A DNA stretch of 43,900 nucleotides, the filler included, from Jimgerdemannia flammicorona (taxonomy: Eukaryota): assembly GCA_003990765.1 (NCBI GenBank). It is 2 parts of 2 records of this genome, joined end to end, with 100 filler letters (N's around TTAATTAATTAA, not from the genome) between each part and the next. Parts side by side here need not be neighbours in the genome. Positions count along the whole stretch, not along the records: positions 22,005 to 43,900 come from RBNJ01001371.1; 1 more part is not named here. The stretch is one strand, 5' to 3'. This document shows positions 1 to 43,900 of this stretch, piece by piece. How positions within the stretch are numbered: the stretch's first letter is position 1; each line of letters opens with the position of its first letter. The translations under genes and the position numbers were made by a program. The notes under the pieces were generated by a model. It searched no databases. It saw only the letters and a list, made by a program, of their open reading frames with translations, and was not told the origin of the DNA.

Positions 1-2160
1 CCAATCCTGCCAGGGGGGCCCCCCCCCTCTACCCCTTCCCTGTGAAAGACCACTTTGTCTAACACCATCACTACCCTCCCACCACTCTGCTCACAGATCC
101 TTACCACCAAATGGCAACATTGACCTCCCTGAGGACCCCAACCCACCCACCATCCAGTCAGCAGATCCCCCAACAGCCCCTCCCACCTCAACACCTTCTC
201 TTGCAGCCCCAACCACTGTCCCTCCTCAAATATAAAAAGCCAATATCCTGCTAGTCCCACCTATACTGCTAATACCCACCCTACAGTGAGCCAACTATCA
301 CTCACCCCATCTACAAGTCGAGATCTCAAGTCCACTCAGCGACCACCCTCCCCCCCCAGCCTCCTCCCCATGCCCAGTCTATCTCCTATTGCAGCCCAAA
401 ATTCCCCCAAAACCTCACACTCTCCCAGCCAATGTTCTGGTGTCTGTACATAACCCTTAGCTCACCCCACATCATAATACTCCTCACATTCGAATTGTCC
501 ACCCTCTACCAAATACCCCATGTGGAAATTCAGCATGACATTCCTCTGCAATATTCTCCACCATACCACCCAAAACTTGGGAGGAAGCCACCTCCGTACC
601 TCTGTACTCCAAGACCAGATACCTGCCCAGTCCCACTCCTCGCCGATCCCTGCTGCCTGCCAGCCACTCAGCCAAAGATCCTGGCTAAGCCCCTGCTAAT
701 ACTCCACTCTCTCCCCAATATTGAACATAGCCAGCAGAGCACCCCCCAGGAGCAGTCTATCCCAATGCCACATATTAGGCCCCCACACCGCCTCCCCCTT
801 ATTGCCTTGCCAGCACAGGCCAATTTGGTGCACTCCATCAGCCACTCCCCACCAAAAGCCCTTAAACCGCAGCCTCTAAATTCCATCTAATCTCACCAAA
901 GAGAGCAGATCTCTGGAGGACCCTCGAGGGGATGTTCGCATCTCCCACACCTTCTGTAGCAGAGGCACCCAACCTCCTCCCTGCAGGTCTACTACTCTCT
1001 TCAACCACCAAGCTTGCAAGCAGTGCAGCCTCTTAGGGAAGTCCACCAGGCCAAGGCCTCTCCTGACTACTGGTCTTGCAAGAGTATCCCAACTAACCTG
1101 GAACCTCCTTCTTGTCCAAATCCAATCCCTAGCCACCTTTGTCAGCTTCTTCACCACCCATGCTGGGAAGTTGGGGTGATATGCCACATACCACAGCTTG
1201 GGGAACCAATATACATTCAGGATTGACACCCACCCTGCTAGAGAGATCCAGCAGCCTCCCCAACCTTGAAGGGCCTCCCCCCAAATCTTCACCCTGCTCT
1301 CCCACCACTCATGTGGCAAGACAGAACCATATACAGAGAGGAAGATGCCCAGATACCACACCACCTCACCAGTAGGGACAATTGTTCTAATAACATCCCC
1401 ACCCACTAGCCCATTCCCTAGCACCATTGTCTCACACTTATGCCAGTTGAGCTTTGCCCCCGAGTGAGCCTTATACCATTCCACAGTCTCCTGAAGTGCC
1501 TCTACATCTGCTACAGACCCAAGACCAACTACTATATCATCAGCAAAGGCCCCCATCTTCCACACTATATCATATATAGAGAGCCCTGCCACCTTCTAGC
1601 GAATCCTATCCATCAATAGCTCCAGCGAAAGGGTATAGAGAATCAGGGACAGAGGGTCTCCCTGAGGAACTCCTCTACCCAAGGGAAATGCCCTCCCATA
1701 GTGACCATTACATATCAGAGCTGCCCTATTGCTTTCCAGTAGGCTCAACATAGAGGCCCTAAATCTTGTGGGCACACCAATTTGGTCCAAAACCTTGCCC
1801 AGCCACACCCACCATACATGGTCATAGGCCTTCTCCTGATCCAAAAAGACGAACCTTCTATCCAGTCCACAGGCCTGGGCCCCTTCAATGATACCATGAA
1901 CCCATGCAGTCCCATCTCTAATAAGTCTGCCCCCAACAAAGCCCTGCTGCTCCTCTCCCAGCATCTGTTGGGCAACTTTCTGCAGCCTTGCAACAATCAC
2001 CTTAGTCACCATCTTCCTGTCTATATCCAGAAGCATGATCAGCCTCCAGTTCTTCCAGTCTTCCCTCCTCCCCTTGTCTTTATACAATAAGGCCACCAGC
2101 CTGAGATCCTGCTCTCCAACCCACTCACTGCTCTGAAGGACATGATCACAGTCCAAGAGA

Positions 2161-2196
<36 letters not shown>

Positions 2197-3710
2197 ACAT
2201 GATCATAGAGAGCAGCCATCTCACCCAAAACACTGGGGACATTCACCATCTTCTTCCAGAAGTCCCACGGCAATCCATCCTCTCCAGGCACTGTCCCAAG
2301 TTTAGTCACTGCTAGGATACTCTGGATCTCCTCTCCCTGCACTGGTAAGATCAAGTCTCCCAGACCAGCTATTTGCGGCAGCTCCCACTCTTCCAGTGTA
2401 CCTGCAATTTCCTCCTCATCAGCACTCCCTTCTCCCTCACTCCACAAACCCTGCCATCTCTCCTTCAATACCTCTAATATTTGTTGTGTGCCATGTACCA
2501 TTTCCCCACCATCATCCAGGACCCCATCCCACTGATGTCTCACCCTCCTAGTGTTGAGAAGTCTGGAAAGGTACCTAGTAGGCCACTCCCCCTCCTCAAG
2601 CCCCTGCCATCGTAGCCTGGCAGCCAAACCCCACATATGAGTCTCCTCCTCTTCCCTCAACACCTGTTGTAGTTCCACTATCTCCAATTTCACCCTCTCT
2701 ATCCTCCAATCCTCTACCCCAACAATAGTGAGCAAATCCACCCACTCCATTTGTAGTCTCCTCAGCCTGCTGGTAGCACACCTTGTGCACCTCCTCCTCT
2801 ACCTCCCAGCCTCACTACCAGCCCCTCCCTAATAAACCCTTGCAGCCTCTTTCAATCTCATCTAGCAGTCAGCCACAGGCAGACCTTCACACTGCCAGAT
2901 CAAAACTTTTGCCTGAATGTCCTCTGCCCACAATTCCCACAACTCCTTCTCAGCCAGCAGGGAGAAGTTAAGGTGCCAATGTCTGGGTCCATCTCTACTC
3001 CCCCCAAACTGCCCCTGCCCCAATAGTCCCCAGTGATCAGACCATGGGCACCACTCTACTTCCAATGCCTTCCAAACATCTGAACCACAGTACTCTGCCA
3101 TCAGAATCCAGTCAATCCTTGTGCCCAAGCCATTCACCCAATGTGTGTAGACCCTGTCATCACCCCACCTTATTCTGCCCATATCCCCCAAGGAACTCAA
3201 TGTCTCCACCTCCTCCCATACATCCAGACCTCCACTTCTACCCCCAGCACTCCTCCCTCCATCAGTTCTGTCCAGACGCAGATTCCAAACCATATTGAAG
3301 TCTCCACTGAGAACATCGACCCCTTCCTCCAAGAGAATACTCTCCTCCAGCAGCCCCCTAATCCATGCAGTCCTCTCACCCTGAACTGCAGGGCAGTAGC
3401 AAGAGCCCACCTTCACCAATTCCCATCCTGGTTGATGCCAATCTCCCCAGACCAAGTGATCACCCCAGCTCCTGATACCCCCCAAGTCTCCTCTGCCCCT
3501 CCTCACCAGAATCGCTACCTTTCCAAACCAAGTAGCAGCCCCACCCCATTCTCTAGTCCACTCTACCCGATCATCCTCATCCTCACACCGAATATCCTGT
3601 AGTAAAAAGAGATCAGCCTCCCCCTTGAGCCAAGTAAAAATGTTCTTATGCCACCCAGAGCCCCTTAACCCATTCACATTCAAGGAGAAAATGTTGGTTG
3701 TACTGTTCAT
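1..3710 (-). pseudogene. LINE-A ORF2 (AP endonuclease + reverse transcriptase), disrupted
   Basis: APE motifs IFSLNVNGL, FLLQD, SGDFN, RIDWI and SDH in ORF 2862..3785 (ATG 3710). RT motifs DQEKAYD and GVPQGDPLS in 1596..2750 and FADD in 876..1592. Several stops and frameshifts. Confidence 0.93.
2136..2205 (+). mobile_element. Extremely 5'-truncated LINE insertion: ~14-nt 3' tip + A32, flanked by a 13-bp TSD
   Basis: AAGGACATGATCA at 2136-2148 and 2193-2205 flanks CAGTCCAAGAGACT and poly(A) 2163-2194. The insert matches the LINE-C 3' end (AGTCCAAGTGACT, 22023-22011 minus strand) at 12 of 13 positions. Confidence 0.85.
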
Positions 3711-3714
3711 TAAG

Positions 3715-5740
3715 AATACTGATATATTGTGGTCCCATCCTCTACAAGTCTGCATTCTGCTCCTCCTGCACCAAGTCCAAGTCATGTTCAGCAGCTAGTT
3801 CCCTCTCCCCAGCCTCCTGTGCTGCCAACTCTCTAAGAAGTTCTACCATTGCCCCATCTTCACACTCCTCAAAGTCCTCCCGATACTCCAGACAGACCTC
3901 CTAGCAGAGCCTCAGACCATGATACTCTGCCCAACAGTATGTTGCCCATTCACCAGCAACCACCCCCAACTCTGTCTTCCTCACCTCATCAACCTCATAT
4001 CTCTCCTCCTCTAGGAAAATTGCCAGAATCTCCACCTTCAGTGCCTCCACCATTCTATCACTATGCAGAATTCGTGCCCAATGCTCCTCAGGCATCGCCC
4101 ACAGGTCTACTTCCCCCAAAGCCTCCGCTGCAAGATTATCCATCACCTTGTGCATCCACAACAAGTTTCCCACCTCTTTCCCTCCTGGAGTCCCTGGCCG
4201 CCCTACATCCAGCATTGTGGTATCTACTCCTACACTGGCAGCCTCATCCCACTCCTCCTCAGGGACATCCACCAGCTCCTCCTCACCAACTGCTACCACC
4301 TGACTCTCTTGCATCACATCAGGGACCCCAAAGTGCACCTGCTGGGCCCCCTGCATCTGTGTATCCTCCATCGTCCCTCTCTTCCCCACCAGGTCCTCCT
4401 GATAAGTGGGGGGGGGGTGGCATCCAACTCTGGCTCCCACACTTCGAAGGTTCCATCAGCAAAAGGGTCTTGTCCAGCATCTTCCCAGCCCCTACCTCCT
4501 TTGCCTCCATCTCCTCTCTTCCATTACCCGCCCAGACACTGGCCTTCATACCTCCAGACTCCCCAGCTCCAACTGACTTCTTCTCCACCCCTCTGGTCAT
4601 ACTGGCCAATAGCTCCCTCTGCCTCTGGCATCCCTGGGCCTGCTCCCACTGCTTCCTGTCCATATGGATATGCTTCCCGCCTACAACCTCCAGATATGTC
4701 AACTCCTCATACAGTTTCCAGGCCTTCACCCTCCTCTCCACAGCACCACCCAACTCCTCCAGTGCCTCCAACAGGTCCTCCTCCTCCTCTTCACTCCCTT
4801 TCACCCTCAACACCTTGCAGACGACAGCCCCCCACATCAGCACTGAAGGCCAGTCACTCGTCTTCCCTGTGGCCTCCTTGCCCACTAGCCGAATCCTGAC
4901 ATCGACATCACCTGTCCTGATTGTGGTCCCCTCCTACACCTGAAAGCCTATGTCCACCACATCACTATACTCTACCATCACCTCCTCCACCCTCTTCCTC
5001 ATCTCCTCCTTAGTCACTGTGGGCACCCCCCTCACTAGAAGCTGCACCACCCTGGGGTCCCACCTCAAGTACCACACCATAGGTACCACTACCTCTCCAA
5101 CTATGACTCAAGTCTTCAGGGCTACATCCAGTGGGCCTGCTTCCTCAAACCCCACCTCAACCCCCTCTAAGCCCTTCAAGAACTTCACCAAGGCTGCCCC
5201 CTCCACCTGCTTTGAAATTAGCCCCAGAACCATCCTTGCCATCACTGTCAAGCCCTGGAAGCACAAGGTGACAGTGAACTCCGAAATTGACTTCTTGAGT
5301 AATGGGGCCACTGCCAGCCCCATTACACCATCTGCCAGGTCCCCCTTCTGCATTGGGAACCTCTGCCCCCCCTGGCCATCAGCCGTCACATCTCTTTTTT
5401 TCTTCTGATTTGCCATCACACCACCATCAGCAGTCCTGCCACTATCCCCAGCAGCAGCTCCACTTCCACCACCTCCTCCTGGCAAAGGCCCAGCTCCCAC
5501 GGCAGCCCCATCCTTCTGTTTCCCCTTCCCTCCTGCCTGACCACCGCGGGATCCTGTTGAACAGCCCCCAGTCCTCAGCATGTCCGCAAAGCTCCTTCCC
5601 TGCTGCCTTCCAGCCCCCCCACCAGTACCACTTCTACTCCCCAAGCTGTCCTACCCATCTGAGCTACCAAAAGACTCCATCCCCAGTCCATACCCTCTCT
5701 CAACATACTGCTAGTTGAAGGCCCCAGGTCTGCCTGACCT
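3715..5740 (-). pseudogene. LINE-A ORF1, fragmented (ends approximate)
   Basis: Fragments 5108..5644, 4319..4885 and 3901..4440 lie upstream of ORF2. The motif GKEATGxxxDWP...GSEEEEEDLL recurs in LINE-B and LINE-C ORF1. Confidence 0.75.
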
Positions 5741-5841
5741 AGTATACATGTTGGCTTGCTTACTGATCGATATTTCCTTAATAACTTTCTCCAATAAATG
5801 ACTTGAAAGTATGTTGTAAAATGTGTGTAATGTGAATTGTA

Positions 5842-7072
5842 GTGCCAATAGCTCTCTCTGCTGCTTGTGCTCTTGGGCCTACTCCCACTGCCCCTTGTTA
5901 GTTCGAATCCTCTTCCCCTCCACAATCTCCAGATATGTCATCTCCTCATAGAGCTTTTAGGCCTTCACCCTCCATTCAACTGCCCCACTCAACTCCTCCA
6001 GCACTTCCAACAAGTCCTCCTCCTCCTCTTCACTCCCCTTCACCCTTAACACCCTACAGACAACAGCCCCCCACATTAATACAGAAGGCCAGTCATTCGC
6101 CTTTCCAGTGGCCTCTCTCCCAGCCAGCCTAATCCTGACATCCACATCACCTATCCTGATTGCTGTCCCCTTCCACACCCAGAATCCAATATCCACTACA
6201 TCACTATACTCCATCACCATCTCCTTTACCCTCCTCCTAGTCTCAACCTTCATCACTGTAGACACTCCTTTGACTAGCAACTATACTACTCTGGGGTCCT
6301 ACCTAAGGTAGTATACCATAGGGACTGCCACTTCGCCCACTACCAATCCAGTCTTCATTACCTCCTCTAGTGGGCCTGCCTTCTCAAAGTCCACCTCCAC
6401 CCCCTCCAGCCCCTTCAGGAACTTCACTGAGGCTGCCCCAGCCACCTGTTGTGAGATAAGCCCCAGGACCATCCTTGCCATCACTACTAAGCCCTGGAAG
6501 CACAAGGTAGCTACAAACTCCAAAACTGACTTTTTGAGTAATAGTGTCACCACCAGCCCCACCACACCATTGGCCAGGTCCCCCTTCCTAATCAGTAGCC
6601 CCAATCCCACCCTACCATCAGCCATCACATCTCTTTTTTTTTCCTAATTACCCATTACACCTCCATCAGCAGTTCCACTCCCAGCCACTACTCCTCCAGA
6701 CTCTATGCTCCTACTCAGTATGAGAATCTCCTCCCTGTCCAACACTCGCCTTGTCCTTCCCCACAGCAGTATCAGCTCTGTCTCTAACTGGCCATCCACT
6801 CCCCTTCACCTTATCAGCAAAGCTTGAGGGACCCATCCTTCCCCTAATACCACCTGACACCGGCTCTCCTCCAGAGCCCTTGCCACCCTTCAACCCTCCA
6901 AAGGCCTCCATCCCCAGACCATACTCCCTCCCAACATTCTGCCAGCCAAAAGCCCCAGATCCCCCTGACCCAGTATGCCCATTAGAACTCTTGCTTAAAG
7001 ATATTTTGATAGTACCTTTTCTCCAAGTTGTGTGGAAAACCATTGCTTGAAGTTTGTGTAACGTGAATTGTA
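5842..7072 (-). mobile_element. LINE-B: 5' part (5' UTR + ORF1 fragment) of a related LINE, interrupted by LINE-A
   Basis: ORFs 5957..6280 and 6299..6628 are close paralogs of LINE-A ORF1 (LCFQGL...MARMVLGLIS; DWPSVLMWGAVVC). Nucleotide homology to LINE-A ~4606 onward runs down to ~5843. Confidence 0.85.
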
Positions 7073-7085
7073 CATGTGAGAGCCT

Positions 7086-7304
7086 GAACTATAGATTTGC
7101 TATCTATAGTATGTTTGGGCAGATGGTCACTGTCTGGTGGATAGCCACTGTCCAGGGGACAGCCATTGTTCACATTATTCCCTTCTTTAGTTATCTGGTT
7201 ATTTATACATTTTTCCACAGCAATGGTTGCTGGTCACTATACTATACTAATGTTCACATCATCTGATTAGGTTTTGAGATTGCTACGTTTCATGGTTTGT
7301 TATA
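7086..7304 (-). repeat. LTR (U3) fragment related to the LTR at 40416-41790
   Basis: AACTATAGATTTGCTATCT (~7088) is the reverse complement of AGATAGCAAATCTATAGTT (~40694). 7245-7304 aligns to the reverse complement of 40416-40480, with the terminal TG decayed to TA. Confidence 0.7.
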
Positions 7305-8590
7305 ATATATATACTCTTATAAATTAATAAACTACTTAATTAAATATATAATGTTAAGATTTTTTTACTTATTTGATCTTATATATAAATATTATCAAAT
7401 TTGCATTAAGGAAGAAATTAACTTAAAGATAATATTTTGAATAAGATTTAAATATTATAAATTCTATATAATACTATTCAGTCTTATTAATATATATATC
7501 AGCAATCTTCCAGATATTAATGAATGATATATTTTAAAAATACTTTAGAATATTTATTCTAATATATCTGGATGATATCTGAGTATATAGTATAAGTAAT
7601 ACTATCTACTAATAATACTTACAAATAGTTTTCAATATACTTTATAAAAACAAACTTTCAGTAAAGAAAAAGAAATATCACTTCTTCAAGAAGAAAATTA
7701 AATACTTAAAATATATCATTTTAGTAAATAGCATTGCTATTAATTTAAAGAAAACCAAAGTAATTTATAATTAGTCAATACTGAAAACTCTCAAGTCTCT
7801 ATAAGGATTTAATAGATTAGCTAAATATTATAAAAGATTTATTTAAGAGTTTTTAGCAATTGTCTCTTTACTTATAAGTTTCTATAAGAAGGAAACCAAT
7901 ATCAAAAAAGAATGAATAGAAGATTATACTATTGCTATAAACACTCTTAAGAGAATGCTAACTAATATTCTAACTCTAATTAGCTCTGATCCTTCAGAAC
8001 TCTTCACTATTACTATAGATGTCTCAATTATTACTATTAAAGTTATACTAATTCAGTTTAAATACTCTGTTGCATACCTATCCCAGAAGCTAAATAAGCA
8101 TGAGAAGAACTATACTATACAAGATAAGGAACTCTTTACTATTATCTGATTTTAACAAATATAGATCTTAATAAGAAATTCATCTTATAGACAGATTATT
8201 AAGCCCTTTAATACATTTAGATACAGCCAATTCTCATAGAAAGACAAGCATAATGAATGCAGATTCTTGCACTCTTTGATGTCAAAATCAAGCACATTAC
8301 TGATATCAAGAATAAAGTAACTGATATACTCTTCTGAAATACTCAGAAGGATGACCTCACAGCAATTAGCAACATTATTACCAGCCTGTTTGAGGAAGTC
8401 AAGAAGGAGTATACCAAGGATGCCAATATATAAAAAATTGTCAAATAAATCCTCAAAGAAGGAAGCAATATCATGAAGAGAGTATTCAAGAATATTTCTG
8501 TCCAAAATAGATATACGTATCTTGACAATATAAGAATTTGAGTCCCACAGCAACTCTGTGTTATATTCATCCTCTACCTTACTATAGGGT
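7305..8590 (+). mobile_element. Hypermutated Ty3/Gypsy pol relic (RT-RNase H-start of integrase)
   Basis: YLDDI at ~7565 and RNase H VAYLSQKLNKHEKNYTIQDKELFTII in ORF 7955..8149. Extremely AT-rich, with pervasive C>T/G>A changes relative to conserved RT motifs. Confidence 0.85.
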
Positions 8591-9984
8591 CAATATTTCG
8601 AATGAACAACTCAATGTCCAAACTGTCGAGATGCATCGTTATCTCATCCGTCCACCCTAGAGGCTCGCTCGATGTTGCAAGAATTTTGACTGCATATTTG
8701 ATGATGCAATTTCCCGAAGCCATTCACCCAACGTCACAGCTTTCTCGCCACGTGCTTCCGCACGCTTCAAGGCATCGGCATGATCGAAGAACAGCAAACT
8801 TGATGGATAGCTCACGAATTCCTTGATGACGACTGACCCTAAATTCGGAATGTCTTTAATCGCGACCAAATCTCATCGGGGAATATAGCCTCAACCAGGT
8901 GCCAAAGTATTCGGCGAGCGACATAGTCATGCCATTGAACTGCCAAACGAATATCCCATTAGGGAAGAAATGAGATATCTACCTCACCACCTCTACGGCC
9001 AATGCCGCCTTGCCCTGCCCGCCGATGCCTCAATTATATACACATGACACGACTGTGTCCCGCGTTTCCCCATACGATACAAAACAGAGCATTATTCGAC
9101 AAACTGCTTCTTGCGTCGACGTGGCGGGGATTACCTCAAGGTTGTTTGGGGGAGATGTGAAAGTTCGACCTTGGGCTTGCCCTCTTCGCACCTGAACAAA
9201 GCTATCATGTGGATGAGTAGAACACCATGGCACTGGTCATGTACTCTCCTCTGATGTCGTTGTTCTTGAATAATATGCGTGTTCGCCACATTGTGTCCTC
9301 GATCGTCGAGTGAAGTCGCGAGTGTCGCAAGCGGATAGGAAGACGAGCCTGACACTCTTGGGTAAAGTGACGAAGCTCCCTATAGATGCGTGCTTTCATC
9401 ATCTTCGAAGATGAGAGCCCTCTGATCTATGAGCGTCGTCGTACAATACCCACAAAATGAAGCACCACAGCCATTTCGTTGTGCAGCAAGAGCAATCATT
9501 TCATTTCATATACAGTTGGCAGGAAAATATACTCCAATAAAACCGTCTTCTCGTTTTTGGAGAACCTGTTGATAAAATCCTGAAACTGATCTATCAGACA
9601 TAGATCTACCAGAACTTCTGCACCAGGTTTAGAATCATTCGGCGGAATAATGGGATCCAGCGTAATGGCCACAATTCGCAATAAAAGTGAGTGCGAACTT
9701 TGTACCATCCCACGCATATTGTAGAGGTACCATTTAGGTGTTCGGCACTGCCGGAGAAGAGCGCTTTAAATAGCGCGATGTCAAAGTCATGGAACTTAAA
9801 CTTGAACGAATGGCATCGACGAAATCGCTAGATGATCGATGAGTGGGCTTGTTCGAGACCACAAGTCAATGACCGCAGGAATGTCTCGGGCGCCGGGTAT
9901 TAAGCGCTTCATGCTCGTTCGCTTAACGCCAATGTCTAAAACGTAGGGCGCATGTAATTCACGATGTAATTTCCTTTCTGGCAT
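8590..9984 (-). pseudogene. CHAT (caspase-like peptidase) + STAND/NB-ARC-type NTPase (NLR-like) pseudogene, 3'-truncated
   Basis: Manual translation across frameshifts gives, in order: IALFKALFSG (~9780), VLHFVG (9465-9448), ALIFEDDES (9418-9392), VRLVFLSACDT (9353-9321), Walker A GIGGQGKAALA (9029-8997), HFFPNGIFVW, Walker B LLFFDHAD (8797-8774), then KILATSSEPLG...ELF (~8690-8600). Confidence 0.8.
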
Positions 9985-10329
9985 TAACGCAGTTGCGCCC
10001 TATTCCTGTATTTTCCACTCATGTAATATTCACTCGCAACATGTCGTCACACCTACGCTCATTGTGCTCTCCCGTACATTCGTACGCGTTTTTCATTACC
10101 ACCCGCCCCCCACTACACATACATTTACACTTCAAAAAGGCCGGTTTCTCCGTGAGTCTTTTCTACCCAAATACACATATATACACTTGACCGAACAATT
10201 ACTGCACACATTCGTGAAGGGATTTGGTGGTCAACATTTGTCTATTAATCTGAAATATCTTGCACCCCAGCTTCTTACGTGTGTTGACTTTGGTGGGATG
10301 TATATTGAACCGAAGTTGACCAACTTCTC

Positions 10330-11600
10330 GCGAAACTGTGGGCCACTCAATCAAATTTGTCACCATTTTTATTTGACAAATAGTTTGGCCCTCTCAGTGT
10401 AATCAGAAAAGGTATTTTCGTGAGATTCCAATATGAGGTTGTGATTGGCGTCCCCATAGGCCCTTGTTGCGAAGGTTTTTGTCTCAGCAATGAGCATTGC
10501 CTGTGCCGTTTATATTTCAGCTCCTCGAGTCGTGGTTTCAAGTTACTGGTCACGTTGTCTTTTCGGGAATCGGCTGAGCATCAAACGAGTTGACCTGATC
10601 CCTTCGGCGCAAGGGTTGTCAATCGAAACATGGCCTAATCCTTTTCCCAGAATTTCGCCTTTCACGTGCGAGGCTTCAATTGGAACAAATACATCTCCGT
10701 TGGCGTGAGATAATGCGGACAGGGGTCGTAAATATTTACCTGGGCGGTATAAATCGCAAACTGTTTACCAGAACTGGCGCCCTGGTAAGGTTATATAGCA
10801 CCTGGTTCTATCCATCCTTGGGTTTGGGCTGACAAGTATGTTACACTTCGACAAATTTTGTCCAATTTTTAGTCACTAGCTCCATCCGTCCCTATCAACT
10901 CTACCTCGCCTACCAAAGCGATATCCCCAATTGAACTCAACGAAGACGACCCTTGTGTTCACCTTGACATGCGTCAACTCGACTGGGTCTACAACTCAAT
11001 TTGCTTCAATATCATCAACGTCTTCGCCTATATTTGGTGTGTCCAAATCCACGTGCTCGCGCAATACCCGATATAGTCGGCTATGACATGTTGTGTTCAT
11101 CTCATGGCAGTGACTCGGAGCTCGACATGCTTTACGTCCGCAATCAGCACTTGACAATTCGAAAGGCATACCCAAATGTACGAGCTCCCTCGTCGCGGAA
11201 GGGCACCAAGAAAACAGTCTTCGAGATGCTCTCAATGCAACCGTTTCTCGCGGTAGTCGATTGTGGCTCTCGTGGAGGCTCCAGATCCGAACGTCAAGAT
11301 TGTAAGCTTTAAAGTTCCTCCCCATTGACAGGCTTTCCTAATGCAGAAACAACACGAGGGCTCAGATTCAGTTAGATGGAAATATTTAAGAGAGCATTCT
11401 TTGTCCTCGCAGACTAGTTTCACGCAACGCCGATCGTTGCGTGGTTCGTTGCAGATATGACCATTTGAATTTTGATATCCCCGACCGGTTTAGCCGACAA
11501 CGCACTTAATGCGCGGTGCGCTGTCCCTCTCCAGCGTGGCTTATTAAGCCTCTTGGCATTCGGCTTACACACCGTGCGCGAATGATTCATCGTAATTACA
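10330..11600 (-). pseudogene. Possible degraded coding relic with Cys/His-rich (PHD-like) segments
   Basis: Minus-strand HICNEPRNDRRCVKLVCEDKECSLKYFH...CCFC (~11460-11340) loosely resembles a PHD finger. Acidic protein-like stretches lie downstream. No continuous frame. Confidence 0.25.
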
Positions 11601-11749
11601 AAACACCCGTTATGGCGTGTAATTTTCCCCTTTGGATATATATTCGAGCGGCGCCTCGAGTAAATCACGTTTGGCAACACTGCCCCCTTTGGTTGATGAC
11701 GTTTTCTAAGCCCAAAACTCATGATTATCAATGCACGTTTTGAAAAAGG

Positions 11750-11756
11750 TATAAAA
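11750..11756 (+). promoter_or_regulatory. Putative TATA box of the cupredoxin gene
   Basis: TATAAAA about 80 bp upstream of ATG 11834. Confidence 0.5.
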
Positions 11757-11833
11757 GGATACACATTTTCAATTCCCAATTCTCTTCATTTGCACATCCG
11801 CAAGTACCAGTTGCTCGACCTTCAATCCCAAAC

Positions 11834-12576
11834 ATGCAACGCTCCTTCTCTCTTCTCCTCGTGTTGGCTTTCGTCACCTTCGCCAGTGCTGCTAATGTTG
11901 CCATCTCCGTTGGCAGTGATGGGCTGAAATACACCCCAGCGGACGCGACTGTCAGCGTCGGCGATAACGTTACGTGGACCTTCGTGGGTGAGTTGGCTTT
12001 GGAAAATTCGGTTTGGAATTGATATATGTCTTCTACGTTCTCACCGAGTCTTGTTCTATGTCATGATTCAGGTAGTCACACCGTAACTCAAAGCAGCGCC
12101 AAGGGCGGCTGCAGCGCTCTGACCAGCGGCTTCGCGTCTCCCACACAGTCCTCCGGCACCTTCTCCTGGATCGTCACCGGTACCGGTCCCGTACGTACCA
12201 TCGCTGACCACCACTCCTGTTTGTGTTCCTGATATTGTGCCTCATTCTTATTTTCTCCTTTCCTGCGACGACCCGTCTCTAGTGGTACTACTACTGTGCC
12301 GTCAACGGCCACTGCGCCGCCGGGATGGTTGGCTCCCTTACCCTCGCCAGCACCTCCGCCAATGGTACTGCCAGCACCAAGTCCGCCGCCTCCGGATCCA
12401 TGACCACTGGATCCGTGACCGGATCCGCCTCTGACACCGCTTCCTCCTCTGGCACCTCTTCCTCCTCCTCCTCCACCCCGACGTCAAGCAAGGTCTCCGC
12501 TGCCGTTGGTCAGATCCAAACTAGCTGGGTCGTCTTTGCGCTTGTAGTGGTGGCGTTGACGGCCATGCTGGTGTAA
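11834..12576 (+). CDS. Secreted, probably GPI-anchored cupredoxin-domain Ser/Thr-rich protein (3 exons: 11834-11987, 12072-12190, 12283-12576)
   Basis: Signal peptide. GTGAGT..CAG and GTACGT..TAG introns splice in phase. Type-1 copper ligand pattern SHTVTQS...WYYYCAVNGHCAAGMV, then an S/T-rich stalk and a hydrophobic C-terminus. Confidence 0.9.
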
Positions 12577-15121
12577 TGGAACAGGCTAAATCTGTAAAAA
12601 GTACATGCCTCAACGCATGGGTACGATCAATATATCAATCATTTATATAAAAATTCGTGCAGGTGGCGGTTTTAATCGAACGTTGGGTTAGCGCAAGAAT
12701 GTGATGCATGCCTCCAAAGCTGCCCCACCTAACTGGAACTGGTGAGCCCATATTGTTCTCACAAACTCCCTAGTCATTCACAAACCGACTCATAACATTA
12801 AACCGACCCAAATCGTAATGAGCCGGATTGTAAAGGTCATCGTTTTTACACTTCCCAGAAACATCCATATATATATCGTCTTTCCCACGGCTAGTCTTTA
12901 GGAGAAGGGCGGTGACTTGACTCATTTTATTAAAGGCCTACAGCCCTCGTTTTTGCTCGACTACTACAAATAACACCTGAATCTACCACCAACTCCATAC
13001 TTCGCCTGAAATTCTTCTGGACATCGCCAAGCTTCTCCCAGTTTCTGACCTCGCGTTCTCTCTTGTATACTGGTGGTGGAGCGCCACTTCGTCAGTCTTA
13101 TAACTGGGGCTATCAGGAGACCTAGTTCGATGCTCACATGATGTCAAGGTTATGGAAAACTGGCAATTCCGGACCGCGTCTGTCCGAAGGATGGCTGCCA
13201 CAGGAACCAAGATGGGAAGACTTTTTTTTTTTTTGCGAATGGCGGGATTCATGGTGTTGTATATACTGGGTAAGCTAATTTGTTGATGTATTGAGCAGAA
13301 TGCGGACTGATGCCCAGATTGTGTTATTTAAAAAATATGACTGTCGGCAACATTTATTGTGTGTGACCTCAATATATTGCACGAATTATCTCGGATTTCG
13401 GGTAGCACAGACCGTTTCGACCAATGCACCGAGCAACCTTGAACTTTTTTGCGAGATTCGGTCTTTCCTAGTTACAGGTCGTCTCTTTGACCGGGGAGAT
13501 ACCATTCATTACTTTCCAGAAACCCTTACGCGCCAGTATGATGGAATGCCGCCGTCATCAACCGCATGTACGGCTAATTCCATTGGCCAAAAGAAAACAC
13601 CTGCCATTCAATCACCAATTTTAAGCATCTCGCCAATCGGTCTGTTCAATCGGACGACCTACGGCCATCACCCTTAAACTATATAAAGTATTGCAGTAAA
13701 CCTTCCTTCCAAAGATCACCACGATTGCCCTACCCGCCTGTCCGTGTGCCACGCGGTATATACTATCTCCCAGCGTACGGACGGACATGTGGCCCGAGCG
13801 TTCGCTCAGAGAAGATCATTGGACATATGGACCCCCTCCCTTCGGTATACCGTAGGAATATGACGGGTCAAATATGTGTAACCTTGTGCCTCTCTTTTAC
13901 GTCGCTTTGCAATTAGCGACTTCATCTCGTTTTCGCACCCACCCACCTCCCTGCTTACTGTATTCACCTACCTGTCGGGTTCGTTTACGCCGAACTGACC
14001 ATTCGCCAAGCAATGTCGATTTTCCGACTTGCTGCGATATTCGCCAAAAAATAAATACGACATGTATACAATGCGGTTGCGAGGGGCACGAGAGTTGACA
14101 GGCACATAAGGCATCATCACCAGACAGCTTGGGTGTGAAATAATCACGTGGTCGGATCGCAAGGTTGCTACATAGGAAGTGTGTAAAAAAAGGGAGTTTT
14201 TCAAGTAGTGTTTGTGGTTGTTTTGTGTTTGCATAAAAAGTCCGAGATATGTTACAGAAGTGTAATTTGCAAAAAGAGCCAAAAGTGCCTAAATTGGGAG
14301 CATGTGGAATTTGTTTTTGTTTTGGCCACAAAAAGAAAATTCAGACCGACTAATGTCAAGACCGCAGATGTTAGCACTCTTCAATTTCAGCCTTAATCAA
14401 GGGTTTGCTTGTACTTTGCAGGCTTCGGAGGGTTCAATTGCTCAGGTGTCATTGGACGCTGGGCCAACCGGCCTTGTCAGTGGTGATGCAGCGGCAGAGT
14501 AAGGATGACTGGGGGGTTTGTGATTAGGTGAGTATTTTTCCCCTGTGAAAGAAGCTAACATCTGCATCCCAAATGTTCCCTGCGTTTCCAGAAACTCAAT
14601 CTACTGCTCCAACTTATTCATCAGCTTCTTACTTTCCTTCAGCACTATCATGTACTTACTTGTTGTCCGTCTGCTCATGCTCCGTCGAGTTAGTTCGAAG
14701 CGACCCCAAAGTTGCGGTCTCCTAGTGGCGTTGTGTGGGGGGAGGACATTACCTCCCAACCGACGAAGGGATGTGGAACACCAAATTTACGAGTGAAGCG
14801 CGCTCCAGGTGTGGGAATGGGAAGCTCTCGTCGGGGCACGACTGATAACACTGGTCGTGTTCAATTCGTATATGTATTTTCTCATGTTCAAGAATATACA
14901 TTCGCATATAAATATTATTTGTTCGCAATGTTTTATTATTATACGGACAAAACCTCCATATCGGGAGAAGGAAAAGCTCATTCCTTTCATAAATTATATT
15001 CCGTTCCGTCGACAATATGTTATGCTCTCCAATTCCAAATCGTTCTCTTCCATGCTCATTACGATAAATACCGACAATCATCACACACCTCCCCCACCTC
15101 TATCACATCCAACCGTCCACG

Positions 15122-16302
15122 CTACGCCCGTTCGCCCCCCTCCGGCGCGTTCGTTAACCCGGCAAGCTCTTCCGATATCTCCCATAGCCTTTTAGCAACG
15201 TCCCTGTCGTGCGCGACAGCTTTCGGCTCGACCTGGCGGCACGAGTCCCAATACTTTGCATTGGACGCGCCGGCCTTGTCCGACACGGCGCAGTGCACCG
15301 TCGTCATCGCACCCTGCACACAGTCGCGCGCCGCTAGCGTCGCCACTCTGAAGACCAATTTAAGGTACCAGGGACGGTCCTCGCGGAACCAGATATCTGA
15401 GGTAGGGAGTGTGTGGTTTGAGATGGGAATTCCGTGGAGCGTGGAAAGAAATCCAAGCTGACTCACCTGATTTCACAAACCCTGGATGCAGTGCGTGCGT
15501 GATAATTCCCGGCTCCTTCCTGGCCAGCTCTTCGGTGAACAAAATGTTCATGAGCTTGGTGTCGCTGTAGGCTTTGAGCGCTCGGTACGATCCGGGCTTC
15601 GCGTACTGCAGGTTGCCGAAGTTGATCACACCGTCGAAGTGGCCGACCGACGAGACATTGATCACCCGCGGGGACGCCGCCCGCCGGAGCTGCGGAAGGA
15701 GGAGGTTCGTAAGCAGGAGAGGAGAGAGGTGGTTCACTTGGAGTCTGTGAATGGGGAATTAATGACGTGAATAAAAATGAAGGGGAGGTTCTGCAGCAAA
15801 CAACTTTATGACGAACCCAAGTAATGGAAAGGAACCAAGCACTCACGTCATTTCTATCCCATCGCCCGTTATGGCTTTCTCCATCATCACCAACCCAGCA
15901 TTATTTATCAACAAATCGAGCTTCTCATGCTCCTTCCCGAACCGTTCTGCAAATGCGTGGATGCTCGCGAACGAGCTCAGATCCAGGGGCCAGCTCTCAA
16001 CGCCCTTGTTACCCGTCGTCTCGACGATGTCGGCCGCGGCGAGCGCGCCCTTCTCCTCGTTGCGGCAAGCCAGGATAACATGCGCGTGCATTTGCGCAAG
16101 CATCCGCGCTGTTTCAAGGCCAATGCCTTTTGGGAGGGGGTGATTGGGGAAGTGAGATGAATTGGGTTTTAGCGTGAGGTTTGAGGTATCTTCGGACCGA
16201 GGTACAAAATCAGAGCGAGTACCTACCCGTATTTGCGCCAGTGACAATGGCGATCTTGCCGGTCAAGTCCTTTTCTTCTACCTTCAATCTCAGTGAAATC
16301 AT
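15122..16302 (-). CDS. Short-chain dehydrogenase/reductase, retinol dehydrogenase/WWOX-like (4 exons: 16302-16227, 16126-15847, 15744-15467, 15396-15122)
   Basis: IVTGANTGIG Rossmann motif spanning intron 1, LINNAG, NVSS, catalytic YSDTK, HPGFV and C-terminal AKRLWEISEEL. All three GT-AG introns are in phase. Confidence 0.93.
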
Positions 16303-17057
16303 TTTTTTTTATTTTTTTTTGCGCAGAAGAGATGTAAAGAAACAGGAGGACGAAATTTGCGGTTATAAAGTGCACGTCGCACAGAGAACTTGTTACGTAA
16401 TTATATGCGGCCGGAACCCGGGGAATTAACTCCAGTTTTGGGTATTTGGGAGAACGTGGGCAAAGCAACCCTATTTTGTAGTATGCGAAATGCGAAACTT
16501 TGTAATTGACTCATCTTTTCCGTCGTGCCGACAAGCCGATCGACCAAATTGTATCTGTGCCGTAAGTGCGTAGGATTTTACCCCCAAGTTCGTCAGAGCA
16601 ATGGACGCAACCCCACCCCCTATTCTTTCCAACTGTTTTTAATTATTGCGCATAAAACTTCTGCGAATAACTAATCTTCATATGGAGCTTATTAACATTC
16701 GTAGCGATAAATAGTGATGTATTGAGAACGGCACAATATTACCCGGTGAGCTTGGGCTAAAAGTGGTGACTAATTCCCGTGTTACCCCATCGACTTTACA
16801 AATCACAATGATCCATTATTGTCATCGATATACCGAACTCCCATTGAGCATGAATGAGCACCTACGAATTATCGTAAAGTAGAATCATGAAAACTGTTCC
16901 AAAGAGATGATCTGGTAGCATAAAAAGCTCTTTGATTTATATACTTATTAACGGGAAAAAAAGAGACAATAAAAACTATAATACAACGGAAGGATGGCAA
17001 AGAATAGGGACGACCAAAATTCATGTCAATAAAGACAAAGATACCTAGTATTCTGCA

Positions 17058-20000
17058 CTATGACGTAGCTCCGTCAGCAACCACACCTGTCGCCGCCGAT
17101 TGCCCCTCTGTAACGGCACGACTTCCCAAAAGCTGCAAAAGCACCTTGATTTGTTCTCGCTGCTCCGCCACCGTCTGCTGCGTCTGGTCCAGTGCCTCCG
17201 CCCTCATCTTCAATTCCCCCTTCAACACCCTAACTTCCTCAGGCTCCAATCCGGCCTCCACCTCGCGCTCCTTCTCCCAATACTTGATAGTATCCGGATC
17301 TGCGCCGTAAAAGATGAACTCGGGGAACCAATGCGGGTTTCTTCGTTCGAACGGTAGCAGCATGGTGCGCTCAATCTCGACGATGACCTGGGCGAGCTCG
17401 CGCAGCCATCGACGCTTGCCCTGCTCGCGAGCCATGTTGATAACGTCGCTGAGGATGGCGATGAGCACGTTGAGCATCATGATGACAGTGATGAAGGAGA
17501 AGGCAATCTTGATAATGTCTACCAATGGGTCGCCGTCCCATGGCGAGATCGAACTGTAGTCCCCGGTCAGAAATAGGTAAGTCGATTTCAGTGACTCATC
17601 AAATCGCACGAACTTGTTCACCGTGTCCATTGGTTGCTGAAGCGTTATGCTGATGCTATTGCCGATGAAACCCGTGAGGGGCGCGGGGGGAGGGATGACT
17701 TGACCGCGAAGATAGATGAAGAGGCCGTTCGCAAAGGCTATGAAGCAGTGATGGCAGTTTGAGTGAGTCGTTTATGGACAACAGGAAGGTTTCCCGAAAT
17801 TATTTATCGAATGTCTGATTCACTTACCGAGGACCAGCAGCGCCAAAATCATCAGGAAAGTTCCCACCTGTTTAAGAAGCTCCCACAAAATGTCCACGTA
17901 TGTGCCAATGGCACGGAACACTCTTAGCTGGAGCAACGTGTGGACCCACACCAGAATGACCGTGAGAGACAGCACCCAATTCTGCTGCGGAAGGTTCGGA
18001 TTCTGGATAGTTGGCACTGCCGACGCGATCGTGAGCCCGATCGTCAGCAAATCAAACCAATTATACCACGACCTAACGTACCGCAGTCGCTCCGATATCG
18101 CCTGCATAATCTCATGACACAAATTCGCTACAGAAAACAGCACGACGATAACCATAAGCGCTAACGCCGTCTGCGGGTACGCTCCCACAGGGTCAGATAC
18201 CATGACCGCTGCGGCGAAGAAAGCAGAGCTATTGACGAGATGCGGAATCATACGTAACCATATCCATCGTGTCCTGGCGAAGGTTCGCCACTTGAACATG
18301 ATGGTTGCCTCCATCATGGGCAGATCAAAGATATCGTCGCTATCAAACAGGTAATCGACGACAGCGGTAAAGGGACTGCGCGGGTGGATCCAGCTGTCGC
18401 GGTAGGTGAGGTTGACATAGCTACCGAAATGGGGGAGCGGGTTAACGCACAGCACCGTTGAATCCCCCCGCAGCGGGAAAAGGCCCGTCAAGTCCAGATC
18501 CGGGGGCTGGAACACTTCGCAAAGGTACCGCCGCACCAGGAACAAGCGCCACGCCCACTCGGAGTTGACGTCAATCAGGCACGCTGCAGGTGAAAGCGAC
18601 GTCATTTCCTGGCCCGAGATGTACTTGGTTGCAACGCGGCTGAGATCGTCCGCGGCAGTGAGAGTGAAAGGGGATGCCACACAGGCGGCCGTGTGGAGGA
18701 AGGTAAGCGCGACCTTTGGGGAACCCACGCAGAGAAGGTTCCAGCCGGCTGTCACGGAGCGCAGGTAGGCAGGACGGGTGGTCATGGATCGGAGGAAGTA
18801 GGGGAGCAGGATCTTGGCCTGTGGGCTCGAGCTCGAGGACAGTTTTTTGCTGGTGTCGGCGGACATGGGGAAGTCGGAGTGGGCCATGGGTGAGGTGCTG
18901 ATGTACAGATCGTTGGATTGCAGGAGCTCGAGGATGAAATTCACACCTTGGTCGAAGACCCGCTTGTGCGCTGAGGTGTACGCGGTCGAGTCGGCGATGT
19001 AGCGGTCGATGCCAATTAGCATGTTGAAGTGCACGATACCCAGAACCCGGATGATGGGATACTCCTTGACGCACTCCGTGATCCTCACCTGGCAGCCGTG
19101 AAGGAGGGTGTCAAAGAGGGGCAAACCGGCGATCGTGGAACACGCCGCGGTGGACTGGAGGAGATGAACAAAGGTCTCAAATGTCCTCAGTGCTGTCTTA
19201 TACACGGACGTCGTCGTTAAATGCAGTGGAACATCCTCCACAATGCGGTTCGCACCATGCTGCCGAACGATCTGAATACGACTAATCTTCCTCTTCTTGG
19301 GCGATATAAACGCGTCAACGGGACCTTGCGCATCCCCTTCTTCATACATGACGTTAACATCTCCTCCAGCAATGATCTGCGCGTACTCAAGCACGGCAGT
19401 CCTGTCGTCGTCGACGCGCCACAACTGGAAGTAGGTCTTGTCGGCGACGAAGAAGTGATTGGGACCGTCGAGGAATTTGACCTTGAATATACATTTGGTG
19501 GAGTCGGTGCACCATCCCAAGGGGAGGTCGAATATGACCTCGCCGCCGTACAGCAGATTGATCCGCCAAGACTCGTGCTCGCCGTCGTTCACCATCACCT
19601 CTAGCGAGCGCGTGCCGTCTTCGGAGTAAACGACCGTCTTCTCGGTTCGGCTTTCGGTCTCATGCGAGAACCAGCGTTGCATAACGTTTCCGTGAGTAGT
19701 TGGGATCTCGTCGCTGGGTGACAGGGGGGTAAATCAAATTGAATGGGGAGCGTGATTTGCGTGAAAAATGGGTATTAGAAAATCTTAAAAATACATACCC
19801 TTCCTTCATGAGCTTTGGCTCGGTGTAATCTTCTGTTGGATTAATCGCCTCATCCAAGGGTGATATCGCTTCCAACGCCCATGTTGTACCTTGCCGAAGT
19901 ATGATGCACCAATACTCATCGCTCCGAAATACTCCCTCAATGTTCTGCATCGGAAGGTTCAAGTGAACCTGTGGATCTTCATTACTGTAAAAGTTCCATC

Positions 20001-21193
20001 GGTAGAGTTGCGTCGACGGGGGGTAGTGGCCGACCCCGAGGGTCATGGTGATGCAACTGTCATTATGCGTGAAGGCGAAGTACTTGAGATGCGGCGTAAT
20101 CCTCTCCCTCTCACCCACCTTTACGGATGTCAGCTCGACCAGATTTTCCAGCAGGATGACACGGATGTAGTACGCCTTCGTCTCAGCGTCGATGCCAAAC
20201 GTCGCCAACATCCTGTTTCCGCGCGACAGTGCATAATCGATGGGCCGGAAATTGATTGGCATGAGCAGCTCGGCCATATGGAGGGAATGCAGGCTGGCGA
20301 AGTTGTCGCGGTCGATAGCGTTGGTGCTGTAGTACTTCTCGGTGAGCCTCCAAGAAGCGCGACGGAGATATAGAGATTTTGGGACGTCGTTGGCATATCG
20401 GTGAATTATGTTTTGTATGTGCGAATCGTATACGAGGATGAGGGCCTTGTCGCTGTCGGATATGACGAGGTTTTCGATGTCGCCCTGATCATCGTATGCG
20501 AACCACGCCTTGTTGGATTGCAAGTTGGAGAGGGCGATGTGCACCACGTTACGGCGCCCGTCGTCGAGGACCGTGTGCGTGACGGCCCCGTGATGGAGAC
20601 TGGAACTTTTGGAAACGCCGTAGATGACGTAGCTACCGCAGTTGGAGATCGCGAGCGCACCAAGGTAGCTGCTATGCGTGTTGACGGAGACGGTGGTTTG
20701 GAAGAGCTTCGAGTATCGGAAGTCAGGCTCAAATCCCACCGTCCACCATACAATTGTCATGGTTGGGTGGTGACTTGCGCCGTGGAAGGTTACGAGTCGG
20801 TGGCCGTCGGTCGATGGTTCGGCTCTTAGCATGGGTGGAAGGCTGGGTGATGAAAAAAGAATGGGAGATAGTGTTGGCGGTGGCATGGGTATGCGAATTG
20901 GAGACGCGATAAAAAGCCAATGAAGCATGGAAACCGTACTCATTTTCCCCGTTTTCGTCGATGTTTGTGATTTTATGTTTTTTAAATACATCGCTCGAAT
21001 TTTCCATCTGCACCACCCATGTTTCGCGTTTAGGTTTGGTGATGACGGGTTCGGTTGTGTCGACTTCAATCAACCGAACGCTGCTAGGAGACGTCATGCC
21101 TTTGCGGAAAGTTGGTTGAGACAGCTCGAGAGGGCTAGTTCTGGCAGAGCGGGAGAGATATGAGCTAGAAAATAATTGAAGGAACTTTGACAT
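17058..21193 (-). CDS. TRP-like cation channel with a long N-terminal beta-rich (propeller-like) region, ~1281 aa (exons 21193-20940, 20824-19799, 19713-17828, 17737-17058)
   Basis: Exons sum to 3846 nt with in-phase GT-AG introns. Channel motifs: IFDLPMMEATIMFKW, SWYNWFDL, LRVFRAIGTYV, pore LKSTYLFLTGD, S6 IMMLNVLIAILS and TRP-box-like WLRELAQVIVEIE, followed by a coiled-coil-like tail. The start could instead be Met 21097, and the intron-1 acceptor is the least certain. Confidence 0.85.
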
Positions 21194-21765
21194 GTTTGCC
21201 CTTTTAAATAGCACGCCACTCTTTTTTTCGCACGTTGGCGAAACGACTCAAATGAGGGGGACCCAGCCACACGGCTCCCCTGATTTAAGCCTGTTGGCCA
21301 AATTAGATCACTAAGGCAACTCGGGTTCGGTCCTTTACAAACAACTACTCCAAAACATCCCCCCCAAAACAACCACATCTCACGTCTCTCCTTTTTGAAG
21401 AACTCTCTCAGCTTTCGGCCTCCATGGCCCAACGATTATCTGACTAGTGTTTTTGATTGTCATTCAAAACCTCGCTATGTTCGCGCTTGGAGCAAATTTG
21501 TGGAGTCGTCGCTCGCTATTTTTAGATCCGGCCATAGCAACCACCGAATGGCATTGACAGCGAGATGCGGTGACGATATATGCAGCTTTAATTTTCCTCG
21601 TGTACCGTGTCATAAAATGGATGAACCGGCAAACTCCGAGAATATGCAGGATAGTGTTTTTGGGCATGCCCATAATGCGGGGACTATAGTGCAGATGGTT
21701 GTAAGCATTCCTTGCCCACAATGACATTTATTTTTATCTTCATTGATAAGACATCTTATGTACAA

Positions 21766-21815
21766 TTTTTTTTTTTTTTTTTTTTTTTTCCAAAAAAAAA
21801 CCAATTAATTTTTTT

Positions 21816-21904
<89 letters not shown>
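21766..21904. repeat. Long poly(T) tract abutting the gap (probably a minus-strand retroposon poly(A) tail)
   Basis: More than 100 T with a short interruption. The sequence after the gap is a LINE 3' end pointing into it. Confidence 0.6.
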
Positions 21905-22004
21905 NNNNNNNNNNNNNNNNNNNNNNNNNNNNNNNNNNNNNNNNNNNNTTAATTAATTAANNNNNNNNNNNNNNNNNNNNNNNNNNNNNNNNNNNNNNNN
22001 NNNN
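21905..22004. other. Artificial 100-bp assembly spacer N44-TTAATTAATTAA-N44
   Basis: Symmetric N runs around a 12-mer that has stops in all six frames, a common contig-joining linker. Confidence 0.95.
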
Positions 22005-23079
22005 TTTTATAGTCACTTGGACTCCTTTATTCCACTAGTCTATAGAATTACACTATCCATGTTTCTCATCGATTACCCTAGAACAACAATGTACCCATCT
22101 CTCCAATATTTAAAAATAATACAAGGAAGGGCCCTTCAGCCTACACCTTCTTTCCACCTCACCCCCTTCTCTCTAAGTATGAGGTGTTCCTGACTCCTCT
22201 GGACAATGTCCAATACCTTCCTCATGGCATCCAACTGGTGCCTCTTCCCCTGATACCACCACTCTTGTACCACTTCCAAGAGCAATCCCTTCCACCACTC
22301 CACCAATTCTCCAATTCCCATCCAAGGATCTCTCTCGAACACCCATTACCAGTGCACTGCCATCAGCACCCAGATGCCAATAATCCGACCCAGGCCTCCC
22401 CAGATGTCCCCAATTTCTCCCACCAGTCGACGTTTCATCACCCGACAAGTGGGGCCCCCTGCCTGCTCACTCTCTACTCCCCAATAACCTTCTAATGTCT
22501 GCCAAAATCCTTCAACCCCTGGACAATCTGCCAGAATATGCTCTGGTGTCTGCACTACTCCCCCATCCAGCTCACAACACCACTCACACTCCTTTACACC
22601 TCCCTCCACCATCCACCCCATCCTGTACTCCAGCATGACATTCCTCTGCAAAAATCGCCACCATACTACCCAGAACTTAGGCGGGGCTATCTTGAGTAGA
22701 GAGGTCCCCCAAACCCAAATCCGGCCCCACTCCCACTCTTCTCCAAACCCAGCCTTCTGCCAACCAACTGGCCACCTCTCAAGTGGTCCCATCCATATCC
22801 ACTCCATTGCCCCAGACAAAGAATATTCTGCCAACAGGTGGCCACCAATACGAATTATACCAAATTGCTACCATTGCTGTTCTGGGTTCTCCTCTTCACT
22901 GCCAGGCTCTGGGCCCATAAGCCCCATTGCTAACCAAGCTTCTACAATACCCCACCAGAATCCCCAATAACACAACCTGCCAACCATTCCTACCTGGAGC
23001 AAACCTTGCATATCCTTCCAAATCTCACTCTGGGGGCAGAACCTAACTTCTCAATTATCCATAGCCAGTTTGCTCTAAT

Positions 23080-25113
23080 TGTAAGAGGGTTACTTTTTGG
23101 GGTAACCGTTACGTAGTTCTGGAAGGGTTTTCTGGAAGTTCTGGATATTCTGGAAGATTGTTTTCTTATGGTCAAGATCAATTTTGTATGGAGTACGTCC
23201 TCTACGCTTATTGATTTCAAGATTGGGTTGACATCTCAACCAAAGTCCTTTTTTCGGACTAGTTCTGGATGTTCAGGATTTTCTGTATTTCAGGAAGTTC
23301 AAGAAACTAAGACCAGCTTAGTTGAATTGGCGTATCACTGCAGACAATACCCAATTAGGAAATTTCGTGACAGGGTTAGGAGTATGACCTAACAGGGAGC
23401 GGATTTACTTAAGAGTGGTTTGTGGGTTATGGAATAGGTTTATTTGCTATTCATGATATTGCTATACTAGGAGTATTTGGGTGAAGGGGTATTGTGGGGA
23501 AGTGCTCAGGAGTTGTGTTCAGATTGTTCAAGTCTGAGATTCCGAGGTCTGGGGGAGGGGGTATTTATACTAGTGAGGGGCTATCTGGACTATGCTGAAT
23601 ATGGATGTAGCACTAAGTGCCTTGCTGAGTCAGAATACAGTCACGTAGTACAAGTGTGATCTGATATGTCAAGAGATTGTCTGACTGCTGAGTCAGTTCA
23701 CAGTCACGTCGTACAAGGCTAATCTATCTATACTATGACTGCTAGACTATTTATAGGTTTAGGCACTATCTGGGTAGTCTTCGATGACATCACCATCGAT
23801 TGCATCATCTCTGATGAAGTAGTCATCTAGGAAGAGTGGTTTGCGGATTACTTCTTCTTGTTGGCTGAGGTAGTAATACATTGGGACTTCGTCTCCATCC
23901 CACAGGATAGCATTGTCTGTCTTGTAGGCTGGATAAGGTGTTGGTGGGCGAAGGATGGGTGTATTGTCTTCGCTTTCATTGGATTTGCTGTCTGCGTACC
24001 TTTTATAGGTTACAGCACTATGAGTCACGGGGTTGTAGTAAGCTGGCGGCTGTGGTTCATGTTGCTCATACTCAGGTGGTGGAGTGGTTGGTTCAATCTC
24101 GAGGGTTGTCTGGAGGTACAGGTTGTGTTCTCCAGTCTCTTCATTGTAGTTGAAGTAGTCAGGGGTGAATGCGGGTTAGTATTCGTGCCAGTGGTCATTG
24201 TCCCAATAAGTCTCGTATGCAGTTATGAACTGTTGCAAGTTCATCGGCAAGGTTGGCGGAGTGATCAGGGTTGGCAGGGATCCTTGGCTGGAGGTCATGT
24301 TGGTGTCAGAGGGGTCATTGTCTTCTGCTTCATCTTCGTCGAAGTTGATTATATCATAGACGTCCTTTATGGTGTATCTGACTTGAGGCATTTGCAGGAT
24401 ATGGTCATCAGGGTACGGGAAGGTTCTGTCTGTAGTTTCGACATACTCGAGGTACTTGTGGTTGAGTTCTTGTATCATGTCATCGATTTGGCCATAGGAC
24501 AGGGTAGCAACCATTTCGCTGGTAGTAACTCGGAGGCAGGGAATAAAGGTGTTGTACTCATAGAAGAGTTCTCGATGTTTGTGAGCGATGAGCTTCTGGT
24601 GTTGAGACATCTGGGTAATGTCTGTATCATGGTGGTGTTCGACCATGTCTTCCAGGAGGCGGCCGATCTGGTAGTAGCTTGAGATTTGTCCTATTCGGTG
24701 GGCCTCACTAAGTATATTCAGGGCATTCCATCGGGCTTCCACGAAGTAGAGGGGTGCCAGGCTATGGATATTCATGAGGGGCAGAGGGGGTGTGGCTCGG
24801 TTGACAATGGCATTCCAAATGTCAGTGTGGATGCGGTTGTAGATCTCAGTGGTCATGTTTGTGTGTTTGGAAGTTGTGGTTGTTGTTTGTTTTGGTTCTC
24901 TGATTCGACGCGTCTTGGTGCTCAGTATATATGCATTTGGTCCTGATTGGTAAGGTTCCATTTGTGTAGATCTTGTGTTCTGTGACTTTGTATTGACTCA
25001 GCTTTGTGTGCTGTGACTTCGGTTTGACTCAGCTTCATGATCAAGCAGATGATTTCCAGATTTGTTTGGAGGGTGACGTGTAATTTTGGTGGCTTGGAGG
25101 TTGTGCACTTACA
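23080..25113 (-). repeat. 3' LTR (2034 bp)
   Basis: Direct repeat of 31624-33657 at a constant offset of 8544. Preceded on the minus strand by the PPT. Confidence 0.97.
23759..24856 (-). pseudogene. LTR-encoded accessory ORF, 3' LTR copy (365 codons, one premature TAA at 24178-24176)
   Basis: ORFs 24176..24961 and 23759..24028 share one frame, and the stop is CAA (Gln) in the other LTR. The ATG at 24961 is absent from the other copy, so the shared start is Met 24856 (MTTEIYNRI). Confidence 0.8.
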
Positions 25114-25114
25114 A

Positions 25115-25127
25115 CTCTCCCCTTCTT
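25115..25127 (-). other. Polypurine tract
   Basis: AAGAAGGGGAGAG immediately before the TG of the 3' LTR. Confidence 0.9.
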
Positions 25128-25449
25128 AGCTTTTGATGTCCTCATTGGGGCCTTCTAATTTGTTCTAGTATTGTTACACTGTTTGGGAGGTCAAAAGTCC
25201 AGTAAGGTCCATTTTCTCAGAAAGTGGTATGCTTGTAGTACAGTTGCCTAACGTGTTGGATTCACATGTTAAAGGGTCATGTGTTCATTGCCATGCACCA
25301 GAAGTGATTCTGACGTCATTCACTGCTGGAGAATTTCCTCTAAGGAATCTTCTTAAATGTCTATGCCTCGTTTCCCACCAGTGGTATGGGGAGAATAGGC
25401 TTGCTTTCAGTTTTGCTATTTTTCCAGAGGATTGGTATTCTTGTCTTAT

Positions 25450-28400
25450 TTTGCTGGGTTCATGATTTGGTTTGTGATAGTTATAATGTTCAGGAGGGTA
25501 ATATATAGCATGTATGGATAGGTGCAGAGTATTTGGTTATAGTTGTTCAAAGAATCATATTCCTGAACTAAGTCGGTAGCATTCTGGAGATTGGTTTTGG
25601 GTTCCCAGGTTGCATCGTGGATTGGGTAACCTTTCCATTTGATAAGGTACTCAGGATGGTTCTTGTTGCCATGTTTGTTGAGGATTTGTTCAACTTTGTA
25701 TTCTTCTTGGTCATTTATAATGACAGGTGCAGGTGGTTTGGTAGTCCGATTTGAAAATAGCTCATCATCATTATCATTGTATCACTTGAGACATTGAACA
25801 TTAAAGACTGGGTGAATCTTAATGGTGTCCAGTAGCGCCAGTTTGTAGGAGGTTGGAGAGACTTGTGCGATGACTTCAAATGGTCCAATGAACTTGCTGT
25901 TCAGCTTTGTAGATGGTCTGTGCTTGAGGTTGTCAACTTGGTATCCTCTGATGTCTAGTAGAACTTTTTCTCCAATATCAAAAGTTTCTTCTTGGTGGTG
26001 TTGGTTAACATACTGTGACTGTTGTTCTTGAGCTCGTGATAAATTCTCAATTGCGATCTGGCTTAGATTGTGCATTCGGAGTAGGAATTCTTCAACTGCT
26101 TCAACTGTGGAGGGTTCTTCAGTGGTTTGGATAAGTGTCAAAGGGGTGTTCGGGTTTTGTCCAGTATTAACGAAGAATGGGGTCATTCCAAGAGAGGCTT
26201 GCTTGCTGTTGTTGTAGGCAAACTCGACTGCGGTGAGATGTTCATACCAATCATCCTGTCTGTAGAAGACATAGTTCCTTAGCATTTGTTCCAGAGTTTG
26301 GTTCATTCATTCGGTTTGGCCATCGGTTTCAGAGTGAAAGGCTGTGGATAGTGCAAGTTTTGTTCCAAGGTGCGCATGGAGGGCTTTCCAAAAGTGGCTG
26401 GTGAATTTCGGATCTTGGTCACTAACAATGATCTTGGGAAGACCATGATAGCAGAAGATGTTGTCAAACAAGAGTATGGCTATGTCTGGTGCTGTTGAAG
26501 TAGTGGTAGTAGGCACAAAGTAGGCTTGTTTGCTGAGGTAGTCCACAAAGACAACAATTGCATCTTTCTCGTTCTTGGTTCAGGGTAGTTGTACAATGAA
26601 GTCCATAGAGATTTGTTCCCAATTTGCGGATGGTACTGGAATAGGATGAAGTAAGCTGGGTTTTGCTAGTGTTGAAGACTTGTTTCGTTGGCAGGCATCA
26701 CAGGAAGTGATGTAGGTCTTGAGCTGATCTGCCATGTGGGGCCAATAGAAGTTTTGGGAGATAACTTCGTAACATTTATCAAATCCTAAATGTCCAGCTA
26801 TAGGGGCATCATGACATTCGAATAGGATAGTCCTTTGGAGGTCTCGGTTGTTTGGAACATACAATCTGTCCTTGTAGTAGATAGCATTGTCCTTGAGTTG
26901 GTATTGATTGTACTGGGTATGCTTGTTGGTATCATCATTGTTCAGGATTTCTTGGAGTGCTTGAGCTTCTTTATCATCTACACATGCTGCGATGATTTGT
27001 TCCATGATAGTGTTGGTAACCAAGGTCAGAGTTTGGATAACCTCTTCGATTGGTGGTCTGGAGATTGCATCGGCAACAATATTTTCCTTGCTAGGGCGGT
27101 ACTGGATTTCATAGTCAAAGTTGGTGAGGACTTTCATCCATCTAGCTTGCTTTCGAGAAAGAGTAGCCTGTGTCTTGATGTTGACTAATGACTTGTGGTC
27201 AGTCAATACAGTGAAGTGTGCTCCTTCTAGATATGGTCACCATTTGATCAGAGTGTCTACAATGGCTAGCATTTCCTTTTTGTGAGTTGTGTAGTTGATT
27301 TCGGCATCATTGAACTTGCGGGAGTGATAGGCCACAGGGTGTCCTTCTTGCATGAGCACTGCTCCAAGAGCTAGGTCAGAGGCATCAGTAGTGACTTCAT
27401 ATGGTAGGGCAGAATTTGCTGCTTGAAGTACTGGTGTGGTTATCAGGGCATCTTTCAGTGCTTGAAAGGCGGTATCTTGTTCGGGTCTCCAATTTACAAG
27501 ATTGTTGAAGTCTTTCTCTTGTTTCATGGTCCAGGGTTGTTCTTGTTTCTTGCTGTGCTTGGTCATTTGGGTGAGGGCAGTAGCAATTTTAGCAAAGTTG
27601 GCAACAAATCACCTGTAATAATTTGCTAATCCCAGGAATGACTGGAGGTCTTTCAGCTTCTTCAGTCTGGGCCAATCTTTGATTGCAGAGATTTTGCTGG
27701 GGTCCACTTTGATTCCTTTTGGAGTGATAATGTGTCCAAGGAATTGAATTTCTTTCAGGAGAAATTCGCACTTGCTGAGTTTTGCAAAGAGTCTGTTTTC
27801 ATGGAGTTTCAGTAGTACTAGTTCAAGGTGTTCAAGATGTTCTTCCAGGGTTTTGCTGAAGACTAGGATGTCATCAATGTAGACAACAACGAATTTGTCC
27901 AGGTATGGATGCAGAATGGTATTCATCAGTGTCTGGAAGGTTGCTGGAGCATTAGTTAAGCCGAAAGGCATAACCAGGAACTCAAAGTGTCCATAGCGAG
28001 TTCGGAAGGCTGTCTTGTAGATGTCTTCTTCTTTGATGGCAATTTGCCAGTAACCATTTCGCAGGTCAAAAGAGCTCATGAATTGTGAGTTGGTGAGCCT
28101 ATCGAATATTTCATCAATCCTCGGTAGTGGGCAACAGTTCTTGATGGTCTGCTCATTGAGATCATGGTAGTCAATACACATTTGCAGGTCTCCTCCTTTC
28201 TTGACAACAAAGAGGACTGGTGCACCATAGGGTGATATGCTAGGTCTGATGAATCCTTGTTCTAGGAGTTCATCGATTTCCTTCTTAAGTACATCAATTT
28301 CTCTTGGAGATATGTGGTAGATTGACTTGAAGGCTGGTTTGGCATCTGGGATAGTCTTGATAGCATGGTCTACTGCTCGTTTGGGTGGTAGGCCTTTCAG

Positions 28401-31400
28401 GAGTTTCTTTGGGAATATGTCTCAGAATTTCTGGAGTAGTGGTCTGATATGGCTGTCAACTTTGGAAAAATCTTCTTCAGAGTTCTTGGGTTCTCCTTTG
28501 GATGGTCGGATGGAGATGGCGAAGAGAGGGCATTTCTTGGCCAATTTCTTGAGTTGTAGCTTGTTGATGTGGGTGATCTTTGGTTCAGGGTCACTAGAGT
28601 TGAGTGGGTCCTTTTCGCCTTGTAGTTTGAAGTTGTGGCGTCCTTTCTTGATGGTCAGAGAATGGTTTACCCAATCGATCATGGGGTTCTCTTGTTTCAA
28701 CCATGGAGTTCCAAGGATGATTTCATTGTCAGGAAGTGGTACGATTTGGAGGGTAACATGTACTCGGTAGTTGCCAATTCGGAAGGGTAGATTGCAGACT
28801 TCTTTGCTAATAACATGTGAGGTTCCATCAGCTGTAGCAACTGCTTGAGTTTGCTGTACTGGGGAGGTGAAGACCTTGAGTCTGTTTGCTGTCTCTTCAT
28901 TAATGAAGTTGCCTGAGGCACCACTGTCTATCATAATCTTGACAGGTGCTCTGTTGACAAAAGCTTTAAGGGTGAGCAATTTGTCTGATCCAATTGTGGT
29001 GATTTCGGTTGTAGGAGCTTTCCTTCTATTGGTTCTTCTTTGAGCCAGTTCATTGACACAAGAGAAGCAATCATCGATCATTTGGGAAGAGTACATTCCA
29101 ATGCTATGAGGGCATCGGTCACTTGGTACATATCCATCTTCGATCTTCTTGTAGAATTGTTCTTCTTTGCTCATAGTAGGTTGGGCTGGGGCCTTGTTTG
29201 ATGAGCCAAATCCTTTGGATCCTCGGATGGTGGGCAGTAGTTCAGGGACTTCCTTGACTGTCAGGGTTGACTCAATTTTTTCGAATAGGATCTGGGCGAT
29301 GCAGAAACCAATAGGGATCTTGAAGGGTGTCCAACTGTGGTTTCGAATAAGGAAAATAATTTCGCCTGTATAATCCTCGTCAATGACTCCTCCTTCTACT
29401 GAGAGTCCTTTCAATGCTAGGCTGCTGCGACAGCATATTCTTCCAACATGTCCTTCAGGGATTTGGATACTGATTCCTGTGTAGACTTGTTTGACTTCTC
29501 AGTTAGAAACTGTAGCTTCTTTGGCTGCATATAGGTCATATCCAGCTGCTTTTTGACTTCCTTTGGTTGGGGCCTTAGCAGTTTGTCTTAACTTGACAAA
29601 GTCTAGTGTTCTGGTGGTCAGGTTGTTGAGGTGGTGAAGAGTGGTAACAGTTGCTCATGTTGCTGTTCGGGGTTTTCAGTTGGAGCAGGCACTGGCCATA
29701 TGTCCTGTCTTTCGGCAGTAGAAGCATGCTCTGCTTCTTTGAAGTTCATTTCTTTCACCTTCAGTAAGTTTCTTGAAGGTACTTGGCTGGGTGGGTTCAT
29801 GATTTCTGGGTGTCCAAGAGGTGGATGTGGAGGGAGCTCGAGATGTTTTATGCTTGGGTTCTTCTTTCTTGGTCCAAGTCTTTTCCTTGTTGTTGAATTG
29901 TCTTCGGGGCAGAATTGGTCTGGCTGTTAGGATTCGCTTGACCATGGTCTTGATTCTTGCCAGGCACTATTGTTGGTGATCACAACCAACTGGGCAGCCT
30001 TGTTCTCGGATTTTTCTAGTAAGCCATTCAGGCAGTGCATCAAATAAATGGTCTGCTCTTGTACCATTTCGTGCTTCATCATTGGCAATACAACAGTGTT
30101 CAGGAGTGACTCGAGTTTTGTACAGAAGGTTTCGAATTCTTCTTTGCCATGTACATCAAATTTGAGGTTATGGAGTTTTACTCGAGATTCAGCAATCATG
30201 GTTTCGCTGCGATATTGAGCAATCATGAGTTGTTTGAGTCCAGGGGCTGTAGGATGGGCTCCATATCCTGGGGCATTGTTTGCTACATTCTGAGCAACTA
30301 CTGCAGGTCAGATATCCCATGTGAGGGGTTTTTCAGGAAGGGTTCGCCACCATTCTTTGGCAGGTCCTTGGAAGAATGTAACAACTCAGCAGACATAGGC
30401 TGTAGTTGTAGCAAAGAGTTGTTCCAGGGTGTGGTCTTGATTGTTTGTCAGAACATGGTCAGCAACTCGCTCATTAGTCCATTGATTGGCTTCGAAGTTG
30501 GTGTCAACTACACTAATGAAGCTTTGGACTTCTTGTGCAGTACCATTGAAGGTAGGTAGGCTCAGATTTTTGGTAGGTCAGATCTGTTCAGCTAAGGCAG
30601 TGATAGTTGCTGCCATTATAGCTACTTGGGCTGTGAGGTCCAGAATCTGTTGGTTCGCCATGTTGATTGCTGGAGGCGGTTGGACTGCTGGTAGTGGTGT
30701 TACTGGTACTACTTGAGGTACTGGTGCAGAGTGTGATGGGGTCCTTTGGGTCTGTGTAAGTTGCTGGAGTAGTAGTTGTGGATCTGGAGTGAGGGCTTGA
30801 TAGATAGCTATTTGTTGCTGTGTAGGTGTATTCTGTCCTGATGGACATGTGTCTCCTTCAGTAGTGTATCCGGGATCGAATTCGGTGAGATACTCCTCCT
30901 CTTCTTTAGTTTGGTCCCCGTGTAATTGGGTTTGCTCGGCGTCAAAGTAGACAGAATCAGTTGTATATCTGATTTCAGATGGACTTAATTCAAAGTCAAG
31001 TTCAGGTTCAGTATTGGTTTCAGATTCAGGTAGGGTTGTAGCAGGGCCTGCTTCAGATTCGGGGTCAGGTAGTTGATGAAGGGTTTCTCTTGCCTCTTCC
31101 TTAAGAATATGGCAGGCCTTGCTGTTCTGGAATCTGTAGTATAAGGCAGTCTTGGTCCTGGTATGGTGATAGTCGGTAGAGTTGAGCCACTTGGCTACAG
31201 AGGCTTGGGCTTCGTGAGGAACTAAGGCTAGGAAGACTGCTGCTGGTTGTCCTAGGTCGCTCGGATTTGTGGAGCTGACAAAACTCTTATTGAGAAGAGT
31301 AAAGAAGGCTTCAATAAGACCTTCTTCATCTTGACTTGCTGGGTGTAGTGCAAGGAGTTCGGTGAATAGGGTTTCACCTATTTGCTGATTTAACTGAAGT

Positions 31401-31516
31401 ATTTCTTTCTTGGAATGAAGTTTGTCCCACTTATTGCAGGTGTGGAGGTCAAATTGTCCTTGTACGTCAGGTTCAATTCTCTCCAGATTGTCAGATAGTT
31501 CAGAATAAATTCCAGT
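25450..31516 (-). pseudogene. gag-dUTPase-pol polyprotein of the chromovirus, inactivated mostly by CGA>TGA stops
   Basis: CFYCRKTGHMASAC knuckle (~29730), dUTPase (~29606-29199), protease IDSGA (~28930), RT YIDD (~27875), RNase H TDAS/KEMLAI, integrase HHCC, SMDFI, SDQD and TDGQTE, and chromodomain EYKVEQIL...YLIKWKGY...TWEP (~25710-25555). Everything from the knuckle onward is in one frame. One frameshift lies in gag near 29940. Confidence 0.93.
29199..29606 (-). other. dut: Trimeric dUTPase domain between Gag and protease
   Basis: All five motifs are present: AAGYDL, RSSLA, GVIDEDYTGEI, IAQI and RGSKGFGSS. One in-frame TGA at ~29500. Confidence 0.93.
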
Positions 31517-31608
31517 TCAGAGGTTGGGCTTTATACCAACTTGTAGGAATTCTTGGAAGGGTTTGTAGTGGGGTGAGGAAGCATCTTGAAGTGGAATTGG
31601 ATTGTAAA

Positions 31609-31620
31609 CCGCTGCTACCA
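31609..31620 (-). other. Primer binding site, initiator tRNA-Met type
   Basis: TGGTAGCAGCGG starts 3 nt inside the 5' LTR boundary. TGGTAGC is the pattern complementary to the 3' ends of fungal and animal tRNAi-Met. Confidence 0.8.
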
Positions 31621-32105
31621 AGTTGTAAGAGGGTTACTTTTTGGGGTAACCATTACGTAGTTCTGGAAGGGTTTTCTGGAAGTTCTGGATATTCTGGAAG
31701 ACCGTTTTCTTATGGTCAAGATCAATTTCGTATGGAGTACGTCCTCTACGCTTATTGATTTCAAGATTGAGTTGACGTCTCAACCAAAGTCCTTTTTTTG
31801 GACTAGTTCTGGATGTTCAGGATTTTCCGTATTTCAGGAAGTTCAAGAAACTAAGACCAGCTTAGTTGAATTGGCGTATCGCTGCAGACAATACCCAATT
31901 AGGAAATTTCGTGACAGGGTTAGGAGTAGGACCTAACAGGAAGCGGATTTACTTAAGAGTGGTTTGTGGGTTATGGAATAGGTTTATTTGTTATTCATGA
32001 TATTGCTATACTAGAAGTATTTGTGTGAAGGGGTATTGTGGGGAAGTGCTCAGGAGTTGTGTTCGGATTGTTCAAGTCTGAGATTCCGAGGTCTGGGGGA
32101 GGGGG

Positions 32106-32239
32106 TATTTATACTAGTGAGGGGCTATCTGGACTATGCTGAATATGGATGTAGCACTAAGTGCCTTACTGAGTCAGAATGCAGTCACATAGTACAAGTG
32201 TGATCTGATATGTCAAGAGATTGTCTAACTGCTGAGTCA
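32106..32239 (-). promoter_or_regulatory. Putative main LTR promoter: two TGASTCA (AP-1/Gcn4-type) sites + TATA
   Basis: TGAGTCA at 32233-32239 and 32170-32176 and TATAAATA at 32113-32106, all conserved in the other LTR. Confidence 0.6.
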
Positions 32240-32302
32240 GTTCACAGTCACGTCGTACAAGGCTAATCTATCTATACTATGACTGCTAGACTATTTATAG
32301 AT

Positions 32303-33400
32303 TTAGGTACTATCTGGGTAGTCTTCGATGACATCACCATTGATTGCATCATCTCTGATACAGTAGTCGTCTAGGAAGAGTGGTTTGCGGATTACTTCTC
32401 CTTGTTGGCTGAGGTAGTAATACATTGGGACTTCATCTCTATCCCACAGGATAGCATCGTCTGTCTCGTAGGCTGGATAAGATGTTGGTGGGCGAAGGAT
32501 GAGTGTATTGTCTTCACTTTCATCGAATTCGCTATCTGTATAACTTCTATAGGTTACAGCACTATGAGTCACGGGGTTGTAGTAAGCTGGCGGCTGTGGT
32601 TCATGTCGCTCGTACTCAGGTGGTAGAGTGGTTGGTTCAATCTTGAGGGTTGTCTGGAGGTACAGGTTGTGTTCTCCGGTCTCTTCATTGTAGTTGAAGT
32701 AGTCGGGGGTGAATGCGGGTTGGTATTCGTGCCAGTGGTCATTGTCCCAATAAGTCTCATATGCAGTTATGAACTGTTGCAAGTTCATCGGCAAGGTTGG
32801 CGGAGTGATCAGGGTTGGCAGAGATCCTTGGCTAGAGGTCATGTTGGTGTCAGAGGGGTCATTGTCTTCTGCTTCATCTTCGTCGAAGTTGATTATATCA
32901 TTGACATCCTTCATGGCATATCCGACTTGAGGCATTTGCAGGATATGGTCATCAGGGTACGGGAAGGTTCTGTCTGTGGTTTCGACATACTCGAGGTACT
33001 TGTGGTTGAGTTCTTGTATCATGTCATCGATTTGGCCATAGGACAGGGTAGCAACCATTTCGCTGGTAGTAACTCGGAAGCAGGGAATAAAGGTGTTGTA
33101 CTCATAGAAGAGTTCTCGATGTTTGCGAGCGATGAGCTTCTGGTGTTGAGACATCTGGGTAATGTCTGTATCATGGTGGTGTTTGACCATGTCTTCCAGG
33201 AGGCGGCCGATCTGGTAGTAGCTTGAGATTTGTCCGATTCGGTGGACCTTGCTAAGCATGTTCAGGGCGTTCCATCAGGCTTCCACGAAGTAGAGGGGTG
33301 CCAGGCTATGGATATTCATGAGGGACAGAGGGGGTGTGGCTCGGTTGACAATGGCATTCCAAATGTCAGCGCAGATGCGGTTGTAGATCTCAGTGGTCAT
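32303..33400 (-). pseudogene. LTR-encoded accessory ORF, 5' LTR copy (365 codons, one premature TGA at 33277-33275)
   Basis: ORF 32303..33259 extends in frame to Met 33400 across a TGA that is CGA (Arg) in the other LTR. Confidence 0.8.
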
Positions 33401-33469
33401 GTTTGTGTGTTTGGAAGTTGTGGTTGTTGTTTGTTTTGGTTCTCTGATTCAACGCATCTTGGTGCTCGG

Positions 33470-33575
33470 TATATATGCATTTGGTCCTGATTGGTAAGGT
33501 TCTGTTTGTGTAGATCTTGTGTTCCGTGACTTCATATTGACTCAGCTTTGTGCGCTGTGACTTCAGTTTGACTCA
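33470..33575 (-). promoter_or_regulatory. Putative second promoter driving the LTR ORF
   Basis: TGACTCA at 33569-33575 and 33538-33544, CCAAT at 33494-33490 and TATATA at 33475-33470, with the ATG at 33400. All are present in both LTRs. Confidence 0.45.
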
Positions 33576-36500
33576 GCTTCGTGATCAAGCAGGTGATTTC
33601 CAGATTTGTTCGGAGGGTGACGTGTAATTTTGGTGGCTTGGAGGTTGTGCGCTTACACTAATCCTCCCCTCCTAGTTCCGCCATTCGATAACCCCACCAG
33701 CCCCGAAGTACCTTCAGCTGCCTTCTAAAGTCCACCAGCCCCAGCCCTCCATCTGCCTTTGGTGTTACCATTATCTCCCAACTAATCTGTGATCTCCTTC
33801 TCTGTCATAGCCATCCTTCGACCACCTTCTTCAGTTTCTGTACCACCCACCCTAGAAAGTCCAGGTGATACCTCAAGTACCACAGCTTCGGCAACCAATA
33901 TACATTCAAGACTACAATCCTCCCAACCAAGGAGAATCCCCTCCCAGACCAGCCCACCAAGGCATTCTCCCACTTTTGTATCAATCCACACCACCACTCT
34001 TTTGGCAACACCATCTCATATACTGAGAGCCAGATATCCAAATATCAAACTGCCTCCCCAGAGCCAACTAAATGTCCAAAATGTCCATGCTCCCCCAAGC
34101 CTGCTCCAAGCTCCATGGTCTCGCACTTGCCCCAGTTCAATTTCACCCCTGCCAGCATCAAATACTGTCCTACCCCTTCCTGCAAGCTCACCACATCTTC
34201 CACACTGCCTAACTCTACCACCATATCATCTGCAAATGCCCCCAGCTTCCAGACCACCTCCCCCATCTTCAACCCAGTGAGCCTCCCCTTCAGCCATGCC
34301 AACAATGGCTCCAAGATAAAATATAAAGCAGGGGTGAGAGAGGATCCCCCTGTGGCACTCCTTGCTCTAAGGAAAACTCTGGGCCACTCCACCCATTCAT
34401 CAGCACTGCAGCCCAGCAACCTCGCACCAGACCCATCAGTTTTTGAGCCTCCCCCATGCCAAACCCGGCTTTCCATAGGACTGCCTCCAAGTAGTTCCAC
34501 CTCACCCTGTCATAAGCCTTTTCCTGGTCCAAAAACACCATTCTTCCATCTACTTGCTGGCTTCTACAACCTTCCAAAACATTTTGCACTCAGGCAGTGC
34601 TGTCTCGAATCTGTCTCCCCTTCACAAACCCTCGCTGTTCCTCACCAACCAATCTGCCAATCCATTGTTGCATTCTCCCTGCCAGAATCTTGGAGACCAA
34701 CTTCCTATCCACATTCAGTAACATGATGGGCCTCCAGTTCCGCCACACACATCTATCCCCTTTCTCCTTGTAGAGCAGAGAGACTAGTCCCAAGGAGCCA
34801 TTGCCTATCCAGCAGCCTTCCCCCAGTGTAAAGTTTGCCATTTCCACGAGCTATGCCCCAAACTTAGTTTGAAACTCCTTCCAGAACTCCCAGGGCAGTC
34901 CATCCTCCCCTGGTGACGAGCCCACCTGCACTTTCCTCAGAACCTCCAACACCTCTTCAAGGGTCACCCAACCCATTACAGTCCCACCAATGCAGGCTCT
35001 GCCACCACTGGCCAGCTGCCAACCAAATTGTTGTTATCCTCCAGCATCGCCTCTCCCTCTACTAGCCCTCCATCATCCTGCCATAGGGAGCACTATCGAC
35101 CAGAGATCTCCCCAAGCATATTGGCAATATCTGTCACCTCTGTTCCATCCTCTCGTAACACCGAAGCCCAGCTGTGCCGCACTCTCCTAGCCTTCAAGAT
35201 TCCAGATAAGTATTTGGTGGATCATTTCCCTTCTTCCAACCGCTTAGCTCACAATCTTGCCAGCAACCCATCCACCACCCTATCTTCTGCTGCCTTCAAA
35301 TCTGACTGCAACTCTGCTACCTCCTTGATCAATAGGGAGTGTCACTCCCCTGAGTTGTTCTCTCCTTCCAGAAGTTTTAGCCGCCAGTGTGGCCCCCACT
35401 CCACTCTTCTTTCTCTATCCTTCTGCTCCCTTCCAGCTACCTCTCCTACATCATACCAGTATGCACCTGCTAGATGTTTAAATTTCCCCCACCACTGTGC
35501 TATTGACTGGCCACTGTTCTTCCACCATGCTACTTCCTGTCTTGCAATTTTAACAAACTTTTCTCACTCCACCTGTCTCTAGAGTAGTGCCACATTAAGT
35601 CGCCATCTGCCTCTGCCACCACTGGTTGCCTGGAATCTCCCACACACCTACACACCCCAGTGATCCGACCAGGGACACCACCATACCTCTGATGAATCCA
35701 AAATATTACCCCAGCATTCTGCTACTAGGATCCAGTCAATCCTCGTCCTAACCAAATTCTCACCGATTGGATGCCACCTAGTAAATGGCCCTAACTTCTC
35801 ACCTTGACATTGTCATACTCCATCAACCAGTCCCATTTCCTTCTCAGCTTGAAGCCATCGCGAGTGCCCAGTGGATACTGCCACACCGACTCCACCATCT
35901 GACCTATCTAATGTCCTATCATGCACTATATTGAAGTCCCCTCCCAGAATGTCCAGCTCAATCTCATCTCGGCCTCCCCAATCCAGCCAACCTTCCACCC
36001 ATTTGTTTTGCTCCCTGCCAACTACTGGTATATACACAGAGCCAACCACCAATCCATCGCCAGCTCCTCCTTTCAATCTCCCCCAAACCAATCGATATCT
36101 CAACCTCCTTCAGCTCTCCTCTCTCCAAGCCAACCAAAATGGCCATCTGCTCATTCCACCCCATAATACCATACCATTCCTTGCCCCACTCCTCATAATC
36201 TTGCTCCCCATAGGCCCAAATGTCCTGCAGAAATATTGCATCATACTTCCTGTTCTTCAACCACCGAAACAAATGCCTTTGCTTCACTCCATCATGCAAA
36301 CCATTGACATTTAGTGATAATATATGTAGACTGTTCATCATCATGAATATAAATGTTAAAGCTCAGCTGGGGCCACCACCACCTTTTCGGCCCTACCACA
36401 GATTATCGCCTTCCATTCCTCACAGATAGCCCTCCAGATGTGGGCTCTATTCACACCACTACAGAAGGCATCCACTCACTCCGATACCATCTTCCTGATA

Positions 36501-39500
36501 TCAGCCATATGGTCCTCATCAACCTCATAACCTTCATCATCCAGAAGCACTGCCACCATTGCTGTTACCAACTTCAGCCCCTGCAATGCCACATTGTGAA
36601 ACCCTTGCCAGGCCTCCTGTGATCCATTAAATACATCCACTTCCTTGATATCCTCCTCCACAAGTTCCTCAAGCACTGTCTGATACATACCAGTCATCTG
36701 CTGTCATCACCATGGGCCCAGGAGTGGCTGGCCTTGGGGTCCTGCTCAGCTCCTGCAGTATCTCTCTATCCGCCGACACATCAGAAGCCACATCCACAGG
36801 TCATCCTCCCCAGTGCCTTTCTCCAGCCGAACTACTTTGCCTGCTTCTGGGCATTCCCAATGAACATTTGCCACTCTGGCCATGCGAACATTCTCCAACT
36901 GGGTCTCAGGTACCACCTCGATAATCTCCTCAAAGCCCCCTGTATTCGCCTCCTCCTTATCAGCCCACTTCCCCTTTACTGGTGCATGAGTAGAGTTCTT
37001 CACTCCTACTAGTTGCGAAAAGGACACCTCAGCCATCTCCACCTCTTCCATCTGATTTTTGGTCAACTCTTCTCTTTCCTTTTCCTTCTTTTCTGAGCCC
37101 TGAGGACTGTCTACAGGTGCTCCCAGTTTGCCCTTCACCACCTCTTCCTCCTCCCATCTGTCGGGATCCAGATCCAGTCCTTGGTGAACTCCTCCCATCT
37201 CCTCTTCCGCAATTCCTTCACAGCCTCTCTCTCTTCAAGGGCAACTAGCAATTCCTCCTCCTCCTGTTCAGAACCCTTCCTTCTCCACACTTTGCACTCC
37301 TGCCCTCTGACACGAATCACTTCTGGCCAGTCCCTCCATTGCCCTGTAGCCTCCTTGCCCTCCAGTCTCACCATCACCTCGCAATTGCCATTCCTCAGCT
37401 TGGTCCCCTCCCAAAACATGAATCCAAAGTCAACCATCTCGCCAAATGCCCCCAGTGCCTCCACCACCATTCCTTTGGTCTCCTGTCTCCCCAATGTTGG
37501 CAGCCCTTCAACCACCCAACACACTGCCTGCGGGTCCCACCTCAGGCACCTTGCTATGCCCACCTTGATGCTCTTGACTACCAGTCCTTTCTCCAGGGCC
37601 TTCACCATCTCCTCCTCCTCAACAAATCCTATCTCAACTGCCTCCGCTGATGGGATGAACTTCAGTGACTCTGCCCCTGCAATCTCCTCCCCTACTAGCT
37701 GTAAGACCTCTCTAGCAGACATCTCCAGTTCCAAAAAATTTGCAGAAATGGCCCATGTTGATACTGACTTGTGAAGAAGGGACACACCACCAGTTCACTA
37801 GAACCTGCTGCCATCATCACCTTCTTCTTGCTCTCCAACACTCCAGCAGTCACCCCAGCCACTGGTCCAGCCCCAGGAATTCCAGTCCCAGCCACACCAC
37901 TTCCGGACCCCTGGCCCCTGGCAGGCACCTGACCAGTCACCTGACCAGTCACCTGGCTGGTCACCTGACTCCTACCCCTGTCAACACTATGTCCCCCCTG
38001 CCCTGCCCCCATGGGCCTAGTAGCTGCCCTCCTGCCCCCCATCACCATGTGCCAACTCTCAATGCCAGCCTGCCTCCCCAGACCACCTGCTCTTCTAGCC
38101 TCTACACCAGCCCCTAGACCTCCACCAGCCCCAACCGTCACCACAAAACTTTTCAGGAGACCCAGACCAGGCCTCCTTCTCTCCAAATGCTCAGAGCTTG
38201 ATGAACCCTTGGTTGCCATCTGACAAAAACTCCACCGAAACAGATGAGACTTGTTGTATCTGTAGCTTGACTCCTGCTGCACCTTGTACACTAGAATAGA
38301 TGATGGGAAAACTTGAAAATGTGTTGCTTGTCATGAAAAGATGTCAGTGTGGCTTAGCTTTCTCTGAATGGTTCAAGCAAAAGGAGTCTGGCCTACAGCA
38401 CCAATCCTTGTGCACCCCAATCTACAGAAGCCATTCATCTTGTATACAGATGCTTCTAAAAATGGCCTCAGGGCAGTATAGTCCCAAGAAGGACCTGATC
38501 AACAGCACCATGTGATAGCTTATGCAAGCAGGGCTACCAACCAGCAGCAGATGAACTATGGTAGCACCAAACTGGAATGCCTTGCAGTCATATGGGCAGT
38601 TACCCTGTTCAAGCATTATCTCATTGGAAAGAGGTTCACCCTGATCACAGAACATACAGCCCTCAAATAGCTATTCAACCACAAGGAACCTGCCAGAATT
38701 CTAGCCTGATGGATCCTTATCCTTCAGGATTATAAAATCACCATCATTCACAGAGCAGGAAAAACCCATCACAATGTTGATGTACTTTTCCACCAGCCCC
38801 AATGAATCAGAGGAAGGGTGTCCTGAGGAACCACACCCTAAAGGAAGCTCCTCAGACTATCAAAGCACAAGAAGATCTCATCCGAAAAGAATATCAGAAA
38901 GCCCACCAAGGACAGACAAGCATAGAAGACAGGATTCAAAAACAATATCAACATTGGCCTCATCTCAGAACTCAAGTCTGAGACATTATTCAGAAATGTG
39001 ACATCTGCCAGAAGTACTAAGGAAAGAAGAACTATCAAGCCCCTCTGCAACCGATTCCCCCACTCACTCACATCTTTCAAAGATGGGGAGTAGATGTAAT
39101 TGGACCCCTACCAGTTATACCAAGAAGAAATAAATACATCCATGTATTTGTAGAGCATCTGACTAAGTGGCCTGAGGCTTTTCCAATGGAAATCGCAGAT
39201 GCTCTAACTATTGTAGGCCTCCTCTATGGACTCACACTCAGATATGGACCCCCAGAAGAACTTATCTCTGACTGAGGCACAGAATTCATCAATAACATAA
39301 TCCCAAGTTATGCCCAAATTCACAAGATCTACCTCAAAAGGACCACATCATACCACCCCCAGACCAATGGCATGACAGAAAGAATGAACCAGACCATCAA
39401 GAAAGGACTTGCCCAAGTCAACCCTACTAATTGGGACCTTTGCTTACCTGAGATCCTATGGGAAATTCAGAACACCCCTGCCACATCCACCAAACAAAAG

Positions 39501-39864
39501 CCATTCGAAATGATGTTTGCCAAGAGAACCAGAACTGCTGACCATGAGAATCTCAGAGACCTCCTCAAGAAGGCAGAACAGTTACGAAATCAAGCCCAAG
39601 GACAGATTATCAAAGCCCAGGAAAGACAAAAGAAGTACTATAACCAAAACCAGAAGGATCAGGAAATCAAGATTGGAGATCAAGTCCTAGTTTGGAGAAG
39701 CATAATTGGGACAAACTTTGCCACCAAACTAGAACCAAAATGAGAAGGACCTTATCTTGTACACAACATCAGAGGAACCAGCATCTATTTAAGAAGCATG
39801 GATGGATGAACCCTGAGAACACCAGTATACATCAATTGCCTCAAGATATACTTCTCCTCACACC

Positions 39865-40388
39865 ATGAACCAGAGAATTGACAACTGCCTCCAAACTCTT
39901 GTTCTCAGGTCCCTCCAAGCCCTACCAGTTCCCCTGCCTCAGTTCTGGGAACCCAATGGAACATATTTCAGCAAATCTGAGTTCATCAAGAGAACCTCAC
40001 TTTGGCTGAGAGGCTACTCCAGGTCCACCAGCTGCAGGCATATTATGCAATTGGAGAACAGTTGCAGAATCTTCCTCTCCCAGACCTAGCCTATGTCCAA
40101 AACACCACTGACCTGAACAGAAGGAATACTACTGCTGCAGACAGACTATACACCATATATAAACGAAATCCTTCTGCCTTAATCCAGGCCCAGTTTTCCC
40201 TGAATGATCTCCAAAGGATGACACTACCCACCTACCTCAGCATTATTCACCAAGTGGAGATCCTATTTCCTGAGGAAGAAGAAGAGCCCCTGGAATGGAG
40301 TGACCATAGCTCAGATGATGATGACAGAACAGATATAGATGCAGAAGCTGCTTATGCCTATTGGGATGATGACCGAAGAATAGTCTAG
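39865..40388 (+). pseudogene. Extra ORF between integrase and PPT (~170 aa, one frameshift near 39975-39995)
   Basis: The N-terminal part of 39865..40089 joins 40002..40388. It aligns by eye with the chromovirus LTR ORF and ends in an acidic tail. Confidence 0.7.
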
Positions 40389-40415
40389 GACAGACTACCC
40401 TTCAGTGGGGGCTGA

Positions 40416-41790
40416 TGTAACAGACCAAAACGTACCACCTGAATTATAACTTAGCCAGATGACATGAACAATTAGCATACTTACTCAGCATACTTCCAGT
40501 GTATCATAGTTACCTATGTCCGCCATACTTATAATTAGCCAAGATACTAGATCAGGATTATTTACCTGTGTCCTGAGGACACACTCATGTCCTGCGGACA
40601 CACTCATGTCCTGCAGACACACTCATGTCCTGCAGACACACTCATGTCCTGTGAACACACCTGTACCTAGAGGACACACCCAAATATTACCAGAGATAGC
40701 AAATCTATAGTTAGCCACATAGTAACCAGATAGGAACCAACTTGTATAAATTACCCCAGAGACAAGAGTGAATAAACCTCAGTCCAAAAAGTCCAAAATT
40801 GAAGCAAAAGACAAGTCTGCCTACCACACTTTGAGAGGAACTCTACAGCCACTGTTAGGAGATTGTGAGCTTATTTCCCCTTTCCACTCTGGTCCACTTT
40901 CTGATACAAAGCTGATTACCCGCCAAAGTTCAAGGAAGAACTTCACTGCCATTTGAGTAGTCCACCACTTATGGAATAAGCCGCCATTTCCAAGTTATTC
41001 TCCACCTTCCCAAGAAAGCCACCTTGCTCAAGTCAGTTTCTGATGCAACTTTGCAGTGATTTGTCATGCAAATGAAGCCATTCTTTGATGTAACTTTGCC
41101 AAGAGACCCTTTCCCAAAGAATGCCACCAGTTGTTTGTATTCCCAATTGAAGCCACTGATTAATAAGAATCTGCACCATCCAAGTTATTTCCCAGAAGCC
41201 TGCCGATTCAGGAGAATCTGCATCACCCACTGCCTTTTGAGTTATTCACCATATTTCCAGTTGAAGCCACCGATCCAAGAAGAATCTGTGCCACATATTC
41301 CCAGAAGAGCCTGATTCATGCCTTCTGAGTTATCTGTTGTTTCCAGTGAGCCCAGTAAGGAGAACCCATGCCATACATTCCCAGTGAGCCAAATCGAGCT
41401 ATCTGCCAGAAATCACCTACTTTTGGAAATTGTCATGCTATACAAGGATCATCATGCAGAGATCATCGCACTACACAAAGATTGTTGCACCAAGACCGTC
41501 ACTCAGAAATCGCATACTTTTGGAAATTGCCTTGCTACACAAAATTGTACCATTCCCAGTTGACCCAAGAAGGAAGTCCATTCACACACAAATCGCCACT
41601 ACACCCAGAGAACCGTCCCAGTAAGGAAACCGCTTGCAGATATCCAGATTGGCTATTATACCACTAAACACCAAGGACCTCAGGAATCTTAGAACATTTT
41701 GTTGCTTTTTGACAAAGTAACTAGGAGCTCAAGCCAAACTACATCAACCCACAACCTTATAATTTGCCTCCATTGAGCTGGTACATTACA
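40416..41790 (+). repeat. 3' LTR (~1375 bp) of the second Gypsy
   Basis: Starts TGTAA after the PPT and ends TTACA where an unrelated RT relic begins. TATAAA at 40745-40750 and AATAAA at 40771-40776. No partner LTR in the window, so the right end is inferred. Confidence 0.7.
40569..40660 (+). repeat. 19-bp tandem repeat (TGTCCTGCAGACACACTCA-like), almost 5 copies, in LTR U3
   Basis: Units start at 40569, 40588, 40607, 40626 and 40645. Confidence 0.9.
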
Positions 41791-42040
41791 ATATTATTAG
41801 GTCTTTCTTGAGACTATCTAGATACTACTGCAGATTTATTAAAAGTTACTCTAGTATTGCTATACCCATGACCAAATTGTTGAAGGTTAGTAATCCATTT
41901 CAATAGACCCCTGCCATTCCAAACTCCTGAAGACAAAATTGATAACTGTGCTCTATATAATCCAGATCTAGCTCTGTAGTTTACAGTAACTACAGATGCA
42001 TCTGGATATATAATTGGTATAGTACTATCTCAACATATAT
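41791..42040 (+). mobile_element. Old Gypsy RT-RNase H connection relic
   Basis: Decayed RSFLxLxxYYxRFIKxYSSIAxPMTKLL and FTVTTDAS motifs. Confidence 0.7.
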
Positions 42041-42069
42041 ATTTGTTTTGCTATAGCTCTAATTATAAT

Positions 42070-43840
42070 AGGAATAGTATCTTTGGCCTATATATTATCT
42101 TCTGATCTATCATCTATTAGGTTTATTCATGGGTTGGGTCTGGGATCATTTCTATTTTCAAATTTTTCTTCTTCTGTAGTGGATTTCTCACTGCTGATAT
42201 ACTCTTCCTGTATGGTGACCTTTTTCTTTTTCTTTGACTACTCATTACTGGTCACCTTGATTCTGTACTTCTTTTCCCTATAGTCGAATTTGAGTATCTG
42301 TTAGTCAATGTCAATGATTGCATTCATTTTCTACATTCAGTTGATATCAAGGATCATATCATAGATGATAGCTTTGGTGACAACAGCTTCTGAATAGAAT
42401 ATTGAATATGTCCTAAAGAGATGGTGATATTTCATACTTCTTCAAGGAGTTGAGTTCAGGATCTATCTGCTACTATAATGCTAAGATTGGATGGTCCATC
42501 AATGTACCACTGAAGGGTATCTAGAAATTATTTAGCAATTATACAGATAGCTGCTCCTGTGTCAATAAGAATCTTTATCTTTTGTCCTCCAATATCTATA
42601 TACAGATATGTGCTGATATATCTTTCTGCAGCCTAAATAGTAGTTGGGGCTAGTTCTTGTTGTGAGATTTGGACTCAGCCATTACTAGACCTTATGGTTC
42701 TCAACAGTTTGTTTTGGACTTCAGTAGATATCAGTTGTCGAAAATACAAGAGGGGGACTTCTATTTTGGCTTCTTGAATCTTTGCCAGGCTTAGATATCT
42801 CTGGACATAGTCTTTGAGATATACTTCTTAGGCTTTGGAGCAAGAGGCTTCTGTTCTTCTTGCTCTATTTCTTTATCCTCTGAGGGTAGTTTATTTATTT
42901 CAGAAACAAAAGATGAGAGAGACTAGAGAGATGTTTCCACCTGCCCTTTTTCATACTCTTCAACTTTTTCTTAAATAATTCTTCTACTAGTGTTTCTGGA
43001 TGGTCTTCCTATAGATCTCTTCTATTCTCTGTAGAGTAGACTATCTTCTTAGGGATAACTTTGGCTGGGTATAGATCTGGGTTACTATAATCTTTACTGT
43101 TATTTTCTTCTTCAAAGCCTTCAACTAGGTGGGCTTTAGTCTTTTTGTACTGGGTTTCATTCTTTTGATTTAGAGGTTCTGAGTCTCTTTGATCACTTCT
43201 TCTATTATCACATTCTGTAGCATAGTGTCCAAATTGTCTATAGTAGAAGTACTGAACTTGAGCTCTATCTTGAACAGGATACCTTCTTTCTTCTTATGAC
43301 TAGTAGGTCCTATTATCTTTAGATAGGTAATCTTGATTTCTTTATTGTATATATCCTCTGTTATTCTGTGATTAGCTCCAATTTTCATATGTATAAGATT
43401 TTTCATATGCCCAGACAATTAGTCTAACTTAGAATTGAGGTCTTGGATTTTATTTCTTTTTTTCTTCTATTTCTTGACTGGCTTTTCTTCTTTGGATCTT
43501 CCTTATTCTTAGAGGAGTTCTTACAGAGTCTTAACTAAGAGGTCTTCCTTATCATCTTTTTTATTTTAATTACTTTAGATAGTTTTTTATTTGATATCAA
43601 AAAATCCTTAGACTATATCCACTTGTTCTTCAGGTTTTCTGATATCTAAAGTGCAAACATACTGGGTAATGTTCAGGGGAATTCCATTCATAAGATTATT
43701 GGGCCTCTAATATCTTGATTGATAGCATTAAATTTATCTATATATATTCTCTTTTAAATTTTAGTTAAGAATGCTCTGGATGATTCTCTGAGATTTATCT
43801 TTATCTCTATAATGAATTCTTGAGCCTTATAGTAGATTTT
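42070..43840 (-). mobile_element. Hypermutated LTR-retroelement gag-protease relic
   Basis: Minus-strand KIKILIDTGAAICII (~42580-42540) and YDMILDIN (decayed ILGxDW) downstream. AT-rich and full of stops. Confidence 0.7.
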
Positions 43841-43900
43841 ATTTCTTTTTGTTTTTTTTTTTTTTTTTTTTTTTTTTTTATTTTTTTTTTTTTTTTTTTT
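43841..43900. repeat. Poly(T) tract at the window end
   Basis: Near-homopolymer T run, probably another minus-strand poly(A) tail or a contig end. Confidence 0.5.

Follow-up and report, generated by a model that had tools for sequence, protein, structure and literature searches.

An open reading frame (ORF) of 365 codons lies wholly inside the long terminal repeats (LTRs) of a chromovirus from Jimgerdemannia flammicorona, a fungus of the Endogonales. On balance it is probably a selected accessory gene of a high-copy element family, most likely transcribed from a promoter of its own. The analysis covered a stretch of 43,900 nucleotides, filler included (assembly GCA_003990765.1; 'the window'). 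Its minus strand carries a degenerate Ty3/Gypsy chromovirus with the following parts:

31624..33657, minus strand: 5' LTR, 2034 bp, termini TGTAAG...CTTACA
23080..25113, minus strand: 3' LTR, 2034 bp, termini TGTAAG...CTTACA
33658..33662 (other copy 23079-23075), minus strand: target-site duplication ATTAG, 5 bp, flanking the element
31609..31620, minus strand: putative primer-binding site (PBS)-like TGGTAGCAGCGG, 3 nt past the 5' LTR
25115..25127, minus strand: polypurine tract (PPT) AAGAAGGGGAGAG, 1 nt ahead of the 3' LTR
29676..31516, minus strand: gag region, stop-broken, with pieces of 312 and 126 amino acids lacking a Pfam match
29676-29966, minus strand: zf-CCHC of gag (Pfam)
25446..29498, minus strand: pol, a single frame interrupted by in-frame stops only
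28422-29498, minus strand: dUTPase and aspartic protease of pol (Pfam)
27609-28421, minus strand: reverse transcriptase of pol (Pfam)
27237-27608 and 26580-27236, minus strand: RNase H of pol (Pfam)
26307-27236, minus strand: integrase of pol, with SH3 at 25782-26306 (Pfam)
25446-25781, minus strand: chromodomain of pol (Pfam)
32303..33400, minus strand: LTR ORF, 5' LTR copy, 365 codons plus stop, with TGA at codon 42 (33277-33275)
23759..24856, minus strand: LTR ORF, 3' LTR copy, 365 codons plus stop, with TAA at codon 227 (24178-24176)

The element is a Ty3/Gypsy chromovirus (Metaviridae), with TG...CA LTRs, target-site duplication, PBS, PPT and the gag-pol domain order including a chromodomain. 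Along the minus strand the Pfam families follow in the order zf-CCHC, RVP_2, RVT_1, RT_RNaseH_2, Integrase_H2C2, rve, SH3_Tf2-1 and Chromo (E values of 1.3e-16 for Chromo and 5e-24 for dUTPase). An X2 contig continues from the LTR end into the PBS-like TGGTAGCAGCGG sequence. The window copy is dead. Its two LTRs align without gaps and differ at 87 of 2034 bases (95.7% identity); 81 of the 87 differences are transitions, 44 of them at CpG. With its chromodomain and a dUTPase in Pol, this Ty3/Gypsy element resembles the dUTPase-bearing fungal chromoviruses, namely the PosPlaTy3 families and elements of Phanerochaete and Tuber, as described in excerpts of PMC2864245, but its host belongs to the Mucoromycota. 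The dUTPase of the present element lies N-terminal of the protease; the same excerpts report this order for PosPlaTy3-3 from Postia placenta, and the legend of their Figure 3 names an 'add. ORF' of unknown function (PMC2864245).

A preliminary description of this DNA had placed one sense-strand ORF in both LTRs (24856-23759 and 33400-32303), and its coordinates and length were confirmed. The ORF spans LTR positions 258-1355 in either copy, and the predicted protein begins MTTEIY. Between the copies 53 bases in 51 codons differ, with no indel. Codon 42 reads TGA in the 5' LTR copy and CGA in the 3' LTR copy; codon 227 reads TAA in the 3' LTR copy and CAA in the 5' LTR copy. Two metagenome fragments related to the LTR protein have sense residues at these sites, with Q at codon 227 in P0003 and R at codon 42 in P0004, and at window position 24178 nearly all other copies have the letter that gives CAA (in all four contig runs compared). 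Each stop has a sense-codon counterpart both in the other LTR and in one of the two fragments, and the one at codon 227 also in nearly all contigs; by sequence comparison, both stops are therefore private to their own copy and the ORF was open when the element inserted. The proposed complementary single nonsense changes (CAA>TAA; CGA>TGA) in an originally open element are thereby upheld. We infer that a frame of 365 codons is not due to chance. The internal region between the LTRs contains no copy of the ORF, no paralogue lies elsewhere in the window, and the LTR protein does not resemble the gag or pol of the element. A fusion to pol was rejected, as the frame differs and stops lie in between. 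An open antisense frame (23831-24682, plus strand) was set aside as a by-product; the variable sites sit on its first codon positions.

P0003 and P0004 were the only relatives found in searches of 1.84 billion representatives and 5.8 billion clusters (15 billion proteins). A search among proteins of nearly the same length returned P0003 only, one among shorter lengths P0004 only, and the exhaustive search four matches; the other two, the repeat proteins P0005 and P0006, align over 38-53 residues (E ~5e-5) and were discarded as spurious. P0003 is 64% identical over residues 115-365, begins at an internal Met, is open over 247 codons, has whole-codon gaps only relative to the ORF and ends at the same point; P0004 covers residues 1-128 only. 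No second full-length open copy of the ORF was seen. Pattern scans for DNA of relatives gave 74 and 339 stretches in metagenome contigs, 134 in viral contigs and 66 in genome contigs, none of which was confirmed by tblastn. A 9.6-kb contig of X19 (depth 369) matches only 24033-24208, with 30 differences; this interval is codons 217-275, the most conserved block, and the contig points towards a more remote relative.

Selection was assessed from the best-supported 40 of 604 variant rows, from contigs of ~150-400 nt that are too short to verify LTR context. Within these 40 rows, 24 fall in the ORF, at 16 third, 7 first and 1 second codon positions (binomial p 9e-4), a periodicity that matches the minus frame and not the open antisense frame. 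The window LTRs are identical to each other, but unlike other copies, at 13 of the 24 sites, and 12 of these 13 changes are synonymous compared with 33-37% expected for transitions (p 1e-5 to 5e-5). Between the window LTRs, in contrast, 19 synonymous changes stand against 34 non-synonymous ones (Fisher p 3e-4). The divergence of the ORF between the window LTRs (4.8%, versus 5.4% and 2.9% for the non-coding parts) is uninformative on the family, because neutral decay is expected in both LTRs of a single dead insertion. Frame-breaking indels, which would speak against a gene, are confined in the ORF to one compensating pair in a single contig (two of the best 12 of 18 indel rows); in the same 12 rows, the non-coding part of the LTR has 1-nt deletions common to many contigs. 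When drift to the identity of P0003 was simulated under neutrality, the frame stayed open in 2 of 400 (kappa 2) or 10 of 400 (kappa 10) runs. Relative synonymous codon usage (RSCU) of the ORF correlates with that of pol (0.75), less with a host exon (0.30) and not with a LINE (-0.04). Related copies appear to keep the ORF intact by purifying selection, and the synonymous bias (12 of 13 sites in the best 40 of 604 rows), the pol-like codon use and the open frame of P0003 bear out the earlier view of a gene inside the LTRs.

In three DNA runs, depth over the LTR is ~3-4 times that of internal sequence, which fits the suggested spread by solo LTRs, although depth is no measure of copy number. Copies of the ORF region are about as deep as the first 200 nt of the LTR. 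In X1 the depth of R-U5 is ~2 times that of the ORF part, so that relatives whose U3 is different, and which perhaps lack the ORF, are at least as common.

The predicted LTR protein has a pI of 4.4 overall and a maximal Kyte-Doolittle 19-residue mean of 0.86, and hence no transmembrane segment. Its tail (residues 151-364; pI 4.05) is Tyr/Pro/Asp/Glu-rich, with 11% D, 11% P and 9% Y, and has conserved short blocks. These values agree with the acidic Tyr/Pro-rich tail and the absence of a membrane segment noted before, and the ORF differs from an env-like third ORF also in lying inside the LTR, downstream of the PPT, and not between pol and the 3' LTR. The supposed helical N-terminal part of ~140 amino acids was recovered as helices predicted over residues 3-141, with low confidence. 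Pfam gave no family at E <= 0.01 for either ORF copy, and the best hit of a sequence profile search of PDB had an E of 0.35. The Atlas gave no usable match with P0003, whose model there has a pLDDT of 0.39, and with P0004 just unnamed or unrelated clusters at 0.90-0.93, recognition being below threshold. AlphaFold reached a pLDDT of 32 for the whole protein and 51 (pTM 0.44) for the N-terminal 150 residues; Foldseek with the latter model found nothing in PDB below E 0.66 (TM <= 0.28). The AlphaFold models are poor, and no fold is inferred. An anti-silencing role, also proposed earlier, found no backing in homology, in a usable fold or in Argonaute-hook-like GW repeats, none of which were seen in the protein when read by eye. 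Two PPxY motifs (PPEY 259, PPAY 269) were dropped as a functional clue, as they are not kept in P0003.

Both ends of the LTR outside the ORF contain promoter-like elements:

33526..33576, minus strand: module A of the 5' LTR, two inverted copies of GTGACT-N6-TGACTCAG at 33557-33576 and 33526-33545 (LTR 82-101 and 113-132)
24982..25032, minus strand: module A of the 3' LTR, copies at 25013-25032 and 24982-25001
32169..32251, minus strand: module B of the 5' LTR, the composite motif of module A twice in direct orientation, at 32232-32251 and 32169-32188 (LTR 1407-1426 and 1470-1489)
23625..23707, minus strand: module B of the 3' LTR, copies at 23688-23707 and 23625-23644
33470..33475, minus strand: TATATA, LTR 183 (same letters in the 3' LTR at 24931-24926), 50 nt past module A and 75 nt before the ORF ATG
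32108..32113, minus strand: TATAAA, LTR 1545, 55 nt past module B, presumed promoter of genomic RNA
32299-32294, minus strand: additional TATAAA, LTR 1359, downstream of the ORF
31983..31988, minus strand: AATAAA, LTR 1670, presumed poly(A) signal setting R/U5

The window has eight matches to the composite motif of 20 nt, four in each LTR and none outside; 0.02 were expected, and none of 100 shuffles reached eight. TGA(C/G)TCA is a sequence which we take to be a bZIP (AP-1/Gcn4-type) site. The distance from module to TATA box is similar in A (50 nt) and B (55 nt). We infer the promoters, the transcription start sites, the poly(A) site, the U3/R/U5 borders and an mRNA of ~1.45 kb from consensus motifs. 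The ORF would be placed in U3 because the genomic promoter module lies downstream of it; the earlier location upstream of the main TATA thus stands with respect to TATAAA and AATAAA, and the U3 assignment itself is one by consensus motifs. A depth step at 23504 in X19, a run only tentatively taken for RNA, was considered as a transcript start below the TATAAA; it was rejected as an alignment break, because the loose ends at 23465 and 23356 continue into diverged homologous sequence.

Apart from this element, genes inside LTRs are known from a few retroviruses. The accessory genes nef of lentiviruses and bel/bet of spumaviruses sit at the 3' genome end and reach into U3 of the 3' LTR. They only overlap U3 and start internally, whereas here the whole gene and its presumed promoter lie inside the LTR, downstream of the PPT. 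Sag of mouse mammary tumour virus (MMTV) is a membrane protein, a type II glycoprotein, unlike the LTR protein, which has no hydrophobic segment (maximum 0.86), and there is no sequence homology (no Pfam family at E <= 0.01; best E in PDB 0.35). The host also differs, being a fungus, and the element, being a chromovirus without env. MMTV sag/naf and the present case share an ORF of ~320-365 codons lying wholly inside the LTR and hence present in both copies; it is a U3 ORF in MMTV and, going by motifs, would be one here. In the part of PMC9412291 used here, the U3 of MMTV contains the sag ORF, and the U3 promoter P2 drives sag independently of P1; the two promoter-like modules of similar build that flank our ORF would correspond to such a two-promoter U3. 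We read the LTR as a two-promoter LTR that may be analogous, not homologous, to that of MMTV sag. Plant LTR retrotransposons have additional ORFs (aORFs) beyond gag-pol that are often family-less and of mostly unknown function; in the sections of the plant review at hand, LTRs flank a gene-bearing internal region, and a phrase search found no mention of ORFs inside LTRs there (PMC7264820). The present ORF is not such an internal aORF, as both copies are in LTRs and none in the internal region. Nor did a phrase and keyword search of the literature find a described fungal case of an ORF inside an LTR, in line with the earlier statement that no characterised case is known in fungal Ty3/Gypsy elements.

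The same selected gene could lack its own promoter and be translated from U3 of the 3' LTR on genomic, subgenomic or spliced RNA, like nef or spliced sag, with module A enhancing the main promoter. Every full-length transcript would contain the ORF, given its place after the PPT and ahead of the TATAAA/AATAAA pair, and translation of a U3 gene from the 3' end of genomic RNA is the standard retroviral solution. We nevertheless hold this rather unlikely: the ORF is ~6.5 kb downstream of the gag start in a frame unlike that of pol, fungal introns are usually short, no polypyrimidine/AG acceptor was seen by eye before the ATG, and it would leave unexplained why a TATATA 75 nt ahead of the ATG has a motif pair and spacing like those of the main promoter. 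If genomic RNA started instead from module A, its R would be very long, with the ORF as first cistron or leader ORF before gag, and there would be no U3 gene at all. A TATA-like box and upstream sites do precede the ORF, position -3 of its ATG is an A, and in the 3' LTR copy no other ATG comes between TATATA and the start codon. What makes such an organization very improbable is the canonical TATAAA downstream of the ORF, with a motif pair of its own and AATAAA 125 nt further on. Related contigs, moreover, share R-U5 and diverge upstream of ~LTR 1640, a pattern that a U3 end close to this point would produce, and an R of ~1.45 kb is far beyond the usual for LTR elements.

With respect to origin, the ORF might be a captured fragment of a host or foreign gene that hitch-hikes in the LTR, its constraint reflecting earlier history or host-level selection. 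LTR retrotransposons do capture ORFs, including those of bdelloid rotifers, according to portions of PMC5408684 and PMC7264820, and Pfam finds no retroelement-like domain in the LTR protein. Yet no homologue apart from the two metagenome fragments was found in a collection that includes the annotated Jimgerdemannia and Endogone proteins, although repeat-masked genes may be absent from annotated proteomes; codon use is pol-like and not host-exon-like, and no paralogue lies elsewhere in the window. As the synonymous bias is moreover seen among LTR copies about as deep as the first 200 nt of the LTR, we consider capture quite improbable. The LTR ORF is a genuine coding sequence and most likely not a recent host capture, the possibility raised against it in the preliminary description. 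A non-functional relic or chance frame without selection would agree with the breakage of both window copies and with the divergence values of 4.8% versus 5.4% and 2.9%. Already disfavoured, this explanation is extremely improbable given that the stops are private, that 12 of 13 family-level changes are synonymous (best 40 of 604 rows) and that P0003 is open at 64% identity, an outcome of only 2-10 in 400 neutral simulations.

In the favoured reading of a selected gene with its own promoter, the founding lineages of the family would have kept the LTR protein under purifying selection, the window copy being a dead descendant. Transcription would most likely start from the promoter at the 5' end of the LTR, with its two GTGACT-N6-TGACTCAG sites and the TATATA 75 nt before the ATG, and end at the single AATAAA of the LTR to give the mRNA of ~1.45 kb. 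Either LTR, or a solo LTR, could produce this mRNA. Because it has a promoter-like module of its own, the ORF need not rely on read-through of genomic RNA as nef does. The second module of like build, with two motif sites and TATAAA downstream of the ORF, would start the genomic RNA. The product is predicted to be soluble and very acidic, with ~140 helical N-terminal residues and the Tyr/Pro/Asp/Glu-rich tail. We would guess that the element uses it in trans, as an activator or host-factor adaptor. A more specific version, to which we assign a low probability, makes the LTR a self-contained cassette of promoter, 365-codon gene and poly(A) signal nested before the genomic promoter, the acidic protein being a trans-activator or co-activator adaptor that works via GTGACT-N6-TGACTCAG in both promoters.

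Annotation pipelines mask retrotransposon LTRs, which count as non-coding control regions. With a selected protein gene in the LTR, a solo LTR would be a complete transcription unit at every recombined insertion, and not just a stray promoter. To our knowledge, the control of transposable elements in early-diverging fungi has been little studied, and a family-less protein with strongly conserved short blocks is a test object for a role in transcription or in escape from silencing. The spumaviral Tas protein with its two promoters forms a positive feedback loop; if the cassette and trans-activator version were true, the chromovirus family would have a loop of this kind, thousands of solo LTRs would be dispersed sources of the factor, and the gene would be the first example, outside retroviruses, of a selected regulatory gene embedded in the LTR of a retrotransposon. 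The host genome is reported, in the part of PMC10386755 drawn on here, to consist of more than 77% repeats, so the gene for one transposable element factor could be present in very large dosage. As a non-retroviral parallel to MMTV sag, including a two-promoter LTR, the finding suggests that the move of an accessory gene into U3 may be recurrent in LTR elements.

The window holds one LTR retrotransposon, complete but degenerate, on the minus strand. Its boundaries and landmarks are:

33657..31624 (5' LTR) and 25113..23080 (3' LTR), minus strand: LTRs, each exactly 2034 bp, with ends TGTAAG...CTTACA
Both flanks of the element: target duplication, the pentamer ATTAG
Ending 1 nt before the 3' LTR: polypurine tract AAGAAGGGGAGAG
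After the 5' LTR: TGGTAGCAGCGG

By the set and order of the Pfam domains between the LTRs (zf-CCHC, dUTPase, aspartic protease, RVT_1, RNase H, integrase with H2C2, rve and SH3, chromodomain) the element is classified as a Ty3/Gypsy chromovirus. The LTRs align with zero gaps and 87 differing positions (95.7% identity). As 81 of the differences are transitions, 44 of these at CpG, they point to cytosine methylation and deamination of the repeat in this Endogonales genome and not to a CpA-biased RIP pattern. The pol region is a single frame, broken by in-frame stops only. N-terminal pieces of gag are located in one frame, the CCHC knuckle and the whole of pol in another, with the switch immediately before the knuckle (29927-29966, minus strand). 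Because the two LTRs are free of indels, the switch may represent a native frameshift site and not decay. In Pol, the dUTPase domain (Pfam 5e-24) is on the N-terminal side of the protease (28422-29498, minus strand), here in a Mucoromycota host. Postia, Phanerochaete and Tuber are the only hosts named for dUTPase-bearing chromoviruses in the accessible part of an earlier study, one figure legend of which names an 'add. ORF' (PMC2864245).

The chromovirus lies within a LINE-like element (RVT_1 and Exo_endo_phos; 22346-22867 and 33663-38330, minus strand), the sense strand of which is strongly G-rich (plus-strand GC skew about -0.45). A second LINE copy is found at the left end of the window (876-3794, minus strand; 75% between 1039-1219 and 33728-33908), beside a direct repeat of about 830 bp (4605-5434 and 5844-6673; 78% identity, 1239 bp from start to start). 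To the right, a weak rve_3 integrase match at 39276-39743 on the plus strand (2.5e-4, below the Pfam cut-off) suggests another decayed element. Two N runs of 44 each are at 21905-21948 and 21961-22004. Host genes are located at 17820-19733, 19660-21069 and 15360-16262, all on the minus strand. The exon of an Ion_trans protein matches an annotated protein of Jimgerdemannia flammicorona (Endogonales, Mucoromycota) at 99% identity and an Endogone sp. one at 57%. A short-chain dehydrogenase gene is interrupted by approximately 85 nt that resemble a short intron.

Both LTRs contain the same 365-codon frame, starting with MTTEIY (24856-23759 and 33400-32303; positions 258-1355 from the 5' end of each LTR). 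The sequence features listed in the preliminary description were all confirmed, among them the complementary stops: codon 227 is TAA in the 3' copy versus CAA in the 5' copy, and codon 42 is TGA in the 5' copy versus CGA in the 3' copy. Each stop is private to its own copy, as revealed by aligned contigs for codon 227 and by two metagenome proteins, P0003 and P0004, which are partial homologues of the product. At window position 24178 the letter giving CAA accounts for 429 of 442 depth units in run X1 (31 contigs), 71 of 75 in X2, 37.5 of 37.5 in X3 and 369 of 369 in X19, while the residue is Q at codon 227 in P0003 and R at codon 42 in P0004. The element would therefore have been inserted with an open frame, as had been proposed.

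Codon periodicity, the behaviour of two classes of sites, the indel pattern and an open diverged homologue make it very probable that this frame within a fungal chromovirus LTR is a genuine gene under selection at the family level. Related sequence was found mostly in runs labelled as soil metagenomes, in addition to one root metagenome and two coded organisms. Contigs from four runs (4289, 477, 460 and 445) were aligned to the 3' LTR; they are 80–99% alike and too short to prove an LTR context. Among the 40 best-supported of 604 variant rows, 24 fall in the ORF; codon position 3 accounts for 16 of them, position 1 for seven and position 2 for one. At 11 of these 24 sites the 5' LTR already has the other letter (eight non-synonymous versus three synonymous); these are changes on the own branch of the dead window copy or recurrent CpG decay. 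At the other 13, where both window LTRs agree against other copies, 12 changes are synonymous and one is non-synonymous, compared with an expected synonymous fraction of 33–37% (P about 1e-5 to 5e-5). The two window LTRs themselves differ by 19 synonymous versus 34 non-synonymous changes (Fisher P 3e-4 against 12:1). Among the 12 indel rows listed, the only indels in the ORF are one compensating pair in a single contig, and the non-coding R-U5 part has 1-nt deletions common to many contigs.

P0003, a protein of 247 residues, is 64% identical to residues 115-365 of the ORF product. It is open, differs in length by whole-codon gaps only and has the same end point. When neutral evolution was simulated to the identity of P0003, the frame was still open in two of 400 cases at kappa 2 and in 10 of 400 at kappa 10. 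For P0004 (90% over 128 residues) the same simulation left it open in 181 of 400, so that this test is without power. No second full-length open copy was seen among the short contigs and the two partial homologues.

Motif analysis places the ORF in a putative U3, upstream of the main TATA, as in the preliminary description: TATAAA (LTR position 1545) and AATAAA (1670), identical in both LTRs, are located downstream of the ORF. A U3 end near position 1600 fits the related contigs, which have the last approximately 400 nt of the LTR in common and diverge upstream. A further TATA-like sequence, TATATA at position 183, precedes the ATG of the ORF by 75 nt. Each LTR has two pairs of a 20-nt composite motif, GTGACT-N6-TGACTCAG:

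LTR 82-101 and 113-132: two inverted copies, ending 50 nt before TATATA
LTR 1407-1426 and 1470-1489: two direct copies, ending 55 nt before TATAAA

All eight matches of this motif in the 43.9-kb window are in the LTRs; 0.02 would be expected, and none of 100 shuffles reached eight. Its core, TGA(C/G)TCA, which is the bZIP (AP-1/Gcn4-type) consensus, occurs 16 times in the window; 10 of these sites fall within the LTRs. Judged from these motifs, the LTR has two putative promoters of like construction, and the ORF probably has its own. The upstream motif pair and TATATA would drive the ORF, with the mRNA ending at the only AATAAA of the LTR, and the downstream pair and TATAAA would drive the genomic RNA. 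An apparent transcript start in X19 proved to be an alignment break and was rejected.

The ORF is unlikely to be a recently captured, conserved host gene, because it resembles pol in codon usage (RSCU r = 0.75, compared with 0.30 for a host exon and -0.04 for the LINE), has only P0003 and P0004 as relatives among 1.84 billion representatives (searched exhaustively) and 5.8 billion clusters (word-indexed), and shows neither a paralogue in the window nor any likeness to gag or pol of the element. The protein collection searched includes annotated Jimgerdemannia and Endogone proteins, and gave no match to a recently captured host gene. Like gag-pol, the sense strand of the ORF is A/C-rich and G-poor. 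Either an old capture or a de novo origin inside the element would fit these results.

The product lacks a hydrophobic segment and thus is not env-like, in agreement with the preliminary description. Its Tyr/Pro-rich tail is indeed acidic (pI 4.05; D 11%, P 11%, Y 9%; whole protein pI 4.4). The N-terminal part was predicted to be helical, as a six-helix arrangement, in the AlphaFold model of residues 1-150 (pTM 0.44), at a low pLDDT of 51; the whole protein reached a pLDDT of 32. Foldseek found no match to this model. Pfam returned no family, the best hit of a PDB profile search had an E-value of 0.35, and an Atlas search yielded nothing usable. Conservation versus P0003 is blockwise. It is highest at residues 227-251, where a single one of the 25 residues is changed, and is also seen in PDDHILQMPQV, LITPPTLP..LQQFIT, PPTPYPAYK and the acidic-aromatic C-terminus. 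A 9.6-kb contig of X19 (depth 369) matches the window only at 24033-24208 (codons 217-275, which hold the block 227-251), with 30 differences over 176 nt, and the two sequences are dissimilar on either side; on this similarity, the contig may represent a more distant element or gene with the same core. The soluble helical domain and the acidic, aromatic tail, which is probably disordered and has short conserved blocks, suggest that the protein acts as an activator or links to a host factor as an adaptor, a role to which we give a low probability. The anti-silencing role proposed earlier is neither supported nor contradicted by these data.

In MMTV, the sag/naf ORF is contained in U3 and driven by the U3 promoter P2 independently of P1, according to the accessible part of PMC9412291. 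The LTR ORF resembles sag in its placement and, if the proposed promoter modules are real, also in carrying a U3 promoter of its own. It is not a member of the sag family, as its product has no homology to Sag and no membrane anchor. In its accessible part, a review of plant LTR retrotransposons defines LTRs as flanking a gene-bearing internal region and, in a phrase search, gave no mention of ORFs inside LTRs (PMC7264820). In contrast to the additional ORFs of plants, the ORF described here is located inside the LTR and not in the internal region. The matches listed from the literature outside subscription journals (mostly MMTV) included no fungal LTR-borne ORF, as the preliminary description had anticipated. 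The LTR ORF of this chromovirus falls among the accessory genes of LTR retroelements.

Follow-up and report, generated by a model that had tools for sequence, protein, structure and literature searches.

A degenerate accessory gene of a Ty3/Gypsy element in Jimgerdemannia flammicorona and its possible distant kinship with an open reading frame in the putative U3 region of a chromovirus

The segment 39865..40388 of the window (the whole stretch of Jimgerdemannia flammicorona DNA that was analysed, 43,900 nucleotides in length) is best explained as the degenerate remains of a true accessory gene, designated ORF3, that belongs to a Ty3/Gypsy lineage lacking a chromodomain; taken jointly with the rest of the best explanation, we give this an even chance of being correct. 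Judging from the conservation of its sequences, ORF3 is a real orphan accessory gene family, encoding a protein of ~172 aa when intact. The window also holds a chromodomain Ty3/Gypsy element that encodes another orphan protein inside its LTRs (the LTR ORF), and the two proteins are probably very distant homologues. This kinship is suggested, not proven, by a similarity that is borderline.

The ORF3 copy and its element

ORF3 is found at the 3' end of a Ty3/Gypsy remnant, hereafter element B, in which the following features have been recognized:

38395..39881, plus strand: pol remnant of element B, with RNase H and integrase (Pfam, tblastx against element A and translation)
39865..40388, plus strand: degenerate ORF3 copy in post-integrase position (frames and alignment to intact relatives)
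40404-40411, plus strand: purine run AGTGGGGG (read from the sequence)
40404..41750, plus strand: region with the inferred 3' LTR of element B, which opens with TGTAACAG at 40416 (sequence and TRF)

Element B is 5'-truncated and adjoins a LINE. Its pol yields an RT_RNaseH match (3e-19) and a weak rve_3 match in Pfam, and three in-frame stops interrupt its last 287 codons. The natural stop of pol (39879-39881) comes directly after the SH3-like end of the integrase, with no chromodomain. The first 17 nt of ORF3, counted from its ATG at 39865, are shared with the 3' end of pol, and the gene stops shortly before the polypurine tract, beyond which the LTR begins. The limits of this LTR are inferred, because the window has no second LTR of element B, and its 3' end near 41750 is approximate. 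The LTR contains a TATAAAT (40745-40751) and an AATAAA (40771-40776), and TRF detects 4.8 tandem copies of a 19-nt unit at 40569-40660.

A preliminary description of this DNA had treated 39865..40388 as one ORF, which proved incorrect. Frame 1 meets stops after ~90 codons, the later ORF3 segments lie in a different frame that opens at 39981, and a 1-nt deletion at ~39976-39981 is apparent when the copy is aligned with intact relatives. The TAG at 40386-40388 is specific to the window copy, position 40387 being G, not A, in all aligned contigs of the sequencing runs X1, X2, X5 and X6. Having no intact reading frame, the window copy is regarded as a pseudogene copy of the ORF3 family.

The ORF3 family

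The family comprises nine public proteins obtained in searches (P0002 to P0005 in the first one, and five more, up to P0010, among 1.84 billion representatives) plus four cluster members, which makes a total of 13 relatives, two of them intact at 171-172 aa. The window piece 39981-40385 matches P0002 to P0005 with 70-76% identity (E 7.5e-54 to 7.5e-20), and the family HMM, in whose construction this piece was used, gives it 241.6 bits. Aligned members are 40-81% identical to P0003, while those open over 171-172 aa (two) or over a whole predicted length of 144 aa share 56-80% mutual identity, with conserved columns interspersed along the alignment. The sequence M[TN]QRID appears at the same point in all eight relatives that have the N-terminus, and its Met is the first residue in seven of them, a figure that partly reflects the start choice of gene callers. 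In P0006, 41 open codons precede this Met, and these represent the C-terminal part of integrase read in another frame rather than integrase itself.

No Pfam match was obtained for ORF3 at E values up to 0.1 or up to 5; isolated matches of single members to LST1 (0.062) and Peptidase_C21 (0.2) were taken as noise. A sequence search of the PDB with the ORF3 and LTR ORF proteins returned only unrelated proteins at E 0.03 or worse. In the ESM Atlas, the best match of P0003 (0.87) was below the usable level, and none was usable for the LTR ORF.

Element A and the ORF in its putative U3

The second element, element A, is a complete chromovirus in the opposite orientation, with the following features:

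23071..33657, minus strand: element A, a complete chromodomain Ty3/Gypsy element (direct repeats, target-site duplication, primer-binding site, polypurine tract and Pfam)
32303..33400, minus strand: LTR ORF, 5' LTR copy, 365 codons, sole defect a TGA at 33277-33275 (codon 42; CGA in the other copy)
23759..24856, minus strand: LTR ORF, 3' LTR copy, sole defect a TAA at 24178-24176 (codon 227; CAA in the other copy)
32113-32107 and 31988-31983, minus strand: consensus core promoter (TATAAAT) and poly(A) signal (AATAAA) of the LTR of element A (read from the sequence)
33470..33575, minus strand: start of the U3 of element A (read from the sequence)

The two 2045-bp LTRs (23071-25113 and 31613-33657) are 95.6% identical, have TG..CA ends and are flanked by the 5-bp target-site duplication ATTAG. 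The primer-binding site is TGGTAGCAGCGG and the polypurine tract AAGAAGGGGAGAG. Pfam matches to Chromo (PF00385, 1.3e-16), SH3_Tf2-1 and RVT_1 (5e-34) identify the element as a chromovirus.

Each copy of the LTR ORF is broken by one C>T nonsense change, at a different site in each LTR, and within the ORF the two LTRs align without any indel; since the nonsense change is a different one in each copy, the LTR ORF must have been open when element A inserted. The ORF occupies LTR positions 258-1355, in sense orientation, and the consensus TATAAAT and AATAAA start at 1545 and 1670, that is, downstream of it, so that the LTR ORF lies in the inferred U3. This arrangement, in which the transcription start is placed by consensus signals, is similar to that of sag. 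Between pol and the LTR ORF lie the polypurine tract and 257 nt of LTR sequence. At the start of U3, a 21-nt direct repeat supplies two TGAGTCA sequences (33575-33569 and 33544-33538), and an ATATATA (33476-33470) precedes the ATG of the LTR ORF by ~70 nt. From their sequences, these elements are a possible separate promoter for the LTR ORF.

A word-based search yielded a single public relative of the LTR ORF, of 128 aa and 92% identity. No relative of residues 1-140 appeared in a search with this shorter query, none was confirmed in metagenome contigs (queries A1 and A2) and none was found in viral contigs (A2). No Pfam match was detected at E up to 5.

Sequence similarity between ORF3 and the LTR ORF

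The preliminary description had proposed, from an alignment made by eye, that both ORFs belong to the same protein family. All the peptides it quoted are present, those of the post-integrase ORF in 39865-40388 on the plus strand and those of the LTR ORF on the minus strand, where MTTEIYNRIHTD... comes from the 3' LTR copy and ...LIARKHRELF from the 5' LTR copy. The alignment of GTYF with PLYF turned out not to be a family feature, as all eight relatives covering this point differ (NTLQ or NALQ in five, sequences containing P in three). In the proposed motif YYxIG, the first Tyr is His or Phe in four of nine aligned relatives.

BLASTP of the pieces recovered no part of the by-eye alignment of the N-terminal domains, its best match (15.8 bits, E 0.36) being the tail motif AYWDDD/TYWDND. 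A Smith-Waterman alignment, with X at the frame break, gave an ungapped block of 48 residues with a score of 59, which was matched by 10 of 1000 shuffles when the full-length sequences were compared and by 0 of 1000 with the N-terminal parts alone. The HMM of the ORF3 family scored the LTR ORF at 7.8-10.0 bits, in a colinear alignment of HMM positions 2-102 with residues 2-102. Of 5000 full shuffles, 4, 7 and 4 equalled this score; of 4000 shuffles confined to short windows, 3 did so with windows of 10 aa and 3 with windows of 20 aa; and of 4000 block-order shuffles, 4 did so with 7-aa blocks and 57 with 12-aa blocks. In the reverse test, an HMM of the LTR ORF aligned all nine ORF3 proteins in one register at 0.7-9.7 bits. 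The highest scores were those of the most divergent members, P0007 (9.7 bits, equalled by 2 of 4000 shuffles) and P0008 (8.5 bits); that of P0003 was equalled by 45 of 4000. A loose-gap alignment with segment-wise shuffles was equalled by 0-28 of 2000. Among the 102 stop-to-stop ORFs of at least 100 aa in the window, the LTR ORF was the best non-self match of the ORF3 HMM (8.5 bits, followed by an unrelated ORF at 7.1), and the two proteins were, narrowly, reciprocal best non-self matches.

Each of these comparisons thus reaches a level of 1e-3 to 1e-2, and all of them (Smith-Waterman, HMM, shuffle and reverse tests) reuse the same two families and are not independent. Shuffles destroy helical periodicity, so the score may be flattered, and the choice of the pair by eye carries a hidden cost of multiple comparisons. 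The comparison of profiles by hhalign, which the preliminary description had put forward as a means of refuting the kinship should no significant similarity appear, gave P 0.017 with a probability of 2.7%, and P 0.0067 with a probability of 5.7% for a deeper profile, values that neither clearly deny nor clearly establish a significant similarity. The profile of the LTR ORF is shallow because it has only one public relative. Among the 1.84 billion representatives, the ORF3 profile retrieved no relative of the LTR ORF at E ≤0.001. Membership of a single family is therefore not established: the HMM scores speak for it, yet the hhalign probabilities of 3-6% and the silence of BLASTP do not.

Shared build and predicted structure

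Both proteins are built of a predicted helical N-terminal domain and an acidic tail rich in aromatic residues, the latter as had been described previously. Intact ORF3 proteins consist of a Gln- and Leu-rich N-domain of ~135 aa, predicted to be all-helical, and an acidic tail, free of Lys and Arg, that ends in AYxYWDDD. In the LTR ORF, a predicted helical N-domain of ~140 aa is followed by a longer acidic tail, rich in proline and aromatic residues, which holds two W-acidic motifs and two PPxY motifs. The motif (Y)WD[DN]D is found in both tails, in colinear order. The ORF3 tails (36-37 aa) contain 15-18 D+E, 0 K+R and 3-4 W/Y/F, and that of the LTR ORF (223 aa) contains 45 D+E and 31 W/Y/F; both have a pI of 4.1, with pLDDT <50. 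In being net-acidic, rich in aromatic residues and predicted to be disordered, they resemble an acidic transcriptional activation domain. The pI of the N-domain is 9.1-9.6 in ORF3 and 5.7-6.2 in the LTR ORF; DNA binding is not favoured, since this domain is not markedly basic.

Different predicted folds had also been named as evidence that would speak against the kinship. AlphaFold models of both proteins are all-helical with similar helix boundaries (H2-18, loop, H34-69, H86-101, H103-109, H113-117 and H121-134 in the ORF3 protein; H3-18, loop, H27-54/61-73, H85-101, H105-109, H113-116 and H121-141 in the LTR ORF), at a mean pLDDT of only 49.8 and 38.4, respectively. Their secondary-structure strings agree at 75% of positions at offset 0, which ranks second of 140 circular shifts. 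Foldseek against the PDB gave no match at E ≤0.001 for either protein, and the best matches (E 1.2 and 0.81) were discarded, since at so low a pLDDT they carry no meaning. A hydrophobic or membrane segment is absent from both proteins (maximum 19-aa Kyte-Doolittle mean of 0.86 for the LTR ORF and 0.94 for P0003).

The motifs PPEY (residue 260) and PPAY (residue 270) are present in both copies of the LTR ORF, in a disordered region, and absent from P0002 and P0003; they are candidate PPxY late-domain or Rsp5/Nedd4-adaptor motifs.

Position relative to the polypurine tract and proposed function

The two elements are divergent, as the preliminary description stated. Their pol pieces share 28-43% amino-acid identity (tblastx), only element A has a chromodomain, and a nucleotide comparison of the LTR of element A with the ORF3-plus-LTR region of element B matched only at the TATA-box region (40 nt, 77.5%, E 0.04), with no trace of a relic polypurine tract. 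The positions assigned to the two ORFs were also confirmed: ORF3 lies between integrase and polypurine tract, and the LTR ORF inside the LTR, upstream of the consensus TATA box. Both are in sense orientation, and neither overlaps the polypurine tract, which ORF3 precedes and the LTR ORF follows.

In the genomic RNA, both genes would share one place, between pol and R, so that only the polypurine tract would have moved. The sole structural difference would be that plus-strand priming takes place after the gene in element B and before it in element A; priming before the gene puts it in U3, and reverse transcription would then copy it into both LTRs. A broader reading can be built on this: an ancestral accessory gene would have been kept by deeply divergent Ty3/Gypsy lineages and, in one of them, would have crossed the polypurine-tract boundary into U3 and gained its own promoter elements (the two TGAGTCA and the TATA-like box), after which every LTR, solo LTRs included, would be a self-contained gene for a trans-acting factor serving or policing the element family. 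In this complete form we consider it rather unlikely. The arrangement in that reading would be like that of sag or nef, in an LTR retrotransposon of a soil eukaryote.

With regard to function, we tentatively place the accessory protein in the general class of non-enzymatic intracellular adaptors or regulators, an assignment that is somewhat less likely to be right than wrong. The protein would be made either from a spliced message or from a subgenomic one, the latter starting at a TATA-like element that precedes each ATG by ~70-75 nt, with ATATATA (33476-33470) as the candidate for the LTR ORF and TATTTAA (39786-39792) as that for ORF3. The folded N-domain of the protein would bind a target, and its disordered acidic-aromatic tail would recruit a host machine via short linear motifs. 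By analogy with the Tas protein of foamy viruses, the tail might be an acidic activation domain and the protein a transactivator of its own LTR, a more specific proposal that is unlikely as it stands. The PPxY motifs are confined to the LTR ORF, which is a point against this mechanism.

Alternative explanations

The strongest competitor of distant homology is that the two ORFs have no common origin and are orphan accessory genes, each specific to its lineage; chance or convergence would then account for the build they have in common as well as for the patches YYxIG and WD[DN]D. This is a serious possibility, to which we assign appreciably less than an even chance. It is what the negative BLASTP, the low hhalign probability and the absence of LTR-ORF relatives from the large ORF3 profile search would lead one to expect, and it agrees with the score of a decoy ORF (7.1 bits) close to that of the LTR ORF (8.5), with the lack of conservation of 'YF' and of the first Tyr of the motif in the ORF3 family, and with the selection of the pair by eye. 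It has more difficulty in accounting for an empirical p of ~1e-3 of the HMM score under shuffling (higher, 57/4000, with 12-aa blocks), for an alignment that begins in both proteins at residue 2 and stays in the same register across all nine members, for the reciprocal best matches among 102 ORFs, and for the colinear second motif in the tails and the similar boundaries of the predicted helices. On this evidence, distant homology of ORF3 and the LTR ORF is the reading that we prefer.

Other explanations concern the nature of the ORFs. ORF3 could be a C-terminal extension of the integrase, produced by programmed frameshifting and acting as a targeting module in place of the chromodomain, in line with the 17-nt overlap of its ATG with pol, with the absence of a chromodomain from element B and its presence in element A, and with the 41 open codons upstream of the Met of P0006. 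Nevertheless, the constant position of M[TN]QRID in 8/8 relatives, the out-of-frame nature of the P0006 leader and the separation of the putative homologue of element A from pol by polypurine tract and LTR sequence make this improbable. A further view, that neither ORF has a function and that their frames happen to be open in decaying repeats, would agree with the broken state of all their window copies, but it is very hard to reconcile with a 365-codon frame that has a single, different nonsense change per LTR copy, or with ORF3 members that are open over their whole length and mutually conserved in interspersed columns. The sequencing runs listed for the window included no RNA run, which counts neither for nor against it. 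The preliminary description placed ORF3 in an 'env-like slot', which is accurate as to position, between pol and the polypurine tract. This position is also the only argument for an env-type membrane or fusion protein, a character that we regard as hardly credible for a protein of only 172 aa with no hydrophobic segment and no Pfam match, predicted to be all-helical with an acidic disordered tail.

Comparison with known systems

Extra genes of LTR retrotransposons are the raw material of retroviral accessory and regulatory genes. To our knowledge, few such genes have been recorded from organisms other than animals and plants, and it is very rare for a gene to lie within an LTR. Should ORF3 and the LTR ORF be true homologues, a gene could move between the env slot and U3, in either direction, merely by a shift of the plus-strand priming site. 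Its conservation between lineages with a pol identity of about 30-40% would then point to a role that matters to the element, for instance in transcriptional activation, recruitment of host factors or counter-silencing. If they are not, they are still two orphan retroelement proteins with a common design, consisting of a helical domain and an acidic-aromatic tail bearing motifs.

The sag gene of MMTV, a vertebrate betaretrovirus, is a sense ORF contained wholly in the U3 of a long LTR, and the superantigen that it encodes is a type II membrane glycoprotein. Likewise, the LTR ORF lies wholly in U3, hence in both LTRs and at the 3' end of the genomic RNA, but it differs from sag in having no hydrophobic segment and no detectable relative outside its own family. 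The nef gene of primate lentiviruses overlaps the polypurine tract and the U3 of the 3' LTR; such a 3' accessory gene, straddling the internal region and U3, is the intermediate that would be expected if a gene slid from the env slot into the LTR. In contrast to nef, the window ORFs lie each on one side of the polypurine tract, and neither sequence nor fold gives a sign of kinship with it. Finally, tas/bel1 of foamy viruses encodes a small 3' accessory transactivator with an acidic activation region, which has its own message and acts on the promoters of the element. The likeness to tas/bel1 is a functional analogy only, and as such it serves as the favoured working model.

In a limited library of papers, we found no LTR retrotransposon, fungal or otherwise outside the retroviruses, for which an ORF within U3 had been described. 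The part of PMC10787394 that deals with this region describes a variable U3 of <200 bp without an ORF, which is not relevant to the LTR ORF. In fungi, Boty-like Gypsy elements of Botrytis cinerea carry an additional antisense gene of unknown function, brtn (Zhao et al. 2011, cited in PMC8365987). Compared by that description, brtn and the window ORFs are all extra genes of Gypsy elements, brtn being antisense and the window ORFs sense. In bdelloid rotifers, ORF3 types located downstream of pol are common to unrelated lineages of LTR retrotransposons (Rodriguez, Kenefick and Arkhipova 2017, PMC5408684). As summarized in that source, whose abstract reports none inside an LTR, the bdelloid ORF3s show strong homology and can be recognized as enzymes (GDSL esterase, DEDDy exonuclease) or as env-like proteins, whereas the proteins described here are orphans with weak kinship. 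What the two cases would have in common, as far as the summary of the bdelloid elements goes, is the presence of the same type of extra ORF in divergent lineages of one genome, that is, the modular sharing of a gene.

Element A and the open frame in its LTRs

The window contains a nest of retroelements. Element A, a complete chromodomain-bearing Ty3/Gypsy element inserted inside a LINE, codes in its interior for a reverse transcriptase (RVT_1, 5e-34), an SH3_Tf2-1 integrase end and a chromodomain (1.3e-16). Its LTRs, of 2045 bp each (23071-25113 and 31613-33657), share 95.6% identity, run from TG to CA and are bounded by the 5-bp duplication ATTAG. Both hold a long frame, the LTR ORF, which starts 257 nt into the LTR. 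The features of this element are the following.

23071-33657, minus strand: element A, delimited by LTR pair, target-site duplication, primer-binding site and polypurine tract
After the 5' LTR, minus strand: primer-binding site, TGGTAGCAGCGG
Before the 3' LTR, minus strand: polypurine tract, AAGAAGGGGAGAG
ATG at 33400, minus strand: LTR ORF, 5' LTR copy, sense, 365 codons
ATG at 24856, minus strand: LTR ORF, 3' LTR copy, sense, 365 codons
32113-32107, minus strand: TATAAAT, element A LTR, 3' of the LTR ORF
31988-31983, minus strand: AATAAA, element A LTR, 3' of the LTR ORF
33538-33575, minus strand: 21-nt direct repeat holding TGAGTCA twice, start of U3, upstream of the ATG

The 5' copy of the LTR ORF is interrupted by a single in-frame TGA at codon 42 (CGA in the 3' copy) and the 3' copy by a single TAA at codon 227 (CAA in the 5' copy). 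Since each copy carries one different nonsense change, and there are no indels between them, the frame was open when element A inserted. The only independent relative of this ORF in public databases is P0001, a 128-aa protein with 92% identity which ends at a contig edge. The two LTRs differ by 89 substitutions, 82 of them transitions, with 44 of these at CpG; of the two changes that kill the ORF, CGA>TGA is of the CpG type and CAA>TAA is C>T at a non-CpG position. The same bias is present in matching metagenome contigs; methylated cytosines that deaminate in the host are the suggested cause.

Because TATAAAT and AATAAA both lie downstream of the ORF, and only in the TATA region are the LTRs of element A and of element B alike (40 nt, 77.5%, E 0.04), we take the LTR ORF, on these consensus signals, to belong to U3. 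TGAGTCA is presumably an AP-1/Gcn4-type consensus, and additional TGACTCA sites follow the ORF stop, ahead of the TATA box. An ATATATA box is located in U3, about 70 nt 5' of the LTR-ORF ATG.

Element B and the ORF3 family

Element B is a Gypsy element truncated on its 5' side, where it adjoins the LINE that element A split. Its pol holds three in-frame stops within the last 287 codons, and the natural pol stop (39879-39881) comes straight after an SH3-like end (...LKIYF). No chromodomain is present at this pol end, which bears out the earlier statement that only one of the two elements has one. The pol pieces of both elements share 28-43% protein identity.

From about 38395, plus strand: element B, RNase H (RT_RNaseH, 3e-19) and integrase kept
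After the ORF3 stop, plus strand: purine run, AGTGGGGG
After the purine run, plus strand: presumed LTR start, TGTAACAG
40745, plus strand: TATAAAT, presumed LTR
40771, plus strand: AATAAA, presumed LTR

The LTR limits of this element are inferred, as a second LTR is absent. A 19-nt tandem repeat (TGTCCTGCGGACACACTCA, 40569-40660, 4.8 copies, 93% matches) in the inferred U3, 5' of the TATA box, could be an enhancer-like array. About 75 nt 5' of the ATG of ORF3, the post-integrase ORF, lies a TATTTAA; judging by their sequences, this box and the ATATATA of element A may be promoters of separate messages.

The preliminary description took 39865-40388 as one ORF, a reading that does not hold: frame 1 stops after about 90 codons, and the peptides quoted further on are in a frame opening at 39981. 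Alignment with relatives places a 1-nt deletion between about 39976 and 39981. Contigs covering position 40387 come from four public runs, of soil metagenomes and of 'organism A', and all of them read G, not A, so the TAG stop is unique to the window copy. The ORF3 ATG and the pol end overlap by 17 nt.

A word-based search of public databases retrieved four relatives of ORF3, P0002 to P0005 (E 7.5e-54 to 7.5e-20, 70-76% identity). HMMER, run in full against 1.84 billion representatives, brought another five (P0006 to P0010), and a cluster look-up added four members. Two relatives are complete, with 171-172 aa. A sixth HMMER match, P0011, is a repetitive 671-aa protein and was regarded as spurious. 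In P0006, the 41 open codons 5' of the ORF3 Met read the integrase C-terminus out of frame (compared with window 39644-39868). This leader is in frame with ORF3, while its window counterpart is not, and the pol-ORF3 junction therefore varies by indel between copies.

Surroundings of the two elements

The LINE (APE-type endonuclease and reverse transcriptase, minus strand, 22100-23070 and 33658-38330) is split by element A and abuts element B; a fragment of its reverse transcriptase is recognizable at 34290-34589 (RVT_1, 1.9e-07). A second, diverged copy with an Exo_endo_phos endonuclease and a reverse transcriptase occupies 876-3794, and a LINE tail may account for the poly-T run with an N gap at about 21676-21960. 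The AT-rich region 41763-43900, adjoining the LTR end of element B, shows by eye scraps of Gypsy-like pol and zinc-knuckle gag in both orientations and gave no Pfam match at E <=0.001; these are probably the remains of an older element, now heavily decayed. Elsewhere, two directly repeated units of about 830 nt, 78% identical (4605-5434 and 5844-6673), lie amid proline-/serine-rich open frames on both strands. Host-like genes are found at 15122-21247 on the minus strand, with an adh_short fragment (short-chain dehydrogenase, 6.7e-15) and a large Ion_trans protein (4.5e-06, minus) split across ORFs 17820-19733 and 19660-21069.

Soil-metagenome runs and two 'organism A' runs contain thousands of short contigs 85-99% like elements A and B. 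In X1, one of the public runs, 11260 contigs matched, with a summed depth on element A about 3-9x that on element B. By these sequence matches, a soil organism carries both families in high copy number.

Similarity between ORF3 and the LTR ORF

Both ORFs had been proposed to form one accessory family, marked by a QxxxYYxIG motif and relocated between an env-like slot and U3. BLASTP did not recover the N-terminal alignment on which this was based, and its top match (15.8 bits, E 0.36) lies in the tails, at AYWDDD/TYWDND. The GTYF/PLYF pair, presented as a shared feature, is unconserved across the ORF3 family. The first Y of YYxIG is H or F in four ORF3 members.

Profile comparisons point in both directions. 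With two small profiles, hhalign aligned no more than 18 and then 27 columns around YYxIG (P 0.017 and 0.0067), at low probabilities of 2.7% and 5.7%. On the positive side, the match of the ORF3-family HMM to the LTR ORF spans residues 2 to 102 of both proteins, is broken by just two short gaps and scores 7.8-10.0 bits. This score was reached by 4, 7 and 4 per 5000 shuffles, by 3/4000 shuffles within 10-aa windows, 3/4000 within 20-aa windows and 4/4000 of 7-aa block order, and reversed sequences gave 1-2 bits. Reciprocally, the LTR-ORF HMM placed 9/9 ORF3 proteins in a single register, offset by one residue, and favoured the most divergent members (P0007, 9.7 bits, 2/4000 shuffles; P0008, 8.5 bits). 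Counting against kinship, the score of P0003 on that HMM was reached by 45/4000 shuffles, and 57/4000 block-order shuffles of 12 aa reached the observed score of the ORF3-family HMM. Smith-Waterman alignment, with X at the break, yielded a 48-residue ungapped block whose score of 59 was equalled by 10/1000 full-length shuffles and by 0/1000 for the N-terminal parts. Loose-gap alignment, which links in the tail motif as well, was equalled by 0-28/2000 segment-wise shuffles, varying by member. Among the 102 stop-to-stop window ORFs of at least 100 aa used as decoys, the LTR ORF scored 8.5 bits and an unrelated ORF 7.1, a further point against kinship. In its favour, ORF3 and the LTR ORF are reciprocal best non-self matches in that set.

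The p per comparison is estimated at about 1e-3 to 1e-2, for tests that are non-independent (common data), for shuffles that remove helical periodicity and for a pair picked by eye. From this estimate and the shared context, we lean slightly towards true, very distant homology.

Predicted structure and proposed role

In the AlphaFold models of ORF3 and the LTR ORF, which are of low confidence (mean pLDDT 49.8 and 38.4), the N-terminal part is all-helical, its helices have similar limits in both proteins, and the low-pLDDT tail is predicted to be disordered. The ORF3 model has H2-18, a proline-rich loop, a long helix to about 69, H86-101, H103-109, H113-117 and H121-134; that of the LTR ORF has H3-18, a loop, H27-54/61-73, H85-101, H105-109, H113-116 and H121-141. 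Their secondary-structure strings agree by 75% at offset 0 (rank 2/140 circular shifts). Fold searches with both models gave no match at E <=0.001, and no relative of either ORF was found in Pfam or PDB.

Both proteins combine a predicted helical domain with an acidic-aromatic tail (pI 4.1 in both); D/E-rich tails with aromatic residues had already been described. The ORF3 tail has no Lys/Arg and ends in ...AY.[YH]WDDD in 3/4 sequences reaching the end. The 223-aa LTR-ORF tail contains 45 D+E, 31 W/Y/F and 26 P. A W-acidic motif occurs in it twice, as TYWDND and as ILWD[GR]D, and so does PPxY, as PPEY at 260 and PPAY at 270. A hydrophobic segment is absent from both proteins, so that of the 'env-like slot' only the position 3' of pol stands.

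Both ORFs are in sense and 3' of pol, ORF3 before and the LTR ORF after the plus-strand primer site. In a genomic RNA of the form R-U5-gag-pol-U3-R, they would occupy an equivalent place. A shift of the polypurine tract from 3' to 5' of the gene would suffice for an 'env-slot' gene to become part of U3, and reverse transcription would then duplicate it into both LTRs; the difference of slot, if real, is mechanistically trivial. The design of the proteins would fit a non-enzymatic intracellular adaptor or regulator using short linear tail motifs. Foamy-virus Tas exerts acidic activation on its own LTR, and by analogy we guess, at our most specific, that an acidic activation domain may work on the LTR of the element itself. 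Other options of this kind would be recruitment of a Rsp5/Nedd4-type ligase via PPxY, applicable to the LTR ORF alone, or recruitment of some other protein that binds W-acidic motifs. The preliminary observation is partly confirmed and its interpretation partly supported: the two accessory genes are real, and descent from one ancestor is plausible for them, though not proven.

Comparison with known systems

Lentiviral nef, which spans the boundary between the internal region and U3, and MMTV sag, located in U3 as the LTR ORF of element A presumably is, are precedents for such arrangements. For a protein-coding ORF in U3 of a non-retroviral LTR retrotransposon, no description was found in the part of the literature covered. 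According to one report, extra ORFs 3' of pol are common to divergent retroelement lineages in one genome of bdelloid rotifers (PMC5408684). Another records brtn, an extra gene of a fungal Gypsy element (PMC8365987), which is antisense, in contrast to ORF3 and the LTR ORF, both in sense. The finding here is an orphan ORF3 family, with a possible second branch borne by LTRs.
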